A stretch of DNA of 64,000 bases from Candidatus Parcubacteria bacterium (GTDB lineage Bacteria > Patescibacteriota > Minisyncoccia > Phycocordibacterales > JAKFXT01), in contig JAIOOV010000003.1 in the NCBI GenBank assembly GCA_021414235.1, positions 37,560 through 101,559 of the forward strand, in the 5' to 3' direction. Position numbers and translations under genes: made by a program. Position 1 is the first letter of the stretch, and each line of letters starts with the position of its first letter. Below, in pieces: positions 1 through 64,000 of this stretch. The notes beneath the pieces were generated by a model, which was not told the DNA's origin, made no database searches, and worked only from the letters and a program-made list of their open reading frames with translations.

Positions 1-533
1 TTATTTTGTTTTTTTACACACTGATCGGTATTGTCCAGAGTGTAGCCACTATCGCATTCACAGCTTTTGTCAGAATTATTGTAGCTAGAATAGAGACCAA
101 ATTTCGTATGACAAACACTGTCTCCATAAGTGCATTGACCTGACGAACCGATCACATAACCATAGCTACATTTACAGGAGTTACTTAGTGAATCATAGCT
201 TGAGTTATACCCCAATTGATCATGACACATACTGTCCGCGGACACGCAGCTGTTGCCACTTACCACATAACCAAAATTACATTTACATGATGAAATACCA
301 TCGTAATAAGAGTTTGAAGGACAGGTAGGCGTAGACAATGCGGCAGAGTTGTAACTTCCATAGGACGAACCTCCACATCCACTGGTATACCCCAAGTCTC
401 CGCAGACGTAACTTCCGGTATCCGATGGGCAACTATGCCACCGATGACACCCAGATTGGTGTGCAGATACTAGGATAGGAATACAAAAAAATAACGCTAA
501 AAAGATTGCTAAATGTATTAAATTTTTACCCAT
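1..533 (-). CDS. Secreted cysteine-rich repeat protein, 3'-truncated by the window edge (>=177 aa). It has an N-terminal signal peptide and three ~40-aa modules of the form C-K/E-C-x2-G-Y...C.
   Basis: ATG is the complement of 531-533 and the reading frame runs off position 1 with no stop, which explains its absence from the ORF track. Manual translation: MGKNLIHLAIFLALFFCIPILVSA|HQSGCHRWHSCPSDTGSYVCGD...SCKCNFGYVVSGNSC...SCKCSYGYVIGSSGQC...SCECDSGYTLDNTDQC. The region is visibly AT-richer than the rest of the window. Confidence 0.55.
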   Translation of the reverse strand, partial: MGKNLIHLAIFLALFFCIPILVSAHQSGCHRWHSCPSDTGSYVCGDLGYTSGCGGSSYGSYNSAALSTPTCPSNSYYDGISSCKCNFGYVVSGNSCVSADSMCHDQLGYNSSYDSLSNSCKCSYGYVIGSSGQCTYGDSVCHTKFGLYSSYNNSDKSCECDSGYTLDNTDQCVKKQN

Positions 534-579
534 ACTTTAACTAGAATGGTACGCCTTTCAAGCCTTACCGCAAGCACCT

Positions 580-813
580 CTAAAGGGAGCCAGGAACGAC
601 GCTTACTTCTTCAAATTTACCTTCTAGATCAGCTATTCTTTGATCAAGACTATTAAAATCATCTTTTAAGGTTTTTAATTCCGTCTTCTGAGCCTCCAAA
701 ACTGCTGGGATTCGATAGATACAGAGACCTACGAACAATGCGAGTACCGCCCACACCGGCCAACGGATTACTCGCCACACTTTTCCTAGCCATCCCCGCA
801 GGGACATATTCAT
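580..813 (-). CDS. Small membrane-anchored coiled-coil protein (77 aa), hypothetical.
   Basis: ORF track; one predicted TM helix (WPVWAVLALFVGLCIY) followed by a heptad-like segment (LEAQKTELKTLKDDFNSLDQRIADLEGKFEE). Confidence 0.4.
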   Translation of the reverse strand: MNMSLRGWLGKVWRVIRWPVWAVLALFVGLCIYRIPAVLEAQKTELKTLKDDFNSLDQRIADLEGKFEEVSVVPGSL

Positions 814-881
814 ATCCGAATCCTACCAGGCCCAGTTATCTAAAGACCAGCTACTTCTTCACACCACCTGTCTTATTCAGA

Positions 882-1346
882 TTAGGAAGCCCTTTTCAGC
901 GCCTCTCTAGCCAAAAACTTCATCTCGGGAATGAGAGCGTACTGCGGATCTTCCAACTCTTCTTCTGTAAACCAGCGAATCTGATCATGCTCCTCTTCTG
1001 CCAGTACCATCTTGTCCGACTTAGCGCGAGCAAAGTAGGCCAGAGAGATATGCCGATGGGTGTCATTGAAATGATGGATATCCATGTATGCAGGAGTAGG
1101 CAGGAGCTTCCTGCGAGAATCCGTAGGATATCCTTCCATCCTTTTGTCTCCGATGAGCTCAATCTCAAGGCCGCATTCCTCTTTTACCTCCCGATACAAT
1201 GTCTCTTCCGGGTCCTCGTCGAGTTCAACGTGCCCGCCGACAGGAAGCCAGAGCTGAGCCTTCTTATGAAAAATCATAAGCACGCGGTTTTCAAAGACGA
1301 TCCATATCGTCACCACAAAATCAATCTTCTCGTGTATATGAGCCAT
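882..1346 (-). CDS. NUDIX hydrolase.
   Basis: Nudix box GGHVELDEDPEETLYREVKEECGLEIE (GX5EX7REUXEEXGU). Confidence 0.85.
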   Translation of the reverse strand: MAHIHEKIDFVVTIWIVFENRVLMIFHKKAQLWLPVGGHVELDEDPEETLYREVKEECGLEIELIGDKRMEGYPTDSRRKLLPTPAYMDIHHFNDTHRHISLAYFARAKSDKMVLAEEEHDQIRWFTEEELEDPQYALIPEMKFLAREALKRAS

Positions 1347-1349
1347 GCG

Positions 1350-1763
1350 TTATATCTCCCCGCTTATCTTTAAGAAAAACTCTTTGTCCTTAGGATGAGT
1401 CAGTAAATCTGCCACCTTGTCCCTAGCCACCCATCTAGCTTCAGGATTATGCGGATCGATAGGCTTCAGCTCCAGCTGGCTCGTCCTAAACAAGAACATT
1501 ATTAGCGTCTTCAACTCCGTCTGATCGTCTTCCTTGCCGTCCTTACCAATCTTGAAGCGCTGATAGCTCCCGAGGTCACGTACAAATTCAAGCTCAGTAA
1601 CACCAGACTCTTCGTGAATCTCCCTCTTGGCTGTAGTGAGCGCATCTTCCCCGTCATCAATATGTCCCTTGGGGAGCGACCAGGAGACTCCTTTCTGATT
1701 CACCACTAGAACTTCTCCCTGAGGGTTCAGCACTACTCCACCTGCGCTCTGGGTTTCTCTCAT
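1350..1763 (-). CDS. NUDIX hydrolase, second tandem paralog.
   Basis: Nudix box PKGHIDDGEDALTTAKREIHEESGV. Start taken at MRETQ (residue 31 of the track ORF) because the longer ORF would overlap the secA C-terminus; the secA stop lies 2 nt upstream. Confidence 0.8.
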   Translation of the reverse strand: MRETQSAGGVVLNPQGEVLVVNQKGVSWSLPKGHIDDGEDALTTAKREIHEESGVTELEFVRDLGSYQRFKIGKDGKEDDQTELKTLIMFLFRTSQLELKPIDPHNPEARWVARDKVADLLTHPKDKEFFLKISGEI

Positions 1764-1765
1764 TA

Positions 1766-4288
1766 TTATTTCTTCCCTGCCATCAAGCGCTGATGCTCTT
1801 CGGTATTCAAATCTCCGCACTTCTTCCACTTCTTGCCCGATCCGCACGGACAAGGATCGTTGCGGCCAATCCTGTCTCCCTCAGGCGTGATGGCAGAAGA
1901 CGGCAGAGCAGCGCCGGAGCCGTCTTCTGCACCAATGCGCACGGCTTGCTCGTGTACTTCGCGGAGACGCGTATTCTCAGCCTCACGGAAAGCGCCAGAG
2001 GTCACGTGTACCAGGAGCTTGCGAGCCTCATCGTCGATGGACATCTCCAGAGTCTTGAAAAGGCGTAGACCCTCCTTTTTGTACTCAACCAAGGGGTCAC
2101 GCTGGCCGTAGGCGCGCAAATTGACACTGTCCCTGAGGTATTCCATCTGCTCCAAGTGATCCACCCAGAACATATCGATGGTCTGGAGGAGAAGCCGGCG
2201 TGCGCCTTCGCAGAAAGCATCCACTCCGATCTCCTCCTTCCTCTTCTCTATAGCCGCCTCGAACTCGGCGTCTCCCGCAGAGAGCATGGCCACCTCTTCG
2301 GATATCTCCTCTACAGATCCGGTCAAGAGACGATGACGGCGGGAGTAGATGGAGGTGCGCTGGTGATTGAGCACATCATCGAATTCGAGCACGTGCTTAC
2401 GAGAGTCGAAGTGGAAACCTTCGATCTTAGTCTGCGCTGCTTCGAGCGAGCGGGTGATGAGACCGTTCTCGATAGGTTCGTCCTCCGGGATGCCGAAGCG
2501 GCCCATCATCTTCTTGATGGTATCGGAAGCAAACACGCGCATGAGGTCGTCCTCAAGAGAAACGAAGAACTGTGTCTCGCCAGGATCACCCTGACGGCCG
2601 GAACGGCCGCGCAACTGGTTGTCGATACGGCGCGCCTCGTGACGCTCCGTACCGAGAACAAAAAGACCTCCGAGCGTTTTGACCTCCTCGTACTCCTCGG
2701 CTGTCGCCGGGTTCCCTCCCAGTTTGATGTCCACGCCGCGGCCTGCCATGTTGGTAGCGATGGTCACTGCGCTCTTGCGTCCCGCCTGAGCGATGATCTC
2801 ACCCTCCTTTTCGTGGTTCTTGGCGTTGAGGATGGTATGCGGCACGCCTTCCTGTCGGAGATATGCGGAGAGGAGCTCGTTCTTCTCGATGGAGACGGTG
2901 CCGATGAGGACCGGCTGCCCTTTGGCGGAGAGTTCCTTGATATGGCGAGCCACTGCACGGAACTTACCCTGTTCCGTCTGGAAGATGAGGTCGTTGTGAT
3001 CCTTGCGGATAGCCGGACGATTAGTGGGAATAGCTACCACATCGAGGCCGTAGACCTTGTAGAACTCCTCAGTAGAGGTCATGGCCGTACCCGTCATGCC
3101 CGAGAGCTTCTTGTAGAGCCTGAAATAGTTCTGGTAGGTGATGGAAGCAAAGGTACGAGACTCTTTCTGCACAGAGACACCCTCTTTAGCTTCGACTGCC
3201 TGATGGAGCCCCTCAGACCATCGGCGGCCTGGCTGTAGGCGCCCAGTGAACTCATCCACAATGACTACTTCCCCATCCTTGACCACATACTCCTTGTCCT
3301 TAGTAAAGAGCGCCTTGGCCCGCACCGCGGTCTCTAGATGGTGTACAAATTTCACCCCTCCTTCCGTATAGATATTCTCCACACCAAGGAGCTTCTCGGC
3401 TTTGGTGATGCCGGAATCCGTGAGCACGATCTGGCGACGCTTCTCATCCACTGTAAAATCCTCCTCTTTAGTGAGGCGCGAAGCGATGCCTGCAAAGGTG
3501 TGATAGAGCTGCTCGGAGTCCGAGGTGGGTGCGGAGATGATGAGCGGAGTACGTGCCTCGTCGATGAGGATGGAGTCGATCTCGTCCACCACCGCATAGT
3601 GGTGCCCCCTCTGGCGAAGCTTGCTCTGCTCATATTCCAAATTGTCGCGGAGATAGTCGAAACCAAACTCGCTATTGGTGCCATAAGTGATATCAGCCTG
3701 GTAGGCCTCGCGGCGAGTCACCGGACGTAGGAATTCGCTCACGATACGAAACGAGCCTTCTGCATCACGCTCCTTGTCGAGATCGCGATGATTGGGATCA
3801 TAGAGAAAAGAAGAGTCGTGCGCGATCACGCCGACAGAGAGCCCCAGGAAGGAATAGATCTGTCCCATCCACACTGCGTCACGACGAGAGAGATAGTCGT
3901 TCACCGTGACCACGTGCACGCCTTTGCCCGCCAAAGCATTGAGATATACCGGAAGCGTCGCCACAAGCGTCTTACCCTCGCCAGTGCGCATCTCCGCGAT
4001 GCCGCGGCGATGAAGGACTTGTCCTCCCATGAGCTGCGCATCGAAGTGACGCTGGCCCAGGGTACGCTTGCCCGCCTCCCGCACGAGTGCAAAAGCCTCC
4101 GGCAGGAGAATATCAAGATCCTCTCCCCCCTCGGCACGGACCCGGAGCGCGGCCGTCTTGTCCCGCAGGGCTCCGTCAGGCAGGGATGCTATCTCCGCCT
4201 CTAGAGCGTTGATTGTAGCCACGGCAGGGGCCAAACCGCTTACTTTGCGGGCATTTCCGTCAGTGAGACTCTGGAGCCAGGAAAACAT
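1766..4288 (-). CDS. secA: Preprotein translocase ATPase SecA.
   Basis: 840 aa, canonical SecA motor (MRTGEGKTLVATLP, DEAD-like motifs) and C-terminal zinc finger CPCGSGKKWKKC. Confidence 0.97.
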   Translation of the reverse strand: MFSWLQSLTDGNARKVSGLAPAVATINALEAEIASLPDGALRDKTAALRVRAEGGEDLDILLPEAFALVREAGKRTLGQRHFDAQLMGGQVLHRRGIAEMRTGEGKTLVATLPVYLNALAGKGVHVVTVNDYLSRRDAVWMGQIYSFLGLSVGVIAHDSSFLYDPNHRDLDKERDAEGSFRIVSEFLRPVTRREAYQADITYGTNSEFGFDYLRDNLEYEQSKLRQRGHHYAVVDEIDSILIDEARTPLIISAPTSDSEQLYHTFAGIASRLTKEEDFTVDEKRRQIVLTDSGITKAEKLLGVENIYTEGGVKFVHHLETAVRAKALFTKDKEYVVKDGEVVIVDEFTGRLQPGRRWSEGLHQAVEAKEGVSVQKESRTFASITYQNYFRLYKKLSGMTGTAMTSTEEFYKVYGLDVVAIPTNRPAIRKDHNDLIFQTEQGKFRAVARHIKELSAKGQPVLIGTVSIEKNELLSAYLRQEGVPHTILNAKNHEKEGEIIAQAGRKSAVTIATNMAGRGVDIKLGGNPATAEEYEEVKTLGGLFVLGTERHEARRIDNQLRGRSGRQGDPGETQFFVSLEDDLMRVFASDTIKKMMGRFGIPEDEPIENGLITRSLEAAQTKIEGFHFDSRKHVLEFDDVLNHQRTSIYSRRHRLLTGSVEEISEEVAMLSAGDAEFEAAIEKRKEEIGVDAFCEGARRLLLQTIDMFWVDHLEQMEYLRDSVNLRAYGQRDPLVEYKKEGLRLFKTLEMSIDDEARKLLVHVTSGAFREAENTRLREVHEQAVRIGAEDGSGAALPSSAITPEGDRIGRNDPCPCGSGKKWKKCGDLNTEEHQRLMAGKK

Positions 4289-4348
4289 CTACCTATGCTA
4301 GCACATTAGGCCTCACTCCCGCAGAAAAAGCGTACCTTCAGCAGAAAA

Positions 4349-4376
4349 GCAAAAACCCCCGTAAGGGGGCTCTTGC
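4349..4376 (-). terminator. Rho-independent terminator (minus strand).
   Basis: gcaaaaaCCCCCgtaaGGGGGctcttgc hairpin. On the minus strand it is followed by UUUUUGCUUUUCU. Confidence 0.5.
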
Positions 4377-4400
4377 TTGAAGTGAGAAACCGAAGAGAAT

Positions 4401-4505
4401 TTATCTCTTCTTCTTTGCGGCCTTCTTGGCCTTTTTCTTCTTTGCCATATGTTTGGTAAGAACTTTTTTAATAACTTTTCGTCCGCTGCCGACCTCTCGA
4501 TTCAT
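4401..4505 (-). CDS. Candidate 34-aa lysine-rich small basic protein (MNREVGSGRKVIKKVLTKHMAKKKKAKKAAKKKR).
   Basis: Manual translation; below the 60-aa cutoff of the ORF track; has its own downstream terminator at 4349-4376. Function unknown (ribosome or nucleic-acid associated peptide?). Confidence 0.25.
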   Translation of the reverse strand: MNREVGSGRKVIKKVLTKHMAKKKKAKKAAKKKR

Positions 4506-4618
4506 CCCGATGATTACAAAAATTGTAGGTACTGAGGATGAGGAGATTTTTAGAGCGAACGCTCTGTGCGTATTATCATACGCGACGCATCACACCGCAA
4601 TATTTTTTCACGCGAATG

Positions 4619-4627
4619 TGTGGATAA
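4619..4627 (+). promoter_or_regulatory. Perfect DnaA box (TGTGGATAA, equal to TTATCCACA on the other strand) in an AT-rich 400-bp intergenic region.
   Basis: Exact 9-mer, extended match TGTGGATAAC shared with sites at 53610 and 62748. Confidence 0.45.
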
Positions 4628-4657
4628 CTTCGTATAAAAAATAAAATAGAAAATATT

Positions 4658-4684
4658 TGTGCGTAAAAAAATATTTTACGCACA
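4658..4684 (-). terminator. Terminator hairpin downstream of murB.
   Basis: TGTGCGTAAAA-aaata-TTTTACGCACA, 11-bp stem, A/T-rich flank, 9 nt after the murB stop. Confidence 0.5.
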
Positions 4685-4692
4685 CGTAATTT

Positions 4693-5709
4693 TTATTTCT
4701 CTATGAAGCGAACTTCAGGTTCAAGCTCGATACCGCACTCTTCACGCACGCGTCGTATCACCTCTTCCGCAAGAACTCGCACCTCTTCCGCGCGTGCACC
4801 AGGCTCTGCAACTACAACAAATGCTTGTTTTTCAAAGAGACGCACGCGGCCTAAAGCATATCCGCGTAACCCCAGCACCTTATCCATTATCCAAGCAGCC
4901 GGCACTTTGACACCCGCAGTCTCCGGCATATCAAAAAGAGGCATCGAGGGATACCGAGCTTGGAGAGCCAGCGCTTCTGCCTTAGGCAATATGGGATTCT
5001 TGAAGAAAGAACCCGCCGTTCCCTCTTTGGAGAGATCCGGGAACTTCTCACGACGGATTTGAAGTACCGCTTCGCGAATATCAATAAGAGAAGGAGAACT
5101 CTCCCCAAAACGCACCGTCAGATCCTTATACGAAAGATTCGGTTGCGACTCCCGAGAGAGAGCGAACGAAGCCGAAAGGACGATGTGCGCTCCGCCATCA
5201 TGCTTGAAGAAACTGTCCCGGTAATCGAAAGAGCAGTCCTGTACTGAAAAAGTGCGAACCTGGCCACTCTTCGTATCGAGTACCTCAGCGCTCTCCAGTA
5301 CTTCAGAGATAGCCGCTCCGTAGGCGCCGATATTCTGAACAACCGCGCCTCCTACCGAACCAGGGACACCCGAGAGGTTCTCCAAGCCCCACAATCCCCA
5401 CTCGACCGTCCGTGCGACGAGCTCATCCCAGGAAACGCCTGCACCAGCACGCACGAGAGGAACACCATCTCTCTCCTCCAGGCGTATGCCGCCCATATCC
5501 ATCTTAATGACCAATCCGCGCCAACCTTCATCAGCGATGAGCACGTTGGAGCCGCCCCCGAGGATGAACATAGGGAGATTCTTCGACGCGGCAAAACGGC
5601 AGGCCTCCTCGAGCTCCGAGAGAGTAGCGGCTTCTACGAAAAAATCAGCCTTCCCGCCGATGCGGAAGGTGGTATAGGGGGCAAGCAGTACGTCAGAGAG
5701 AAGGCGCAT
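4693..5709 (-). CDS. murB: UDP-N-acetylenolpyruvoylglucosamine reductase MurB.
   Basis: LLAPYTTFRIGGKADFF FAD-binding N-terminus typical of MurB, 338 aa. Confidence 0.95.
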   Translation of the reverse strand: MRLLSDVLLAPYTTFRIGGKADFFVEAATLSELEEACRFAASKNLPMFILGGGSNVLIADEGWRGLVIKMDMGGIRLEERDGVPLVRAGAGVSWDELVARTVEWGLWGLENLSGVPGSVGGAVVQNIGAYGAAISEVLESAEVLDTKSGQVRTFSVQDCSFDYRDSFFKHDGGAHIVLSASFALSRESQPNLSYKDLTVRFGESSPSLIDIREAVLQIRREKFPDLSKEGTAGSFFKNPILPKAEALALQARYPSMPLFDMPETAGVKVPAAWIMDKVLGLRGYALGRVRLFEKQAFVVVAEPGARAEEVRVLAEEVIRRVREECGIELEPEVRFIEK

Positions 5710-5718
5710 AGGTTACGG

Positions 5719-5787
5719 CGAGATATGGCTCCCGGGTGCTAGCTCCAAAGAATATCTAATGTGAGTGCAGCCGGGAGCCATATCTCG
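5719..5787. promoter_or_regulatory. Perfect 17-bp inverted repeat (CGAGATATGGCTCCCGG ... CCGGGAGCCATATCTCG, 35-nt spacer) beginning 10 nt upstream of the murB start codon.
   Basis: Read directly from the sequence: arms at 5719-5735 and 5771-5787. A shorter palindrome GCTAACAcTTGTTAGC lies at ~5870-5886. Confidence 0.5.
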
Positions 5788-5828
5788 GCACAACTAGAGA
5801 CATGATAGCAAAAAACGCTCGGGCGCGT

Positions 5829-5850
5829 AAAAGCCCGCTTTCGCGGGCCT
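5829..5850 (-). terminator. Terminator hairpin downstream of the ligase-like gene.
   Basis: GCCCGC-tttc-GCGGGC with a U-run on the minus strand. Confidence 0.4.
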
Positions 5851-5929
5851 TTGCGCAGACATTCTTTTGGAGCTAACACTTGTTAGCACTCACTCATCCA
5901 TCATAGCTCAAAAGAGCCTTCCGTCAATC

Positions 5930-8089
5930 CTATTTACACTCCCTACCCGCCTGAATCTCGGTGATGTAGTAGGTCGCCTGATCTTTGTAGCTCGGTGCGA
6001 TCTCGATAAGCTTCTTGAGAGCCGCTACCGCATTCGTCCCCTGGGAAGCCTGGCAGTAGGCAGCGGCGAGCGTGAGGTAGCCTTGCGCATCGGGATTCGC
6101 TTGGATGCGGAGCTTCACCAATTCGAGCATCTTCCCGTACTGCTGCGTGTCTCCATACGCTTTCACCAGGCGGTCATCTCCTACGAACGGGGTACCGAAG
6201 CCCTCGGTAAGGACCTTGGTCGCGGTCGCATTGTCCCCCGCATAGATAAGACCCATGGCGTAGATGATGCGGGCGTCTCTAAAGCCAGGCTCGAGCTCAT
6301 ACGCCTCCTTGAAGGCAGCGACCGCTTTCGGGAAGTCCTTAGCGTTGAGATAGTTCGAACCGATTTCAAAGAGGATGGTCTGCTTGCGCGGAGAGAGTTC
6401 ATGGGCACGCTCCAGGTAGGGAACGGCTTCTTCGTGGGATCCATAGTTGTTAAGCATAGCCCCGAGGAAGAGTGGGTGGCGGGCATCGTTCGGTACTTCA
6501 CCGATCATCTTCACATATTCGGTACGGGCGAGGTCGAAGAACTCCTGCTTCACCGGAAGCGCGATATTGGCGTTCCTAAGCGCGCTAGTGCCCTGAGAGA
6601 GCTGTTCGCGGATCTCCTGGTCGCCGAAGCTTCCGTAGGCGAGCGCCTTCTTGAAGTAGCTGATATTAGTGGCCGGATCCGCCTGAGGAGAGATAGCCTT
6701 AATCAGTAGATTGCTCGCGAGTATCGGCCGCACATTGAAGAAGTAGAGTGAAGCAAACGCTGCGAGTACGATCGCAGAGACTGCCACCTGGTAGCGATAC
6801 CCTGTCTCCGGAGAAGCCGAGCGAGTATCAGAAGCCGGCAGGCTGCGCTCATGGAGATATGCGAGAAAGGCGACGAAGTAGAGATAGCTGATCAGGTTGT
6901 CGAACACAAAGAGGTTGTGCACGAAATATGCGAGAAGCATACCTGCAAGCACCGCACGTTCGGTGAACGGGAGATTGATCCTGCGGAAGAGCGCATAGAG
7001 CGCAGCGGCGAAGAGGGCGAGATAGCCGAGGAGACCGAGAGCGCCTCCGGCGATGAGCCAGTCGAAGAACACATTGTGCGTACGATCAAACCACTGCTCC
7101 TGGTCGTACATCTTGGGATCGTAGTACTTGTTGAAGACGTAATTGAAATTCTCCTGACCCCAGCCGAAGACCGGATTCTCCTTGAAGCCTTGGAAGGCCA
7201 TGTTCCAGACCAGGAAGCGGGCCTTAACCGTACCCTCCGTGAGAGAGATGGAAGCGAAGCGCTGGAGGACACTGCTCTTCTGGACAAGAGCTGTTTCCTT
7301 AAGGGCTAAGAAAGCACCTACCAAGACGAGGATGCTGACGATGGAACCGATAGCAACACGACGCAGCATGCGGTTGTCGCGTTCAAAGAGCGCGATGAGG
7401 AGCGCCGCGAAACCTACACCAGCGATAAGGCCAAGCATGGAGCCGCGGGTGCCAGTGTTGTAGAGCACGAAGATATTGAGGAGAGCGACGGCGCCATAGG
7501 CGTAGCGCACCCAGGCACCACCCTTGTGACGCAGGAAGAGGAAGGCTGCAAGGAAGATATGAAAGAGTGTGTAGACCGCGAGGTAGGTGGCATTACCGAA
7601 GGTACCATCGAGACGATCCGCGCTCTGACTGATCCCCACTGCACCAAAATACTGGAGGAATGCGTAGCCGCACATGAGCGCGTTCGCGACAAGCGACGTC
7701 TGGAACCATCTCTCCCAAAGAGCCTCACGATTAAGCACCGCTCCAAGCACCAGGAAGTAGGCGCCGAGATGGAGGAGAGTGATGTAGCCCTCCATGCGCT
7801 CGAAGTTACTCCAAAAACTCTTGGCGGGATTCTCCGCGAAGATAGTGGAGATACCCATAGTGAGGACGAGAGCGCCGAAAGAAGCCGCGATAGCGGAGAA
7901 GCGCGGACGGTACGTGACATCGCGAAGCGCGAGCACCGCCCAGAGCGCGAGCATGATCTCTATAAGAGCGCGGAAAGCGAAATTCTTACCAGTGATGTAC
8001 GGGAAGAAGAGCGAGGGAGTGACGATGAAGGAGATGAACGGTACGGCAAAGAGTCCGGTAAGGAGAGCGTAACGAAGGTAGCGATTCAT
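5930..8089 (-). CDS. Polytopic membrane protein, O-antigen-ligase (Wzy_C)-like, fused to a C-terminal TPR-repeat domain.
   Basis: About 12 predicted TM helices in the N-terminal 420 aa; C-terminal ~250 aa with TPR-like repeats (AYELEPGFRDARIIYAMGLIYAG..., SYKDQATYYITE). Confidence 0.75.
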   Translation of the reverse strand: MNRYLRYALLTGLFAVPFISFIVTPSLFFPYITGKNFAFRALIEIMLALWAVLALRDVTYRPRFSAIAASFGALVLTMGISTIFAENPAKSFWSNFERMEGYITLLHLGAYFLVLGAVLNREALWERWFQTSLVANALMCGYAFLQYFGAVGISQSADRLDGTFGNATYLAVYTLFHIFLAAFLFLRHKGGAWVRYAYGAVALLNIFVLYNTGTRGSMLGLIAGVGFAALLIALFERDNRMLRRVAIGSIVSILVLVGAFLALKETALVQKSSVLQRFASISLTEGTVKARFLVWNMAFQGFKENPVFGWGQENFNYVFNKYYDPKMYDQEQWFDRTHNVFFDWLIAGGALGLLGYLALFAAALYALFRRINLPFTERAVLAGMLLAYFVHNLFVFDNLISYLYFVAFLAYLHERSLPASDTRSASPETGYRYQVAVSAIVLAAFASLYFFNVRPILASNLLIKAISPQADPATNISYFKKALAYGSFGDQEIREQLSQGTSALRNANIALPVKQEFFDLARTEYVKMIGEVPNDARHPLFLGAMLNNYGSHEEAVPYLERAHELSPRKQTILFEIGSNYLNAKDFPKAVAAFKEAYELEPGFRDARIIYAMGLIYAGDNATATKVLTEGFGTPFVGDDRLVKAYGDTQQYGKMLELVKLRIQANPDAQGYLTLAAAYCQASQGTNAVAALKKLIEIAPSYKDQATYYITEIQAGRECK

Positions 8090-8159
8090 ACGAAAAAGTG
8101 AAGAAGATTAAGGCGACGCGTACGGAAGCCACTATACCAAGGCGGGATTGCTAAGACAA

Positions 8160-9275
8160 TTAAAGCAAAGCCTCGGCTTCTCGGATAACTTCTTTGGGGG
8201 TAACAGCTTCCGCCTGTCGGCGAGCCTCCTCCAAATTAAATACAGCAGCGTTCATGATATGAAGCATCGGCCGCTCCCGCTGCGGCACCACCACCCGATG
8301 CTTCACACCCTGCGGCGGCTGCTCATTCTCATCCATGGGACCCACGATATCTACCGTAGGGATGCCGAACGCCTCTGCGATATAGATCGGACCAGTGTCG
8401 ACACTGATGAAGAGCGAGAGTTCCCCGATGACCGCCTTCAGCTCTTCGAGCGAAAGCTTGTTTGAAAGATCAATAAGAGGAAGAGATGAGGGAAGAGCGG
8501 AGCGCATCGCCCGGACTTCCTCTGCGTCCCCCGCTCCTCCGATGAGGACGATGCGTCTGCCCGGGCGTTCTCCGAGCGCCTGAGCGACCTCCGCGAAACG
8601 CGCGCCTCCCCAGACCTTGGCCTTGTTCCCTACTCCGGGAGCGATTCCTATAAGCTTCTCGCCGCTCACCCCGGGAACCTCGAGCATGTACTTGGCATGA
8701 GTAGTCGCTTCTTCAGATACATATAGTTCTTTGCGCGTATCCTCAGAAAATATACCGAGCGGTTCAAGCAGACGCAGATATTCTCGCGGAGCGTAGGAGC
8801 CCATATGGTGCGGCGCCGTATCCACGGAACGCGCGAGGAAGCGATATGAGAGGGTCTCATACGGCGACCAGCCGTTCTCGATACGCGGCACGATGACCTG
8901 AGATACACGTGCGAAAAGAAGAGCTTGGAGCGACTCGTTGTCGGGGCCGGGCAGAATAGCTGCGTCCGGCTGTATCTTTGAAATAGACTCTATGAGAGCA
9001 GAGAGACCCGGCGGACGGACCAGATATTCATTGATGTGAGGATTCCCAGCGAGAAGTTCTTTATTCAGCGCATTCCCCATCACATACAGTGCGCATCTCG
9101 GATAACGCTCCTTGATCGCACGGAAGAGCGGCGTCGTGCAGACCATATCTCCCATCTTGGCTCCCTGGATCACCAGGATGCGCTGCGGATCCCCCGCTTT
9201 CTTTCTTCGGAAGAGGTAGACGAAGCTCGCCGCAAGAGCGAGCAGCCCATTCTGAACGCGGGTCAGGAAGATCAT
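8160..9275 (-). CDS. Glycosyltransferase family 9 (ADP-heptose:LPS heptosyltransferase-like).
   Basis: RILVIQGAKMGDMVCTTPLFRAIKERYP N-terminus and GT-B C-terminal half typical of GT9. Confidence 0.8.
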   Translation of the reverse strand: MIFLTRVQNGLLALAASFVYLFRRKKAGDPQRILVIQGAKMGDMVCTTPLFRAIKERYPRCALYVMGNALNKELLAGNPHINEYLVRPPGLSALIESISKIQPDAAILPGPDNESLQALLFARVSQVIVPRIENGWSPYETLSYRFLARSVDTAPHHMGSYAPREYLRLLEPLGIFSEDTRKELYVSEEATTHAKYMLEVPGVSGEKLIGIAPGVGNKAKVWGGARFAEVAQALGERPGRRIVLIGGAGDAEEVRAMRSALPSSLPLIDLSNKLSLEELKAVIGELSLFISVDTGPIYIAEAFGIPTVDIVGPMDENEQPPQGVKHRVVVPQRERPMLHIMNAAVFNLEEARRQAEAVTPKEVIREAEALL

Positions 9276-11098
9276 AGCGATATCTTGTACAGCTTCGCCC
9301 AGACCTGGAAAGTAAGCACAGCCCAGAGCTGATTAAGATGATACGCTTTCGCCTCAGTGTGTTCTTCGAGCATGCGTGATATCTCCGTCCAATTGAAAAG
9401 AGCAGCCGTGGGAGGATAGTAGCTCTCAGAGAGAACTTCGCGCGCAAAAGATTTAAACGGCTCTCGGCGCAGCCACTTAGCACCCGGCGAGAACCAGCCG
9501 CGCTTCGGCTCATTAAAGAGATACGCAGGGAGACGACCGCGAAACGCTTCCTTAAGAACAACCTTGGTATTCCGCAGACTGACCTTCTCAGAGAGCGGCA
9601 TGCGCGCGGAAAGCTCGATCATGTCCACATCAAGAAGCGGAGGCCTGCTCTCTACACCTGCAGACATGGACATGGAATCCGCCATAGCAAACGCCTCGTC
9701 TACGAGCCAGGTCTTACGATCAGCTTCCATGAAGGCGTCTTCGAAGTTTCGTGTGTCATGCACTAGGTGCGGAGCGAATACCTCTTTAAGATTCGGGAGC
9801 TCAATGCCAGGAGCGAGGAGTCGACGCACGGCTTCCTCCTTCTCAGCCATGAAGAGCGCGATGCGCGCAGGACCAGGAGGCGTATTCAATTTCGAGAGCG
9901 TGGGATGGAAAGACAGGAGAGAGCGGAGTACTCCTGGTACGTATTTCTGGTATCTGCTCGCCGCGAGCGAGAGACGATAGCGCTCATAGCCGCCGAAGAG
10001 TTCGTCTCCCCCGTCGCCGCCTAAAACAACAGTGGCTTTGTCTTTGGTGAACGCAGCCAGCTTGAACATCGGAAGGATAGTGGCGTTCGCTACCGGCTGA
10101 TCGAGGTGCCAAACGGCCCGCTCGAAGAGCTCTGCCGCGTCCGTAGTAGTCATCACCACTTCGTGGTGATTGGTGCCGTAGTGCGCCGCGGTGCGGCGCG
10201 CGAGATCAAAATCCGCATTGAAGCGCTCGGACTGCTCGCCCTCTCCGAGTTCGAAGCCGACAGAGAAGGTGTCTACGTTGGAGCGGATGCGCGAGACCGC
10301 ATCGAGCACCACACTCGAATCGATACCACCGGAGAGATAGATACCTATAGGACGATCCGAGACGAGCTGCATGGCGACAGAGGCATCTACCTGAGCAGCG
10401 ACTCGCCTCCTCCACTCGGCCGAAGTGAGTGAATCAGTTTTTACGCCGTTATGGACATCCCAATAGGTCTCGATGGAGAGCTTGCCATCCTTGTAGAGTG
10501 CGCGGGAACCAGCTGGCAGCTTGAAAATACCCTCGAACATTGTCTCTGGCCCCGGCGCGTAGAGGAGTCGCAGGTAGCGTCCGAAAGCTTCCATATTGAG
10601 ACGCCGCGGCAGATCGTACTCCAGGATACCCTTGATCTCGGAAGAGAAGATGAGCCCACGTTCCGTCTCCGCATAGTAGAGGGGCTTGATACCAGCATGA
10701 TCCCGCGCAAGAAAAAGCTCCTTGTTCTCCCTGTCCCAGATAGCGAGCGCGAACATTCCATTGAAACGCTCCACCGCCTTCTTGCCCCAGCGGATATAGG
10801 CTGCGAGGATGACCTCCGTGTCTCCTTCCGAACGGAAAGGATAATCCGAGAGCTCCGCTTTCAATTCTTTAAAATTATAAATCTGCCCGTTGAATACCAG
10901 CGTGTAGCGCCCGCTCGCATCCGTCATCGGCTGAGCAGAGCGCGGGGAGAGATCGATGATGGCAAGACGATTGTGTCCAAAGGAAATCCCCTCCTCAATG
11001 AACGTGTCGGTCGCATCCGGTCCCCGGTGCGCAGTGACCGCGTTCATGCGTTCTGCGAGCGCCTCATCCCTCCAAGTGAATCCGTTGATGGCGCACAT
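9272..11098 (-). CDS. asnB: Asparagine synthetase (glutamine-hydrolysing) AsnB family amidotransferase.
   Basis: MCAINGF N-terminal Cys nucleophile, SGGIDSS PP-loop, 608 aa; 4-nt overlap with the upstream GT9 (operon). Confidence 0.9.
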   Translation of the reverse strand: MCAINGFTWRDEALAERMNAVTAHRGPDATDTFIEEGISFGHNRLAIIDLSPRSAQPMTDASGRYTLVFNGQIYNFKELKAELSDYPFRSEGDTEVILAAYIRWGKKAVERFNGMFALAIWDRENKELFLARDHAGIKPLYYAETERGLIFSSEIKGILEYDLPRRLNMEAFGRYLRLLYAPGPETMFEGIFKLPAGSRALYKDGKLSIETYWDVHNGVKTDSLTSAEWRRRVAAQVDASVAMQLVSDRPIGIYLSGGIDSSVVLDAVSRIRSNVDTFSVGFELGEGEQSERFNADFDLARRTAAHYGTNHHEVVMTTTDAAELFERAVWHLDQPVANATILPMFKLAAFTKDKATVVLGGDGGDELFGGYERYRLSLAASRYQKYVPGVLRSLLSFHPTLSKLNTPPGPARIALFMAEKEEAVRRLLAPGIELPNLKEVFAPHLVHDTRNFEDAFMEADRKTWLVDEAFAMADSMSMSAGVESRPPLLDVDMIELSARMPLSEKVSLRNTKVVLKEAFRGRLPAYLFNEPKRGWFSPGAKWLRREPFKSFAREVLSESYYPPTAALFNWTEISRMLEEHTEAKAYHLNQLWAVLTFQVWAKLYKISL

Positions 11099-11100
11099 GA

Positions 11101-11760
11101 CTATTTAATACAAGAAAAAGCGTACGCTAGCACGAAGCGATCCCGGAACGGGAACCGCTTCCCGAAGAAGCGCAGAAGGAAGGCATCCTTCGCATAGGCA
11201 GCAGCGAACCAAAGCGGCTTCAGGATGCGCGGCAGAAACATCTCCACCTGCGTGTACCCAGCAACGAAAGGTCCACGAGAGGCAGGAAGGATCTCTACCT
11301 CCCGGAATCCCGCTGCAGAGAACATGCGTTCGAGCTTCTCCGCAGTGAAGCGCTGGAAATCATGCGGGTCAGGATGCACGTTCACCAAGAAAGGAACGCT
11401 ACCAATGAGGCGGCCACCCGGAGCAAGGACCCGATGCATCTCTGCGACCACCTTCTCATACTTCTCTATATGCTCGAGCAGATTGAAACAAAGAACCGTA
11501 TCAAAAGATCCGTCAGGGACGGGCATGGGAGAGGCTTCGAGATCGACCACGTAATCAGGCCGTGCTTCCTCACGGATATTGAGCGTCTTCATCGCAAGCG
11601 ACGGATCAAGCCTAAGATACCGATAATGACTCTCTTCCCGCGTCCCACCCACATCGAGCGCGCGGCCTGAGACCGTGAAGCGAGGAAGGAGGATATTGGT
11701 GAGTGCGCGGGAAGCTGACTTCCCCCGGAGCACTTCGCGGAAGACGAGAGAGAAACTCAT
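11101..11760 (-). CDS. Class I SAM-dependent methyltransferase.
   Basis: LDVGGT motif I, VLAPGGRLIGSVP post-I region. Confidence 0.75.
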   Translation of the reverse strand: MSFSLVFREVLRGKSASRALTNILLPRFTVSGRALDVGGTREESHYRYLRLDPSLAMKTLNIREEARPDYVVDLEASPMPVPDGSFDTVLCFNLLEHIEKYEKVVAEMHRVLAPGGRLIGSVPFLVNVHPDPHDFQRFTAEKLERMFSAAGFREVEILPASRGPFVAGYTQVEMFLPRILKPLWFAAAYAKDAFLLRFFGKRFPFRDRFVLAYAFSCIK

Positions 11761-12806
11761 GAGAGCAATTGTACTATGCGCGGGATGAGCCGCACGACGC
11801 TGTGATCGCGCTCGATGGAGCCGCGCAGGTGATTGCCGCTGCTCTGGCCGTTGTCCCCGAGCGCCAGGAGCTCGATCTTACCGGCCAGCTCACGGTGCCC
11901 TCCTTGCGGGAAGAAGTAGGTCTCGTCGAGCACGCCCTTGAAGCTCTCGTTTGAAGTAAGGACCGGAGTGTTGCAGGCCATAGCTTCGAGCACGGTCTTG
12001 TCGAGCGAGCCGGTCTGACTCGTATTCACGAACACATCCGCCGCTTGGTAGTACTTCACGATATCCTGGTACCCCACGCCGCCCACGAAACGCACCAAGC
12101 TCCCGAGGTCGTGTCTCTTGATGTAAGTCTTTATCTCATCGAAGTATTCCCTGTCCACGTCCGTCACCGGAAGCCCTACCACCATGAGGGTCACCGGAAG
12201 CGTCGCTCGCCCGCGGAGTTCCTGGATAGCTCGAACAAGGGTCATGATGTCTTTCACCGGAGCGATACGACTCACCGAGAGTACGCGGAACTGGCGCTCG
12301 GGCGGCGTCTCTACGCTCTTCTTCTCCGCGGGCTTGAAGTATTCGGTATCGATACCATGTCCCAGGACGTGCACCTTAGAAGAAGCGATACGGAAGCTCT
12401 CTGCTGAACCAGTGAACACCAGGTCGGTGAGTGCGAGCGCCCCGCGCAGACGCCAGTTGACCGCCTTGTGCATGTACCAGAGAGCAACGCGTTTGCGGAG
12501 CGCCTTCCAAAAGAGGCCGCCGAGAATCACGTACTCCGGATTCATGTGCACGAAGACCGCGTCGTACTTGTTGCGCTCCGCAAGGATGTATTTATAAAAC
12601 CGGAAGAGCCGCACGATGCGCCAGGTCTTCTTCTCCTTGCCAAGGGAGAGCACCTTCACGTTCTTAGGGAGAGATACCTTGCCCCGCTCCAGGCAGATGA
12701 CCGTGACAAAATCCACGGAACGCGCGAATTCCTCGAGCCAACGATGAAAGAAACCGAGGATGGGATCCTCCCGATCGACCTTCTGGGTAAGTATCAGTAA
12801 TCGCAT
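11757..12806 (-). CDS. Glycosyltransferase family 4 (GT-B).
   Basis: EAMACNTPVLTS E-x7-E region. Start moved to MRLLILTQ (residue 24) to avoid a 52-nt overlap with the next GT. Confidence 0.8.
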   Translation of the reverse strand: MRLLILTQKVDREDPILGFFHRWLEEFARSVDFVTVICLERGKVSLPKNVKVLSLGKEKKTWRIVRLFRFYKYILAERNKYDAVFVHMNPEYVILGGLFWKALRKRVALWYMHKAVNWRLRGALALTDLVFTGSAESFRIASSKVHVLGHGIDTEYFKPAEKKSVETPPERQFRVLSVSRIAPVKDIMTLVRAIQELRGRATLPVTLMVVGLPVTDVDREYFDEIKTYIKRHDLGSLVRFVGGVGYQDIVKYYQAADVFVNTSQTGSLDKTVLEAMACNTPVLTSNESFKGVLDETYFFPQGGHRELAGKIELLALGDNGQSSGNHLRGSIERDHSVVRLIPRIVQLLS

Positions 12807-12822
12807 ACGTGTAGATATACGC

Positions 12823-13947
12823 CTAAACGCCGCGCGCGCAAGCCTCTCTCCAGAGACCGACGATCGTCTCTGCATAGCTCTCTGGCGTGAGCGGCGAGTG
12901 GCGCCTTACCGCCTCCATGGCCAGCTCCGCCTTCTCTCGCATGTACTGCGGATTCTCAAGCGCAGTCTGCCAGGCACGGGCCAGCGCGCGAATGTCTCCC
13001 GGAGGAACTACGGAAGCGTTCTCCTCGGTAATCACTTCGCCCACGATGCCAACGTCGGTGGTAAGGATGGGGCAGCCCGCCTGCGCCGCTTCGATGAGGG
13101 TGAGTCCGTATCCTTCGAAAAGAGAGTTGAGCACGTACAGATCGGCCTCTTTGTAATACGCAGCGGGAGATTGCCAGCCCTCGAAGAGGACGCGCTTCTC
13201 GATCCCGAGCGTGCGCGCATGACGCTCCAGAGCCTCACGCTCTCCCCCCTCCCCCACCAAGACAAGCGCAGCCTTCTCTTCCGTACGGGAGACTTCCGCG
13301 AACGCCTCGAGAAGCCTCCGGAGATCCTTCTCCGGCTCAAGGCGGGAGACAACGAGAGAGAAAGAAGAGAAATCAGAATGCCGCTCCTTGAGATGCACCT
13401 CCTCCGTCGGAACAGAAGAGGGGTTCATTATAGGAAGCACGGTCACTTTTTTCTCCGCGAGGCCATAGCGGGAGAGGATGCTTCTCTTGATGCGCAAAGA
13501 GACGACGCGTATGGAGCGAGCCTTCGGGAGGATGAGGCTAGCAAGCGCCACGCGTACGCGGTTTAGATATGAGTGTCGGGCAAAATACGGGCTCAAGAAA
13601 TCCGTGTGCACCTGCACCTCAAGAGGGATTTTCAAGAGCATGGAGAGGATGAAGCCAGCGAAACCTGTTTCAAAAGGATCTTGTGCCGTGACGAGAGAGA
13701 ACCCTTCCTTACGGAGAGAATATCCGGCACGGGCGAGCGCGAGAGGACGGAGAAAACGGGAGCGTGCGGAAACCGCACCCAAAACCACTCGCGGAGAAAG
13801 AGCCACCTCCTTCTCCTCAGAGAGCCCGCCCGCAGAGACGAGCACTCTGATCCCTTCCGTAAGTTCGCCATACGCAATAAGGCGCGACGCGACCGCGCTC
13901 CTAATATCGAATACCCGCGGATCAGTGGAGAGCATCAGTATTTTCAT
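12823..13947 (-). CDS. Glycosyltransferase family 4.
   Basis: FEGYGLTLIEAAQAGCPILTTDVG. Confidence 0.85.
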   Translation of the reverse strand: MKILMLSTDPRVFDIRSAVASRLIAYGELTEGIRVLVSAGGLSEEKEVALSPRVVLGAVSARSRFLRPLALARAGYSLRKEGFSLVTAQDPFETGFAGFILSMLLKIPLEVQVHTDFLSPYFARHSYLNRVRVALASLILPKARSIRVVSLRIKRSILSRYGLAEKKVTVLPIMNPSSVPTEEVHLKERHSDFSSFSLVVSRLEPEKDLRRLLEAFAEVSRTEEKAALVLVGEGGEREALERHARTLGIEKRVLFEGWQSPAAYYKEADLYVLNSLFEGYGLTLIEAAQAGCPILTTDVGIVGEVITEENASVVPPGDIRALARAWQTALENPQYMREKAELAMEAVRRHSPLTPESYAETIVGLWREACARGV

Positions 13948-15056
13948 AGGGTCTTGAGTTCGCTCACTAACCTCTCCACCAACTCGCTTTCGTCGAATGC
14001 TGAGAGCCTCTCCTTGGCATTCCGCGCGAGCTTCCCTGCAAGGTCATGGTCCTTCAGCACCTCTTTAGCTCCCTCAAGGAGCGCAGTGCGATCGTCATAC
14101 GGCACCAGGAGCCCGCTCTCGCGATGAGTGATGAGCTCAGGATTCCCGCCCACGTTCGTGGTCAGGATGGGCGTCTCCATAGCCATGACCTCTACGAGCT
14201 GATGAGAAAAGCCTTCATAAGAAGTATTGAGCATGAAGAGGTCCGCCGCGCGTACATAATTGAAGACGACCGGCTGTGGCAAGCGGCCGAGGAGGGAAAC
14301 CTTGTCTCCGAGATGCGCCGAGCGGATCTTCTTGTCGAGCGCTCTCCGCTCAGGACCATCCCCGATGATGAGGAGGCGTACGTCCGGGAAGAAGCGCTCG
14401 AGCGCAGGTACAAGCTCGGTAAGCGTAGCGAAGCCCTTCCAAGGGACGAGCCTGCCTACGGAGACGATGATGGTACCCTCAAGGCCTAAGCGCTCCCGCA
14501 GTGCGGCCTTCTCTTCGATTCCGCTCGGCAGGGCATATGAATTGTAGATGACCGCGATACGGGAAGAGGGGACGCCCCACGTTTCCACGATCCGTTTGAG
14601 ATATTCACTCGGCACAATCACCCGATGCGCAGCGCGCACCACTCGGAACTGCAGCTTCCGAAGGAAGATGAGATACGGATTCCACTTCCAGGAAAAGACC
14701 GGAAAAGCATCAAGTGTCTCCGTCACCTTAAACCTCTGCACACCCTGCTCCCAGACATGGTCTCCCGGCACGCGCACGAAGAATCTCTTGCGCAAGAAGA
14801 GATTAGCGACATAGGCAGGCCAGCCCACGCTCATGGTGTCTTGTGCGTAGATGACGTCAGCAGAGAATCCCGCCGCAAGGAGGTGGATGAAATAGATGAT
14901 ATGCCGGATGACCGGAGGGAAATGCCGCACTCTCCCGAAGGAAGCTACAGAGACGGCGATCCCCCTCTTAGGGAGCTCCCGGAGGAGCATGGCGCTGTAG
15001 GTAGCGGGACCTCCGATATCAGGAGGAAAGAGTCCGGTGGCGATGAGCACCCGCAT
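13944..15056 (-). CDS. Glycosyltransferase family 4.
   Basis: EGFSHQLVEVMAMETPILTTNVGG; ATGA overlap with the neighbour. Confidence 0.85.
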   Translation of the reverse strand: MRVLIATGLFPPDIGGPATYSAMLLRELPKRGIAVSVASFGRVRHFPPVIRHIIYFIHLLAAGFSADVIYAQDTMSVGWPAYVANLFLRKRFFVRVPGDHVWEQGVQRFKVTETLDAFPVFSWKWNPYLIFLRKLQFRVVRAAHRVIVPSEYLKRIVETWGVPSSRIAVIYNSYALPSGIEEKAALRERLGLEGTIIVSVGRLVPWKGFATLTELVPALERFFPDVRLLIIGDGPERRALDKKIRSAHLGDKVSLLGRLPQPVVFNYVRAADLFMLNTSYEGFSHQLVEVMAMETPILTTNVGGNPELITHRESGLLVPYDDRTALLEGAKEVLKDHDLAGKLARNAKERLSAFDESELVERLVSELKTL

Positions 15057-15077
15057 AGTTTTTTGATTATGACACGC

Positions 15078-16280
15078 CTAAGAAAGCCTGTCGAAGACTT
15101 CCTCTTTCATCCTCGCCGCGATGAGATCCCAGTCATACTTCTCGGCGGCAGCGCGAGCGTTCTTGCGGATACGCTCGGTCATCTCCCTATCCCCTTCGTA
15201 GAGGTGCACCGCGCGGACAATGCTCGGGACATCCTTACGCTCCACCGCTCTCCCTGTAGGTTCTGCCCCGGCATCTTTCTCGGGATCAAACAGGAAATCG
15301 GAGATACCGCCCACCTGAGTAGCGATGATAGGAACACCTGCAGCCATCGCTTCGAGGAAAGAGATACCCAAGCCCTCTGAGAGAGAAGGACGGATGAAGA
15401 TACTGCCCAGCTTCAAGAATGGAGCGACATCCTTGTGAGCGAGAGCACCGGCGAATCTGACACGCTCCTCTACACCGAGCGAGCGAGCCAGTTCTTCGAG
15501 CTCTGCACGGAGAGGACCGTCGCCAGCGATGACAAAAATTACCTCAGGAAGCTCCGGCATCGCACGGATCACATATTCAACGCCGTTCTTAGGAACAAGA
15601 CGCGAAGTGGTCACCAGGATAGTGCCCTGCTCCGGAAGCTTCAGATACTCGCGAAGAGCCGCGGTCTCTTTCGCGTCCACTTCACTAAGTACCCTGAGAT
15701 CAACTCCGTTCGGTACGACCACCGGTTCTCCTTTGAAGCCAAGAGACTTGGAGAGACCTGCGAGATAGCGTGAGATCGCCTGTACCGCGCGAGCGCGCTT
15801 GAAGGCGGAGCGGATGAGCCAGACAAAGGGACGGATACGCGCGCGCTTGAACATATGCTCTACACTGTCTCCGTCCTGGAGAGTAATGAGGAGCGGTACG
15901 CGGAAAAGCATCGAGGCCAAAGATGCTCCGATGGCGTTGTATGACATGACCGCCCAGAGAAAAGCCGGACGTTCTTTCATGATGAGCCGGCACGCCTTGA
16001 AGAAAGAGAGCGGCGGATAGAACACCTTAGTGAGATACCAGGGCAAACGAAGGAGGTCCGAAGGAGCCGGGTTTCGCTTGGCGAAGCCGACCCGGTGAAT
16101 GCGGATATTTCCCTTCTCTTCGACGCGCGGGGAATTCCCGTCGAGAAGAGCGGTGATGAGGTCGAATTGATAATCAGGGAGTTTTGAAGTGATCTCCCTG
16201 ATAGCCACCTCCGCTCCTCCCCAGAACGGATCGTAGGAAAGGGAGAAGGCGATGACTCGGCGCGACTTAGTATCGGACAT
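15078..16280 (-). CDS. Glycosyltransferase family 4.
   Basis: EGLGISFLEAMAAGVPIIATQVGG. Confidence 0.85.
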   Translation of the reverse strand: MSDTKSRRVIAFSLSYDPFWGGAEVAIREITSKLPDYQFDLITALLDGNSPRVEEKGNIRIHRVGFAKRNPAPSDLLRLPWYLTKVFYPPLSFFKACRLIMKERPAFLWAVMSYNAIGASLASMLFRVPLLITLQDGDSVEHMFKRARIRPFVWLIRSAFKRARAVQAISRYLAGLSKSLGFKGEPVVVPNGVDLRVLSEVDAKETAALREYLKLPEQGTILVTTSRLVPKNGVEYVIRAMPELPEVIFVIAGDGPLRAELEELARSLGVEERVRFAGALAHKDVAPFLKLGSIFIRPSLSEGLGISFLEAMAAGVPIIATQVGGISDFLFDPEKDAGAEPTGRAVERKDVPSIVRAVHLYEGDREMTERIRKNARAAAEKYDWDLIAARMKEEVFDRLS

Positions 16281-16307
16281 AGGGAAAGTAAACCCCGAGA
16301 GGAGTGA

Positions 16308-17747
16308 TTAGTACAGACCTTCAATTTCTTGCCTCCCCGCCCGTCCCAGCCAGAAGACACCGAGCAGAGTAGAGCCGAGAAGCGCTCCTAAGAGATAGAA
16401 CCACTTATACTCCCCCAAGTGCGATGAGGCAGCAGTCGTCGTCGGAAGAGATGCGGCGGCCACAGCCGCTACAACAGGAGAAGAGCGTTCGGGCACAGAA
16501 ACCCTGGTAGGAGCCTCCGGAGAGATCTTCGGCGCAGACCGCTGCGTAGCAACCGAAGAAACAACAACAGAGGAAGGAGCTGGAGTAGGAACAACGGAGA
16601 TAATGCCCTCTGCAGTGCTCGTGAGAGCGGGAGTCCCGTTTGGATAGCGAAGTTCTGCAGAAGGAGTGAAAGGAAGTGAGGTCACCCCTTCGGGGAAACG
16701 GACACTCTTCTTCGCGAGAAGGAAACTATCTTTCGGAAGAGTATACAACTTCCCTCCCGAGAGGAACTGCCAATACGAGAGGTCCACTTCCTCGCTTCCC
16801 CGGTTCTCAATCTCTAGGTACCCTCCGAGCGAATCCCGCCCGCTCCGCAGAGAGAGGTCCGCAGTGGCCACTGTTACGATGAGCTTGTCAGAGTTCGAGA
16901 ACTCTCCAGAAGAGACATCGAGGGTGGCAACGTAACTGCCGGGATAGTGGTAGGTATGGAGGACATGCTTCCCTTCAGCGTACGCTCCGTCCCCGAAGTT
17001 CCAGAGATAGCGGGCATTCTGGAGCGGCTTCTTATCAATCCCGAGCGCCTCTCCTATGAACTCCTCCGGAGTGCCTACGGTTACCGCTCTGTCATCCCCT
17101 GCATAGGAATAGATCTGCGGCTTAGTAGGCCATTTGGAAGAGCTGCCCGAGACAGGGGCGCTCGATTGGGTTACTGATGGAGTAGTCGAGGAAGTCTCTG
17201 TGGAAGTATCGGCAGAGGAAGATTCTGTGGAACTACTCGAGCTTCCTGCGGAAGATGAAGAGAGAGCGGATCCAGGCGTCGGGAGCGCTGCGATCCAGCT
17301 TCCCTCTGACTTTTGCAAACTCTTGCCATCACCTGCCGCACCCATCTCTGAGGAATAGGTGAACTGATCAATATCAAGGAGAGCAGTGTCCTTCAGTACG
17401 AGCGTCTCTCCAGTATTAGAAAGGGAGAAAGAACTATCGAAGATAGTTCCTGAGAACGACGGATTATCCGTCAGGAACTTAGCGGGGTTATCCGCAATAA
17501 TGGCGACACCTCCCGCAGCAAGCATCGCGTCCCCCTGGGAGAGGGTCAGAGCGTGGTTGGTCTCGGCTTCACGGAAGCGATAGTCGGAGACGTCTATAGC
17601 TGAGCTCCCGCTATTGCGTATCTCCACCCACTCCCGCCCACTATCACCCCCGGTCTCGAGGTCGTACATAACCTCGCTGAACTCTACCTGCGCGGAGGCA
17701 GAGAGTGGGAGAGCTATGGCGATGATCAGCGAAATTCGCGTGAACAT
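16308..17747 (-). CDS. Cell-surface protein: signal peptide, lamin-tail domain (LTD), Ser/Thr-rich linker, PKD-like domain, second LTD, C-terminal TM anchor.
   Basis: MFTRISLIIAIALPLSASA signal; LTD signature FSEVMYD...GREWVEIRNSGSSAIDVSDYRF and GGYLEIENRGSEEVDLSYWQF; PKD-like GDGAYAEGKHVLHTYHYPGSYVATLDVS; C-terminal WFYLLGALLGSTLLGVFWLGRAG. Start set at residue 23 of the track ORF. Confidence 0.7.
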   Translation of the reverse strand: MFTRISLIIAIALPLSASAQVEFSEVMYDLETGGDSGREWVEIRNSGSSAIDVSDYRFREAETNHALTLSQGDAMLAAGGVAIIADNPAKFLTDNPSFSGTIFDSSFSLSNTGETLVLKDTALLDIDQFTYSSEMGAAGDGKSLQKSEGSWIAALPTPGSALSSSSAGSSSSSTESSSADTSTETSSTTPSVTQSSAPVSGSSSKWPTKPQIYSYAGDDRAVTVGTPEEFIGEALGIDKKPLQNARYLWNFGDGAYAEGKHVLHTYHYPGSYVATLDVSSGEFSNSDKLIVTVATADLSLRSGRDSLGGYLEIENRGSEEVDLSYWQFLSGGKLYTLPKDSFLLAKKSVRFPEGVTSLPFTPSAELRYPNGTPALTSTAEGIISVVPTPAPSSVVVSSVATQRSAPKISPEAPTRVSVPERSSPVVAAVAAASLPTTTAASSHLGEYKWFYLLGALLGSTLLGVFWLGRAGRQEIEGLY

Positions 17748-17766
17748 AGACCGCGCCGCTTCGAAA

Positions 17767-19782
17767 CTATTCGAGCAGGCGCTTGAGTTCGTCTTCGGGT
17801 ACTTCGCGTACATGCGAAGCCTTGGGTCTTGGGGCAGGACGCTCAGCGGCTTGATTCGACTCAGGAGGATCTTCCCTTCTCTCTTCCTTCGGAAGCGGAT
17901 TAGGGGGAACAGGAGTCGCTTTCGGAGCAGAAGCTAGGCCGCTTGGATTCTGTTTCTTGAGGGCCTCCTGGAGCGCAGCATGGAGGAGCTCTTTGTTGGC
18001 GGTCTTGCCGCCGCGGACTTCCCCTTTCGGCTGGGGAGGTTTCCTGAGGCTTTCGTTCTGGGAAGGCTCGGATGAACGACTCGGGGCCGTTTTAGTCACA
18101 GGAGGACGCGGGGCTTGAGGCGCAGGCGTCTGGCTCTCTGACCTCGGAGGAGACGAGTCGCGTGGCGGTCTCGGCATCTCCGGCGGACGAACGACGGAGG
18201 GTTTCTCTACGGGAGGTCGATGAGCGGGTGCCGCAGCGGGAGGCACTTTGGGAATAGACGGTATGGAAGAAGCGTCTTCCTTTACCACAGAAGCAAGCAC
18301 CGCACGAAGGCCAGTGAGATGCTGCTTGGATTCAAAATTCTCGCGCTCTGCTTCGCGCACCAGCGCGGACGGAACGCGAGGGGCGTCTTCCCTCACAGAA
18401 GGCGGACGAGGCGTAGCTATAGGAGTCGGACGCGGAGCCGAGGTGGAAGCCGAAGGACCAGCAGCCTCTTTCGGCTTGAGGCTCGCCACCACCGCAGACG
18501 ACTGGGTCTGTTCAGCGATACTCACCTCCACCTGTGCACGCGGCTTAGCATAGACCATGCGCGAATTAGCGATGACACTATCCCTGAAAGAAAGCGCGGG
18601 AGCGGGTATCGGCGGCATGGTAGTGGCAGAAAAAGGCGTAGAGCTGACTCCGTCGATCATGAGCTTAAGATATATCTGGCGTATCCCTAGGTTCACGATG
18701 TCTTCGGCCAGGAAGTGTGGAGCGAACTCCTTCTCGAAGAGCTCTGCATCGATTGCCCCCACGCGGAAGGCGATCAGGGTACCGACGTTGCCGATGACTG
18801 CGGCACGCACTTCTTCCGACATCTGCTCCACGTACTGATGGGCGATGGTCAGATTCAACTTATACTTGCGCGCCTCCGAGAGGATGTCTGCGAAGGACTC
18901 GTTGGCGAAGGACTGGAATTCGTCCACGTAGAGATAGAAATTCGGGAGCTTAGCGAGCTTGTCTGCCGGCACATCCGCGCGGCTCATGGCCGCGAGATAT
19001 ATCTTGGTAATGAGCATGCTACCGAGGAGATTGGCATTGCTCTCCCCCACCTTGCCCTTAGAGAGGTTGATGATGAGGATCTTCTTCTCATCCATCATCT
19101 TACGGATATCAAAGGTGGAATTCTCCTGACCCACGATATTGCGGATGAGCGGATTAGAGGTGAACTGTCCCACTTTGTTCTGGATGGCAGGGGTCGCCTC
19201 CGCTGCGAACTTGTCCGTATACTTGGCGAACTCATCCACCCAGAAGGATTTGGTTCCGGGATCCTTCACCGACTCCACCACCTTGTTGCGGAACGCTTTG
19301 TCCGTGAGCATCTTGTTGATACCCATCATGGTGGCGCCGGGGAATTCAAGAAGAGCCAGCACCGTGTTCTGGAGGATGTACTCCATACGCGCAGACCAGG
19401 CATCCTCCCAGATCTTGTGGAAGGCACTCATGAGACCGGAGACCACTAAATGACGACGATCCGCACCGATATCCTCGATGACGTTGAAGCCGATGGGGTA
19501 CTCCATGTCGAAGGGCGCGAAATACAAAACATCCTTCACGCGATCTTCCGGTATGTAATCGAGGAGCTTCTCCGCAGTGCCGCCGTGCGGGTCGATGAAG
19601 GCGAGACCATCCCCATTCTGGATGTCCTGGATTGCCATGTTCTCGAGCAGGGTCGATTTACCCATGCCCGTCTTGCCGATGACGTAGACGTGCTTGGTAC
19701 GGTCCACCGCCTTGATGCCGAAGGGCACCTTCTTATTGCGCGTGTCGGTCAGGCCGAAATAGGTGATGCGATTGTCGTCCAT
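17767..19782 (-). CDS. Soluble VirD4/TraG/TrwB-like (type IV coupling protein family) P-loop ATPase with a ~260-aa proline-rich disordered C-terminal tail.
   Basis: Walker A IGKTGMGKST, Walker B LYVDEFQSF, TraG-D_C-like block KYKLNLTIAHQYVEQM...IGNVGTLIAFRVG. No N-terminal TM helices. Tail PRPTPIATPRPPSVREDAPRVP... Confidence 0.65.
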   Translation of the reverse strand: MDDNRITYFGLTDTRNKKVPFGIKAVDRTKHVYVIGKTGMGKSTLLENMAIQDIQNGDGLAFIDPHGGTAEKLLDYIPEDRVKDVLYFAPFDMEYPIGFNVIEDIGADRRHLVVSGLMSAFHKIWEDAWSARMEYILQNTVLALLEFPGATMMGINKMLTDKAFRNKVVESVKDPGTKSFWVDEFAKYTDKFAAEATPAIQNKVGQFTSNPLIRNIVGQENSTFDIRKMMDEKKILIINLSKGKVGESNANLLGSMLITKIYLAAMSRADVPADKLAKLPNFYLYVDEFQSFANESFADILSEARKYKLNLTIAHQYVEQMSEEVRAAVIGNVGTLIAFRVGAIDAELFEKEFAPHFLAEDIVNLGIRQIYLKLMIDGVSSTPFSATTMPPIPAPALSFRDSVIANSRMVYAKPRAQVEVSIAEQTQSSAVVASLKPKEAAGPSASTSAPRPTPIATPRPPSVREDAPRVPSALVREAERENFESKQHLTGLRAVLASVVKEDASSIPSIPKVPPAAAPAHRPPVEKPSVVRPPEMPRPPRDSSPPRSESQTPAPQAPRPPVTKTAPSRSSEPSQNESLRKPPQPKGEVRGGKTANKELLHAALQEALKKQNPSGLASAPKATPVPPNPLPKEERREDPPESNQAAERPAPRPKASHVREVPEDELKRLLE

Positions 19783-19818
19783 AGAAAGAAAGTCCCAGAT
19801 AGTATACCAAAAATAATT

Positions 19819-19846
19819 CGGGACCCCACTTTTCAGCGGGGTCCCT
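19819..19846 (-). terminator. Terminator hairpin.
   Basis: GGGACCCC-acttttcagc-GGGGTCCC preceded on the plus strand by an A-run (U-run on the minus strand). Confidence 0.5.
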
Positions 19847-19851
19847 TCTGA

Positions 19852-20052
19852 TCATCTTAATTTCCACCGGTTGTGGGTACGATCGTACTGTTTGACCATC
19901 TCTCGGTAGACGGGCTCCATCTGAGCAAGGCCCGGCGAGTAGCCGACAAGCGGCTTTCCACTCTCCAACACCTCTATCATTTCGCCCACATGGCGGGGAT
20001 CCATGCGTCCGACGTAGCCTCCCCAGATAGCTTGGAGGGCTTCGAGCGGCAA
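19852..20052 (-). CDS. Hypothetical small soluble protein (66 aa).
   Basis: ORF track; flanked by the terminator; no recognisable motifs. Confidence 0.35.
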   Translation of the reverse strand: MPLEALQAIWGGYVGRMDPRHVGEMIEVLESGKPLVGYSPGLAQMEPVYREMVKQYDRTHNRWKLR

Positions 20053-20134
20053 TTCATCGATTTCGATCAGAATCCTCCAGGAAAGAGCAGAGGCCGATAT
20101 TACCCTCTTCGACTTCGAATAGGCAAGCCTTCGG

Positions 20135-21355
20135 TTACTTCTCTAAAACCTGCCGCAGACTCGTGTATTTATTCGCCGCATCCCAGAAGATCCAGGACGT
20201 AAGCCCTGCGTCATACGTCGCCTGTATCTGCGCCTTCACCATCTCCGGAGTGTAGGGTACCGGGTAATCGAAGCTTTGGAGCCAGGGGCGCATCTTCGTA
20301 CGATCGTATGAAGGCTTAGCGTAGAGCTGCGGCGAAGTCGAAGCGATTAAGGTATGAGTGAGGGCTGCCACAATAGTCGTAGTGCCAGCCGCGCGGTCCG
20401 CTGCTCTCTTCATGGAAAACTGCACGATGTTGTAGGCATTAGCATTCACGTTCTTGTAGCCGTTGAAGCCTGTGGGATAGTGCGAGGGATAGACCATCGG
20501 ATAGATGTAGTCGAAGTACGGCAGCGCGCGCTCCAAAACCTGGCCGATGTTGAGATCATCCACATTAGTGGCGGTCATGCCGAAGAGATCCGCGGAGAGG
20601 ACTGCGCCCGTCGGGCGGAGCTTCTCACTGAGATATTTGAAAAACTCCTCGAGCGCCTCTGGCTTGCTCTTACCCTTGCTCCAAGTGTAATCCGCCTCCG
20701 CCATGGGGCCGTCGGAGGGGAAGCGTACGTAATCGAAATTGAGCTCGTCGAAGCCGAGCTCGTAGGAAATCTTGCCGAGCTCCACTACGTGATCCCAGTA
20801 CGGACGAGCACCGACATCCACGAAGGCGAGCCCCTTGTTGTCCTTCCAGACTCCCCCGCTCTTCTTCTGTACCGCCTGCTCCGGATACTGCGAAGTGTAG
20901 TAGGGGTTCTGGAACGTGGTAATGCGACCAATGACGAAGATGCCTTTCTCATGGAGCGAAGCGATGAACTCCTTCATATCCTTGGCGCCACAGGCGTCGG
21001 AGACGGAATCCTTCAATAGCGGATTGTCCGTAGGAAAGGAGATCTTGCCGGTGAAATCGCGGATATCGATGATGATCGCGTTAAGCTCTGTATCTTCCAC
21101 TAGCTTCACCAGGCCGTTGCGGATGGATGGAGTACCAGAAACACACTGGCTCATGTAGATGGCCTTGAGAGGTTCCGGAGCAGGTAGATGCTTGGCGGCA
21201 GGAAGAGTCGGCTTTAGAGGAGTCGAGCTTGCTACGGATACTTCAGCTGCAGCCGCCGGAGCATTCTCGTAGGTAATAGGGGTGAGATATGGAAAAGCAG
21301 AGACACCCGCAAGGAGGAGAAGAGCGGGTAAAGCGATGATCGGAAGAAATCGCAT
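20135..21355 (-). CDS. Secreted TIM-barrel glycoside-hydrolase-like protein (GHL/DUF4015-type family).
   Basis: Signal peptide MRFLPIIALPALLLLAGVSA; NAIIIDIRDFTGKISF, GIFVIGRITTFQNPYY blocks. Confidence 0.55.
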   Translation of the reverse strand: MRFLPIIALPALLLLAGVSAFPYLTPITYENAPAAAAEVSVASSTPLKPTLPAAKHLPAPEPLKAIYMSQCVSGTPSIRNGLVKLVEDTELNAIIIDIRDFTGKISFPTDNPLLKDSVSDACGAKDMKEFIASLHEKGIFVIGRITTFQNPYYTSQYPEQAVQKKSGGVWKDNKGLAFVDVGARPYWDHVVELGKISYELGFDELNFDYVRFPSDGPMAEADYTWSKGKSKPEALEEFFKYLSEKLRPTGAVLSADLFGMTATNVDDLNIGQVLERALPYFDYIYPMVYPSHYPTGFNGYKNVNANAYNIVQFSMKRAADRAAGTTTIVAALTHTLIASTSPQLYAKPSYDRTKMRPWLQSFDYPVPYTPEMVKAQIQATYDAGLTSWIFWDAANKYTSLRQVLEK

Positions 21356-21358
21356 GAC

Positions 21359-21616
21359 TTACGCTTCCGAAGACGGATGGAGAGGAGCCGACTGATTACT
21401 CTGGGAAGATCCGCTGAACTCCTTGCGAGAACGACGTACGATGATGGGCTTCCCTGGCACGTGCTTCTTCTTGGGTACGCCCGAGTAGTAGCTCGCAGAA
21501 GCGATTCCCGCGCCGAGGATGAAATACAGAGGGGTCTTCCAGGAACCCGGAAGCCCTAGGAACGGCATGATGGCCACCAAGACGCCGAGCGTAGTAACAA
21601 GCTGTCTATACATCAC
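21359..21616 (-). CDS. Small membrane protein (85 aa), hypothetical.
   Basis: Two predicted TM helices. Confidence 0.4.
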   Translation of the reverse strand: MMYRQLVTTLGVLVAIMPFLGLPGSWKTPLYFILGAGIASASYYSGVPKKKHVPGKPIIVRRSRKEFSGSSQSNQSAPLHPSSEA

Positions 21617-21645
21617 ACGATTATACGACAGCGCTTTTTTCTGCG

Positions 21646-22332
21646 CTAGGCGCGACCGCTCACCATCAGCACGAATTCACCCCGCACTTTCTCTGGATTC
21701 TCGAGGAAATACGCCCTCACCTTCTCTGGCGAATCAGAGACGACTTCTTCATATATCTTGGATATCTCGCGGGAGACCACGAGAGTACGCGTGGGCTCGA
21801 GCTTCTCTACGAGCGCATCAAGCGTCTTTTCGAGACGATGTGGGGATTCATAGAAGGCCACCGTACGGGTGGAATCGGCGATCTCTGCAAACAGCGTGTT
21901 CCTCCCCTTCTTGTGCGGCAGGAATCCTAAGAACAGGAAGTCAGAAGACGGAAGACCGGAGACAGAGAGTGCTGCGGTGAGGGCGGAGGGTCCGGGGATG
22001 GCGATGATGGAAACTTCCGCGCCAAGCGAGGTACGGATAGCAGCCACAAGCTTAGCGCCGGGATCCGAGATCGCAGGCGTCCCGGCGTCCGAGACGAGCG
22101 CTAAATTCTTTCCTTCTTTCAAAAGCTCGACGATCTTCTCTTCTTTGGCCTCATCGGAATTCGAATGATATGAGAGCGTCGGCGTATGGATATCGTAATG
22201 AGAGAGGAGCTTGCGGGTGAGCCGCGTATCCTCGCAGAGGATCATGTCAACTTCTTTCAATATGCGAAGCGCGCGCGGAGAAACATCTTCTAAATTCCCG
22301 ATCGGTGTCGCAACGACGGAGAGAGTAGCCAT
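21646..22332 (-). CDS. rsmI: 16S rRNA (cytidine1402-2'-O)-methyltransferase RsmI.
   Basis: MATLSVVATPIGNLEDVSPRALRILKEVDMILCEDTRLTRKLL; start taken at MATL (the track ORF begins at an upstream GTG). Confidence 0.9.
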   Translation of the reverse strand: MATLSVVATPIGNLEDVSPRALRILKEVDMILCEDTRLTRKLLSHYDIHTPTLSYHSNSDEAKEEKIVELLKEGKNLALVSDAGTPAISDPGAKLVAAIRTSLGAEVSIIAIPGPSALTAALSVSGLPSSDFLFLGFLPHKKGRNTLFAEIADSTRTVAFYESPHRLEKTLDALVEKLEPTRTLVVSREISKIYEEVVSDSPEKVRAYFLENPEKVRGEFVLMVSGRA

Positions 22333-22336
22333 AGAT

Positions 22337-23629
22337 TTATGAAAGTATAGCTTCACCTACCTTGTGCGCCTCGCCAGCGCCAAGCGTAAGTACAAGATCA
22401 GAGGGACCAAGCGTGCTCTTGAGATATTCTTCCGCTTCAATGAAGGAAAGCGGAGAAACTTTGACTCCGCGCTTTCCGAGTTCGTCAGCGAGCATCTCGG
22501 AAGAGGTGGACCCGTCATCCTGCTCGCGCGCGGCATAGATCGGGAGCACAATCACTTCGTTGGCATCCCCGAAGCTCTCCGCGAATTCCGGAAGCAGGAG
22601 CCGCGTACGGCTATAGAGGTGCGGCTGGAAGACCGCCACAATGCGGCGATCCGGATACTTCTCCCGCGTACCTTCGAGCGCCGCTCGTACCTTAGGAGGG
22701 TTGTGCGCGTAATCGTCATAGACAAAGGCTCCCGCAGGAGTCTCACCCTTATACTCGAAGCGCCGTGCGGTACCTTCAAAGGAAGCGAGTGCGGGCAATA
22801 CCACATCGTCTTTCACTCCTACAGTTCGCGCGGCAGAGAGTGCAGCCTTAGCATTCGCGATATTGTGTTTGCCTGGGAGCTTGAGCTGCGGGATTTCCCC
22901 CGCTTCAGCATAATTGACGACCGTAGCCCTGAGCCCCTCAATGACAGGAAACAGATGGGGGTTCGCCGTATCGCAGACGACGAAGCCGTCTTCAGGCACT
23001 TTGAGCGCAAGTTCGCGGAAGGCGCTCTGGATATCTTCAAGATCCCTGTAGTAATCGAGGTGATCCCGATCAATGTTGGTGATGACCAGCACCTGCGGAG
23101 AGAAGTAGAGGAAGTGCCTCATGTATTCGTCCGCCTCCACCACGAAATATTTTCCACCGCCTGGGCGGAAATTACTCTTGGTCTTGACGCGCAGCGATCC
23201 CACAACTGCCGTAGGATCAAGCTTTGCCTCCTCCAATATATCGGTAAGCATGGCAGTCGTGGTCGTCTTGCCGTGAGTACCCGCGACGGCAAAGAGGTAA
23301 TACCCACGGGTCGCTTTCCCAAGGGCTTCGAAATATGAGAGCGTGGGCACGCCGCGCGAGCGCGCTTCTTCAAGCACCGCCGGATGCTTGGTGAGCCAGG
23401 CGTCGCTATATATGTAGCAATCGGCGGAAGGGAGCGCCTTGGGATCTAGGTCAAGGGAGATGGAGACTCCCTGAGCACGGAGCTCATCAAGCGTCGCCGC
23501 GCTTTCGTTATCCTCCGTGCCGGAGATCACACGACCCTCGTGATGCAGGAGCCGTGCGAGCGCGGAGATACCGATCCCTCCGATGCCAATGAGGTGTATC
23601 CGCTTCGCCTGTGTGAGAGATTCTTCCAC
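22337..23629 (-). CDS. murC: UDP-N-acetylmuramate--L-alanine ligase MurC.
   Basis: IHLIGIGGIGISALARLL, GTHGKTTTT P-loop. Confidence 0.95.
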   Translation of the reverse strand: MEESLTQAKRIHLIGIGGIGISALARLLHHEGRVISGTEDNESAATLDELRAQGVSISLDLDPKALPSADCYIYSDAWLTKHPAVLEEARSRGVPTLSYFEALGKATRGYYLFAVAGTHGKTTTTAMLTDILEEAKLDPTAVVGSLRVKTKSNFRPGGGKYFVVEADEYMRHFLYFSPQVLVITNIDRDHLDYYRDLEDIQSAFRELALKVPEDGFVVCDTANPHLFPVIEGLRATVVNYAEAGEIPQLKLPGKHNIANAKAALSAARTVGVKDDVVLPALASFEGTARRFEYKGETPAGAFVYDDYAHNPPKVRAALEGTREKYPDRRIVAVFQPHLYSRTRLLLPEFAESFGDANEVIVLPIYAAREQDDGSTSSEMLADELGKRGVKVSPLSFIEAEEYLKSTLGPSDLVLTLGAGEAHKVGEAILS

Positions 23630-23652
23630 GGAAAGGAGTATAGCAAATGACC

Positions 23653-25005
23653 CTACTTGAGCGCCCTGATGAGCTTCAGGAACTTCTCTCCCCTATCGTA
23701 TTCATTCTGGAAGAGACCGAAGGACGCAAAAGCCGGACTGAAGAGGATGACGTCCCCCTTCTCAGTGGCATCGAAGGCTTCGCGTATCGCCCCCGAGAGA
23801 TTGGTTACTCGCACAACCTTCTTTTCAAGCACCGCAGAAAGCACCAGCTTATCCGTCCCCGTTCCCGGCAGGAGGATTATCTTCTTCGTATGCTTCGGCA
23901 GGACCAAGAGGAGCTTACTCATATCGAGCTCCTTGTCCGCCCCGCCCATGATGAGGATGGGTTTCTGTGGGGCGAGAGCGGCGAGCGCTGCACGAGTCGC
24001 ATCCGGCGTAGTGGCGTTGGTGTCGTTGTACACTTTGACCCCGCGCACCTCGCGCACGAATTCGAGGCGTCCCGGAAGACCGATGAAATTAGCCAGCGTC
24101 TCTCGCATCACATTCTCCGGCACGCCGAGCGCGCGGACAGCTTCCACAGCAAGCGCTGCGTTCTCCCGGTTGTGCTCCCCGGGAATAGCGAGTTTGAAGG
24201 AAGGCGGTAGCTCCGAAGGAAGGATCAGCTTCCCCTTCCACTCATGCTCCTTAACGATGGTACGGATCTGCTTGGCAATCCCGCGGCCCGCCACCAGTAC
24301 ACCCCCTTTATCCTGATGCAGGAAGATCTGCGCCTTGTCCTTGAAATATTGCTCCGGGTCGCTCTTGTAGTAGTTGCGGTGATCCTCGAGCAGATTGCTG
24401 AAGACGGCGACCTGGGGAGAGATCCTGGCTTCGCCAAAGCCCTGGAGCTGCCAGGAGTCGAGCTCAAGGACGGTAATATCGCCCGGCTTCACCTTGGGTA
24501 AAAGACCCAGAGTAGAGACGCCACGGACATTGCCGCCGAGGTGCACTTTTTTTCCTGAGGCCTTGAGCATCTCATACACCAGATGCGTGATGGTGGATTT
24601 TCCGCGAGTGCCGGTGACACCCACGATCGGCCCTGGTGCAAAGCGCGCGAAGAGTGAGGCACTCATCTCCACTGGTATCCCCTGCGCATGCGCTTCCGCG
24701 ATGTAGGGAGAATGGAGCGGCACACCGGCATTCTTCACCACCAAATCAACGTTATGAAAATCTGCGATATCATGCTTCCCCAGGACATAGCGGATGTCTT
24801 TGTATTTCTTGAGCTTCGTAAGCGAAGGGCGAAGTTCCTCCTCGCTCTTGAGATCGGTCACCGTGAGCACAGCTCCGCACTTGGCCAGGAACTCAGCATC
24901 CCCTGCACCGCGGCCGAGAAGGCCTAGGCCCATGAGGGTAATGCGCTTCCCTTTGAAAAACGATTTATAGTCCGCAGGATTCATAGGAGACACTATATCC
25001 ACCAT
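23653..25005 (-). CDS. murD: UDP-N-acetylmuramoylalanine--D-glutamate ligase MurD.
   Basis: KRITLMGLGLLGRG, GTRGKSTIT P-loop. Start at MVDIV (residue 36 of the track ORF); MNP at 24984 is an alternative. Confidence 0.93.
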   Translation of the reverse strand: MVDIVSPMNPADYKSFFKGKRITLMGLGLLGRGAGDAEFLAKCGAVLTVTDLKSEEELRPSLTKLKKYKDIRYVLGKHDIADFHNVDLVVKNAGVPLHSPYIAEAHAQGIPVEMSASLFARFAPGPIVGVTGTRGKSTITHLVYEMLKASGKKVHLGGNVRGVSTLGLLPKVKPGDITVLELDSWQLQGFGEARISPQVAVFSNLLEDHRNYYKSDPEQYFKDKAQIFLHQDKGGVLVAGRGIAKQIRTIVKEHEWKGKLILPSELPPSFKLAIPGEHNRENAALAVEAVRALGVPENVMRETLANFIGLPGRLEFVREVRGVKVYNDTNATTPDATRAALAALAPQKPILIMGGADKELDMSKLLLVLPKHTKKIILLPGTGTDKLVLSAVLEKKVVRVTNLSGAIREAFDATEKGDVILFSPAFASFGLFQNEYDRGEKFLKLIRALK

Positions 25006-25148
25006 ACGGCTCTTTGCCCAGACCAGCCTCGTTAAACGGGATTGACTTTGCGCTGGCTGCGGAGTTATGGTGAAGCTTGGCCTTCCTGTTTTTCTGTGAA
25101 CCGGGGCCAACGTGTAACCATAGACTTCTAGCTTAGGGGACTAAAACG

Positions 25149-25325
25149 ATGAGTGGTCTGGACAAACCTCTGGTCGCACATCCACTGGAACTCGGCGATA
25201 ACGGCGCACCTCTTCCCTTCGGAAGAGAACGCGGGCCACGAGACGAAGGCGAAAAGATCCCTCCTCCCTATGGAGATGATCTTGTCGTCCAAAATTGTCT
25301 CTTGGCTAAGACCAAGAAGCCGTAG
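25149..25325 (+). CDS. Candidate 58-aa proline-rich small ORF with an upstream RBS-like GGGGA.
   Basis: GGGGA-8 nt-ATG; MSGLDKPLVAHPLELGDNGAPLPFGRERGPRDEGEKIPPPYGDDLVVQNCLLAKTKKP. Followed 50 nt later by a plus-strand terminator. Alternatively this region encodes an ncRNA. Confidence 0.2.
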   Translation: MSGLDKPLVAHPLELGDNGAPLPFGRERGPRDEGEKIPPPYGDDLVVQNCLLAKTKKP

Positions 25326-25376
25326 AGCTAGGAACACAACCGGGGGCGAGGGTTCAGCGCAACCCTTGCCCCGGAA

Positions 25377-25409
25377 GGTAACGGCGTCCGATGAGGACGG
25401 CCGTTTTTT
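25377..25409 (+). terminator. Strong plus-strand rho-independent terminator overlapping the stop codon of the minus-strand MFS gene.
   Basis: GGCGTCC-gatgag-GACGGCC followed by GTTTTTT. Confidence 0.55.
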
Positions 25410-26622
25410 AATTTCGTCGCATGAACACGAAGAGGATACCCCAAGAGAGGAAAATGAGGGCGGAACCCGCGAGGAACGGAGCGTTCAAGCCGAGGAATCC
25501 ACCGCCAAGACCGGCGGCCACCGGGATCACTCCCTGAGCGAGCGCCATGAGGGAGCCATTGATGCCGAGTGCTGCTCCCTGCCGGTCCGCAGAGACGCTC
25601 TTTGAGACGAGCGCGCTCATGTTGGCCATAGTGAGACCTTGCGGGATAGCGAAGAACGGCATGAGCACGAAGAGGTAGAGTGCTTCGGGCATGAAGGGAT
25701 AAAGCGCGAGCATAGCCGCTACTGAGAAAATACTCACTTTCAGGATCTTCCTCTCTGCAAATTTTCCGGAGAGGATACGCAGGATCACGAGCTGAGTGAA
25801 GACGATCCAGAAGCCAGTAACAGCAAAGAAGGTGCCGACACCTTTCTCATCGAAGCCAAAGCGGTTTACCAAGAGGATGGAGATGAAGGAAGTGAAGAAA
25901 GCGAAGCCCGCCATATAGAGAAAGCTCGAGAGATATACTGGCCGGGCATCGTGATCATCGAACGCCGCCTTTATATTCTGAATCCCCTTCAGAATGTGGA
26001 AACTGCGCTTCTCAGCAGCAGGAGTGCGGCGTGTCTCCGGCAGGAAGAAATACAGGAAGAGGACGTTGAGGATGCCGAGCGCTCCTGCAAACCAGAACGG
26101 CGCAGACGCGCTATGAAAATACCCAGCGATCAATCCCCCGAGGAGCGGACCGAGGATGAAGCCGATGCCGAAAGCAGCCCCGGTGAGCCCGAAGTTCTTG
26201 GCCCGATCCTTGGGTTCGGTCACGTCCGCGATCGTCGCCTGCGCGATGCTGAAGTTCGCCCCCGCGATACCCGCCACGATACGGCTCACGATGAGGAGTG
26301 CGAGCGAAGCTGTCTCGACGCCGAAACCAAAGAGAAGCTGAGAAAGCGCAAGGACCGCGACGCCGGTAATAAGGAGTCGCTTGCGGCCATAGACGTCAGA
26401 GAGCTCGCCTAAGAGCGGCGCTGCGATGAATTGCATCAATCCGAACAAAGCAGTCACGAGCCCTGCAATGAGAAACTGCGCACTCTGCGAATAGCCCTGC
26501 AGAATAAAGTGCGAAGAAGCTGGATCGGTGAAGATGATCGGAATAATGGGAATGATCATCCCGATACCGATCATGTCGAGAAGCAGCGTGCCGAAGATAA
26601 CGGGGAGGATTCTTTTTTGCAT
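25408..26622 (-). CDS. MFS transporter (drug/H+ antiporter-like).
   Basis: 12 TM helices, MFS motif A-like region [13 protein letters not shown]. Confidence 0.9.
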
Positions 26623-26658
26623 AAATAAAAAGCCTAAAGTTCTTGATTATGCACTTTG

Positions 26659-26742
26659 TGGGCGAGGGGAGACTCGAACTCCCAATCCCTTGCGGGAACT
26701 ACGACCTGAACGTAGCGCGTCTACCAATTTCGCCACTCGCCC
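26659..26742 (-). tRNA. tRNA-Leu(CAG), type II with long variable arm; no encoded CCA.
   Basis: GGGCGAG-UG-GCGA-AAUUGGUAGA-CGCG-C-UACGU-UCAGGUC-GUAGU-long variable arm-GGGAG-UUCGAGU-CUCCC-CUCGCCC-A. Closely resembles E. coli tRNA-Leu. Confidence 0.9.
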
Positions 26743-26791
26743 ACAAAATCCACAATGACCCGCCCATACTAGCGGAAACCCCGATGTCGGA

Positions 26792-27331
26792 CTAGCCCCG
26801 ACTTTCAAAAGAACGAGAAACGAGAGAAACAGCAAGCAACATCAGAAGCGCGCTGATTGCCATCACCGGGAAGGTCACGTAACCGAATTCCTGGAAATAG
26901 ATCTTGGAGCAATCGGGGCCATTCGCAGCACACGGAAGCAGAGAGAGATTGAAGGTCTGGAGAAGCCAGTGCGCCCCAGCGAAGAAGAGGCCGAAAACGG
27001 AGAGCGGGAGCGTGTAGCGCCAGATCCCGTTATCTCTCCGAAGCCAGGCAATGAAGAAGAGGACCACCTGCGGATAGATGAAGATGCGCTGCCACCAGCA
27101 GAGCGTGCATGGCTCGAAACCGACGATCTCTGAATAGTAGAGACTCAAGACGAAGGAGAAGAGAGCGATGAGTGCCCCCCAGAGGAGCATGGGCCGCACG
27201 AGCGAGGCAGGCAGATAATCCTGCGGATATTTCCCGAATAGCATCCCCGCAAATACTGCGACAAGCGCGATGTCCGCCACAACAGTAGCGAAAGAGAGGA
27301 TCGTGGTGATGAGAGCTGCGTTCTCTGCCAT
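26792..27331 (-). CDS. Disulfide bond formation protein DsbB/BdbC family.
   Basis: Four TM helices with CTLCWWQR (CxxC...QR) motif and a second Cys pair (C...C) in the second periplasmic loop. Confidence 0.8.
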   Translation of the reverse strand: MAENAALITTILSFATVVADIALVAVFAGMLFGKYPQDYLPASLVRPMLLWGALIALFSFVLSLYYSEIVGFEPCTLCWWQRIFIYPQVVLFFIAWLRRDNGIWRYTLPLSVFGLFFAGAHWLLQTFNLSLLPCAANGPDCSKIYFQEFGYVTFPVMAISALLMLLAVSLVSRSFESRG

Positions 27332-27337
27332 AAGGAC

Positions 27338-27736
27338 TTAATTGGAAGCAGGCAGCGGACATCCTGTCTTCTCGGCAAGGATGGCAGGAGTAAGCGTCTC
27401 AGCATCCCTCGTGCCGTCCGCGAATTGCCAGGTAGGATAGCCGGTAACGCCAGCATCCGTGCAGACCTTGAGCTGCCCCTTGCCGTTCGGCGTGGAGCAC
27501 TCCACATACGGGAGAAGCTTGGCCGACTTGGCACCGAAGAGCGCCTTCTGCTCCTTGCAGTGCGGGCACCAGAACGCTCCATAGAAGGTCACCCCTTTCT
27601 CCTTGAGACACAAGGCAAGGCCGTCATACTGTCCCGGCGTGCGGGCATCGATGACGTACCAGGCTAGGAGTCCTCCGATGATGAGAACGGTGATAACGCC
27701 CCATACCCATTTAGCGGTTCGGTTCATAGGAAACAT
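27338..27736 (-). CDS. Membrane-anchored thioredoxin-fold thiol-disulfide oxidoreductase (DsbA/VKOR-Trx-like).
   Basis: N-terminal TM anchor; FYGAFWCPHCKEQKALFG active site (CPHC). Confidence 0.8.
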   Translation of the reverse strand: MFPMNRTAKWVWGVITVLIIGGLLAWYVIDARTPGQYDGLALCLKEKGVTFYGAFWCPHCKEQKALFGAKSAKLLPYVECSTPNGKGQLKVCTDAGVTGYPTWQFADGTRDAETLTPAILAEKTGCPLPASN

Positions 27737-27777
27737 CCTAACATGCCGAATGACTCCTTAGGAAAGAGCATCTCCAC

Positions 27778-28851
27778 TCAAGCCGACCATTTGGAAAATG
27801 AGCTGACAATGGTTCCGTATACCGGCAAGGAGGGCAGCCACGTACCAGGGAGCTGTACAGGAGAGGAGGTGTAATTGGCATTTCCAAAGCCTAGCTTGCC
27901 ATTCAACCCATGCCCCCAAAGCCACAATGAACCATCGGCTTTTAAAGCAGATGTATGAAAATTCGCTGCAAAAACAGAAACCCAGGTGCCCGCAAGCTGC
28001 ACTGGAGAAGAACGGTCAATAGTATCCCCGAGCCCCAAGCGACCACTCGCACCAGTGCCCCAGATCCACAGAGAACCATCGTCTTTAATGGAAGCTGTGT
28101 GATTTGCTCCAGCGGCCACCATACTCCACGAGCCAGATATCTGCACCGGAGAAGAACGGTCAGCAGTATCAGCAAGACCGAGCTTCCCAAGCGCTCCAGC
28201 TCCCCAGACCCACAGAGAGTTATCAGGTCTTAAGGCAGCACCGAACGCGCCGCCAAGTTCTACGATTTTCCATGTTCCAGCGAGCTGCGCTGGAGAGGAG
28301 CGATTCAAAGTATTTCCAAGACCCTGTCTCGCGTTAGTACCCGCACCCCACACCCACAACGTTCCGTCCGATCTCACACTTGAGCCGAAGGCGATGCCAA
28401 GAGATACGCTTTTCCAAGTCCCCGCGATCTGCACCGGAGAAGAGTGGTCTATTATGACCCCAAGACCGTGTCGTCCGCTTGTGCCATTACCCCATCCCCA
28501 GAGCGAGCCGTCTGGCTTCAGCGCGATTGAATGGGTGTTACCAAGAGAAGCGGCACTCCATGTACCAGTGATCTGCGTGGGAGAGGAGCGATCAAGAGTA
28601 TCTCCAAGACCGTTCCTCCCGTTGGCAGCAGCCCCCCATAGCCACATGGAAGCATCTGGTCGAAAACCGATGGAGTGAGCGTTACCGAGCGTTATCGCGC
28701 TCCAAGTGCCCGCAAGTTGCACTGGAGAGGAGCGGTCGGCCGTATCTCCAAGACCCATCCGGCCACTGGAACCCGCGCCCCATATAAAAAGATTGGGACC
28801 GATATCCTTAGCGGCAGCCTGAGAATTGAAGGACAACCGATCCGACAGCAT
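27778..28851 (-). CDS. RCC1/BLIP-II-type seven-bladed beta-propeller repeat protein.
   Basis: Seven copies of LW(V/L)WGxxxxGxLGLGDTxDRSSPVQ(I/L)AGTW; no evident signal peptide. Confidence 0.8.
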   Translation of the reverse strand: MLSDRLSFNSQAAAKDIGPNLFIWGAGSSGRMGLGDTADRSSPVQLAGTWSAITLGNAHSIGFRPDASMWLWGAAANGRNGLGDTLDRSSPTQITGTWSAASLGNTHSIALKPDGSLWGWGNGTSGRHGLGVIIDHSSPVQIAGTWKSVSLGIAFGSSVRSDGTLWVWGAGTNARQGLGNTLNRSSPAQLAGTWKIVELGGAFGAALRPDNSLWVWGAGALGKLGLADTADRSSPVQISGSWSMVAAGANHTASIKDDGSLWIWGTGASGRLGLGDTIDRSSPVQLAGTWVSVFAANFHTSALKADGSLWLWGHGLNGKLGFGNANYTSSPVQLPGTWLPSLPVYGTIVSSFSKWSA

Positions 28852-28915
28852 GTCTCTGAATTATTCCACCCTTTCCTGACGTCAACAACCAGAGAAGGGC
28901 AGGGGTTCCTAGGAG

Positions 28916-29329
28916 TTAAGCGAAAAAATTCTCCAAGATCTTGTGATATTCAGGAAAAAGCGTGATTTCCTTAAGATCTTCCTTCCCTATCCAGCGAACC
29001 TCAGCAATCTCCCCATCGTCAAAAGAAAACTGAGTGCTTTCATCCAGAGAACCTCGGAAGGCAATCGCCACAGTTTGAAGACCGGTCTTTCGCTTGATGA
29101 AAGTCCCTGCCCAGATTACTTCCCCTATGGTGGGTTCTACCCCTATCTCCTCGCGGATCTCCCGAGCTAGGCCAATCTCCAAAGTCTCCCCCGCATTCAA
29201 GACTCCCCCAGGAAGATCCCAGAAATCCTGGTCATGCGCGTTCCGACAGACCACTACTTTCCCGTTCGGAGAAACCAAGACCCCTTTGCACGATACCTTG
29301 CCAACAAAATGCTCTTCTCCTTCTTTCAT
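28916..29329 (-). CDS. NUDIX hydrolase (third paralog).
   Basis: GGVLNAGETLEIGLAREIREEIGVE Nudix box. The start codon abuts the 3' end of tRNA-Ile, so the true start may be an internal GTG. Confidence 0.75.
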   Translation of the reverse strand: MKEGEEHFVGKVSCKGVLVSPNGKVVVCRNAHDQDFWDLPGGVLNAGETLEIGLAREIREEIGVEPTIGEVIWAGTFIKRKTGLQTVAIAFRGSLDESTQFSFDDGEIAEVRWIGKEDLKEITLFPEYHKILENFFA

Positions 29330-29330
29330 A

Positions 29331-29405
29331 TGGTGCGAGTGGAAGGAATCGGACCTTCGACCTTTTCATTATCAGTGAAATGCTCTACCACTGAGCTACA
29401 CTCGC
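29331..29405 (-). tRNA. tRNA-Ile(GAT) with encoded CCA.
   Basis: GCGAGUG-UA-GCUC-AGUGGUAGA-GC-A-UUUCA-CUGAUAA-UGAAA-AGGUC-GAAGG-UCCGAUU-CCUUC-CACUCGC-A-CCA. The T-loop UCCGAUU is slightly non-canonical. Confidence 0.88.
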
Positions 29406-29599
29406 TTGTCGGAGGAATATAACAGAAAGGAGGGTAGGTGACAATTGAACCCAAGGAGGGATTCTTGGTTATCCACCCCTTGTGCTCAGGGCCACGGAAT
29501 GTATGATAAGCGGCGTTACCAATTTTTTAGCCTCCTTCAAACAGACGGTCACCGACGTACTGGAGACGGAACGAGCGGAGGAAAATTCTCTAAGAGGAA

Positions 29600-30844
29600 A
29601 TGGATCACCCCCCACAGAAGGAATACGAGACGGAGGTCGTCGAGTACCCTTGGATACCAAGCACTACTAAGAACCGCCAGCAGAAAAAAAGCCTCAAAAG
29701 CTCCCCTATCGCCGCGCCGGATAAACTGTCACGACTGATCGCAGAGCAGAATCCCCAGACGCCCTTCCTGGCTGTCGACCTGGATGTCATCGCCGCCAAC
29801 TACAGATCCCTCCGCACCAACCTGCCGAAAGCGGAGGTCTTTTACGCAGTGAAAGCCAACCCAGAGCCAGAGGTGGTCCGTCTCCTCGTAGGACTCGGCT
29901 CCTCCTTCGACGTCGCGAGCCCTGCCGAGATAGAGCTCGTCCTCGGAGCCGGCGCAGAGGCGAACCAGGTCTCCTACGGCAACACCATCAAGAAGGAGCG
30001 CGATATCGCCTTCGCCTACGAGCAAGGCGTCCGCCTCTTCGCCTTCGATTCCGAAGAGGAACTCCTGAAGATCGCGCGAGTGGCCCCGAGATCCAAAGTC
30101 TTTTGTCGGATACTCACCAGCAATGAAGGCGCAGAGTGGCCGCTCTCACGCAAATTCGGCTGCGAGATAAGTATGGCCCGCGATCTCCTCATCAAAGCGC
30201 AGGAACTCGGCTTAGAGCCGCACGGAGTTTCCTTCCACGTAGGCTCACAGCAGACTCGTCTGGATCAGTGGGATACGCCACTCCGCGAAGCCTCTGAACT
30301 ATTCACCTCGCTCAAAGAGGCTGGTATCACCCTCTCCATGGTCAACATCGGCGGAGGACTCCCTGCACACTACCAGAACGACATCGAACCAGTAGAGGCC
30401 TATGCCGCCGCGATCTCTGATGCGATGACGAAGTCTTTCAGGACAGAGCAGCCGCAGATGATCATCGAGCCAGGTCGCTCGCTCGTCGGCGACTCCGGCA
30501 CTATCGAGACAGAGATCGTCCTTATATCTAAGAAGTCCTACACAGACGATGTCCGCTGGGTCTACCTCGATATCGGAAAATTCGGGGGTCTCGCCGAGAC
30601 GCACGACGAAGCCATCAAATACCGCATCGAAGTGATCGGGCGCAGCGGCCCCACCGCCCCCGTGATCCTCGCCGGTCCCTCCTGCGATTCCGTAGATATC
30701 CTCTACGAGAAGTTCCAGTATCAGCTGCCGCTCTCGATGAGGGTGGGTGACCGCATCCGCATCCATGCGACCGGTGCATATACCTCGAGCTATTCCTCCG
30801 TCGGCTTCAACGGCTTTGCGCCGCTGCCCACCTATTGCATCTAG
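29600..30844 (+). CDS. PLP-dependent Orn/Lys/Arg decarboxylase (fold III, eukaryote-type ornithine-decarboxylase-like).
   Basis: FYAVKANP PLP-lysine motif, GGG loop (NIGGGLP), EPGR, GPSCDSVD substrate-binding Cys motif. Confidence 0.85.
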   Translation: MDHPPQKEYETEVVEYPWIPSTTKNRQQKKSLKSSPIAAPDKLSRLIAEQNPQTPFLAVDLDVIAANYRSLRTNLPKAEVFYAVKANPEPEVVRLLVGLGSSFDVASPAEIELVLGAGAEANQVSYGNTIKKERDIAFAYEQGVRLFAFDSEEELLKIARVAPRSKVFCRILTSNEGAEWPLSRKFGCEISMARDLLIKAQELGLEPHGVSFHVGSQQTRLDQWDTPLREASELFTSLKEAGITLSMVNIGGGLPAHYQNDIEPVEAYAAAISDAMTKSFRTEQPQMIIEPGRSLVGDSGTIETEIVLISKKSYTDDVRWVYLDIGKFGGLAETHDEAIKYRIEVIGRSGPTAPVILAGPSCDSVDILYEKFQYQLPLSMRVGDRIRIHATGAYTSSYSSVGFNGFAPLPTYCI

Positions 30845-30861
30845 AGAATAGCAGGAATAGA

Positions 30862-30897
30862 CTGCCACCAGACCAAAGTAGGTCTGGTGGCAGTTTT
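30862..30897 (+). terminator. Terminator after the decarboxylase gene.
   Basis: CTGCCACCAGACC-aaagta-GGTCTGGTGGCAG then TTTTG. Confidence 0.55.
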
Positions 30898-30926
30898 GCA
30901 ATCCTTCAACCTTAGAGCAGGGGCAC

Positions 30927-31184
30927 ATGCCAATCAAACGGATTAACGGACGCACCACTCAATACAAGGGACGCTCCAGACAGGCACGCCCTGGAACATC
31001 CCGGGCCCTTAGGACCCAAGAGCAAGACCAAGAGGTAACCCCGAGCGACAAGGTCGCATGGACGGCCAAGCCGCCTGCAAAAGAGACCAGCCGTCCTTCT
31101 GCACAAGCGAGCGCTCGTGCCGCGCGCGATCTCCTCGACAAGAAGGCTGCTGCGCGAGCTGCTGCCAGAACCTCCACCACCTGA
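30927..31184 (+). CDS. Hypothetical small basic Ala/Arg-rich protein (85 aa).
   Basis: ORF track; GGGG-5 nt-ATG; its own terminator immediately downstream. Confidence 0.3.
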   Translation: MPIKRINGRTTQYKGRSRQARPGTSRALRTQEQDQEVTPSDKVAWTAKPPAKETSRPSAQASARAARDLLDKKAAARAAARTSTT

Positions 31185-31195
31185 CCGATACAACC

Positions 31196-31226
31196 CCGCC
31201 CGCCGTTCCTCAGAACGGCGGGCGGC
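31196..31226 (+). terminator. Terminator hairpin (plus strand).
   Basis: CCGCCCGCCGTTC-ctcag-GAACGGCGGGCGG. Confidence 0.5.
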
Positions 31227-31257
31227 GATTCGTTTACATACAAAAACAAAAGACCCC

Positions 31258-31295
31258 CTTGCTCTGCTGCGCGGAGTTGCGCGCAGCAGAGCAAG
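31258..31295 (-). terminator. Terminator hairpin (minus strand) with a 16-bp perfect stem.
   Basis: CTTGCTCTGCTGCGCG-gagtt-GCGCGCAGCAGAGCAAG; A-run upstream on the plus strand. Confidence 0.5.
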
Positions 31296-31307
31296 ATGGG
31301 TCCGAGA

Positions 31308-31538
31308 TCAGACGAGGAGAGACCGGAGCCAGGGATAGATATTCATCCATCCGTGAAGCCAGGGATAGTACTCGCTGTCAGCGAGAAACGTACCGATGCT
31401 GGCGGCGAAATAAAGCAGAAGAAGGAGAGCGAGGAAGGTGCGAATGTTGCCGTTACCAACGCATTCACCCTCGAGGTAGGCCCGTGAGTGGTTCTTGACC
31501 ACTTCAAAGTCGATAAGCTTCGAATCGGAGTTTGCCAC
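31308..31538 (-). CDS. Hypothetical small membrane protein (76 aa).
   Basis: ORF track; one TM helix (TFLALLLLLYFAASIGTFL); flanked by the terminator. Confidence 0.3.
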   Translation of the reverse strand: MANSDSKLIDFEVVKNHSRAYLEGECVGNGNIRTFLALLLLLYFAASIGTFLADSEYYPWLHGWMNIYPWLRSLLV

Positions 31539-31616
31539 GGTGTTCCCCCTTCGGAACGTTAAGCTGTTTTAACTATACACACAATATACATATCTGTCAA
31601 CCCCCTCTCAAACAAA

Positions 31617-31646
31617 GCAAAAACCACCCTTTTGGGGTGGTTTTTG
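31617..31646 (-). terminator. Terminator ~150 nt downstream of the 16S 3' end.
   Basis: AAAACCACCC-tttt-GGGGTGGTTTTT. Confidence 0.5.
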
Positions 31647-31794
31647 CGAGTATTACTATCCTTTCTTTTGTTCCGTTCTAACCGTCCTTTCCCGGTACGG
31701 TGTCGGTCGCTCCAATTTAAGGTTTAAGAGCGATTACCTACTTCTTGCGAAGTATCGGCCGATCAGTCCTAGGCTTGCGCCCGGACATTTCAAT

Positions 31795-33288
31795 TTGAAT
31801 AATTCCACGAACAGCTTCCGCTACCCGTGCCTTGTTACGACTTACTCCCTGTCACCGAGCTTACCGTGATCCCGCTTGCGCGGGGCTTCGGGTATTCCCG
31901 GCTCCCTTGAGTTGACGGGCGGTGAGTACAAGACTTGAGAACGTATTCACCGCGGTATAGCTGACCCGCGATTACTAGCGATTCCGGCTTCATGGAGTCG
32001 AGTTGCAGACTCCAATCTGAATTGGGGCCACCTTTCTAAGGATTTGCTCCGGCTCGCGCCATTGCGTCCCGTTGTAGTGGCCATTGTATCACGTGTGTAG
32101 CCCAGGGTATCTAAGGGCATGCTGACCTGGCGTCATCCTCTCCTTCCTCCCCCGCAGCTACGCACCTTTCTTTTTAGAAAAGCTGCGCAATTGCGGGGGC
32201 AGTCTCGCCTGACACTTGAAACAGGCAACGAGGGTTGCGTTCGTTACCCCACTGAAGGGAACAGTTCAAACCACGAACTGACGACGGCCATGCACCACCT
32301 GTCTAGCCGCCCTTGTGAGGCGCTAAATCTTTCGGCTTAGCTTCGTCTAGATTTCTAACCCTGGTAAGGTTCTTCGTTTAACGTCGAATTAAACCACATG
32401 ATCCACCGCTTGTGCAAGTCCCCGTCTATTCCTTTGAGTTTTAACCTTGCGGTCGTACTACCCAGGCGGTTTTCTTAACGCGTTAGCTTCGCCTCTCAGA
32501 GGGTCGATTCTCCGAAAAGCCAGAAAACAAAGTTTAGGGCGTGGACTACTGGGGTATCTAATCCCATTCGCTACCCACGCTTTCGTGTTTGAGTGTCAGA
32601 AATGCGCCAGCATGCTGCCTTCGCTTTCGGTGTTCCCCATAATATCAACGGATTTCACCCCTACACTATGAGTTCCGCATGCCTCTCGCACTCTCTAGTC
32701 GTACCGTTTCCCCCGCAGATCCAGGGTTGAGCCCCGGGTTTTAACAGAAGACTAATACGACCACCTACACACCCTTTACGCCCAATGATTCCGGATAACG
32801 CTTGGGGCCTCTGTATTACCGCTCCTGCTGGCACAGAGTTAGGAGCCCCTTATTCATGAGGTACCGTCAATTACTTCTTCCCTCATAAAAGACCTTTACG
32901 TCCCGAAGGACTTCATCAATCACGCGGCGTCGCTCCGTCAGGCTTGCGCCCATTGCGGAAGATTCTCGACTGCGGCCACCCGTAGGTGTATGGACCGTAT
33001 CTCAGTTCCATCGGTGGGGGTCAGCCTCTCAGCTCCCCTAAGCGTCGTCGCCTTGGTAGGCCATTACCCTACCAACTAGCTGATACTGCGCAGGCTTCTC
33101 CAGAAGCGATAAATCTTTACTCTCGCGAGACTATCGGGAATTATCCTGCCTTTCGGCAGGTTATGCCCGACTTCTGGGTAAATTCCTACGTGTTACTACC
33201 TCGTCTGCCGTGGGTCTAACCCACTCGACTTGCATGCCTTATCCACGCCGCCAGCGTTCATCCTGAGCTAGGATCAAACTCTAATAAA
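31795..33288 (-). rRNA. 16S rRNA, about 1.5 kb, no large insertions; transcribed alone, unlinked from the 23S-5S unit.
   Basis: 5' end ...UUAUUAGAGUUUGAUCCUAGCUCAG (plus-strand complement at 33271-33287); 3' region ...AAGUCGUAACAAGG plus helix 45 with a CGGAAG loop; many universal blocks (e.g. the complements of GTATTACCGCGGCTGCTGGCAC and GGACTACCAGGGTATCTAAT on the plus strand). Confidence 0.9.
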
Positions 33289-33562
33289 AGAGATGTTGTC
33301 GCGATACAAAGCTTGCGCCTTGTATCGGGACACTATATCCGTTCGAACGGAACAAGAGAAAAGATAGTCTTTACTCATGCGTTTCGATGGTACTCAGGAC
33401 TCCTGTTGATTAGACAGGATCCGAAATCATTTTTTGGAATAATTCTACTCCAACTTGCACAAGACCAATGTCTTGTTTGGCCCCTCGCAGCCGATGAGGG
33501 CGGAGGGGCTATGTCGTAACTTTTTCAAACATCAAGCCTCACCCATTCGTGAGGCAGGAATG

Positions 33563-33590
33563 CATTATACGCACGGGGAACCCTAAGTCA
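33563..33590 (-). promoter_or_regulatory. Consensus sigma70-type promoter for the 16S gene (TTGACT-16 nt-TATAAT).
   Basis: On the minus strand: TTGACTtagggttccccgtgcgTATAAT, giving a leader of about 260 nt. Confidence 0.55.
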
Positions 33591-33670
33591 AGGAGCCCTG
33601 GAGGGCCCTTGACGAGGGGCTGAAATAAGGGCATTTTATGCCTCAGTCCCGTCCCCCACCGAGGTGATCC

Positions 33671-33973
33671 ATGCGCCACTTCTCCCTGGCCATCTTGGCC
33701 TTCGTGGTTCTCGGTTTCCCCCCAAGCTCCGCAGGATGGATGTCGGTCCCAGAGGTCGAGGAGTGCAGTATCTTCGAAGTCGGCAGGACCGGCGTACTGC
33801 GGGCCGAACTCAATGAGACGACGAGGAAGAGGCGGGTATGCAGGATCCCCTGCCAAGCGGATCCCGCAATTCCAGCCTTCGCCCGCCACCCCGCCATCAT
33901 CAAATTCGAGCCCAAAGAAGAAAGGTACTTCTTCAAGTGCGTACAAGAAGGGCCGATGAAGATTGAACGCTGA
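33671..33973 (+). CDS. Small secreted Cys-containing protein (100 aa), hypothetical.
   Basis: Signal peptide MRHFSLAILAFVVLGFPPSSAG; preceded by a perfect SD-like GAGGTGATCC-ATG; strong terminator downstream. Confidence 0.45.
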   Translation: MRHFSLAILAFVVLGFPPSSAGWMSVPEVEECSIFEVGRTGVLRAELNETTRKRRVCRIPCQADPAIPAFARHPAIIKFEPKEERYFFKCVQEGPMKIER

Positions 33974-33980
33974 AGCAGAA

Positions 33981-34018
33981 AGCGCCTGACGACCCATCGT
34001 CAGGCGCTCCCCTTTTTA
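33981..34018 (+). terminator. Strong rho-independent terminator.
   Basis: AGCGCCTGACG-accca-TCGTCAGGCGCT then CCCCTTTTTAT. Confidence 0.6.
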
Positions 34019-34032
34019 TATACGAACACCGC

Positions 34033-34941
34033 CTACTTCCTCCGCTGCCACACTTCCGCAGTCACCAAGAGAGGCGACGCGATGAAGATCGAAGAGTAGG
34101 TACCTGCGATGATACCCACGAGGAGGGCGAGCGAGAAGTGCTGGGTAGAGTGGCTACCGAAGACATAGAGCGCCACGAGTGCAAGGACGGTGGTGAGGGA
34201 GGTATTGATAGAGCGAGCGAAGGTCTGGGAGATACTCTTCCCCACCGTCTCCTCGAAGGTCTCCCGGATACCCTTCTCGGAGTTACGACGCAGATTCTCA
34301 CGCACGCGGTCGAAGACCACGATGGTGTCGTGGATGGAGAAACCGAGGATCACGAGGAGCGCAGTCACGAAGAGTGTATCCACTTCTGCACCCGTGTAGT
34401 GGCCGAGGACGGCGAAGAGGCCGACTGGGATGATCACGTCGTGCGCGAGGCCCACCACCGCCATGAGGCCGTACTTCCAAGAAGAGACAGGTGCAGAGAC
34501 CTTGCGGAAGGCGAAAGCGATAAAGAGCACGATAGCGAGGATCACGAGCAGGATAGAGAAGAGCGCCTTAGTGCGAAGCTCCTTGCCCACGGTAGGCCCG
34601 ATAGCATCAAAACGCGTCTCCGTGAGCGGCACCGTGCCCCCACGAGAAAGGACCGTCAGGGCATCCGCGTGGCCGCTACCCTCCAGGAAAGGAGTGCGCA
34701 AGATGAAGCCCTGCTCACCCGTCGGGCGCACTGAGTAGCCGCGGAAAGCGGGGTTCACATCGAGATCGAGCTTGATCACCTCGATATCCGGACGCTCGGC
34801 GGCATATTCCACCTCCATGATGGAACCGCCTTTAAAATCGATGCCGAAGTTGAGCCCGAAGACCGCCACCGCAGAGAGCGAAGCGACGAGGAGGAGCACC
34901 GAGAGGAGGTAGAAGGCTGCGCGGTGTTTAACGATGAACAT
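34033..34941 (-). CDS. secF: Protein translocase subunit SecF.
   Basis: Six TM helices with conserved SecF periplasmic domain; start at MFIVKH (residue 23 of the track ORF). Confidence 0.9.
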   Translation of the reverse strand: MFIVKHRAAFYLLSVLLLVASLSAVAVFGLNFGIDFKGGSIMEVEYAAERPDIEVIKLDLDVNPAFRGYSVRPTGEQGFILRTPFLEGSGHADALTVLSRGGTVPLTETRFDAIGPTVGKELRTKALFSILLVILAIVLFIAFAFRKVSAPVSSWKYGLMAVVGLAHDVIIPVGLFAVLGHYTGAEVDTLFVTALLVILGFSIHDTIVVFDRVRENLRRNSEKGIRETFEETVGKSISQTFARSINTSLTTVLALVALYVFGSHSTQHFSLALLVGIIAGTYSSIFIASPLLVTAEVWQRRK

Positions 34942-34942
34942 A

Positions 34943-36280
34943 TTATTTGTTGGAAAAGCCATTACCGAAGAGGAAGCGGACCGCGCCCTCGTTCTTACGG
35001 AGACCAAGGCCCAAGGAGAAGAGGAGCGTACGGGTCACAGTGATTGCGGTGAACATGGAGACGAGCACGCCGATGACGAAGACGAGGGCAAAGCCTTTAA
35101 TGATCGGTGTGCCACCCATCCAGAAGAGGATGGCAGCCGTGATGATGCTTGAGAGGTTTGAATCCCTAATGGAGAGCCACGCGCGCGCGAAGCCCTCACG
35201 CACCGCATCATTGAGCAAGCTGCCATTGCGGAGCTCTTCCTTCATGCGCTCGAAGATGAGGATGTTGGCATCTACCGCCATACCGATGGAGAGGATGAAG
35301 GCAGCGAGGCCCGCGGCAGTGAGCGTCACCGGGATGAGCTTGAAGAGCGCCAGGTTAAGGCAGACGTAGAAGATGAGCGCGATAATCGCGAGAAAACCAG
35401 GGAGACGATACCAGAGAAGCAGGAAAGCGGCGATGAGCGCAAAGCCGATGAGACCCGCGTAGACGCTGCGCGCAGTAGCCTCATCACCAAGGGATGCACC
35501 GATGGTCTGGGTAGAGACGAGCTCGATCGGCACGGGGAGCGCACCGTAGTTGAGGTCGCGCACCAGAGTACGCGCTTCCTCCGGAGTGAACTGCCCGAAG
35601 ATCTGAGCCTGTCCGTTCGGGATAGATTCGCGGATGACCGGAGTGGATATCGCTGCGCCGTCGAGGAAGATGGCGAGAGTGCGTCCCGTGTTCTCACGAG
35701 TGATCTTGGCGAACAGCGCCTTACCTTCATCATTGAACTGCAGAGCGACCAGAGGCTCTCCGCTCGTCGAATCGAATTCGAGTGTGGTGCGCTCAAGGAG
35801 ACGACCGGTGAGTCCGGTCTCCTCAAAAGCACTCTTCAACACCTCCGGATCTGCGAGCGTGTCGAGAGAGATTCCCTGCTTCAAGAGCTTGAATTCGAGC
35901 TCGGGAGTAGCGCCGATCATCTTGATAGCCTTGTCGATATCCGTGACTCCCGGGAGCTCCACGATGAGACGCTCTTCTGGAGAACCCGTAAGAAGACCTG
36001 AGCGCTCTACCTGAACCAAGGGCTCGGAGACACCGAAGAGGTTGACCCGGCGCTCGATGACACCGCGAAGAGACTCCATAGAGCTCGCTACATCCCCTGC
36101 CGCGAGCTTGGTAGTATCCGCGCGATACACGAGATGCGCCCCTCCCTTGAGGTCGAGACCAAGGACGAAGGGGAACCGGCCGAGAGCGGAGGATGGCTTC
36201 GTTTCAGAGTTATATACAAACGCAGCGATGAGGCCGGCAGCAAGGATGAGGGCAGCAGCCCCGAGTCGTATTTTCCACAT
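34943..36280 (-). CDS. secD: Protein translocase subunit SecD.
   Basis: N-terminal TM helix, periplasmic P1 domain, C-terminal 5 TM helices; start at MWKIRLG (residue 17). Confidence 0.9.
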   Translation of the reverse strand: MWKIRLGAAALILAAGLIAAFVYNSETKPSSALGRFPFVLGLDLKGGAHLVYRADTTKLAAGDVASSMESLRGVIERRVNLFGVSEPLVQVERSGLLTGSPEERLIVELPGVTDIDKAIKMIGATPELEFKLLKQGISLDTLADPEVLKSAFEETGLTGRLLERTTLEFDSTSGEPLVALQFNDEGKALFAKITRENTGRTLAIFLDGAAISTPVIRESIPNGQAQIFGQFTPEEARTLVRDLNYGALPVPIELVSTQTIGASLGDEATARSVYAGLIGFALIAAFLLLWYRLPGFLAIIALIFYVCLNLALFKLIPVTLTAAGLAAFILSIGMAVDANILIFERMKEELRNGSLLNDAVREGFARAWLSIRDSNLSSIITAAILFWMGGTPIIKGFALVFVIGVLVSMFTAITVTRTLLFSLGLGLRKNEGAVRFLFGNGFSNK

Positions 36281-36333
36281 AGGCGCTAGTATAGCCGCTA
36301 AACAGCTCTGTGCAACTTCGATATGCAAATAGG

Positions 36334-37248
36334 CTACTCCACCCCGAAGATCCTTTTCAGCTCAGCGATGCCCTCTTCAAGCCTCACCTTAGGCTCCCAG
36401 CCGAGGAGCTCCCGCGCCTTCCTGTTGTCCGCCATGGAATCATGCGCTTCGATGCGCGCCGGGCCATAGACGATCTCGCCCCCGAAGAGGTCTGCCAAAG
36501 CCTTGATGGAAACGTTGCGCCCGGCGCCTACGTTTACCACCTCACCCTTCCCCACCCGAGGACTTTCTGCCGCAAGGAGATTTGCTGCCACCACGTCGCT
36601 TACATGAGTAAAGTCGCGGGTCACCGTACCATCCCCATAGATAGTGATGGGTGTACCGTTTTTTCTTGCAGAAAGGAACCTGCCGATGGCGAGCGCATAA
36701 GGACCTTCAGGGTCAAGTCCAGGACCATAGACATTGAAATAGCGAAGAGAGACGGTCTCGATCCCATAGATCTCTGACCACATGCGCGCAAAAAGTTCGC
36801 CGACATACTTCTGGAGACCGTACGGATTCACCGGGTTCGCAGGCAGACCCTCGGAAAGAGGGAGCGTCTCCTGGGATCCATAAGCGGAGCCGGAAGCAGA
36901 ATAGACGACACGGCGCACCTTGGCCCGGGCAGCGGCAGTAAGTACGGAGACGGTGCCAGTGATGTTCTCGTCGGTTGTCTCGACCGGGTGCTCGATGGAG
37001 TACGGCACGCGCGGGATAGCGGCGGTATGAAAAACCACATCCGCACCTTCCATAATCGTCTGGATCTTGTCAGTCTTGCGCACATCTACCTCATGAAGCA
37101 CAGCTTCCTTGGGCAAGGTCGCTCGGCGAAGCGATGGATCCTTATCGATGATGGAGACCTCCCATCCGGCTTTGACGAGGGCGGCGGAGAGATTACTTCC
37201 GATGAATCCAGCACCTCCAGTGACCACCGCTTTTTGAGACTGTCCCAT
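36334..37248 (-). CDS. NAD-dependent sugar-nucleotide epimerase/dehydratase (GalE/WbpP-like SDR).
   Basis: VVTGGAGFIGSNL Rossmann motif, YxxxK (YGLQKYVGE). Confidence 0.9.
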   Translation of the reverse strand: MGQSQKAVVTGGAGFIGSNLSAALVKAGWEVSIIDKDPSLRRATLPKEAVLHEVDVRKTDKIQTIMEGADVVFHTAAIPRVPYSIEHPVETTDENITGTVSVLTAAARAKVRRVVYSASGSAYGSQETLPLSEGLPANPVNPYGLQKYVGELFARMWSEIYGIETVSLRYFNVYGPGLDPEGPYALAIGRFLSARKNGTPITIYGDGTVTRDFTHVSDVVAANLLAAESPRVGKGEVVNVGAGRNVSIKALADLFGGEIVYGPARIEAHDSMADNRKARELLGWEPKVRLEEGIAELKRIFGVE

Positions 37249-37263
37249 GTCGCCGATTATACA

Positions 37264-38598
37264 CTACGCGCCCGAGCGAGAGAGGATTGTCTTTATGGTC
37301 TTAAGCGCGATCTTGAGATCGAGGACGAGGGAGCGGTTCTTGAGATAGTAGAGATCGTAGGAGAGCTTGCGGCGGGTCTCGGGGATATCTACGCCATGAT
37401 GAGGGTGAGCGTCATGGTAGATCTGCGCCCAGCCGGAGAGGCCCGGAGTGATGAGGTGACGGAGGTGATAGAACGGAATGGCGGCGACATACTCAGCGAC
37501 GAGCGCGGGCAATTCGGGACGCGGACCGATGAGCGAATAGTCTCCCCAGAGAATATTCCAGAGCTGCGGCAGCTCATCAATACGGGTCTTGCGGAGGAAG
37601 GCACCTACCGGGGTTACCTTGTTCACTACGCCAGCCACACCCTGCACGCCCTTGTCGTCGACGGACATGGACATGGAGCGGAACTTGATCAGACGGACGG
37701 ATTTTCCCTCCTTGCCGATGCGTTCCTGGTGAATGAAGAGCGGCCCTCCATCCTGGAGCTTCAAAGCGATCCAGACGAAGGGATAGAAGACGAGAGAGAC
37801 TGCGCCGAGCACTGCCGCGAGGAGGATATCGAAGGCACGGCGCATGGCGCTGTACCAAAGAGACACTTCGTTCACATATTCGATCGCCCAGTTAGGCTTC
37901 AGGAGCGTAAGCGGCATGCGGTCAAAAATCTCTTCATAGAGGCGACCCGCATCGACAAAACGCACAGAGGGCTTCCCGTAGAGAGCGGAGGAGATAGTGC
38001 TCGCCACGGAGGAATCGTGAAAGTCAGCGACAATGAGGGAGGCTCCGCTCTTCTCGAGAACTTCCGGAAGCGCGGAGAGGTCGTCCTTGAGGATGACCGG
38101 AAAATGGAACGAGTAACGCGGATTCTGATTAATCTCTCGGGCGAGGTCCTCGATATCTTCCCCGGAACCTATGAGTATCGCCTTCTCGCGGGAGCGGAGT
38201 GCGAGGAGTTCCGGACCATAGAGGCGCCAGAAGAACAGGAGCCCGGAAGAGACCAAGAAGTAGAGGAAGAGACTCGTCTTAGGGTTGATGCCATAGGAAG
38301 GGCTCACATAGAAAAACGCTACCGCTATCCCCGCATTCGCGATCTGGGCGTTCGCGAGAAGAAGAGCGAGCTTCCTCTTGAAGAAGAGCGTGTGCTTTTC
38401 ATAAAGACCGGCGATGAAGAAAACCACGATCCAAAATACGGAGAGGATGGAGAACGGGAGGGCGTGCAGGCTCCAGAGAGATGCGCTCGGCACCTCGAGA
38501 TAGCGGAGATAGAGAGCGAGCCAGAGACCGACGGCGAAACACGCTAAGTCACCCGCAAGGAGTACGAAGGGCTCGCGGCTCTTCGGAGAAATTTTCAT
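37264..38598 (-). CDS. Polyprenyl-phosphate glycosyl-1-phosphate transferase (bacterial sugar transferase, WbaP/PssY-like initiating enzyme).
   Basis: Four or five N-terminal TM helices; C-terminal catalytic domain FIHQERIGKEGKSVRLIKFRSM...DELPQLWNILWGDYSLIGPRPELP. Confidence 0.9.
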   Translation of the reverse strand: MKISPKSREPFVLLAGDLACFAVGLWLALYLRYLEVPSASLWSLHALPFSILSVFWIVVFFIAGLYEKHTLFFKRKLALLLANAQIANAGIAVAFFYVSPSYGINPKTSLFLYFLVSSGLLFFWRLYGPELLALRSREKAILIGSGEDIEDLAREINQNPRYSFHFPVILKDDLSALPEVLEKSGASLIVADFHDSSVASTISSALYGKPSVRFVDAGRLYEEIFDRMPLTLLKPNWAIEYVNEVSLWYSAMRRAFDILLAAVLGAVSLVFYPFVWIALKLQDGGPLFIHQERIGKEGKSVRLIKFRSMSMSVDDKGVQGVAGVVNKVTPVGAFLRKTRIDELPQLWNILWGDYSLIGPRPELPALVAEYVAAIPFYHLRHLITPGLSGWAQIYHDAHPHHGVDIPETRRKLSYDLYYLKNRSLVLDLKIALKTIKTILSRSGA

Positions 38599-38714
38599 AC
38601 GGTATATTATCCCACAGAGTCACCACTTTGACAATGTGTTCAAAAAGTGTTACTTTTAGGGCGATTTCAGGGTTACCTAAGGATAACTCTCCCCGACCAC
38701 CCAAAGTCACACCT

Positions 38715-39833
38715 ATGAGCAAGAAGATTCTCTTCGTGATTACCAAATCAAATTGGGGCGGCGCCCAGCGCTACGTCTTCAATATGGCTCGCGCCATGCA
38801 CGAAAAAGGATACGAGGTATCTGTTGCCGCAGGAACCGCAGGACTGCTCGCTGACAGACTGCGGGAGATTAATATCCCCTTCCGCGCGATCTCCGGCATG
38901 GGCCGCGACATGCGCCCTCTTTCTTCCGATATCCGCGCGTTCTTCTCTCTCGCTCGCATCATCCGCGAAGAGAAGCCGGATATCCTCCATCTCAACAGTT
39001 CCAAAGCTGGCGGCATGGGCGCCCTCCTCGGACGCATCCTTTCCGTACCTCGCATCATCTACACCGCGCATGGCTGGCCGACCAGGGAGAAGCGCTTCTT
39101 TCTCTCCCGCCTCCTCATCACATTCTTCTCCTGGCTTACTGCCGCTTTCGCCCACACAGTCATCGCGGTATCCCGCGCCGATCAGGAAGAAGCATCCGCG
39201 TGGCCATTCATGAGAAAGAAGCTCGTCACCATCCACAACGGAGTCGAAGCGCCTATGCTTCTCCCGCGCGAGGAAGCGCAGCAAGAGCTCGGCATAGAGA
39301 ATAAGGACGCCTGGCAACTCGGAACGATTGCGGAACTTCATCCCAACAAGAATCTCTCCGCCGCCATCCTTGCAGTGGCTGGATACAACGAAACGCATAC
39401 TAAGAAGATCGAGTACACCATCATCAGCGACGGAGAAGAACGAGAGAGACTGGAACACCTCATCGCCGAGAAAAATATAGGTGATTTCGTCCGCCTCGCC
39501 GGTTTCCGGAAGAACGCGACCTCCCTCCTTTCTGCCTTCGATGCTTTCCTCCTGCCCTCGATCAAAGAAGGCCTGCCTCTCACCCTCCTTGAAGCAGGGT
39601 TCGCAGGGCTTCCCACGATTGCTACCACCACGGGCGGTATCCCCGAGATCATCGAACAGAGAGAGACTGGCCTTCTTCTTGCCACGCCAGATACTGCTTC
39701 AATCGCGGATGCGCTTGCCGAGCTTTTCAATGAATATTCAACTCACCTTGGCGAACGCCTAAAAGAAAAAGTACGCGCTGATTTCTCCTTGGAGCGATGC
39801 GTCACGGACACCGTAGCTGTATACGAACGCTAG
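38715..39833 (+). CDS. Glycosyltransferase family 4.
   Basis: MSKKILFVITKSNWGGAQRYV N-terminus, EGLPLTLLEAGFAGLPTIATTTGG; start at residue 79 of the track ORF. Confidence 0.85.
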   Translation: MSKKILFVITKSNWGGAQRYVFNMARAMHEKGYEVSVAAGTAGLLADRLREINIPFRAISGMGRDMRPLSSDIRAFFSLARIIREEKPDILHLNSSKAGGMGALLGRILSVPRIIYTAHGWPTREKRFFLSRLLITFFSWLTAAFAHTVIAVSRADQEEASAWPFMRKKLVTIHNGVEAPMLLPREEAQQELGIENKDAWQLGTIAELHPNKNLSAAILAVAGYNETHTKKIEYTIISDGEERERLEHLIAEKNIGDFVRLAGFRKNATSLLSAFDAFLLPSIKEGLPLTLLEAGFAGLPTIATTTGGIPEIIEQRETGLLLATPDTASIADALAELFNEYSTHLGERLKEKVRADFSLERCVTDTVAVYER

Positions 39834-40972
39834 ATCCCCAGGAATTCCCTGCTGGCGTCCTCACGATGCATCCCGCGGGAGTAGCGCCGCATACTCATGA
39901 GGAGACCTAACCCGAGAAAGGTAGTGATGAGATGAGAGCCGCCGTAGCTCATGAACGGCATAGTCACACCCGTCACCGGAAGCAGCCCGATATTCATACC
40001 GACATGGATGAGGAAGTGCGAGAGCAGGATCACCGCGAGCCCCGCCGCAAAGAGTGTTTCAAAATTAGTAGCCCCGTAGAGTGCAGAGCGCACCAGGCGG
40101 AAGATGACGATACCGTAGAGAAGAAAAAGTACGAGCACTCCGAGGAAGCCCCATTCCTCCGCAAAAGCGGCGAAGATGAAGTCAGTCTGATACTCCGGCA
40201 GGAATTGGAGCTTGGACTGAGTGCCGTAGCCGATACCCTTGCCCCACAGCTCTCCGGAGCCTACCGCGATGGTGGATTGATACGCGTTGTAGCCCGCGCC
40301 GCGAATGTCCGCGAGCGGATGGAGAAAAGTCTTCACGCGCTGCTGCTGATACGGCGCGAGCACGAAGAACCAGAGACAGACGGCTGCTACCGCAGCCCCT
40401 CCGAGCACCAGGAACAGGTGTTTTTTTGAGATGCCGGAAACGAGCACCATCCCGAACCACACCGAGCCGATGATGAGCGCCTGACCGAAGTCAGGCTGTA
40501 TGAATACGAGCCCGAAGAGAAGGCCTGCGTAGAGGCCGGAGATGAGGATATGGCGAAAGTTCGCGATCTCGATATGCCGTCGCGAAAAGTACTTGGCGAG
40601 AACCAACACCAGGATGAGCTTGGCGGGGTCGGACGGCTGCACCGCGAAGAGCCCCAGGTTGAACCAGCTCTGTGCTCCTTTGAATACTGACCCTACTGCG
40701 AAGAGCGCGAGGAGAGTGCCGATGGTCGCGAGGTATAGGAAGACGAGGACCCCCGTACGCCGTAGGAACCGCACGTCTATCCCTGCTACGAAAAAGAATA
40801 CGAGAAGCGCTAGACCAAGGAGAATGAACTGCTTCTCGAAGAAGTAATTCTCCCCCTCGAAGGAGTTCATGGTGAGAAGCCCTGCGCCGAGTATCGGCAC
40901 GAGCGCAGCAAAGAGCACCCAGTCCACCGAAGCGCGCAGCGCCTGGAAGTATTCCCCGAGCACGCGTCCCAT
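39830..40972 (-). CDS. SEDS-family peptidoglycan glycosyltransferase (RodA/FtsW).
   Basis: 10 TM helices; QPDFGQALII, conserved SEDS loops. Confidence 0.9.
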   Translation of the reverse strand: MGRVLGEYFQALRASVDWVLFAALVPILGAGLLTMNSFEGENYFFEKQFILLGLALLVFFFVAGIDVRFLRRTGVLVFLYLATIGTLLALFAVGSVFKGAQSWFNLGLFAVQPSDPAKLILVLVLAKYFSRRHIEIANFRHILISGLYAGLLFGLVFIQPDFGQALIIGSVWFGMVLVSGISKKHLFLVLGGAAVAAVCLWFFVLAPYQQQRVKTFLHPLADIRGAGYNAYQSTIAVGSGELWGKGIGYGTQSKLQFLPEYQTDFIFAAFAEEWGFLGVLVLFLLYGIVIFRLVRSALYGATNFETLFAAGLAVILLSHFLIHVGMNIGLLPVTGVTMPFMSYGGSHLITTFLGLGLLMSMRRYSRGMHREDASREFLGI

Positions 40973-40975
40973 AGA

Positions 40976-41728
40976 TTACTCGCCCTGCGGCACTAAGAAG
41001 TAAATACGCTCTGAGACCGCTGAGGAAGTGAAGGGCGCAAGCCAGGTGAAGACCACGTGGGCAGTGCCACCGCCCGCGATACGATCGATGATCGTCTTGG
41101 ACGCACCGATAGCGTTGTCTTCTTCATCATAGATAACGCCGATAGCTTCGATGTTGCGCAAGGTACTGACACCGGGGTTAGCCACATCAGCCTCCAAGAC
41201 AAGCGCCTGTTCATCAAAGGACTGATTTCTTATCGAGAGATCCGGCGGGCTCGTCTGCGGCCGCCACGCAGGTTCACTGGTGAACTCAAGGAAAGCGCGA
41301 GAAGGGATGCGGTTCCCTACCGGGATACCACCTTCGAAGATAGGAAACTGCGCGTTCGGGAGGATGTCGGCAACTCCGCGACGCTCGGCAATGAGGATAT
41401 TCTCCGTGTCATAGAGACGCAGCCGATAGCTGACATCTGAAGCACCGAGAGCGGGATTCGGATTGAGTACAAAAGCAGCGCCCGAAGCTACTCCCGGAGC
41501 GACGAAGAAGGAGCGAGTCCAGAGTACGCGCAGAGGCTGTGTCGCCGCAGCGCATATCTTGCTGCAAGAGCCGCCGCAATCCACCCCTTGTTCGTCCTGA
41601 TTGCGCTTCCCGTCCGAACAAGAGGGCTTGGGATAGATATACCAGAAGAGCGGAGCGAGAATGGCCGCCAAGATGAGCATCCCGAAGGAGGAATAGAGGA
41701 GTTTCCGGCGCGTCGCCCAGGTAGACAT
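40976..41728 (-). CDS. Hypothetical membrane-anchored extracytoplasmic protein (250 aa), with Cys cluster CSDG...CGGSCSKIC.
   Basis: ORF track; N-terminal TM anchor; no recognisable catalytic motif. Confidence 0.55.
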   Translation of the reverse strand: MSTWATRRKLLYSSFGMLILAAILAPLFWYIYPKPSCSDGKRNQDEQGVDCGGSCSKICAAATQPLRVLWTRSFFVAPGVASGAAFVLNPNPALGASDVSYRLRLYDTENILIAERRGVADILPNAQFPIFEGGIPVGNRIPSRAFLEFTSEPAWRPQTSPPDLSIRNQSFDEQALVLEADVANPGVSTLRNIEAIGVIYDEEDNAIGASKTIIDRIAGGGTAHVVFTWLAPFTSSAVSERIYFLVPQGE

Positions 41729-41744
41729 GCGGATATTGTAACAG

Positions 41745-41784
41745 AAAATAAATAGCCCCGCCGGGAGGCGGGGCTATTTATTTT
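41745..41784 (-). terminator. Terminator with an 18-bp perfect stem just downstream of the 5S gene.
   Basis: AAAATAAATAGCCCCGCC-ggga-GGCGGGGCTATTTATTTT. Confidence 0.6.
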
Positions 41785-41815
41785 ACGATCTAAAATGAGT
41801 CATTGAATGCTTTAA

Positions 41816-41929
41816 CCTGGCGACTACCTACTTTCCCCTTGCGAGTATCATCGGCACTACGGTGCTTAACGGCTCTGTTCGGAATGGGAAGAGGTGTGGC
41901 CACCGCGTTAAATCACCAGATTGAAGGAT
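41816..41929 (-). rRNA. 5S rRNA.
   Basis: Complement reads CUGGUGAUUUAACGCGGUGGCCACACC...CCGAACAGAGCCGUUAAGCACCGUAGUGCCGAUGAUACUCGCAAGGGGAAAGUAGGUAGUCGCCAGG, collinear with E. coli 5S. Confidence 0.85.
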
Positions 41930-42209
41930 TCAATGTCATAAGCAGGAAGAACGGGGAGGGGGAGCTAGTCCGAGAGTTAAGGATATCTCCTAAGGATCAA
42001 AGGTGGCGGTCTGGCACCCTAGTCATCCGAAGAAAAAACCACACTCTCAAGGATTCGCCGTCACACCCTCCCCTGCGCCGCACCACGTCTCTCCGGAGAG
42101 ACTTTCCCTTGCTCCTCAATCGCCATCGAGAGAAACAAGGGTAGGTACGGCATGTCTGCCCTGCTTTTTAACGAATTCGAGTAAGTATGTCAAACAATGC
42201 GTGCTTCAC

Positions 42210-45530
<3,321 letters not shown>

Positions 45531-45679
45531 GTCAGGAGATCTATGAATCACTACTTTGTTGTCTTACTTACCTGCCCCTCTCCATCGCCCTAAAAGACCC
45601 TTAAGCCCCGCTTGCGCGGGAAAAGGAGGCGGCGTGAGGGAATGAAGTTGTCAACGTTCGTGGATTCGGTCGATTCTCC

Positions 45680-45695
45680 CAACAAAAAACCCGCC
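45680..45695 (-). terminator. Terminator hairpin between the upstream membrane-protein gene and the 23S promoter region.
   Basis: aaaaaaCCCGCC-ttcc-GGCGGG. Confidence 0.4.
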
Positions 45696-45896
45696 TTCCG
45701 GCGGGCAGAGCAACTGGCTCGTCCTACCGGTTAACAGTGAGGTTTTTTGTCGTAGCCATAGTCAGAATGAGGGTAAGTATACGGATATATAGATAGCTGT
45801 CAACAAACCCTGAAGAGGGGCAAAAGGAGGCCTAAATATGGCCATAAACGGCAAATCCCCACCGCTCAAAGAGCGGTGGGGATTTGGAGTAAAAGA

Positions 45897-46583
45897 CTAC
45901 TTGTCTGCGAGTTCCTTGCGGGTGCGGTCGATGAGCTTGGCTGCTGCATCCTGGCCGCCGAGGCCGAAGGCGAGGCCCACCGCGATGGAGATGGCCACCA
46001 CGAAGCCAGTGAAGAGTGTCTGGACAAAAGGAGCCGCCACGCCGAGCTGATAGAGCGCGGTAAGGATGGCGAAGATCCAGATGGACCACTTGGTCACTCC
46101 CGCGAGGAAGTTGGCCGAGGAGACGCCGGCCGCGCGCGCAGCGCCACCCACCACTTCCTTCATAGTCTCAGCCACCACGCCTGCCACAAGGAGGACAAGG
46201 ATGGCTACGATGACCTGCGGCAAGTAGAGGAGCACTACCTGCTGGAGGAAGATGTTCACCTGCACCAGACCCAAGACATCAAAAGATGCGATGAGGAAAG
46301 AAACGATGACAAACCACTCCACGAGGAGGCCCAAGAACTTACCGGAATTGAGCCTAAAGCCCGCACGAGAGACGAGCACGCCGATACCAGCGCCCTCGAG
46401 CACCTCGTCGATGCGGAGCATGTCGATCACTCGAGCGATCGCACGCGCGAGGAGAGAGCCCACCACCCAACCGGCGAGGAAGATGATGACTGCTAATAAG
46501 ACCTTCGGCAGGAAGGCCACGAGCCCGAAACCGAGATCCTGGAACGAGCGCAAGAGCACGTCGCCCCACATTTCAAGTGCCAT
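45897..46583 (-). CDS. Membrane protein with repeated 'conserved TM helix' motifs (MscS-family N-terminal-like), hypothetical.
   Basis: Five or six TM helices; start at MALEMW (residue 13; the track ORF starts at a TTG). Confidence 0.55.
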   Translation of the reverse strand: MALEMWGDVLLRSFQDLGFGLVAFLPKVLLAVIIFLAGWVVGSLLARAIARVIDMLRIDEVLEGAGIGVLVSRAGFRLNSGKFLGLLVEWFVIVSFLIASFDVLGLVQVNIFLQQVVLLYLPQVIVAILVLLVAGVVAETMKEVVGGAARAAGVSSANFLAGVTKWSIWIFAILTALYQLGVAAPFVQTLFTGFVVAISIAVGLAFGLGGQDAAAKLIDRTRKELADK

Positions 46584-46655
46584 ACGTATGTTAAACGCGA
46601 CCGCATGATAGCGGCGCAACTATGCTAGTAAAGAACAATGAAATTGTAGCACCCT

Positions 46656-47279
46656 CTAGACACGCGCTGCAGCACGTCGTGTGGATAAGCCAGTCTGCCG
46701 AGCGAGGTCGTAACGATCAACGATGACCCGATGCGGGTAATCAAACACATCGCGCACGAGCTTGTCATAGATATTCAAACGATAGTCGAAGTCCGCACCA
46801 GAGAGCACCGCATAGCGGAGCTCTCTGGTGCACTCGAGCTCGAGTTCGCGCACCGCCTTCTCCAGATGCTTCCTCTTAAGCTTGTCCCCCACGATAAGGA
46901 GATCGAGACGGCTCTCCGGATTGTCCACGAAGAAGCCAGCGGAAACCAGGAGCTTCATCGTGCCCGCCTTAGTGAAGCGCTCCTTAAGCTGGGCATCCCC
47001 GAAAGGGGCTATCTCTCGTACCAGCTCGCGGAGGACATCCGCATGCGGGAACTGACGGTTGAGAGAGAGCCTGACCTCCTTCTTGCCGCGGAGCGGGGTG
47101 CGCTCCATGACGAGCCCCATGCTCTTGAGGGAGGAGAGTTCCCGACGAGCTTTCTTAGCGTCTACGCCGGTGCGCTTGCGGATATGTTCCCCATCGAAAG
47201 CAGTAGTCGGATTGAACAGGAAGAGACGAAGGAGCTTAGCCATGCGTTCTCCACCGAAGAGCTTAGGGGCGATATCCAT
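46656..47279 (-). CDS. Hypothetical protein with putative N-terminal winged-helix DNA-binding region.
   Basis: ORF track; LLRLFLFNPTTAFDGEHIRKRTGVDAKKARRELSSLKSMGLVME resembles a wHTH. Confidence 0.5.
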   Translation of the reverse strand: MDIAPKLFGGERMAKLLRLFLFNPTTAFDGEHIRKRTGVDAKKARRELSSLKSMGLVMERTPLRGKKEVRLSLNRQFPHADVLRELVREIAPFGDAQLKERFTKAGTMKLLVSAGFFVDNPESRLDLLIVGDKLKRKHLEKAVRELELECTRELRYAVLSGADFDYRLNIYDKLVRDVFDYPHRVIVDRYDLARQTGLSTRRAAARV

Positions 47280-47317
47280 AGGTGGCTCAATAGTACTAAA
47301 GGGGTCTAAAAAGAAAA

Positions 47318-47337
47318 GTCCCGCCTTCGGGCGGGAC
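47318..47337 (-). terminator. Terminator downstream of rplL.
   Basis: GTCCCGCC-ttcg-GGCGGGAC with A/T runs on both sides (potentially bidirectional). Confidence 0.55.
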
Positions 47338-47359
47338 TTTTCTGCGAGAAAGATAGGGC

Positions 47360-47755
47360 TTATTTCAGCTCCACCTTGCCGCCTGCCTCTTCGATCTTCT
47401 TCTTGAGAGCTTCTGCCTCTTCCTTCTTCAAGCCTTGCTTGAGCTTGGAAGGAGCGGCATCCACGAGATCCTTGGCTTCCTTGAGGCCGAGAGCGAGGGC
47501 CTCCTTGACCACCTTGATGACGGCGATCTTGTTGGCACCTGCTTCCTTGAGCTCGACATCGAAAGAGGACTTCTCTTCGGCCGCCGATGCTCCGGCACCC
47601 GGGGCTGCCGCAACTGCGACCGCAGCTGCAGAGACACCGAAGCGCTTCTCGAGAAGCTTCACGAGTTCATGGAGGTCGAGCACACTGAGCGCCTCGATGG
47701 AATCCACGAACGACTTGAACTTCGCCGGTACTTCTACCTGAGTGTTTTCGTCCAT
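47360..47755 (-). CDS. rplL: 50S ribosomal protein bL12 (L7/L12).
   Basis: C-terminal domain ...[59 protein letters not shown]. Confidence 0.95.
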
Positions 47756-47789
47756 ACGTTTGAGATGATTGATAAGTTAAGTGATTCGC

Positions 47790-48368
47790 TTAGACCGTAG
47801 CTACTTCGCCTGAAGGCTCCGAAGCCGGAGCTGCTTCTGCCGCAGGAGCGACTGCTTCGGGAGCTGCGGGAGCCGCAGTACCCTTTGATTCCGCGATTGC
47901 ACTCAGCGCCAATACGAGGCCCTGGATCGGCGAGTTGATGAGATTCAACAGCTGGCCATAGAGCACCGGCATGGACGGAATGGATGCGATCGAAACCATC
48001 TTTTCGCGCTCGGCGTAAGTACCTTCGAAGATACCACCGACGATAGAGACGTTGTCCTTCAGCTTCTTCTCGAAGCTGTAGACTTCGCGCGCAGGAGCCA
48101 TAAGGTCCTCTGTGCTGTACGCAATCGCGATCTCGCCTGGAAGCTCCGGTACGGAGCCCTCGAAGCCGAGCTTCTCCAGCACGCGACGGAGAAGGGTCTT
48201 CTTAGCCACGAAGTAGCCCACGCCCTTGGAGCGGAGTTCCTTGCGGAGGGCTGTCGTGTTGGCGACATTGAGCCCGTGGAAATTCACGAAGACCGCAGAA
48301 GAGATGCCGGTGAGGGCTTTCTCCGCCTTCTCCATTATTCCCTGCTTGTCTTTCTTGCTGATTGCCAT
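47790..48368 (-). CDS. rplJ: 50S ribosomal protein uL10.
   Basis: MAISKKDKQGIMEKAEKALTGISSAVFVNFHGLNVANTTALRKELRSKGVGYFVAKKTLLRRV. Confidence 0.95.
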   Translation of the reverse strand: MAISKKDKQGIMEKAEKALTGISSAVFVNFHGLNVANTTALRKELRSKGVGYFVAKKTLLRRVLEKLGFEGSVPELPGEIAIAYSTEDLMAPAREVYSFEKKLKDNVSIVGGIFEGTYAEREKMVSIASIPSMPVLYGQLLNLINSPIQGLVLALSAIAESKGTAAPAAPEAVAPAAEAAPASEPSGEVATV

Positions 48369-48536
48369 AGTTTCTTCTTTTTATAGGGGCAAACAAAAAG
48401 CCCCTTACAGGGCTCTCACCCAGCTGAGCTGGGACGTAGATTCGACCTTCGGTAGGCTAGATTAAGGCTCTTGCGAGCCGCCTACTGTCTTGAGGCCTGT
48501 GAGGAGGATAGTACCGAGAGACTGGCTTGGTGTCAA
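48369..48536 (-). promoter_or_regulatory. Structured rplJ 5' leader (candidate L10(L12)4 autoregulatory leader).
   Basis: ~170 nt between the upstream terminator and the rplJ ATG, with several hairpins (GGGGC-aaacaaaaa-GCCCC; CCCAGCTGAGCTGGG). Confidence 0.35.
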
Positions 48537-48542
48537 ACGAAA

Positions 48543-48566
48543 CCGGCCCCGCTAAAGCGGGGCCGG
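48543..48566 (-). terminator. Terminator.
   Basis: CCGGCCCCGC-taaa-GCGGGGCCGG then TTTCTTCC; A-rich on the other side. Confidence 0.55.
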
Positions 48567-48586
48567 TTTCTTCCTGCTCTTCCCGG

Positions 48587-48742
48587 CTAGCGCAATGCCG
48601 ATTCCCAGAAGGAAGCTACAGAGGCACCAAGCTCTGCACCCGAAGCATAGCTATACAGGGAGAGTCCCAGGAAGAAGATCATGCCCATGGTGATGATCCC
48701 CACGAAGCTCGCTGCGAACCGGAAGAAGGATTTATTGAACAT
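48587..48742 (-). CDS. Candidate 51-aa small membrane peptide (MFNKSFFRFAASFVGIITMGMIFFLGLSLYSYASGAELGASVASFWESALR).
   Basis: Manual translation; begins 15 nt after the TPR gene stop; below the ORF-track cutoff. Confidence 0.3.
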   Translation of the reverse strand: MFNKSFFRFAASFVGIITMGMIFFLGLSLYSYASGAELGASVASFWESALR

Positions 48743-48757
48743 TCTCTATTTCTTTTG

Positions 48758-49561
48758 CTACTCGATAGCTTTGAGTTCGGCCTTGAGAGTGATCACTAGA
48801 GCGTCATTCTTAAGCTCTGTGGCCACCACGATCGCCTGCTGATAGTAAGTGCGTGCATCAGCGAGATTGCCCTTACTGCGATAGTAGGTCGCAAGCGCCA
48901 CCATGAGGTCAACCGCTTTAGGGTTCTGCTTTATCCCCTGCTGCAGGATATCAGCCGCCTTAGTGGTGTTCTGCTGATAAGAGAGACGGTAAAGATCGTG
49001 GAGGTTGAGGTAGGAAAGCAAGTACTGAGGATCATTATGAACAGCCTGCTTTAAGTTCATCTCCGCGCGCACGTAATCCTTGAGCTCGTAGTGATAGAGA
49101 TTGCCGATGTTGTTGTAGGAGACGATGTTGGTCGGACTCATAAGCGAGACATACTCCCAGGCTTCGCGCGCCGCCTCGTAGTCATTAATCGTCTTGTACC
49201 GGATGCCGAGGTCGATCCAAGCATTGAGGTCCTTCGGGTTATTACGGAGTCGGACACGGACAGCTTCAATATCTGCCAAGACGATAGCCTTCTCCTGGAC
49301 CGTGAAGCTCGCAGGAACAGAGATCTCCCGGTTGATGAACGGATGAGGAGGAAGACCAGAGCCAGACTCAGAAGGCACCGGAAGCGGAGTGATGGTTACT
49401 GGCGCGCTCGTGGAAGCACTGACCGGGAAATTAGATTCGGGGGTGGTAGTAGCGCCAGAAGCGGGAGTATCAGAAGAAAGACTCTGCCATTTCCAAACAC
49501 CGAAACCTGCTACTCCTATGAGTACTGCTGCACCGACAACTATCAGGATATTTTTCTGCAT
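48758..49561 (-). CDS. TPR-repeat protein with N-terminal signal/anchor.
   Basis: MQKNILIVVGAAVLIGVAGFGVW; several TPR-like repeats (AWEYVSLMSPTN..., ATYYRSKGNLADARTYYQQAI). Confidence 0.7.
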   Translation of the reverse strand: MQKNILIVVGAAVLIGVAGFGVWKWQSLSSDTPASGATTTPESNFPVSASTSAPVTITPLPVPSESGSGLPPHPFINREISVPASFTVQEKAIVLADIEAVRVRLRNNPKDLNAWIDLGIRYKTINDYEAAREAWEYVSLMSPTNIVSYNNIGNLYHYELKDYVRAEMNLKQAVHNDPQYLLSYLNLHDLYRLSYQQNTTKAADILQQGIKQNPKAVDLMVALATYYRSKGNLADARTYYQQAIVVATELKNDALVITLKAELKAIE

Positions 49562-49594
49562 AGAGCTATTGTAGCTATATTTCCAAGTAACGCA

Positions 49595-49622
49595 AAAACC
49601 CCGCCGTGAGGCGGGGTTTTTG
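49595..49622 (-). terminator. Terminator after the giant surface protein gene.
   Basis: AAAAACCCCGCC-gtga-GGCGGGGTTTTT. Confidence 0.6.
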
Positions 49623-49677
49623 CTAACCGTCCCGACGATTAGCCTAAGCTAACCGTGGGATCCAGAGTAACGATGTG

Positions 49678-52600
49678 TTACTTGGAGATGGTGACGGAAT
49701 CCATGTTGTCGGACGGAAGGCCCGAGACAAAGTATCCGTTGGTCCAGTCGTTGCCAGTCGTAGCAGACGTGGTGGTCGAGTTCGGAGACCAGACGAAGTC
49801 GTCATTGCCATCCGCATCGATTGCCACAGCGTCATCCATGAGAGCGGCGAGAGACGGGTATGCCGCATCTCCATCGATCTTAGTGATGACCTGACCGCTG
49901 GTTACGCCGCCCGTGAGAGTGACATCACCCTGTACCTTGAAGTAGTAGGTGCTGCCAGTCGGGATGCGGAAGTAGCCAGAGGAAGCGCCCGTTACAAGCA
50001 CATCGTTAGCACCGCTCGAGACGAGTCCGGCGATAGTCGTGTTGACCTGACCAGAAGTGGTGAAGCCAGAGACTGCCGAGCTGAACGAGCTATCGGTGTA
50101 GGCCATGATCTTGAGGTTCGTCACGGTCGTGGAAGAAGTTCCAGACGGAGTGGACGAAGTCGAGACGTTGACCGTGAACTTGTAGATGGAGACTCCGTCG
50201 CTGCCGGCCTGACCAGTAGAGGTCACGCTGAAGCGGTAGAGATCCATGCCGGACTGCGTGCTGAGGACGCTATTCGGGATGCTCAAGCGAGCAAATACCG
50301 GATAGGACTTCATGACGCGGATGCCGTCAACGTCGGAGTCCGAAGAGGAACCGGTGTTGAGGGTGGTGCCGGATTCAACGCCCGTACCCTGGGTACCCGT
50401 CGAGTCGTTGCCATCGTAGTCAACCTTCACGAGGTGACCAGAGGAAGTGGCGTTCTGGCCAGTACCAACGGTGCTCAGGTCAACCTTGACGGTGATGAGC
50501 TTGGTGCTGTCCTTAGGGACGCGGAAGGACTGGGTAAGAGTCGAGGTAGCCGTGCGATTCTCACCGGTGAAGGTGGCCTCGCCGACCTTAGTGGAGCCAT
50601 CCCAGAGGGAGACCTTCGTAAGGTGAGACGGGGTGCTCGAAGCGGCTACGCCCGAGAGCTGGAGAGCAACACGAGTGATGTCTACAGCTTCGTTGGTGCC
50701 TGCGAAGCGGAGTACGCCTGCAGTGACACCGGAAGTTCCGCCAGCCGCGATCTGGTAAGACGGGCTAGAAGAATCCTTGGTAACAGTGAACGAACCTGCG
50801 CCGATGGTCTGAGTCTGACCGGTAGCAGCCGTGACAGTCTCAGAGACGTCAGCAGAGGACGTTACGCCAGTGACCGTGATGGAAGGAGACGATGCGATAC
50901 CCCACGAGAAGGTGTTGTTCGTCACAGCAGAAGCCGAGACGTTACACTTAAGCGTAAGAGTCTTGATCGTGCCCTTCGAAACCACGAGGGACTGGTCGAA
51001 GGTGTAAGTCGCAGAGCCAGAAGCCGACGGATTGACCACGTTCGAGCTGTTGAGCGCGGTGGTGCCGTCGTAAAGCTGACAAGACGAGAGAGAGGTGGCT
51101 ACAGCCGATCCGCCGAGCGTGAGCGTAAGCGGGATCGAAGAGAAGCGCACATCCTCGCCAGACTGAGTCGCGTCAAGCTGGACGTTCGTGAAGATACGAG
51201 ACTGTCCACCAGGAACGATGGTCTGAGCAGCCGGATCGGACGAGATCGTGATGGCAAGAGCTGCGCCCTTGACCGTCATGGTGTTCATCGCGAACTGACC
51301 GTTCGAGAGAGTGATGCTGTTACCAGTAGTCTGACCGCGAACCGTCGTCCAGTTGTCCGAAGGAGTAGTGGACGCGATGTAGGTCGAGTTAGAGGCAACA
51401 CCAGTCGGGACCTTACCCTTGAGGGTGTAGGTCTGCTTGCCAACCGGGTAGGTGATGGTGTCCGAGAAGACAACCTTCTGGTTCGTACCGCCTACGGCAG
51501 TTGCATCTACCGGACCTGCGACGACCGCACCGTTCGAGTCAACGAGGGTAACGTTCGTGAGGAGAGCAGAAGAAGCTGCACCGGAAGTGGTGAAGTAGAA
51601 GGTAGAAGACTGGACAGTGATCGCCTCGCCCTTGATGTCGGTCTCATAGCCGCCGAGTACCTGGTTAGGCACGTTGACAGCGATGTTCTGAGAAGCGACA
51701 GAGGTGGCCTTGGCGATCGTGGTTGCAGTACCGCCAGTGACGGTCACGAGAGAACCGTGGAACCAAGGGGTACCAGCGGTGAACTCAGACGTGCTGTCGG
51801 AAGCAGAGCTTGCGCCAGCCGGAGGAGTCACGCCGTAACCGTAGGTCTCGCCAGTTGCGTAGACGTCAGTGCGGTTTGCGATGTCGAAGCGGACCGTGCG
51901 GCCAGCAGCGTTGCCACCGACGATGTCACCCTGGATGTAGATATCCTTGGAGAGACCCTTGTCGATGACGAGACCGGAGCCGAAGGAAGCAGTGACATAC
52001 TTACCATCTGCAGAAACCATGGTGTCGTAGCTCGTGCCATCTACGAAGACCTTGATGTTAGCGAGGTCAGTCGTGAGAGAAGCAGAACCGGCCTGGTTCC
52101 AACGAACGGACCAGAGGCGGAGCTTCTCGGCAGAACCCGCGGTGACGCGGACGCCGGCAAACTTGTAGCCAGTGGTGCCGATCTCCTTGCTTGCCGAAGT
52201 GTTCGGGTCAAACGAAGAGACAGCGTTGGTGATAGTACCGATTGTGAGAGACGCGTTGATGGTGTGACCTGCGCCGGCGATCGGGAGCGAGCCAGAGACC
52301 GTAGCAGAGGTGTTCACTGCGACGACCGAGAGCATTGCTACCTGACCAGCGTAGGAGTCAAGCGTCGAAGCCATGTTACCAGCGACAGTCACCGTCTTAG
52401 AAGTTCCCTTCTTGACGACGAACGGCTCGCCTACAGTAGCCTGGTTGTTCGAGTTGAGAGTCTTTGCGATGCCGATCTGAGTACCGTTCTCATCGAGGAG
52501 GACGATACCGTCGAAGACGGCGTTCTGAGCGAGACCGCCGCGCTCAACCACAAGGCTGTTGACCGTCACATCACCATCGTTAGACGCGGTGAGGACGACC

Positions 52601-53178
52601 TTGGTGAAGGGAACGCGAGAAGCGTTCTCAGGAGCCAAGGAAGCCGCAGGCTGAGTTGCCGCAGAGATCGAGAGACCCGTACCGGCAGGAGTGGTGGGAG
52701 TGGTAGGGGTAGTAGGGGTGGTCGGAGTCGTCACCACGACCAAGGAGTTGAGCTTGGCGCGGGTGAGCGGACCGACAGTACCCGTAGTGGAGATTCCGTA
52801 CTTAGCCTGGAGCTTCATCACTGCAGCCCGGGTAGCCGGACCGAAAGTGGTGGTTTCCATGCCAGGAGAACCTGCACCTGAGAGAGCGACGCGAGTCGCT
52901 GCATCCCTGTTGAGAGCTATCTGGAGCTGCTTCACTGCCTCGCCCTTCGAGCCGAGCTGAAGGTTAGTAGTGAAGTTGTAGCCCGTGCCAGCAGTAGAGC
53001 CGCCCGTGTTGAGCTGACCCTGAAGCTGGGAAATCATCGCCAAGAGGCTGGCAATCTGCGCCTGAAGCTCTTCAGCAGTGGCCGCGTTTGCAGACGACGG
53101 CGCAACTACGAAGGACAGGGCCATTGCGAAGCCCACAAAACCGGCGACTACTTTCGCAGTTTTCGATTTTAATGCCAT
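49678..53178 (-). CDS. Giant (1166 aa) secreted cell-surface protein: signal peptide, peptidoglycan-binding domain, (TPT)n linker, then ~900 aa of Thr/Ser/Gly-rich Ig-like/beta repeats (S-layer or adhesin candidate).
   Basis: Signal MALKSKTAKVVAGFVGFAMALSFVVAPSSANA; PG_binding_1-like LQLGSKGEAVKQLQIALNRD...FGPATRAAVMKLQAKYGISTTGTVGPLTRAKL; TPTTPTTPTTPTTP; no Cys. Confidence 0.85.
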   Translation of the reverse strand: MALKSKTAKVVAGFVGFAMALSFVVAPSSANAATAEELQAQIASLLAMISQLQGQLNTGGSTAGTGYNFTTNLQLGSKGEAVKQLQIALNRDAATRVALSGAGSPGMETTTFGPATRAAVMKLQAKYGISTTGTVGPLTRAKLNSLVVVTTPTTPTTPTTPTTPAGTGLSISAATQPAASLAPENASRVPFTKVVLTASNDGDVTVNSLVVERGGLAQNAVFDGIVLLDENGTQIGIAKTLNSNNQATVGEPFVVKKGTSKTVTVAGNMASTLDSYAGQVAMLSVVAVNTSATVSGSLPIAGAGHTINASLTIGTITNAVSSFDPNTSASKEIGTTGYKFAGVRVTAGSAEKLRLWSVRWNQAGSASLTTDLANIKVFVDGTSYDTMVSADGKYVTASFGSGLVIDKGLSKDIYIQGDIVGGNAAGRTVRFDIANRTDVYATGETYGYGVTPPAGASSASDSTSEFTAGTPWFHGSLVTVTGGTATTIAKATSVASQNIAVNVPNQVLGGYETDIKGEAITVQSSTFYFTTSGAASSALLTNVTLVDSNGAVVAGPVDATAVGGTNQKVVFSDTITYPVGKQTYTLKGKVPTGVASNSTYIASTTPSDNWTTVRGQTTGNSITLSNGQFAMNTMTVKGAALAITISSDPAAQTIVPGGQSRIFTNVQLDATQSGEDVRFSSIPLTLTLGGSAVATSLSSCQLYDGTTALNSSNVVNPSASGSATYTFDQSLVVSKGTIKTLTLKCNVSASAVTNNTFSWGIASSPSITVTGVTSSADVSETVTAATGQTQTIGAGSFTVTKDSSSPSYQIAAGGTSGVTAGVLRFAGTNEAVDITRVALQLSGVAASSTPSHLTKVSLWDGSTKVGEATFTGENRTATSTLTQSFRVPKDSTKLITVKVDLSTVGTGQNATSSGHLVKVDYDGNDSTGTQGTGVESGTTLNTGSSSDSDVDGIRVMKSYPVFARLSIPNSVLSTQSGMDLYRFSVTSTGQAGSDGVSIYKFTVNVSTSSTPSGTSSTTVTNLKIMAYTDSSFSSAVSGFTTSGQVNTTIAGLVSSGANDVLVTGASSGYFRIPTGSTYYFKVQGDVTLTGGVTSGQVITKIDGDAAYPSLAALMDDAVAIDADGNDDFVWSPNSTTTSATTGNDWTNGYFVSGLPSDNMDSVTISK
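52692..52733 (-). repeat. In-frame tandem repeat encoding (TPT)n linker.
   Basis: GGTGGGAGTGGTAGGGGTAGTAGGGGTGGTCGGAGT on the plus strand. Confidence 0.6.
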
Positions 53179-53269
53179 ACGTTATTAATTACTGAACGAA
53201 AGATATGCAGCACGCGTTGTGCCGCATATTCCCTCGGTGTGGGATTTGACGTCGGAATCGACTTACCGA

Positions 53270-53278
53270 CTATCCACA
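53270..53278 (-). promoter_or_regulatory. Near-consensus DnaA box (cTATCCACA) in the 600-bp intergenic region.
   Basis: 8/9 match to TTATCCACA. Confidence 0.35.
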
Positions 53279-53609
53279 CTGCAACGCACACGGAGTGACC
53301 CGCACGCGCTACACAACTATCCCGTACGCTTCTCTATCTTTCGACAGAGGGCGTACAGGGTAGCTTGCGGAATGATAATGGTGGTTCGGACACGCGGTAA
53401 AAGAGAGGGATTGATCATCCATTCGGGAATGCTTTGAGTTTGGTGGTTTTCCAAACCTCTATGAAATTGTCAACGATCGTTCTTTTGAGGGCCGGTCGGA
53501 AACTTCTTCGGTATATCGGTCGTTCAGTAGTGATGACGGACACGACATAGAATATGTCGAACCGTAGCGCGAATTATAGTATTCGCCTCACTCCCCTGCA
53601 AAAGTTTTT

Positions 53610-53618
53610 TGTGGATAA
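53610..53618 (+). promoter_or_regulatory. Perfect DnaA box (TGTGGATAA) within extended motif TTTTTTGTGGATAACTCC. A degenerate copy TTTTTTGTGGGAATAAG lies at 53647-53663.
   Basis: Read directly; the same 15-mer occurs at 62742-62756. Confidence 0.45.
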
Positions 53619-53734
53619 CTCCCGAAAAAAGCCTTTATCAGGCTCTTTTTTGTGGGAATAAGCCACCTCGCCATGCTCGCATAAAAAGACCCCGAAGTCA
53701 ACGAAATTAAGGGATATTCCTATATAAGGAGAAA

Positions 53735-53754
53735 GCCGGCGCACCCGCGCCGGC
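53735..53754 (-). terminator. Terminator hairpin.
   Basis: GCCGGCGC-accc-GCGCCGGC. Confidence 0.45.
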
Positions 53755-53787
53755 TCAAAAGCCCTATCAGAGTAGTTTTAAGGACAC

Positions 53788-54549
53788 TTACCGCAGAGAG
53801 TAGCGGCTCCAGCGACGCTCCCCTTCACGCTTAAGGACACCCTGAGCGACCAAGCTTCCGAGCTCGCGCTGGATGGTCTTCTCACCTACGCCCCGTATAT
53901 GGCTGGCAATGTCTTTTATACTCAACGGCAACGAGCTCCTCTTGATGAGGTCGAGAATAGAGAGGGAGCGCTCCTTGGTCACGGCAGGTTCTTGTCCTTT
54001 ATTCTGTCCCATAGAAGAAGGCGTGCGGCGCGGGAGACTGCTCGCAGGCGTAGCAAAGGTGGAAGCCGATACATAGCTCGGATCAAGCACGCTCGAGACA
54101 GGAAGGAGGCTAGGGACCGGGGGCATCGCATCAGTTTTTAAAAGCTCTTCGGAGAGAGCGATGACCGGAGCTGAGGAGAGATTCTCCGCCTTAGCGAGAA
54201 TCTCAAGCACCTGGTCGTACTCATGCTTCAGCACCTCCGCATTCATAGGAGAGATGAGGCGTGCGCCAGAGGCGATCTCGAGGAGCGAGAGAATCTCCAG
54301 GATCTTCACGGACGGAAGCATCCCGCGCATCGTAGCCGAAGAGAGGATGTCCTTAACGAGTCCCACGGAGAGCTCGCGCAAATCACGACGAAGCTTCTCC
54401 TCCTCAGAGACAAGATCTGTCACCAGGTAGACAGCGGCCGCGAGCTTCTGGCTCTTCTTGAATGCAAAGAGAAGACCGTCATTCCCCTTGAACAGGGCGG
54501 TATTCTGGTAGCTCGGAATCATCTTGTCCTTTTGTTCTGTATCGGACAT
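53788..54549 (-). CDS. Putative transcriptional regulator with C-terminal winged helix (N-terminal domain unknown).
   Basis: C-terminus LSIKDIASHIRGVGEKTIQRELGSLVAQGVLKREGERRWSRYSL (HTH plus wing). Confidence 0.55.
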   Translation of the reverse strand: MSDTEQKDKMIPSYQNTALFKGNDGLLFAFKKSQKLAAAVYLVTDLVSEEEKLRRDLRELSVGLVKDILSSATMRGMLPSVKILEILSLLEIASGARLISPMNAEVLKHEYDQVLEILAKAENLSSAPVIALSEELLKTDAMPPVPSLLPVSSVLDPSYVSASTFATPASSLPRRTPSSMGQNKGQEPAVTKERSLSILDLIKRSSLPLSIKDIASHIRGVGEKTIQRELGSLVAQGVLKREGERRWSRYSLR

Positions 54550-54688
54550 ATTGTATGTCTTTTATACCACGTATGTGTCTTTTAATCAAGTGTAACACCG
54601 TCCTAAACGCCTGTCCAATAGAAAAAAGGCCTTATTTATGGCTGTGCATTAGGTTTTCCCCAGCCTGTGCTAAAATTGCCCTATCTAT

Positions 54689-56902
54689 ATGGCCAGGGCC
54701 AACTCTAAGCAAGATAAGCAGGAGAAGCTCGATGCAGCTCCCCCGTTCAAGAACCCCTGGAGCTCTCTTAAAGAGGGTACTCGTCGCGGCATCGCCGCCG
54801 TGCTCTACGGCTCCGCGACCATCTTCTTCCTTCTTGCCGCCCTCTCGCTCGCGGGCGTAGCCGGGAACGAGGCCTACTCCCTCCTCTCATATCTCTTAGG
54901 TTACGGATACTTCCTCCTCCCCATCCTTTCTCTCTTCCTGACCGTCTCCTACGCCCGCACCAAGCGGGAAGAGCCCATCGGCCTCAAGGCCTTCGGCTCC
55001 GTCCTCTTCGTCATCTCAGGTCTTGGTGTTGCCGCCCTCCTCTCCCCGGAAGCCGGTGGCATCGTGGGCAGCTCCATTGCCTCCCCTCTCCAGAGCGCCT
55101 TCGATTTCTACGCGAGCGCGGTAATCCTCGGCGCAGCACTCCTCGTCTCCGTTTTCATACTCTTCGAACTCTCCTTCCCTGAAGTAGCCTTCTCAGGCTT
55201 CAGCAACCCGTTCAAGAAAAAAGGAGCGAACGAAGACGAACTCCTCGCTCCTCTTGAAAGTGAGCAGTATGAGGATGCGCCGCTACCAGAAGAACGACCG
55301 GAAGCTACCGAAGAACCTCAGGAAGAAGCTGCTCGCCCGACCCCAGTAGTCGCGAGCGAAGCCTCGGGCGACAAGATCGAGGGTTACAATTTTAAGATCA
55401 CCAGCTCCTTCGGCACTCCTTTCGTGCCGCCACCTTTGACCCTCCTCGAGAAGGATCGCGGCAAGCCAGCAGTCGGCGACGTGAAGGCGAACGGCAACAT
55501 CATCAAGCGCACCCTCCAGAACTTCGGCATCGTGGTGGAGATGGATGAGATCTCCATCGGTCCATCGGTGACTCGCTATGCGCTGAAGCCCGCAGAGGGC
55601 GTGAAGCTCTCCCGCATCGTCGCGCTCCAGAACGACCTCTCACTCGCGCTCGCCGCACACCCCATCCGTATCGAAGCGCCGATCCCGGGTAAATCTCTGG
55701 TGGGTGTAGAGATTCCTAATAGCGTAAAGGCGACCGTCGGTCTCTCCGGTCTCCTCTCTAACGAAGAGTTCCAGAAGTCGGACAAGCCGCTCTTGGTAGC
55801 CCTCGGCAAAGGCGTCTCCGGCAAGTTCCACTACGCCAACATCGCCAAGATGCCTCACGGCCTCATCGCCGGCGCTACCGGCTCCGGCAAATCCGTGACC
55901 ATTCACGTAGTGGTCACCTCCCTCCTCTTCCGCAATTCCCCAGAGAACCTGCGCTTCATCATGATTGACCCGAAGCGCGTGGAGCTTACGTTGTACAACA
56001 AGATCCCCCACCTGCTCACTCCAGTCATCACGGATGCAAAGAAAGCCATCCAAGCGCTCAAATGGGCAGCCAAGGAGATGGATCGCCGCTACGACATCCT
56101 GGAAACAGAGAGCGTGCGCGATATCGAGAGTTATCATAAGAACGTGCAGAAAGGCACCACGAAGATGAAGAAGGATGGCCCAGAATCCGCCGGTCCCGAG
56201 CCTATGCCCTACATCGTAATCATCATCGACGAGCTCGCCGACATCATGCAGGCCTACCCACGCGAACTCGAATCCTCTATCGTGCGCCTCGCTCAGATGA
56301 GCCGTGCGGTGGGTATCCATCTCCTGCTCTCCACCCAGCGCCCCTCAGTGAACGTCATCACCGGCCTCATCAAAGCGAACGTCCCCGCTCGTATCGCCCT
56401 CCAGGTAGCCTCCCAGATCGACTCCCGCACCATCCTCGATATGGCAGGCGCCGAGAAGCTCCTTGGCGCGGGCGATATGCTCTACCTCTCGGGCGAGATG
56501 TCCCAGCCACAGCGTATCCAGTCCCCCTACATTTCTGAGGACGAGGTGAAGAAGGTGGTGAAGTTCCTCGCAGAGACATACAAGGATGAAGTGCCGAACG
56601 AGATCAATCTCGGTGGCCCTGCTGCTGCCACTGAAGGCGGGATATTCGCCTCCATGGTCTCTGATGACGACGTGGACGACGACATGTACGAGGACGCTCG
56701 AGAGACGGTCATCTCCGCCGGCAAAGCCTCTACTTCCTACCTCCAGCGCAAGCTCGGCGTGGGTTACGCCAGGGCTGCCCGCCTCATGGATATCCTCGAA
56801 GAGAAAGGTGTCATCGGCCCTGGCTCTGGCTCCAAGCCCCGCGACGTACTCATCAAGTCCGGGAACGCTACTTCCTCCTCCGAAGTCCCTGAAGAGATAT
56901 GA
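54689..56902 (+). CDS. ftsK: DNA translocase FtsK/SpoIIIE.
   Basis: Four N-terminal TM helices, linker, motor domain GATGSGKSVTIH (Walker A), IIIDELAD (Walker B), C-terminal gamma domain TSYLQRKLGVGYARAARLMDILEEKGVIGP. Confidence 0.95.
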   Translation: MARANSKQDKQEKLDAAPPFKNPWSSLKEGTRRGIAAVLYGSATIFFLLAALSLAGVAGNEAYSLLSYLLGYGYFLLPILSLFLTVSYARTKREEPIGLKAFGSVLFVISGLGVAALLSPEAGGIVGSSIASPLQSAFDFYASAVILGAALLVSVFILFELSFPEVAFSGFSNPFKKKGANEDELLAPLESEQYEDAPLPEERPEATEEPQEEAARPTPVVASEASGDKIEGYNFKITSSFGTPFVPPPLTLLEKDRGKPAVGDVKANGNIIKRTLQNFGIVVEMDEISIGPSVTRYALKPAEGVKLSRIVALQNDLSLALAAHPIRIEAPIPGKSLVGVEIPNSVKATVGLSGLLSNEEFQKSDKPLLVALGKGVSGKFHYANIAKMPHGLIAGATGSGKSVTIHVVVTSLLFRNSPENLRFIMIDPKRVELTLYNKIPHLLTPVITDAKKAIQALKWAAKEMDRRYDILETESVRDIESYHKNVQKGTTKMKKDGPESAGPEPMPYIVIIIDELADIMQAYPRELESSIVRLAQMSRAVGIHLLLSTQRPSVNVITGLIKANVPARIALQVASQIDSRTILDMAGAEKLLGAGDMLYLSGEMSQPQRIQSPYISEDEVKKVVKFLAETYKDEVPNEINLGGPAAATEGGIFASMVSDDDVDDDMYEDARETVISAGKASTSYLQRKLGVGYARAARLMDILEEKGVIGPGSGSKPRDVLIKSGNATSSSEVPEEI

Positions 56903-57246
56903 GGACGGTCAGAGAGTCACTCCGTCCCCTTTTTATAATAGTCATCCTGGTTGGCGCTGTAGCCTATGGCTATTTCCAGGCCCGCGCCTACCTCGACGGC
57001 CCCGTCATCACCCTGGAGTCCCCGCTTGAGGGCACACCCTTGGAAGGACCCCTCTTTACGGTCTCCGGCTCTATCAAGAACGCCGCGTTCATAAGCCTGG
57101 ATGGGAGGCAGATTTACACCACGGAAGAAGGCCGCTTTCGAGAGCAGCTCTTAGCCCCCCTGGGCTATACTATAGTCACGCTTAAGGCCCGGGATCGCTT
57201 CGGCCACAGCGCCGAAAGAGAGATCGAGCTGGTACGCACTAAGTAA
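56899..57246 (+). CDS. Hypothetical membrane-anchored protein (115 aa), translationally coupled to ftsK (ATGA).
   Basis: ORF track; one TM helix. Confidence 0.45.
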   Translation: MRTVRESLRPLFIIVILVGAVAYGYFQARAYLDGPVITLESPLEGTPLEGPLFTVSGSIKNAAFISLDGRQIYTTEEGRFREQLLAPLGYTIVTLKARDRFGHSAEREIELVRTK

Positions 57247-57252
57247 TTTTCT

Positions 57253-58302
57253 ATGCAGAAAAATAAGAAAGAAAAGAAGGAGAAGGAAGCAGTAGGAATG
57301 TCCGGCATCGAGGACACCCTACGCTCTATCCGCACCAAGTTCGGCGAAGAATCCATCATGAAGCTCGGCGACAAGCCGCGCGTAGACGTGGAAGCCGTCC
57401 CCACCGGCTCCATCGGGCTCGATGCAGCCCTCGGCATCGGCGGTCTCCCCCGCGGACGCATTGTGGAGATCTTTGGCCCCGAGAGTTCCGGCAAGACCAC
57501 TCTCGCTCTCCATGTGGTAGCAGAAGCGCAGAAGCGCGGCGGCATCTGCGCCTACATCGACGCAGAGCACGCCATGGATCCGGAGTACGCTAAGAAGCTC
57601 GGCGTGAACATCGAGCACCTCCTCATCTCCCAGCCGGACACCGGCGAGCAGGCGCTCGAGATCGTAGAGAGCCTAGTACGCTCGGCCAAGCTCGACGTCA
57701 TCGTCATCGACTCCGTAGCGGCCCTCACCCCCAAAGACGAGATCGAGGGTGACATGGGCGCGCAGCACGTGGGCAAGCAGGCTCGCCTCATGTCCCAGGC
57801 GCTGCGCAAGCTCACCGCCATCGTGGCACGCAGCAAGACCATCATCATCTTCATCAACCAGATCCGCATGCAGATCGGCGTAATGTTCGGCAACCCCGAG
57901 ACTACCCCAGGCGGCAAGGCGCTTAAATTCTACGCCTCCGTGCGTCTCGATATCCGCCGTATCGCCTCGATCAAGAAGGGCGATGAAGTCATGGGCGGCC
58001 GCGCGCGTGTGAAGGTAGTCAAGAACAAAGTGGCTGCTCCATTCCGTCAGACCGAGTTCGACCTCATGTACGGAGAAGGTATCTCCAAAGAGGGCGAAAT
58101 GCTCGCGCTCGGTGAGAAGTTCAACATCATCCAGAAGTCCGGCGCCTCCTACAAGTACGGGAATGAAGCCATCGGCCGCGGCTATGATGCTGCACGCACC
58201 TTCCTCAAGGAGAATCCCAAGATAAGCAAAGAGATTCTGGAAGAGATCAAGAAGAAATTACAGGAAGAAGGAGCGACCGCAGCAGGAGGATCGGAGGATT
58301 AA
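57253..58302 (+). CDS. recA: Recombinase RecA.
   Basis: [12 protein letters not shown] Walker [11 protein letters not shown]2 loop region; K/E-rich 15-aa N-terminal extension (alternative start MSGIED at 57298 with purine-rich SD). Confidence 0.95.
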
Positions 58303-58336
58303 GAGAACTTTTCGCTTGAACGAAAAACTCTGCTCT

Positions 58337-59767
58337 CTACTGCTTCAGACCCAAGCTGTTATTCCTGCCTCCAGACATAAGTCCCCAAGCGCCCGTAACC
58401 TGCACAGGAGATGAACGATTGACGAGATCGCTTAGACCAAGCTGCCCCGTATCGTTGAGGCCCCACGCGAACATCTGACCATTGGTCCTCGATGCTACGT
58501 GATGATATTGGCCGGATCCGACAGATAACCATGTACCCGCAAGCTGAGTCGGCGAAGAGCGAGTGACGACATCGCCATGACCGAGGGCCCCCTGGGAGCC
58601 AAACCCCATAGAGAACAGAGCGCCATTCGAACGGAGAGCCAGTGAATGGTGGCTGGTGTTATGAGAGAAAACCGAAGACCAAGAAGTGTCGGCCCCCACC
58701 TGTACCGGAGACGACCGATTAATCGCATCGCCGAGTCCCATAGCCCCAAGGGCGTTATACCCTCCTATCCCCCAGAGGGTTCCGTTGCTACGCACCCCCA
58801 TGGTGAGATGTACGCCGCAAGCAACAGAAGACCAGGTGCCCCCAATCTGTACTGGGGAGGAGCGGTTTACCTTATCTCCTAAACCTAGATGCCCGAAAGT
58901 GGTATTCCCGCCGGTGCCGAACAGCTCTCCGGAAGAATTTATAAAATGCGAACGTCCGCTCCCGCCGAAGACGTCCGTCCAAACACCAGAAGATATCTGG
59001 ACGGGAGAGGATCGCTTAGCCGTATCAGAGAGGCCAAGTGCGCCAGAGGCGTTATACCCCCACCCCCAGAGCGTACCGTCAGCCTTTATACCGAGAGTAT
59101 GGTACTGCCCCGCAGACACGGCCACCCAGGTCCCCGCGACCTGCGTCGGGGAAGAGCGGCTAGCGATATCGCCAAGCCCTAGTTGTCCGTTGCCATTATC
59201 ACCCCAAGCAAACAAAGAGCCGTCCGTACGCAAAGCCAAAGCGTCATAGCGTCCTCCTGTGGCGCGTACCCAGGTGCCCGCCAATTGGACAGGAGAAGAG
59301 GCGTTGACAGTGGTAAGTCCTTGTCCCACGGCACCAACGCCTCCATGACTGCCCCAACTAAAGAGCTGACTTCCGCTTGATGAGTTTGGCATCGCTACGC
59401 TCCCTCTCCAGGTCGTGCCGTTGTCAGTCGTAAATAAAGTCAGAACATCAGTACCGATAACCGAGAGCGTCGGCGCAACAGAGTTCTGCCACTTAGTGCC
59501 ACTCATCCAGGTAGTGGTGAATCTGCCACCGTTGGTGAGGACTAAGGTGAAAGAAACATATTGAGTGGCAGAGGGAATATTAGTTATCGAGAAGGTGGTG
59601 GCTGCGGTTACCGTAGCCGTCACTACCGTGCCGAGGGAAAGATCTATGGCGGTAGCGCCGCTCACGTTGCCGAGGGCATTCTGTGTCTCCGCGTAGCCAC
59701 GCAGGTCAGCGTTGTCTAAACGCGCATTGCTCAAATCGAGACGGGAGGCAGATAGCTTGATAGCCAT
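58337..59767 (-). CDS. RCC1/BLIP-II beta-propeller protein with ~150-aa N-terminal Thr-rich beta domain (paralog of 27778..28851).
   Basis: Blades W(G/A)xNxxGxLGLGDxxxRSSP(V/T)Q; N-terminal region LDLSNARLDNADLRGY... followed by TVVTATVTAATTFSITNIP...; start uncertain (MAIK vs upstream TTG). Confidence 0.75.
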   Translation of the reverse strand: MAIKLSASRLDLSNARLDNADLRGYAETQNALGNVSGATAIDLSLGTVVTATVTAATTFSITNIPSATQYVSFTLVLTNGGRFTTTWMSGTKWQNSVAPTLSVIGTDVLTLFTTDNGTTWRGSVAMPNSSSGSQLFSWGSHGGVGAVGQGLTTVNASSPVQLAGTWVRATGGRYDALALRTDGSLFAWGDNGNGQLGLGDIASRSSPTQVAGTWVAVSAGQYHTLGIKADGTLWGWGYNASGALGLSDTAKRSSPVQISSGVWTDVFGGSGRSHFINSSGELFGTGGNTTFGHLGLGDKVNRSSPVQIGGTWSSVACGVHLTMGVRSNGTLWGIGGYNALGAMGLGDAINRSSPVQVGADTSWSSVFSHNTSHHSLALRSNGALFSMGFGSQGALGHGDVVTRSSPTQLAGTWLSVGSGQYHHVASRTNGQMFAWGLNDTGQLGLSDLVNRSSPVQVTGAWGLMSGGRNNSLGLKQ

Positions 59768-59849
59768 TTTAGGAATTATAGCAAACTTCAATAGCTTCTC
59801 CTCTTGTCCTAAAGCGTAAGACGAGGCACAAGGAGCCGTCTCCTCCTCT

Positions 59850-60113
59850 ATGAATGTAGCTCTCTACTGGACCATCGGATTTATCGCCCTCGTCATCCTC
59901 GCCGTAGGTGCCTATTTCCTCTTCTTCCGGAGCGAATCCCTCAACATCACCGGAGCGCCGCAATCTTCCAGAGTCTGCACCATGGACGTGAAGCTCTGCC
60001 CTGATGGCTCCTACGTGAGCCGTATCCCTCCCTCCTGTGCCTTTGCCGCCTGCCCCGCTCCCACGGAGGAAGCTCCGGCAGGAGGAAACCCGGATTTCGA
60101 CGTTAAAGGCTAG
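59850..60113 (+). CDS. Small membrane-anchored Cys-containing protein (87 aa), hypothetical.
   Basis: TM helix WTIGFIALVILAVGAYFLFF; Cys pattern C-x5-C...C-x4-C. Confidence 0.4.
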   Translation: MNVALYWTIGFIALVILAVGAYFLFFRSESLNITGAPQSSRVCTMDVKLCPDGSYVSRIPPSCAFAACPAPTEEAPAGGNPDFDVKG

Positions 60114-60125
60114 CCACATAATTTT

Positions 60126-60278
60126 ATGCTTATCACCATCGCCGCCCTCCTCCTCATCCTCTGGTTCCTTGGCGTCATTGGCACCTACTCCATCGGCTGG
60201 TTCGTGCACCTCCTCCTCGTGGCTGCGATCGTCATGTTCCTCATCCGGGTCATCCAAGGAGAGAATCCGTTGAAATAA
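60126..60278 (+). CDS. 50-aa two-TM small membrane protein (lmo0937-family-like).
   Basis: Manual translation MLITIAALLLILWFLGVIGTYSIGWFVHLLLVAAIVMFLIRVIQGENPLK; below the ORF-track cutoff. Confidence 0.45.
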   Translation: MLITIAALLLILWFLGVIGTYSIGWFVHLLLVAAIVMFLIRVIQGENPLK

Positions 60279-60280
60279 CA

Positions 60281-60306
60281 AAAAGCTCCCCGTATGGGGA
60301 GCTTTT
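60281..60306. terminator. Bidirectional terminator between convergent genes.
   Basis: AAAAGCTCCCC-gtat-GGGGAGCTTTT. Confidence 0.6.
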
Positions 60307-60324
60307 TGTTTTCCCTTGTCTTAG

Positions 60325-62667
60325 TTAAACGATCTCGCACGTACCTCCTGCGCACGCTAATTCCTTCTTCTGCTCCGTCTCATCCTGCATCTCGTAGGTC
60401 ACGAGCTTGGAGTAGTCGATGCTGCCGAGGCGCGAAGAGAGGAGTTCGTACGTCTCCTTGGTGCACTTCTCGTAGGGCGCCAGACGATAAACATGGTTCT
60501 CGCGCGGGAGGAAGGAGAGGCCGCCAATTATCTCCCAGTTCTTGTAGACCCAGTTGACCACGTCGATCCATTCATCGTCCCCCACCGAGATGGTGGTCGA
60601 AGGGTTATGCTCGGTGAAGTTGAGCTTGACCATCTTCCAGTACTCGAGCTGCTCGATAGCGGTCTGATCATCTTTGAAGATAGAGCCGCTCGGTGCCTTG
60701 ATCGGGAACTCCAGCACGTAGGTATTGGCGTTCTCCATGGTCTGGCCCACTTCCGGATGATACGGCACACCCTGATCCTTCATCATCTTAAAGAGCGAGT
60801 CGGTCGCAGAGATGCGCACGCGGCGGATGTAGTAGGGCGCATGGCGCGGATGCATGCCGGAAGAGCTGTTGATGGTCTGAGAGACGGTGCCAGAGGGCTT
60901 CACGCAGGTGATGGAGGAGGAGACGTTCACTCCGAAGCGCTTGGCATACTTCTGGTTCACCTTGATAGACTCATTCTTCATAGCCTTCATGGTGTCCGCA
61001 TTACGCACCGCCGGGGAGTCCCACTGGCCGGTGATGGAGACGCCGAGGAGGCGCTCCTTCTCGCAGTTGTCCTTCCATTCCTTGGAGAGGTAGCCGAAAT
61101 TAGTGAGAGTTGATTGATAGGTACCGACGAGGGTGGCGAGGCGCGTCTTCCTGAGGAGAGACTCCTTGGTGTCGCTCGCACGCGCTACCACCTCAGTGAG
61201 ATTACAGAACTGCTTGCTCTGGAGGATGATCTCGCCACAGGGGTTGGTGCCCACCTGACCGAGGCGGCCCTTGCCATACTTCTTCTCGAGGAGCTCGATA
61301 CGGCGCTTCGGCATGGTCTTCGCCAAGGATCCACGATTGAAGATGCCGCGCTCGCCGCTCTTACTCTTCATGAGAGCCACCCACTCATCCATGAGCTCTT
61401 CGGTAGAAGGCTTCTGCTCGTAGACGGCGGAGTTGTTGGAGATGGAGCGGTGTGGGTCGGTGAGGAAGAACTGACCCTTCTTGGCATCACGGATGAGATC
61501 GTCATCGAGGTCAGAGAGGGAGATCATGGCCGAGCGACGCACGCCACCTGCCACTACGCACTCACCGATCTTACAAAGGATGTCGTGGGCATCGATGTTG
61601 CGGAGGCGCCGTCCCTGGCGGGAGAGGATCGCACTGCGGGAGAAAGCGAGAAGAGACTGGAGAGGTGCCGGGCCGGAGGCCTTGCCACCCATGGTCTTGA
61701 GGCGCGCACCGGCTGGCCTGATCTGGGAATAATCAAAATCGATATCCTTGCCTGCGTACCATGTCTCAAGGCCCAAGGTGAGCGCATCGCACCAGCCCTC
61801 CTTGGAGTCGTCGACAACGTGGGTCTTCAGTTTTTCTCCGATCTGCCTCTCAATCTGCGGAAGCTGCTGGATGTTCTGGCTCTCTGCAGAGAAGCCGACG
61901 CCAGTGCCGCACATAGAGATGTACATAACCTCAGCGAAGTCCCGAAGCTTGGTGGGGGCGATAAAGGAGCAGTTGTAAGCACAGACGTTCGTCTTGGCGG
62001 CTGCCTTGCCTGCGAACTGCATGAGACGCATAGACGGCATGATCTCCTGCTTGCGGATGGCTTCGCGCACCTCATCGTACTCTTTCTTAGTGAGCTTGTC
62101 TCCCAAGTTCTGCTTCATGAAATCTATATAACGCTCCACCGTCTCCACCCAGGTCTCGCGGCGGCCTTCTGCTTCGATCCAGGAAGAGTAGCTGCGGAGA
62201 TACACGAACTCGCCGAGCGGATTGTTCTTGAAATATTTAGCGCTCTCCTCCGCGAGCTGACGCACGCGCTCCGGGACTTCCACGCCCATAGAGCGAAGCT
62301 CTGAGCGCTTCTGGCGATAGAGGATGTAGTTCTTGGCAGTCTGCACGTACTCCGAGAGGATGAGCTCCCGCTCCACCGTGTCCTGTATCCCCTCCACCGT
62401 CGGCAGGAAGTTCTTGTACTTCTTGCTGATCCTCACCAGGTCAGCAAGCACCTTGTTGGCCACGAGCGCAGCCTCGTCCACCGAACCCTCGCCGGAGGCG
62501 AGCATGGCCTTGTAGATGGCCGTCTCCACCTTGTCCATGTCGAAAGGAGCGATGGTGCCGTCGCGCTTCTGGATCTGTTTGACGAATTCGTTCGTCTTGG
62601 GCGTCCGAGCCAAGGGCACCTTTGCCTTGGGGAGAGAAGCGGAGACAGCTGTTTTGGTGAGGGTCAT
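60325..62667 (-). CDS. Ribonucleotide reductase large (catalytic) subunit with N-terminal ATP-cone; likely class II (adenosylcobalamin-dependent, NrdJ-type), since no R2 subunit gene is adjacent.
   Basis: ATP-cone VKQIQKRDGTIAPFDMDKVETAIYKA; active-site NPCGEI; C-terminal redox Cys pair CAGGTC. Confidence 0.85.
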   Translation of the reverse strand: MTLTKTAVSASLPKAKVPLARTPKTNEFVKQIQKRDGTIAPFDMDKVETAIYKAMLASGEGSVDEAALVANKVLADLVRISKKYKNFLPTVEGIQDTVERELILSEYVQTAKNYILYRQKRSELRSMGVEVPERVRQLAEESAKYFKNNPLGEFVYLRSYSSWIEAEGRRETWVETVERYIDFMKQNLGDKLTKKEYDEVREAIRKQEIMPSMRLMQFAGKAAAKTNVCAYNCSFIAPTKLRDFAEVMYISMCGTGVGFSAESQNIQQLPQIERQIGEKLKTHVVDDSKEGWCDALTLGLETWYAGKDIDFDYSQIRPAGARLKTMGGKASGPAPLQSLLAFSRSAILSRQGRRLRNIDAHDILCKIGECVVAGGVRRSAMISLSDLDDDLIRDAKKGQFFLTDPHRSISNNSAVYEQKPSTEELMDEWVALMKSKSGERGIFNRGSLAKTMPKRRIELLEKKYGKGRLGQVGTNPCGEIILQSKQFCNLTEVVARASDTKESLLRKTRLATLVGTYQSTLTNFGYLSKEWKDNCEKERLLGVSITGQWDSPAVRNADTMKAMKNESIKVNQKYAKRFGVNVSSSITCVKPSGTVSQTINSSSGMHPRHAPYYIRRVRISATDSLFKMMKDQGVPYHPEVGQTMENANTYVLEFPIKAPSGSIFKDDQTAIEQLEYWKMVKLNFTEHNPSTTISVGDDEWIDVVNWVYKNWEIIGGLSFLPRENHVYRLAPYEKCTKETYELLSSRLGSIDYSKLVTYEMQDETEQKKELACAGGTCEIV

Positions 62668-62747
62668 ACGTGGTGAGGGGGAGCTTAATGAGTAATTAAA
62701 TTGGTAAAGGTAATGACTATTCTACCCCGCCGGGAGCAGGCATTTTT

Positions 62748-62756
62748 TGTGGATAA
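62748..62756 (+). promoter_or_regulatory. Perfect DnaA box within TTTTTTGTGGATAACCCC, ~80 nt upstream of the RNR start codon.
   Basis: Read directly from the sequence. Confidence 0.45.
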
Positions 62757-62942
62757 CCCCCTCATTCCCCTCCTTAGAACGATTTAGGGGGCGTGTAAAC
62801 CTCGGTGGGAGAAAACTAGCGTAAAACAGGGGTTATACGGGACTAAGTGGAGGTAATTTTATTAAAAAGGCGAAAATCAGTTTAAAAAATGTATTTTTGT
62901 GCTCAGTTTTTTGCAAAAGATGTAGATAAAGTTACAAAAAAG

Positions 62943-63140
62943 CTAATCGAGCTTACGAAAGCGGGGCTGCCGCTTGCCTTCTACCTCTATTTCCTCAAGG
63001 AACATAGGCTTAGGACGCACCCAGACCTCCCCTGTATCAAGGTGGCGATAGATGACCATCTCCTCCAAGGTCTCGCTATGCTTGCCGAGGCCGGTCACCT
63101 CTACCTCCGCCCCCTTGTAGTGCCTGTAGCGCCCGAGCAT
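62943..63140 (-). CDS. DUF1653-family small protein (65 aa).
   Basis: GRYRHYKGAEVEVTGLGKHSETLEEMVIYRHLDTGEVWVRP pattern typical of DUF1653. Confidence 0.55.
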   Translation of the reverse strand: MLGRYRHYKGAEVEVTGLGKHSETLEEMVIYRHLDTGEVWVRPKPMFLEEIEVEGKRQPRFRKLD

Positions 63141-63245
63141 AGCCCCATGATACCAGAGGAGGGATAAGAGGGTCGCATGAGGGAGTCAAACAGGGCATAA
63201 TGGGGAGACGTTCCCTCTAGATTGCCGCTCGGGCAGTTTCCCAAC

Positions 63246-63767
63246 ATGAAAAGGACTCTTCACACCGGACCAATCCTCTTTCTCATACTCGCCATAGCCC
63301 TCCTCCTCTATCTCGGATTTGCCAAGAACCTGGAGGGCAACCTGAGCCTCCTCCCCAAGGCCGCTACCTCCCCTATCCCCGTAGTCACAGAAAAGCCCAC
63401 CCCGTCCGTCTCCATACACGGGACCCGCATTCGGGTGGATGTGGCCACCACAACAGCGGCCGTGCGCAAAGGTCTCTCCGGCCGTACCCGGCTCGAGGAG
63501 GATGAGGGCATGCTCTTCATCTTCTCCGTTCCCGATATCTACCGTTTCTGGATGCCTGACATGAATTTCCCGATCGACATCATCTGGGTACACGACGGCG
63601 TAGTGGCGGACATCAGCCGCAACGTGTCCAACGAGTTCGATCCCGCTAAGCCCGTCTTCTACTCCCCCCGCGTCAAGGTAGAGCAGGTGCTCGAGGTGAA
63701 CGCAGGCTTTGCCGCAGAGCACGGCATCGAAGTCGGAGACCCCGTGGTCCTCCGCAATATCTTTTAA
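63246..63767 (+). CDS. DUF192 (COG1430) family secreted/anchored protein.
   Basis: RKGLSGRTRLEEDEGMLFIFSVPDIYRFWMPDMNFPIDIIWV matches the DUF192 core; N-terminal TM/signal. Confidence 0.65.
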   Translation: MKRTLHTGPILFLILAIALLLYLGFAKNLEGNLSLLPKAATSPIPVVTEKPTPSVSIHGTRIRVDVATTTAAVRKGLSGRTRLEEDEGMLFIFSVPDIYRFWMPDMNFPIDIIWVHDGVVADISRNVSNEFDPAKPVFYSPRVKVEQVLEVNAGFAAEHGIEVGDPVVLRNIF

Positions 63768-63770
63768 ACC

Positions 63771-64000
63771 ATGAAGATACTCGCCTATCGTCACGACAAG
63801 GACCACTGGAACGAATTCGTACGTAGGCACTACCCATCGGTAGGAAATTTCATGCTCTCCTGGGAATGGGGCGCGTTCCAGAAGAAGCTGGGACGAGAGA
63901 CGAATCGCTTCGCTATTGAGAATGATGCGGGAGAAACCGTCGGCCTCTTCACCCTCGTCTACTACTCCCTCCCCTTCGGCTTCCGCTACGCCTACCTTCC
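63771..64000 (+). CDS. FemAB-family peptidoglycan aminoacyltransferase (N-terminal fragment, runs off the window).
   Basis: MKILAYRHDKDHWNEFVRRHYPSVGNFMLSWEWGAFQKKLGRETNRFAIEND resembles the FemX/FemAB N-terminus. Confidence 0.45.
   Translation, partial: MKILAYRHDKDHWNEFVRRHYPSVGNFMLSWEWGAFQKKLGRETNRFAIENDAGETVGLFTLVYYSLPFGFRYAYL

Follow-up and report, generated by a model that had tools for sequence, protein, structure and literature searches.

A putative thioredoxin-DsbB disulfide pair of Patescibacteria and a probably unrelated neighbouring RCC1-like propeller of a phage-fibre-related family

Introduction

In the DsbB/DsbA system of Escherichia coli and the BdbC/BdbD system of Bacillus, the gene of a membrane protein of the DsbB family (PF02600) adjoins that of an extracytoplasmic thioredoxin-fold partner with a CxxC motif. 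The DsbB-family protein has a CxxC motif of its own, an arginine four residues past the second cysteine, and a second cysteine pair. In Synechococcus, a thioredoxin-like domain is fused to VKOR (PDB 3kp9, 4nv2). Seven-bladed propellers built from Pfam RCC1 repeats are represented by UVR8, the RLDs of HERC1/2 and RCC1 itself, and RCC1-like proteins also occur in phages, where the jumbo phage phAPEC6 has eleven of them (PMC7247149). In the literature searched on RCC1 in Patescibacteria, only a paper on the pilus of TM7x (Saccharibacteria) was found; in TM7x, the minor pilin PilX2 contains an RCC1 propeller of seven blades and has no PilD signal (PMC11623550).

Here we describe a locus within a 64,000-nt stretch of a Candidatus Parcubacteria contig, referred to as the window. 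All the features listed above as common to BdbC/BdbD and DsbB/DsbA recur in it, but the partner is a transmembrane-anchored VKOR-type thioredoxin-like (Trx-like) domain instead of a DsbA/BdbD-family protein, and DsbB has an additional N-terminal hydrophobic segment. The adjoining gene encodes an RCC1-like propeller (RCC1a), and a paralogue (RCC1b) lies elsewhere in the window. A sequence-only reading had taken DsbB, the Trx-like protein and RCC1a as one operon-like block. We consider it probable that the block is a composite of a Patescibacterial Trx-DsbB disulfide pair and an unrelated, lineage-specific RCC1a from a phage-fibre-related propeller family.

Results and discussion

Gene organization

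The genes of the locus are on the minus strand and are transcribed in the order NUDIX, RCC1a, Trx-like and DsbB. DsbB is a BdbC-type membrane disulfide oxidoreductase of 179 aa (26792..27331), the Trx-like protein is a membrane-anchored oxidoreductase with a CPHC site (27338..27736), and RCC1a is a seven-bladed propeller of 357 aa (27778..28851). The genes, and the gaps of 6 nt between DsbB and Trx-like and 41 nt between Trx-like and RCC1a, were found where the sequence-only reading had placed them. That reading had the propeller following the pair; read in the direction of transcription, RCC1a precedes Trx-DsbB. The true start of the Trx-like protein is probably the ATG at 27727 (MNRT...), judging from its homologues, and with this start the gap to RCC1a is 50 nt. 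Upstream of RCC1a lies a variable accessory neighbour, a NUDIX hydrolase gene (28916..29329, minus strand; PF00293, E 3.7e-18; GC3 0.52), and beyond it tRNA-Ile (GAT; 29331..29405, minus strand) as the boundary of the variable interval, while tRNA-Leu (CAG; 26658..26742, minus strand) is immediately 3' of DsbB. No terminator was predicted between RCC1a and Trx, and a promoter and terminator scan of 26500-29700 gave no more sites than shuffled sequences. With both genes on one strand and no predicted terminator in the gap of 41-50 nt, RCC1a may be co-transcribed with Trx-DsbB, and a regulatory or an incidental coupling is possible.

The Trx-like protein and DsbB

The Trx-like protein is homologous to the Trx-like domain of VKOR in the PDB sequences 3kp8, 3kp9 and 4nv2 (E 8.5e-22 to 5e-20), with 3kp8 as the best match (E 8.5e-22; Trx-like residues 39-128, WCPHC aligned). 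Approximately 90 residues are homologous to the Synechococcus fusion, including WCPHC, VEC...C and GYPTW; in contrast to that protein, the domain here is separate, has its own membrane anchor, and adjoins DsbB rather than VKOR. It stands alone as a protein of 129-132 aa that is not fused to VKOR, and hydropathy indicates a single N-terminal transmembrane anchor at residues 7-32. The anchored CPHC thioredoxin fold assigned earlier is correct. Most of its 5964 homologues are from Patescibacteria, and the invariant cysteines are C43, C57-x-x-C60, C80, C92 and C126, which are the CPHC pair and two more cysteine pairs. The score against PF00085 was 22.7 bits, just under the cutoff of 23.5. Assignment to the DsbA family was also tried and rejected, as no DSBA family was matched at E<=0.01 in the Pfam search, and the protein is treated as a functional analogue of DsbA only.

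DsbB, which had been recognized by its CTLCWWQR motif, matches PF02600 (E 5.6e-11) with 43.5 bits against a cutoff of 22.1, a family match above the curated threshold. Its best NCBIfam match is the BdbC-type NF002849 (E 2.8e-26), at 92.3 bits under the subfamily cutoff of 124. The catalytic residues are C75-x-x-C78, R82, C134 and C141, where R82 is presumably the counterpart of R48 of the E. coli protein. The residues C75, C78, W79, R82, C134, C141 and P155 are unchanged in all 75 distinct Patescibacteria homologues. A crude hydropathy profile indicated several transmembrane segments besides the additional N-terminal one, and no relative of DsbB was found among PDB sequences.

By homology, the Trx-like protein would be tethered by its one N-terminal helix and face the outside, where its CPHC site would oxidise cysteines of exported proteins. 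The adjacent BdbC-type DsbB would then re-oxidise it and hand the electrons on, presumably to quinone. In this scheme a VKOR-type thioredoxin domain, and not DsbA, would act as a separate protein together with DsbB.

Conservation of the pair in related loci

The gene neighbourhood was compared across 86 related Patescibacteria loci, 82 of which have room for a downstream gene. DsbB is immediately 3' of Trx on the same strand in 78 of these 82 loci (~95%), and in 78/78 where DsbB was found. The downstream genes of the other four (L033, L058, L062 and L080) are mutually unrelated, and DsbB may be located elsewhere in those genomes. In the literature searched on DsbB in Patescibacteria, we did not find the Trx-DsbB pair described. 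The distribution and the motifs suggest that the two genes, Trx-like and DsbB, make up the usual disulfide-forming unit of Patescibacteria (Paceibacterota).

No RCC1 gene was found within 6 kb of Trx-DsbB in any of the 86 loci. Nor was a VKOR noticed in passing among these loci. The closest syntenic relatives, L001 and L002, share 85-91% amino acid identity across MurD, MFS, DsbB, Trx, NUDIX and OrnDC. They have NUDIX-Trx-DsbB with 23 nt from NUDIX to Trx, where the window has 1.15 kb carrying RCC1a, and the relatives L003 and L004 have neither RCC1 nor NUDIX at this spot. Absence of the adjacency in relatives had been named in advance as a result that would refute the operon-like block; the adjacency is not conserved, being absent from L001-L004, and the closest RCC1a homologue is next to pilus genes. 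This lineage alone has RCC1a at the spot, and the adjacency to Trx-DsbB is probably accidental. It was most likely acquired by gain, in the variable interval downstream of tRNA-Ile, as judged by parsimony from three lineages only.

The RCC1a propeller

RCC1a matches PF25390 (E 3.7e-52) and has seven PF00415 repeats, with seven SSPxQ motifs at a spacing of exactly 48 residues. Its AlphaFold2 (AF2) model (pLDDT 88.9) superposes on the UVR8, HERC and RCC1 propellers with TM 0.84-0.89, in agreement with the seven-bladed propeller proposed earlier. The identity to these eukaryotic proteins is about 20-27%, and, unlike them, the propellers here come from bacteria or phages, repeat their blades strictly every 48 residues and have no known partner. 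The best identity in the database is about 50%, to the homologue P0147 (50% identical, with the same N-terminus), which sits in a relative's array of four tandem RCC1 genes immediately 5' of the genes for PilB, PilC and pilins. The NCBIfam matches of RCC1a (MurQ, CTX-M and a lipoprotein) contained no matched stretches and were rejected as noise.

Neither RCC1a nor RCC1b has a hydrophobic N-terminus (maximum 19-residue hydropathy of 0.84 and 1.41, respectively), in keeping with the earlier remark that both lack a signal peptide, and neither matches the pilin N_methyl motif (PF07963). The codon usage of RCC1a is foreign-looking, with a GC3 of 0.51 compared with 0.58 for RCC1b and 0.68-0.79 for core genes. 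No transposase or integrase is present around RCC1a. At the DNA level, no tandem repeats were found in the RCC1a or RCC1b genes, and therefore the blades are old. The boundaries of RCC1a show a weak near-repeat of 8-9 nt (TCCTAGGA / TCCTAAGGA), possibly by chance.

RCC1a contains no cysteine and RCC1b contains one, so they cannot be disulfide clients; RCC1a, having neither cysteine nor export signal, is neither a client nor a partner of Trx-DsbB. The window does hold plausible Dsb clients. An exported protein with a signal peptide and 17 cysteines (1..533, minus strand) has no physical linkage to the pair. The other two are a membrane-anchored 250-aa protein with a four-cysteine cluster past its anchor (40976..41728, minus strand) and a small membrane-anchored protein with a transmembrane segment and four cysteines (59850..60113, plus strand). 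These are three of the four small cysteine-containing exported proteins listed by the sequence-only reading; the fourth ORF (33671-33973, plus strand) is doubtful, as the gene called at the corresponding place in the close relative L001 is on the opposite strand. An oxidative-folding module in the sense of Trx-DsbB with cysteine-rich exported clients somewhere in the genome is reasonable, but the propellers do not belong to its clients.

These observations bear on the possibility that RCC1a, Trx and DsbB work together as an operon, with the propeller exported to act at the surface or as an effector and depending for its folding or function on the disulfide machinery encoded next to it. The common strand, the gaps of 41 and 6 nt, the missing terminator prediction and the cysteine-rich exported proteins elsewhere in the window are compatible with such an arrangement. 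We nevertheless judge it highly improbable: RCC1a has no cysteine, signal peptide or transmembrane segment, its GC3 is atypical, its closest homologue is at another locus, and the adjacency is missing in 86/86 related loci as well as in the closest syntenic relatives. RCC1a would instead be a single-gene accessory element between NUDIX and Trx, with possible read-through into Trx-DsbB.

RCC1b and its N-terminal knob

RCC1b is a paralogue of RCC1a with 44% identity, bearing out the proposed relationship, and matches PF25390 (E 3.5e-54) with 7 SSPxQ motifs. The protein has 476 aa, and its start at ATG 59767, as in the sequence-only reading, agrees with that of homologues. Residues 1-134 (59366..59767, minus strand) form an N-terminal domain similar to PF26209 (Phage_phiTE_241_C), which is followed by the seven-bladed RCC1 propeller with one cysteine and no signal peptide (58337..59365, minus strand). 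The gene is located between RecA and ribonucleotide reductase, and its closest homologues occupy other loci. In other relatives, one or three tandem copies of RCC1b-like genes lie between an AddA-like helicase and BipA, and in another such a gene is beside PheS.

The N-terminal domain is a phage fibre knob, as the earlier comparison with phage receptor-binding domains had anticipated. Its sequence matches the PHROG families phrog_9017 (E 6.3e-13) and phrog_7760 (E 1.5e-11), both annotated as tail fiber. Its AF2 model (pLDDT 78, about 90 in the core) is matched in fold by 209 BFVD viral models, the best at E 4e-12 and TM 0.69, and the best PDB fold matches are a phage tailspike and a capsid spike. 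Searches of the domain against Pfam and NCBIfam found nothing, and matches to PDB sequences were at chance level. A PF26209 search at E<=5 gave no row for RCC1b or for proteins with precomputed PF26209 matches, which include the homologue P0230 and the neighbour of P0230, apparently because the Pfam copy searched lacks this model.

The knob family comprises 21590 representatives. The domain of RCC1b is alike in both sequence and fold to the C-terminal knob of phage tail fibres (PHROG 9017/7760; PF26209). Of the 145 top representatives, 125 have the knob at their very C-terminal end, whereas in RCC1b it is N-terminal and followed by the propeller. The propeller of RCC1b matches the phage RCC1 families PHROG 7220, 4219 and 16766, with which it shares the knob-then-RCC1 order. 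Unlike phage fibres, RCC1b has no shaft or virion-attachment part, RCC1a lacks the knob as well, and both genes have housekeeping genes around them in a cellular genome.

The propeller family in phages and Patescibacteria

The propeller family is cysteine-poor, variable in copy number and position, and common to Patescibacteria and phages. A signal peptide or hydrophobic N-terminus is absent in 117 of 120 homologues, and BLIP-II is outside the top 50 PDB fold matches, which speaks against the suggested likeness to this exported inhibitor. Besides the window, a knob is directly 5' of RCC1, in the same protein or encoded by the gene before it, in nine Patescibacteria loci and in 12 viral loci; the viral loci were retrieved with patterns derived from RCC1b, including one based on the knob, which biases the sample towards knob and RCC1 pairs, and some of the IMG/VR contigs are possibly misassigned cellular fragments. 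In L115, baseplate- and fibre-like proteins end in the knob-RCC1 unit, and in L099 a 789-aa fibre with a terminal knob is followed by a 638-aa RCC1 protein. Because the propeller follows the knob in phages and Patescibacteria alike, it is most likely a ligand-binding distal module of the phage-fibre type. In the cell it would serve in adhesion, possibly associated with pili, or would simply be phage-derived cargo.

If it is cargo, the RCC1 genes could be inert phage DNA leftovers (morons or prophage remnants) without a function in the cell. Phage homology, low GC3, patchy distribution and the occurrence of RCC1a and RCC1b as single genes with no phage genes adjoining agree with this possibility, yet it seems quite unlikely, given that the two ORFs are undamaged, retain all seven blades and yield a confident model, that related intact copies persist as tandem arrays in several Patescibacteria genomes, and that a fused knob-RCC1 without a fibre shaft was seen in only one of the 145 top representatives, which are phage-type proteins.

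A role in adhesion would make RCC1a and RCC1b surface or pilus-associated adhesins of an episymbiont, domesticated phage fibre tips that are exported without a classical signal, for instance with type IV pili, and recognise host cells. PilX2 of TM7x has in common with them the RCC1 propeller in a Patescibacterium and the lack of a predicted classical signal, and a relative of the present organism has RCC1 genes, four in tandem including the closest homologue of RCC1a, adjoining PilB/PilC. Variation of RCC1 copy number and position among relatives, and the knob and RCC1 genes within Tat, giant-protein and glycosylation loci in L087 and L129, point in the same direction. However, the description of PilX2 includes a pilin-like helix at the N-terminus (PMC11623550), whereas RCC1a and RCC1b have no such hydrophobic N-terminus or N_methyl motif; no pilus genes adjoin either gene in the window, and the pilus adjacency is seen in one lineage only. 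We therefore hold this role for RCC1a and RCC1b to be rather doubtful. The wider proposal that Patescibacteria took over the distal end of phage fibres (knob and RCC1) as variable, signal-peptide-free adhesins for host recognition, delivered by pili or non-classically, is speculative and in our estimate improbable.

Implications

The composite of a disulfide pair and an unrelated propeller gene is the reading we prefer, and the DsbB-thioredoxin-RCC1 block should not be carried forward as one system. In Patescibacteria, disulfide formation appears to rely on a thioredoxin domain of the VKOR type that is separate from VKOR and works together with a BdbC-type DsbB. Patescibacteria are generally considered to lack quinone synthesis, and the conserved pair raises the question of the electron acceptor of DsbB in such organisms. 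For the propellers, the recurrent knob-then-RCC1 order suggests, in a form open to testing, what the so far unexplained phage RCC1 proteins may be, namely distal fibre modules. The knob-RCC1 proteins are candidate attachment proteins in episymbiotic bacteria, and if Patescibacteria did adopt them as host-recognition adhesins, the copy number and position of knob and RCC1 genes would help set the host cells to which an episymbiont can attach.

Gene organization

The window belongs to a patescibacterial genome (Paceibacterota/Parcubacteria), and the Trx homologues and 80 related loci come almost entirely from the same group. The block and its flanking genes lie wholly on the minus strand, in the transcription order tRNA-Ile (29331–29405), NUDIX (28916–29329), the propeller gene RCC1a (27778–28851), the membrane-anchored thioredoxin-like protein Trx (27338–27736), DsbB (26792–27331) and tRNA-Leu (26658–26742). 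Profile, motif and model matches confirmed the genes and families that the sequence-only reading had assigned to the DsbB/Trx/RCC1 block, and the intergenic distances of 6 nt and 41 nt agree with those claimed. A single copy of the second propeller gene, RCC1b (58337–59767), is located between RecA and ribonucleotide reductase.

The rRNA genes are unlinked, a common state in Patescibacteria: 16S (31793–33289), 5S (41815–41920) and 23S (42214–45536) are all on the minus strand, with SecD/SecF and other protein genes in the ~9 kb between 16S and 23S. The 23S match is 3323 nt long against a 2925-nt model, which indicates ~400 nt of insertions, and no ORF of at least 110 aa was found within the gene. 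The "tRNA-???" with a two-base anticodon reported by ARAGORN at 44173–44246 sits inside this 23S rRNA gene and is almost certainly false.

The Trx–DsbB pair

DsbB matched PF02600 with an E-value of 5.6e-11; its top NCBIfam match was the BdbC-type subfamily NF002849 (E 2.8e-26, under the curated cutoff of the model). Trx has a single N-terminal anchor and a CPHC motif. It matched the structures 3kp8, 3kp9 and 4nv2 with E-values of 8.5e-22 to 5e-20 and alignment of the motifs WCPHC, VEC...C and GYPTW. Judged from these alignments, it is a clear homologue of the thioredoxin-like domain found in fusion with the VKOR homologue of Synechococcus. Trx relatives numbered 5964, and the CPHC motif and two more cysteine pairs were invariant across 38 relatives.

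The 86 related loci comprised 6 obtained by exact look-up and 80 taken from one genome per species. Of these, 78 carry a DsbB homologue, in every case immediately 3′ of Trx on the same strand; among the other eight, four are truncated less than ~500 nt past Trx or carry a partial Trx gene, and four have room for DsbB. All of the 75 distinct DsbB sequences compared share C75, C78, W79, R82, C134, C141 and P155. Because of this adjacency and these invariant residues, Trx and DsbB constitute a conserved two-gene unit.

Homology to the DsbA/DsbB and VKOR systems (PMC4555120) suggests that the anchored Trx domain oxidises exported proteins and that DsbB re-oxidises the Trx domain; this functional reading is an ordinary one. 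The partner in the textbook system is DsbA/BdbD, whereas in the patescibacterial pair it is a VKOR-type Trx domain, and DsbB of the window differs from textbook cases in an additional hydrophobic segment at the N-terminus. A literature search found no paper on the Trx–DsbB pair in Patescibacteria.

Quinone biosynthesis and respiratory chains are generally thought to be absent from Patescibacteria. DsbB occurs widely in the group (the window and 78 related loci), and its invariant Arg is quinone-site-like. A DUF192-like exported protein with the motif FWM..M.FPID.IW (63222–63767, plus strand) is close to the class II ribonucleotide reductase, and the related locus L033 has a similar protein (6474–7040) in the interval from Trx to a reductase, where DsbB is missing; this resemblance is probably a coincidence.

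Four small Cys-containing exported proteins had also been proposed to belong to an oxidative-folding module. Three are credible as exported or anchored proteins: a 17-Cys protein (1–533, minus), a Cys-containing protein (40976–41728, minus) and an 87-aa Cys-containing membrane protein (59850–60113, plus). The ORF at 33671 is doubtful, since the gene called at the equivalent place in the close relative L001 is on the opposite strand. The Dsb pair may have these three among its clients, but they define no module, being spread across 60 kb, and a Dsb system acts on the secretome as a whole. A 50-aa ORF (60126–60278, plus) consisting almost entirely of two hydrophobic segments follows the 87-aa protein, between RCC1b and the reductase.

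Probable insertion of RCC1a between NUDIX and Trx

RCC1a is not part of the Trx–DsbB unit, and for the propeller the functional reading is refuted. This conclusion rests on its lack of cysteine, the non-conserved adjacency, the gene order of relatives, the third-position GC content (GC3) and the lack of a close orthologue. RCC1a contains no cysteine and RCC1b one, so an intramolecular disulfide is impossible in both, contrary to the proposed folding dependence. No RCC1 homologue occurs within 6 kb of Trx–DsbB in any of the 86 loci, and the adjacency is likewise absent from the syntenic relatives L001–L004; such a lack of conservation in relatives is what the sequence-only reading had itself named as grounds for refutation. 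In the closest, L001 and L002 (neighbour proteins 82–91% identical, gene order shared over at least 20 kb), NUDIX and Trx are 23 nt apart. The same junction in the window holds ~1.15 kb with RCC1a, in the arrangement TAACTCCT, insert, TGTTAGGAT..ATG. A more distant relative (L003/L004, ~80%) has the order OrnDC–tRNA–Trx–DsbB without NUDIX or RCC1. The GC3 values of RCC1a and NUDIX are 0.51 and 0.52, compared with 0.68–0.79 for MurD, MFS, DsbB, Trx, OrnDC, RecA, the reductase and SecDF. Since NUDIX has low GC3 and is present in L001/L002 and missing in L003/L004, the interval from tRNA-Ile to Trx behaves as a small variable region.

The TGTTAGGAT motif, which marks the right-hand boundary of the insertion, is conserved in three lineages (window 27737–27760; L001 9978–10000; L003 ~2610–2634) at 7–10 nt 5′ of the start codon of Trx and is probably the ribosome-binding site (AGGA) of Trx.

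No close orthologue of RCC1a was found in the database, the top identity being ~50%. The best match, P0147, has an N-terminus in common with RCC1a (MLSDRL.FNS...) and belongs to a tandem array of four RCC1 genes just 5′ of PilB, PilC and pilin genes, on a contig from the same sample as L003. Co-transcription of RCC1a with Trx–DsbB, which would follow from gene position, is possible because they lie on one strand with no predicted terminator between them.

Propellers and the phage-fibre knob

RCC1a matched PF25390 with an E-value of 3.7e-52 and has seven SSPxQ motifs at a strict spacing of 48 residues. The AF2 model of RCC1a (pLDDT 88.9) gave TM-scores of 0.84–0.89 to the UVR8, HERC and RCC1 propellers. 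RCC1a is thus a complete seven-bladed RCC1-like propeller. RCC1b proved to be its paralogue (44% identity over the propeller), and the ATG previously picked for it is the start of its homologues. Neither has a hydrophobic N-terminus, in agreement with the reported absence of signal peptides; such a segment is also absent in 117 of 120 family members, and the family is Cys-poor. Position and copy number of the patescibacterial RCC1 family vary between loci.

The suggestion that the N-domain of RCC1b resembles phage receptor-binding domains was borne out. Residues 1–134 form a beta-rich domain matching the C-terminal ends of two PHROGs annotated as tail fibre, phrog_9017 (E 6.3e-13) and phrog_7760 (E 1.5e-11). 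Its AF2 model (core pLDDT ~90) matched 209 BFVD viral models at E ≤ 0.001, named as tail fibre, fibre, collagen-repeat or Mtd-N-domain proteins; the top solved structures, a tailspike and a capsid spike from phages, were marginal (E ~1e-3). A precomputed match to PF26209 (Phage_phiTE_241_C) exists for one RCC1b homologue and its neighbour gene. A profile of this knob domain retrieved 21590 cluster representatives. Among the 145 best new ones, the knob is at the extreme C-terminus of a longer protein in 125 and is followed by an RCC1 propeller in one.

Where knob and RCC1 share a locus, the knob is always directly 5′ of the propeller on the same strand, fused or in the preceding gene. In a sample biased by retrieval with RCC1b-derived patterns, this was seen in 12 IMG/VR contigs (L097–L100, L102, L114, L115 three times, L116–L120) and in Patescibacteria (L087–89, L129 three times, L130, L131/132, L133 three times). 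L099 encodes a 789-aa fibre protein with a terminal knob and then a 638-aa RCC1 protein; in the fibre gene cluster of L115, proteins with baseplate-wedge and fibre similarity terminate in a knob–RCC1 unit. Because this fusion or adjacency recurs, the propeller is most likely a phage-fibre-type module working with the knob, and its role would be ligand binding. In the cell, the propellers may be phage-derived cargo without a cellular role; RCC1 proteins of phages have no known function (PMC7247149).

Cellular copies occupy diverse sites. Between an AddA-like helicase-nuclease and BipA, L130 has one RCC1b-like gene and L133 has three tandem knob–RCC1 genes (6395–10791; 56–60% identical to RCC1b), so that the site is constant and the number of copies differs; one copy adjoins PheS in L131. 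L087 (1–20378) and L129 (1–17470), from two different Patescibacteria genomes, have a common neighbourhood with several stand-alone knob and knob–RCC1 genes, a giant (>2300 aa) LVIVD-type protein, TatC, TatA, glycosyltransferases, methyltransferases and sulfotransferases, a candidate locus for surface glycans or surface proteins. In the relative L127 (1–11309), the knob-less array of four tandem RCC1 genes that includes P0147 is directly 5′ of pilus genes: PilB (MshEN+T2SSE), PilC (T2SSF), a 647-aa N_methyl/CarboxypepD_reg protein and a pilin.

The other main option for the cell, an attractive one, is that the propellers are adhesins, perhaps pilus-linked. The minor pilin PilX2 of the Saccharibacteria TM7x, which lacks a PilD signal, provides a precedent with its seven-bladed RCC1 propeller (PMC11623550); RCC1a and RCC1b share the propeller with it but lack the pilin helix. 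Moderate interest remains in the conserved pairing of a VKOR-type Trx with DsbB in Patescibacteria and in the knob–RCC1 module common to phages and Patescibacteria.

Follow-up and report, generated by a model that had tools for sequence, protein, structure and literature searches.

The product of the gene on the minus strand at 49678..53178 is most likely the main S-layer protein of an ultra-small member of the Paceibacteria class (Parcubacteria) of the Patescibacteria/CPR, as judged largely from its modelled structure and its relatives. The initial annotation of the window (the whole stretch of 64,000 nucleotides that was analysed) had proposed an S-layer candidate, that is a secreted surface protein tethered to peptidoglycan, and this reading is supported by the predicted architecture, by synteny and by an independent published prediction for the same architecture. 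The protein is a further member of a family that was already predicted in 2024 to form a coat, and it is ordinary for its group. New here are the invariant TTATCCACA promoter box, a structured leader of about 388 nt and a strong terminator.

Coding sequence and antisense frame

Two long open reading frames overlap at this locus, and the lengths and coordinates initially given for both proved exact:

49678..53178, minus strand: coding sequence of the predicted S-layer protein, 1166 aa, stop codon at 49678-49680 (ORF, homologues and AF2 model)
49675..52881, plus strand: antisense ORF of 1068 aa, an artefact (without Pfam match)

The 1166-aa protein is rich in Thr (14.6%), Ser (12.5%), Gly (10.5%) and Val (9.9%), as had been noticed before, and also in Ala (10.6%). 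The mature protein has a pI of 5.1, only two Cys residues and a T+S+A+G+V content of 58%. Such a composition is typical of S-layer proteins and counts in favour of this function.

The plus-strand ORF is the codon-aligned reverse frame of the 1166-aa gene (third-position A 5.8%, two stops), and it is open because TTA, CTA and TCA codons are nearly missing from that gene. Openness over 1068 codons is the sole point in favour of its being the true gene. A Pfam search of the ORF gave no family match and its product has a nonsense composition rich in Arg, Asp, Gly and Ser, whereas the Pfam domain, the confident fold and all homologues belong to the minus-strand frame. Moreover, the equivalent frame contains 57-86 stops in three homologous genes, all of lower GC, by which we count this possibility as already refuted; the probability that the plus-strand ORF is the real gene is negligible, and its earlier dismissal as an artefact holds. 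The strand compositional bias had been described as extreme, but it is not exceptional and extends genome-wide: most genes here have a third-position A of 6-19%. The value of the 1166-aa gene is the lowest, three other genes have 6-7%, and long antisense ORFs overlie the SecA and RNR genes as well.

Protein architecture and predicted structure

The following elements were distinguished in the protein (all on the minus strand):

53083..53178, minus strand: signal peptide, aa 1-32 (MALKSKTAKVVAGFVGFAMALSFVVAPSSANA before the cleavage site, then A), read directly from the translation
53008..53076, minus strand: amphipathic helix conserved across the family, aa 35-57 (AEELQAQIASLLAMISQLQGQLN; DSSP on the model, low confidence)
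52738..52980, minus strand: PG_binding_1 domain, aa 67-147, putative wall anchor (Pfam)
52684..52737, minus strand: disordered T/P-rich linker, aa 148-165 (pLDDT <50; (TTP)5 at 52687-52731)
52225..52683, minus strand: beta-sandwich (Ig-like) domain D1, aa 166-318 (all-beta, pLDDT about 90; boundaries approximate)
51733..52224, minus strand: beta-sandwich domain D2, aa 319-482 (AF2 model; hhalign D2-D4 96.5%, D2-D5 91%)
51265..51732, minus strand: beta-sandwich domain D3, aa 483-638 (AF2 model; hhalign D3-D4 97% over 149 columns)
50794..51264, minus strand: beta-sandwich domain D4, aa 639-795, with the Cys pair C700/C745 (AF2 model; hhalign D4-D5 97.6%)
50323..50793, minus strand: beta-sandwich domain D5, aa 796-952 (AF2 model and hhalign)
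49681..50322, minus strand: C-terminal beta domain D6, aa 953-1166 (AF2 model)

The N-terminus reads as a Sec-type signal peptide, as had been claimed, with a K-rich n-region, a hydrophobic core and cleavage between ANA and A. Residues 1-38 were disordered or of low pLDDT in the AF2 monomer model (mean pLDDT 84.2), as expected for a signal peptide. The adjoining helix has the consensus LQAQIxSLLATIxxLQxQL in the homologue alignment A1. The PG_binding_1 domain (PF01471) scored above the Pfam gathering threshold and adopts a three-helix fold in the model, in agreement with the earlier proposal of a wall tether; it is predicted to bind the wall. To our knowledge PG_binding_1 does not belong to the usual S-layer anchors, of which SLH is an example, and this counts against the S-layer reading.

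The linker between the anchor and D1 varies in length and sequence among 53 homologues. It had been described as (TPT)5 encoded by a perfect tandem repeat. The peptide, five TTP units at aa 150-164, is indeed present, but the DNA repeat is imperfect (TRF period 9, 4.7 copies, 78% matches), with synonymous differences between the units (ACG ACT CCG / ACC ACC CCT / ACT ACC CCT / ACC ACT CCC / ACC ACT CCT).

Structure prediction had been suggested as a check of the remaining part, then thought to be about 900 aa of beta-type repeats, and it gave six Ig-like beta-sandwich domains behind the anchor and the flexible linker. The beta character was therefore correctly recognised, but the units are diverged domains that span aa 166-1166 and are related only at the profile level. 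They are all-beta, of approximately 155 aa each (the last has 214 aa), with a pLDDT of about 80-94. D1-D5 are related to each other by hhalign (D1-D4 probability 90%), while D6 is not detectably related to them (at most 10% to D2-D5 and 40% to D1). D6 is also the least conserved domain, with a column identity of 0.56 compared with 0.67-0.75 for D1-D5, D1 having 0.75. Nor is the region free of cysteine, as had been stated: C700 and C745, in the contexts SSCQLY and LKCNVS, are invariant in 53 homologues and lie in the beta-strands 697-704 and 738-747 of the model. They may form a disulfide within D4.

Foldseek searches returned generic tandem-Ig proteins only (best matches: the Ig-like domains of PrgB, AgI/II BspA, the PitA pilus tip and integrin legs) and no solved S-layer protein, which counts against the S-layer reading. 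Sequence and profile searches of the PDB matched the PG_binding_1 module and nothing else; no solved S-layer chain was among the matches. An SLH-anchored S-layer protein was rejected, as the SLH family was absent from the Pfam matches at E<=1. The C-terminus (SGLPSDNMDSVTISK, ending in ...DSVTISK) has no LPXTG motif, hydrophobic segment or basic tail, the anchor being N-terminal, and a sortase-anchored fibrillar adhesin was rejected for lack of a sorting signal. An alpha-2-macroglobulin-like inhibitor or thioester protein was likewise rejected: no A2M families were found in Pfam, the Cys contexts do not contain CxEQ and the Foldseek TM-scores were about 0.1.

Family size and conservation

At least 1445 full-length homologues share 52-62% identity with the 1166-aa protein, the closest database protein having 62%. 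Among representatives at 50% identity, 8492 matched at E<=1e-3 and 905 at E<=1e-30. The family was found in 447 species genomes, including Kaiser-, Yonath-, Taylor-, Nomura- and Zambryskibacteria, and its length is nearly constant at about 1120-1280 aa. Most of the sampled genomes carry one copy, and a single genome among the 80 best loci carries two. Single copy, constant length and synteny over hundreds of Paceibacteria genomes support the S-layer reading, and so does the stronger conservation of D1-D5 relative to D6, which putatively faces outward. S-layer proteins usually evolve fast, and an identity of 50-60% between species, which is high for such proteins, counts against it.

Gene neighbourhood

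The gene order is conserved: a winged-helix (wHTH) protein, the S-layer gene, a TPR protein and a small membrane peptide, with FtsK/RecA and in many cases rplJ-rplL alongside. The neighbours in the window are:

53788..54549, minus strand: upstream neighbour, cytoplasmic protein of 253 aa with a C-terminal winged-helix domain (weak HTH matches at aa 194-252)
48758..49561, minus strand: membrane-anchored TPR protein of 267 aa, conserved downstream partner (TPR Pfam matches)
48587..48742, minus strand: conserved small peptide of 51 aa with a single TM segment (ORF of the same pattern in four other loci)

The wHTH gene was located upstream on the same strand in 76 of 80 loci, and FtsK was nearby in 74 of the 80 best loci. 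By tblastn the TPR protein was present in 69/80 related loci, in 63 of them downstream on the same strand. This fixed neighbourhood counts in favour of the S-layer reading. The TPR protein and the 51-aa membrane peptide had already been placed downstream of the gene, and both were located there. ORFs of 45-61 aa with the pattern M..F..KF..GF.AI occur downstream of the TPR gene in four other loci, and in L001, L005 and L086 the small-peptide ORF follows that gene immediately. NCBIfam and Pfam searches of the wHTH protein, a 207-aa protein and the small peptide gave weak HTH matches at most. The glycosylation clusters and the O-antigen-ligase/TPR fusion, previously described as near, are 33-43 kb away at 5930-16280, and a link between the S-layer gene and the Wzy_C/TPR fusion 42 kb away could only be surmised, as could any glycosylation of the protein.

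Promoter, leader and terminator

The signals flanking the gene are:

53610..53618, minus strand: TTATCCACA box with the exact DnaA-box consensus sequence, about -53..-45 (centre about -49) in the promoter
53573..53602, minus strand: sigma-70-type promoter, TTTGCA (53602-53597), 18 nt, TATAAT (53578-53573), matching the consensus at 10 of 12 positions
53179..53566, minus strand: predicted structured 5' leader of about 388 nt, inferred from the promoter position
49592..49623, minus strand: hairpin of an intrinsic terminator, AAAAACCCCGCC-UCAC-GGCGGGGUUUUU, following the stop codon (terminator scan)

A terminator-like hairpin (53630-53644) lies between the wHTH gene and the S-layer promoter. The TTATCCACA sequence occurs four times in the window (0.24 expected), and all 77 related loci that have upstream sequence carry a perfect copy 5' of the gene. 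These loci share one promoter geometry (box, approximately 8 nt, TTTGnA, 17-18 nt, TATAAT), the distance from the end of the box to the -10 being 30-32 nt in 58/77. From the box to the start codon the distance is 206-831 nt (median 478). The leader is predicted to fold at -135.9 kcal/mol (z=-6.35 against 100 shuffles). An Rfam search of it gave no match, and a search for motifs shared within leaders yielded only AT-rich words and partly common 8-mers (TTGTGTCG in 24/75, GTTGACA in 13/75). At the other end of the gene the segment 49562-49690 folds at -63.2 kcal/mol (z=-10.3); Rfam matches at 49575-49704 were below threshold and represented merely the terminator hairpin. The combination of consensus promoter, structured leader and strong terminator was counted in favour of the S-layer reading.

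A cluster of DnaA boxes as part of a replication origin was rejected, because there is one box per promoter and degenerate boxes are hardly denser nearby (0.96) than in the background (0.80). We consider it possible, and put it forward tentatively, that TTATCCACA at about -49 of the promoters controls not only the S-layer gene but also further genes of the envelope and of secretion. These would include the genes for SecA, a channel of MscS type, small TM proteins, further proteins with a signal peptide and a ribonucleotide reductase. The factor presumed to bind the box might be the replication initiator DnaA, doubling in these bacteria of minimal genome as a regulator that couples coat production to the cell cycle, or the conserved wHTH neighbour might recognise the same sequence. 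The searchable literature contained no link between a DnaA-box-like promoter motif and this phylum.

As to the level of expression, this gene shows indirect signals: a consensus promoter, a structured leader, a strong terminator and the lowest third-position A in the window.

Comparison with known systems

The closest known system was described by Johnston, Isbilir, Alva, Bharat & Doye (bioRxiv 10.1101/2024.05.28.596244), who predicted a Patescibacteria S-layer protein with six Ig domains and a p6 lattice. They listed lengths of 1131-1274 aa from Nealson-, Kaiser-, Doudnabacteria and others, examples being A0A1G2EN61 (Nealsonbacteria, 1131 aa), A0A0G1WWP5 (Kaiserbacteria, 1173 aa) and GMX59286.1 (Parcubacteria, 1185 aa). 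According to this preprint and Kuroda et al., homologues are among the top five expressed signal-peptide genes in two Paceibacteria. The protein of the window shares with this family the phylum and classes, the signal peptide, six Ig-like beta-sandwich domains and numerous homologues, and its 1166 aa fall within the listed range. It probably belongs to the family, as architecture, size and taxa match. In cluster look-ups, 20 homologues picked by their length or source led to other accessions and to none of the published family's, and a 1185-aa homologue (P0270) was rejected as the published 1185-aa protein since it comes from another, unrelated metagenome assembly. There is probably no fundamental difference from the published family, the protein of the window being a new sequence. 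The accessible text of the preprint describes for this family no promoter box, leader, terminator, conserved neighbours, Cys pair or PG_binding_1 anchor.

There are also S-layer proteins of Patescibacteria with three Ig domains (Yanofskybacteria GMX57981.1, 692 aa; Nealsonbacteria DGGOD1a UMX47672.1, 727 aa), one of which has the highest expression of all genes in Ca. Yanofskyibacterium. These are also secreted Ig-like proteins of the same phylum with predicted p6 pyramids, but they have half the domains and a predicted unit cell of 13.5 instead of 18.5 nm, and their neighbourhood is a different one, next to ATP synthase b'. Cryo-EM of Parcubacteria has revealed an apparent S-layer, which counts in favour of the S-layer reading. 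The lattice measured in Patescibacteria, 13 nm according to the preprint (bioRxiv 10.1101/2024.05.28.596244), fits the three-domain relative better than the six-domain protein and counts against the S-layer reading. Also according to Johnston et al., Haloferax volcanii csg works alike (six Ig-like domains, left-handed spiral, p6 lattice). It differs in being archaeal and lipid-anchored via a C-terminal sorting signal (PGF-CTERM type), whereas the protein of the window is predicted to bind peptidoglycan via its N-terminus.

With wall enzymes that contain PG_binding_1 (the Zn D-Ala-D-Ala carboxypeptidase 1lbu of Streptomyces albus, SleB, phiKZ gp144 and CtpB) our protein shares the three-helix module at aa 67-147 but no catalytic domain, the remainder being structural beta-sandwich. 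SLH anchors bind a pyruvylated secondary cell-wall polymer, while PG_binding_1 would bind peptidoglycan itself. SLH-anchored proteins of Bacillota (Geobacillus SbsB/SbsC, Bacillus anthracis Sap) have, according to PMC13635256, a comparable layout, with an N-terminal wall-binding module followed by Ig-like "beads on a string". They differ from our protein in the anchor (SLH instead of PG_binding_1), the predicted lattice type and the sequence family.

Alternative functions

The same architecture might serve a wall-anchored fibrillar adhesin or host-attachment protein, whose single stalks would bind a host (bacterium or archaeon) by the C-terminal domain without forming a lattice. PrgB and the other top Foldseek matches are stalks of adhesins or receptors, the distal D6 is the most variable domain, as would befit a ligand-binding tip, and Kuroda et al. 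proposed host attachment for highly expressed proteins with peptidoglycan-binding domains. However, the number of domains is fixed at six and the length nearly constant across hundreds of species, the domains are too diverged for a recent repeat expansion, and in nearly all genomes the gene is present once, among housekeeping genes. The C-terminus lacks LPXTG or any other sorting signal, and the published multimer modelling of the six-domain architecture yields a lattice. The adhesin alternative of the initial annotation is thereby weakened, and we regard it as improbable.

Less probable still is that the protein is abundant and associated with peptidoglycan as a structural component of the envelope, for instance as a sheath or a scaffold across the wall, without forming a regular two-dimensional crystal. 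Anchor, linker, beta-domains and strong expression signals would be equally compatible with it, and the discrepancy between the 13-nm cryo-EM lattice and the value of 18.5 nm that the preprint predicts for six domains speaks for it. Against this, Johnston et al. report from prediction a very clear tendency of the six-domain protein to form hexameric spiral pyramids, and the high conservation of D1-D5 fits conserved protein-protein contacts.

Proposed assembly and significance

According to the preferred S-layer reading, the gene would be transcribed alone from the strong sigma-70-type promoter, with the conserved TTATCCACA operator just 5' of the -35, into a transcript with a long structured leader that ends at the strong terminator. 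The preprotein would be exported by Sec and its 32-aa signal peptide cut off. The PG_binding_1 domain would presumably hold the protein non-covalently to the peptidoglycan of its own cell, and the disordered Thr/Pro linker would span the wall. The six beta-sandwich domains could then assemble by themselves into spiral pyramids arranged in a hexagonal (p6) lattice, as predicted in the literature, the more variable C-terminal domain facing outward. The co-conserved membrane-anchored TPR protein and the small TM peptide probably help in assembly or anchoring.

Patescibacteria/CPR account for a large part of bacterial diversity. Their envelope is still poorly known, and genome papers have called its formation and structure unclear. 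The protein itself mainly re-finds the 2024 prediction, and the added value lies in the regulatory anatomy. Assigning the coat protein to one specific gene that is near-universal in Paceibacteria provides handles (the anchor domain, the conserved partners, namely TPR protein, small membrane peptide and wHTH protein, and the expression signals) for work on Minisyncoccus archaeiphilus, the one cultured relative, and for marker-based studies. The invariant DnaA-box-like operator, if functional, would rank among the few cis-regulatory elements defined for Patescibacteria.

The ORF and its antisense frame

The 1166-codon ORF on the minus strand (the predicted S-layer gene, below called the S-layer gene) and the 1068-codon ORF on the plus strand were both present exactly where the initial annotation had placed them, at 49678-53178 and 49675-52881, respectively. 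The plus-strand ORF is the codon-aligned reverse frame of the S-layer gene. Stops arise in such a frame solely opposite the sense codons TTA, CTA and TCA, and the S-layer gene causes two of them. That the plus-strand ORF might be a real gene can practically be dismissed: its 1068-aa product had no family match in Pfam, and the equivalent frame in three lower-GC homologous genes, whose third-position A content (A3) is 26-39%, is interrupted by 57, 63 and 86 stops. It had rightly been called an artefact. The coding-strand bias described at the same time as extreme largely reflects the genome as a whole: A3 is 5.8% in the S-layer gene, and values of 6-19% are found for most of the window's genes. 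SecA and the ribonucleotide reductase gene likewise have long ORFs running antisense to them (2156-3238 and 61114-62304, respectively, both on the plus strand), so that long open antisense frames are general in this low-A3 genome. A further overlap on opposite strands was seen at 37-38.6 kb, where ORFs of 519 and 444 aa occupy 36988-38547 (plus) and 37264-38598 (minus).

Domain structure of the predicted S-layer protein

An AlphaFold2 model built with a 53-sequence alignment had a mean pLDDT of 84.2, and 558 residues reached at least 90. The repeat region, for which the initial annotation had proposed structure prediction, is a run of beta-strands that could be divided into six domains. Their boundaries are approximate and were drawn from secondary structure and from the periodicity in profile-profile comparison.

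Regions of the predicted S-layer protein in the AlphaFold2 model
N-terminus: signal peptide, disordered
aa 35-57: helix, low confidence
aa 67-147: PG_binding_1 domain, compact and helical
aa 148-165: linker, disordered
aa 166-318: D1, beta domain in the uninterrupted run of beta-strands
aa 319-482: D2, likewise
aa 483-638: D3, likewise
aa 639-795: D4, beta domain with C700 and C745, both in beta-strands
aa 796-952: D5, beta domain in the uninterrupted run
aa 953-1166: D6, last beta domain of the run

The signal peptide, read directly from the sequence, is of the typical Sec type with its junction between MALKSKTAKVVAGFVGFAMALSFVVAPSSANA and A, and the proposed peptidoglycan-binding domain was recovered by Pfam PG_binding_1 at aa 79-143 (40.1 bits; cut-off 23 bits). 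A PDB sequence search additionally matched the peptidoglycan-binding module of 1lbu. The linker contains five perfect TTP units (aa 150-164), given as (TPT)5 in the initial annotation; the underlying DNA repeat, which had been called perfect, shows only 78% matches in TRF because synonymous codons differ. Comparison with hhalign related D2-D4, D2-D5, D3-D4 and D4-D5 at 91-98% probability and D1 to D4 at 90%, and detected no relation of D6 to the other domains. The protein is rich in Thr, Ser, Ala, Gly and Val, much as first described, but it is not free of cysteine. Two residues, C700 and C745, are present and both are invariant in the 53-sequence alignment; they may form a disulfide.

Distribution of the family and gene neighbourhood

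At least 1445 relatives of the S-layer protein were found in a 90%-clustered database. Almost all of the best 120 are complete, at 1121-1222 aa, with identities of 52-62%; the few that are named are called "hypothetical protein" or "peptidoglycan-binding protein" and come from Parcubacteria, Paceibacterota, Minisyncoccia or Zambryskibacteria. Among 50%-identity representatives there were 8492 matches at E<=1e-3 and 905 at E<=1e-30, the complete ones measuring about 1100-1280 aa. A collection with one genome per species yielded 447 stretches that encode a relative; lineages named among them are, for example, Kaiser-, Yonath-, Taylor-, Nomura- and Zambryskibacteria. Two copies in a single genome were seen once among the best 80 loci. 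These lie on CAYGHQ010000013.1 and CAYGHQ010000025.1 of one MAG and are 51% and 47% identical to the S-layer protein; the second copy may be a paralogue or reflect a strain-mixed bin. Column identity is highest in D1-D5 (0.67-0.75), lower in D6 (0.56) and lowest in the linker (0.42), which is free to vary in length and sequence between homologues.

The neighbourhood is also conserved. One strand carries the genes for RecA, a small Glucodextran_B-like protein and FtsK, and the divergent strand encodes a protein of about 250 aa with a C-terminal winged helix (wHTH), the S-layer protein, a membrane-anchored TPR protein and a 45-61-aa peptide with a single TM helix, often followed by rplJ-rplL. 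Of 80 related loci searched by tblastn, 76 have the wHTH protein upstream, 74 have FtsK and 69 have the TPR protein. On a metagenome contig, ORMF010113454.1, the FtsK gene (1-1548) beside a homologous S-layer gene contains an intein, in which a LAGLIDADG endonuclease domain is present. Just upstream of rplJ in the window, a sub-threshold match to the ribosomal protein L10 leader (48385-48512, minus; 29 bits, where the gathering score is 44) lies beside a promoter, TTGACA-17-TACTAT, at 48536-48508, and may represent a divergent L10 leader.

Predicted transcription unit and the DnaA-box-like element

The intergenic region upstream of the S-layer gene is long, measuring 609 nt in the window and about 695 nt (median) in related loci.

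Signals of the predicted S-layer transcription unit
53610-53618, minus: perfect copy of TTATCCACA, ahead of TTTGCA
53602-53573, minus: S-layer gene promoter, near-consensus TTTGCA-18 nt-TATAAT
49592-49623: strong terminator that ends the S-layer gene (z = -10.3 over the 129 nt around it)

The putative leader, about 388 nt long, has a predicted fold much more stable than those of its shuffled versions (z = -6.35) and matched no Rfam family; ATTAAAAA was present in 32 of 75 leaders. A terminator-like hairpin also lies between the upstream wHTH gene and the S-layer promoter. Taken together, promoter, leader, terminator and upstream hairpin therefore make the gene look like an insulated, monocistronic and strongly expressed unit, an appearance shared by characterised S-layer genes. 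The start codon follows an A/T-rich stretch at 53179-53200, CAGTAATTAATAACGT-ATG, and the upstream ends in three related loci (L001, L003 and L005; alignment A2) are likewise A/T-rich, ...ATTATTAAAAACATATAT-ATG; in none of these four sequences does a Shine-Dalgarno motif stand in the usual position directly before the ATG.

The 9-mer TTATCCACA is identical to the DnaA-box consensus. The window has four copies of it, where 0.24 would be expected, always on the minus strand, 19-38 nt upstream of a -10-like hexamer and ahead of a minus-strand gene.

Copies of TTATCCACA in the window and the genes that follow
4619-4627, minus: SecA
46680-46688, minus: MscS-like channel
53610-53618, minus: S-layer gene
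62748-62756, minus: class II ribonucleotide reductase

All 77 related loci with upstream sequence have one perfect copy ahead of the S-layer gene, in a fixed geometry of box, about 8 nt, TTTGnA, 17-18 nt and TATAAT; in 58 of the 77, the -10 lies 30-32 nt from the end of the box. In 983 kb of related loci (L006-L085) we counted 128 copies, versus about 7.5 by chance. About 76 of these stand at the S-layer gene and 12 ahead of the MscS-like gene, and the remainder mostly precede ORFs that begin with a signal peptide or TM helix, as well as IS200-like ORFs. The site was rejected as an origin of replication because there is a single box per promoter. The genes it precedes look like an envelope and secretion regulon with a putative operator. 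No report combining this motif with Patescibacteria was found in the literature searched.

Other features of the window

Ribosomal RNA genes of the window
31793-33289, minus: 16S rRNA
41815-41920, minus: 5S rRNA
42214-45536, minus: 23S rRNA

The 16S gene is unlinked from the 23S and 5S genes, lying about 9 kb apart with protein-coding ORFs between, and the 23S match is oversized (3323 nt against a 2925-nt model), pointing to about 400 nt of inserted sequence. Both traits are common in Patescibacteria. An odd "tRNA-???" reported by ARAGORN at 44173-44246, inside the 23S gene, is probably spurious. Large minus-strand ORFs at 16308-17813, 17767-19782, 27778-28851 and 58337-59791 encode a lamin-tail-domain and PKD protein, a TraG/VirD4-like coupling ATPase and two RCC1-repeat proteins.

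Probable function and relationship to a predicted S-layer family

With an N-terminal wall anchor, a flexible spacer and diverged Ig-like domains, the protein has the logic of a Gram-positive-type S-layer protein. Its domain number is fixed and its length constant, and it is acidic (pI 5.1 when mature), nearly Cys-free and effectively single-copy. The best explanation, which we consider likely, is that the preprotein would be exported by Sec, its N-terminus would anchor non-covalently on the cell's own peptidoglycan, the Thr/Pro linker would span the wall, and the six domains would self-assemble into a p6 lattice in which D6, the variable domain, faces outward. This assembly may be helped by the TPR protein and the single-TM peptide. 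The linker and domains may be O-glycosylated; one gene cluster would fit a candidate surface-protein glycosylation pathway, but lies 33-43 kb from the S-layer gene:

5930-16280, minus: Wzy_C (O-antigen-ligase-like)/TPR fusion, GT9, asparagine synthase, methyltransferase and four GT4

The protein might instead be a fibrillar adhesin. We regard this as unlikely, given the fixed number of domains, their divergence, the constant protein length, the single copy per genome, the housekeeping synteny and the lack of a C-terminal sorting signal. Still less probable is a non-crystalline wall-associated coat; in its favour, the lattice measured on unidentified Patescibacteria is 13 nm, which disagrees with the 18.5 nm predicted for six-domain proteins (bioRxiv 10.1101/2024.05.28.596244). 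The S-layer reading of the initial annotation was essentially right.

The envelope of CPR bacteria was described as unclear in a genome paper on a Parcubacterium, and an apparent S-layer was seen in cryo-EM of a Nealsonbacteria enrichment. Johnston et al., in their 2024 preprint, scanned a Nealsonbacteria genome, tabulated six-domain proteins from Nealson- (1131 aa), Kaiser- (1173), Doudna- (1264), Kazan (1274) and Parcubacteria (1185), and noted that, of the three Paceibacteria of Kuroda et al., two have homologues among their five signal-peptide genes with the highest expression (bioRxiv 10.1101/2024.05.28.596244). The window protein agrees with this family in every feature tested and, compared by description, very probably belongs to it. 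It is of a kind so far known from prediction. What goes beyond the literature read is the conserved gene cluster, the invariant cysteine pair and, above all, the likewise invariant DnaA-box-like putative operator, through which DnaA or the neighbouring wHTH protein might, as a tentative suggestion, couple coat synthesis to the cell cycle.
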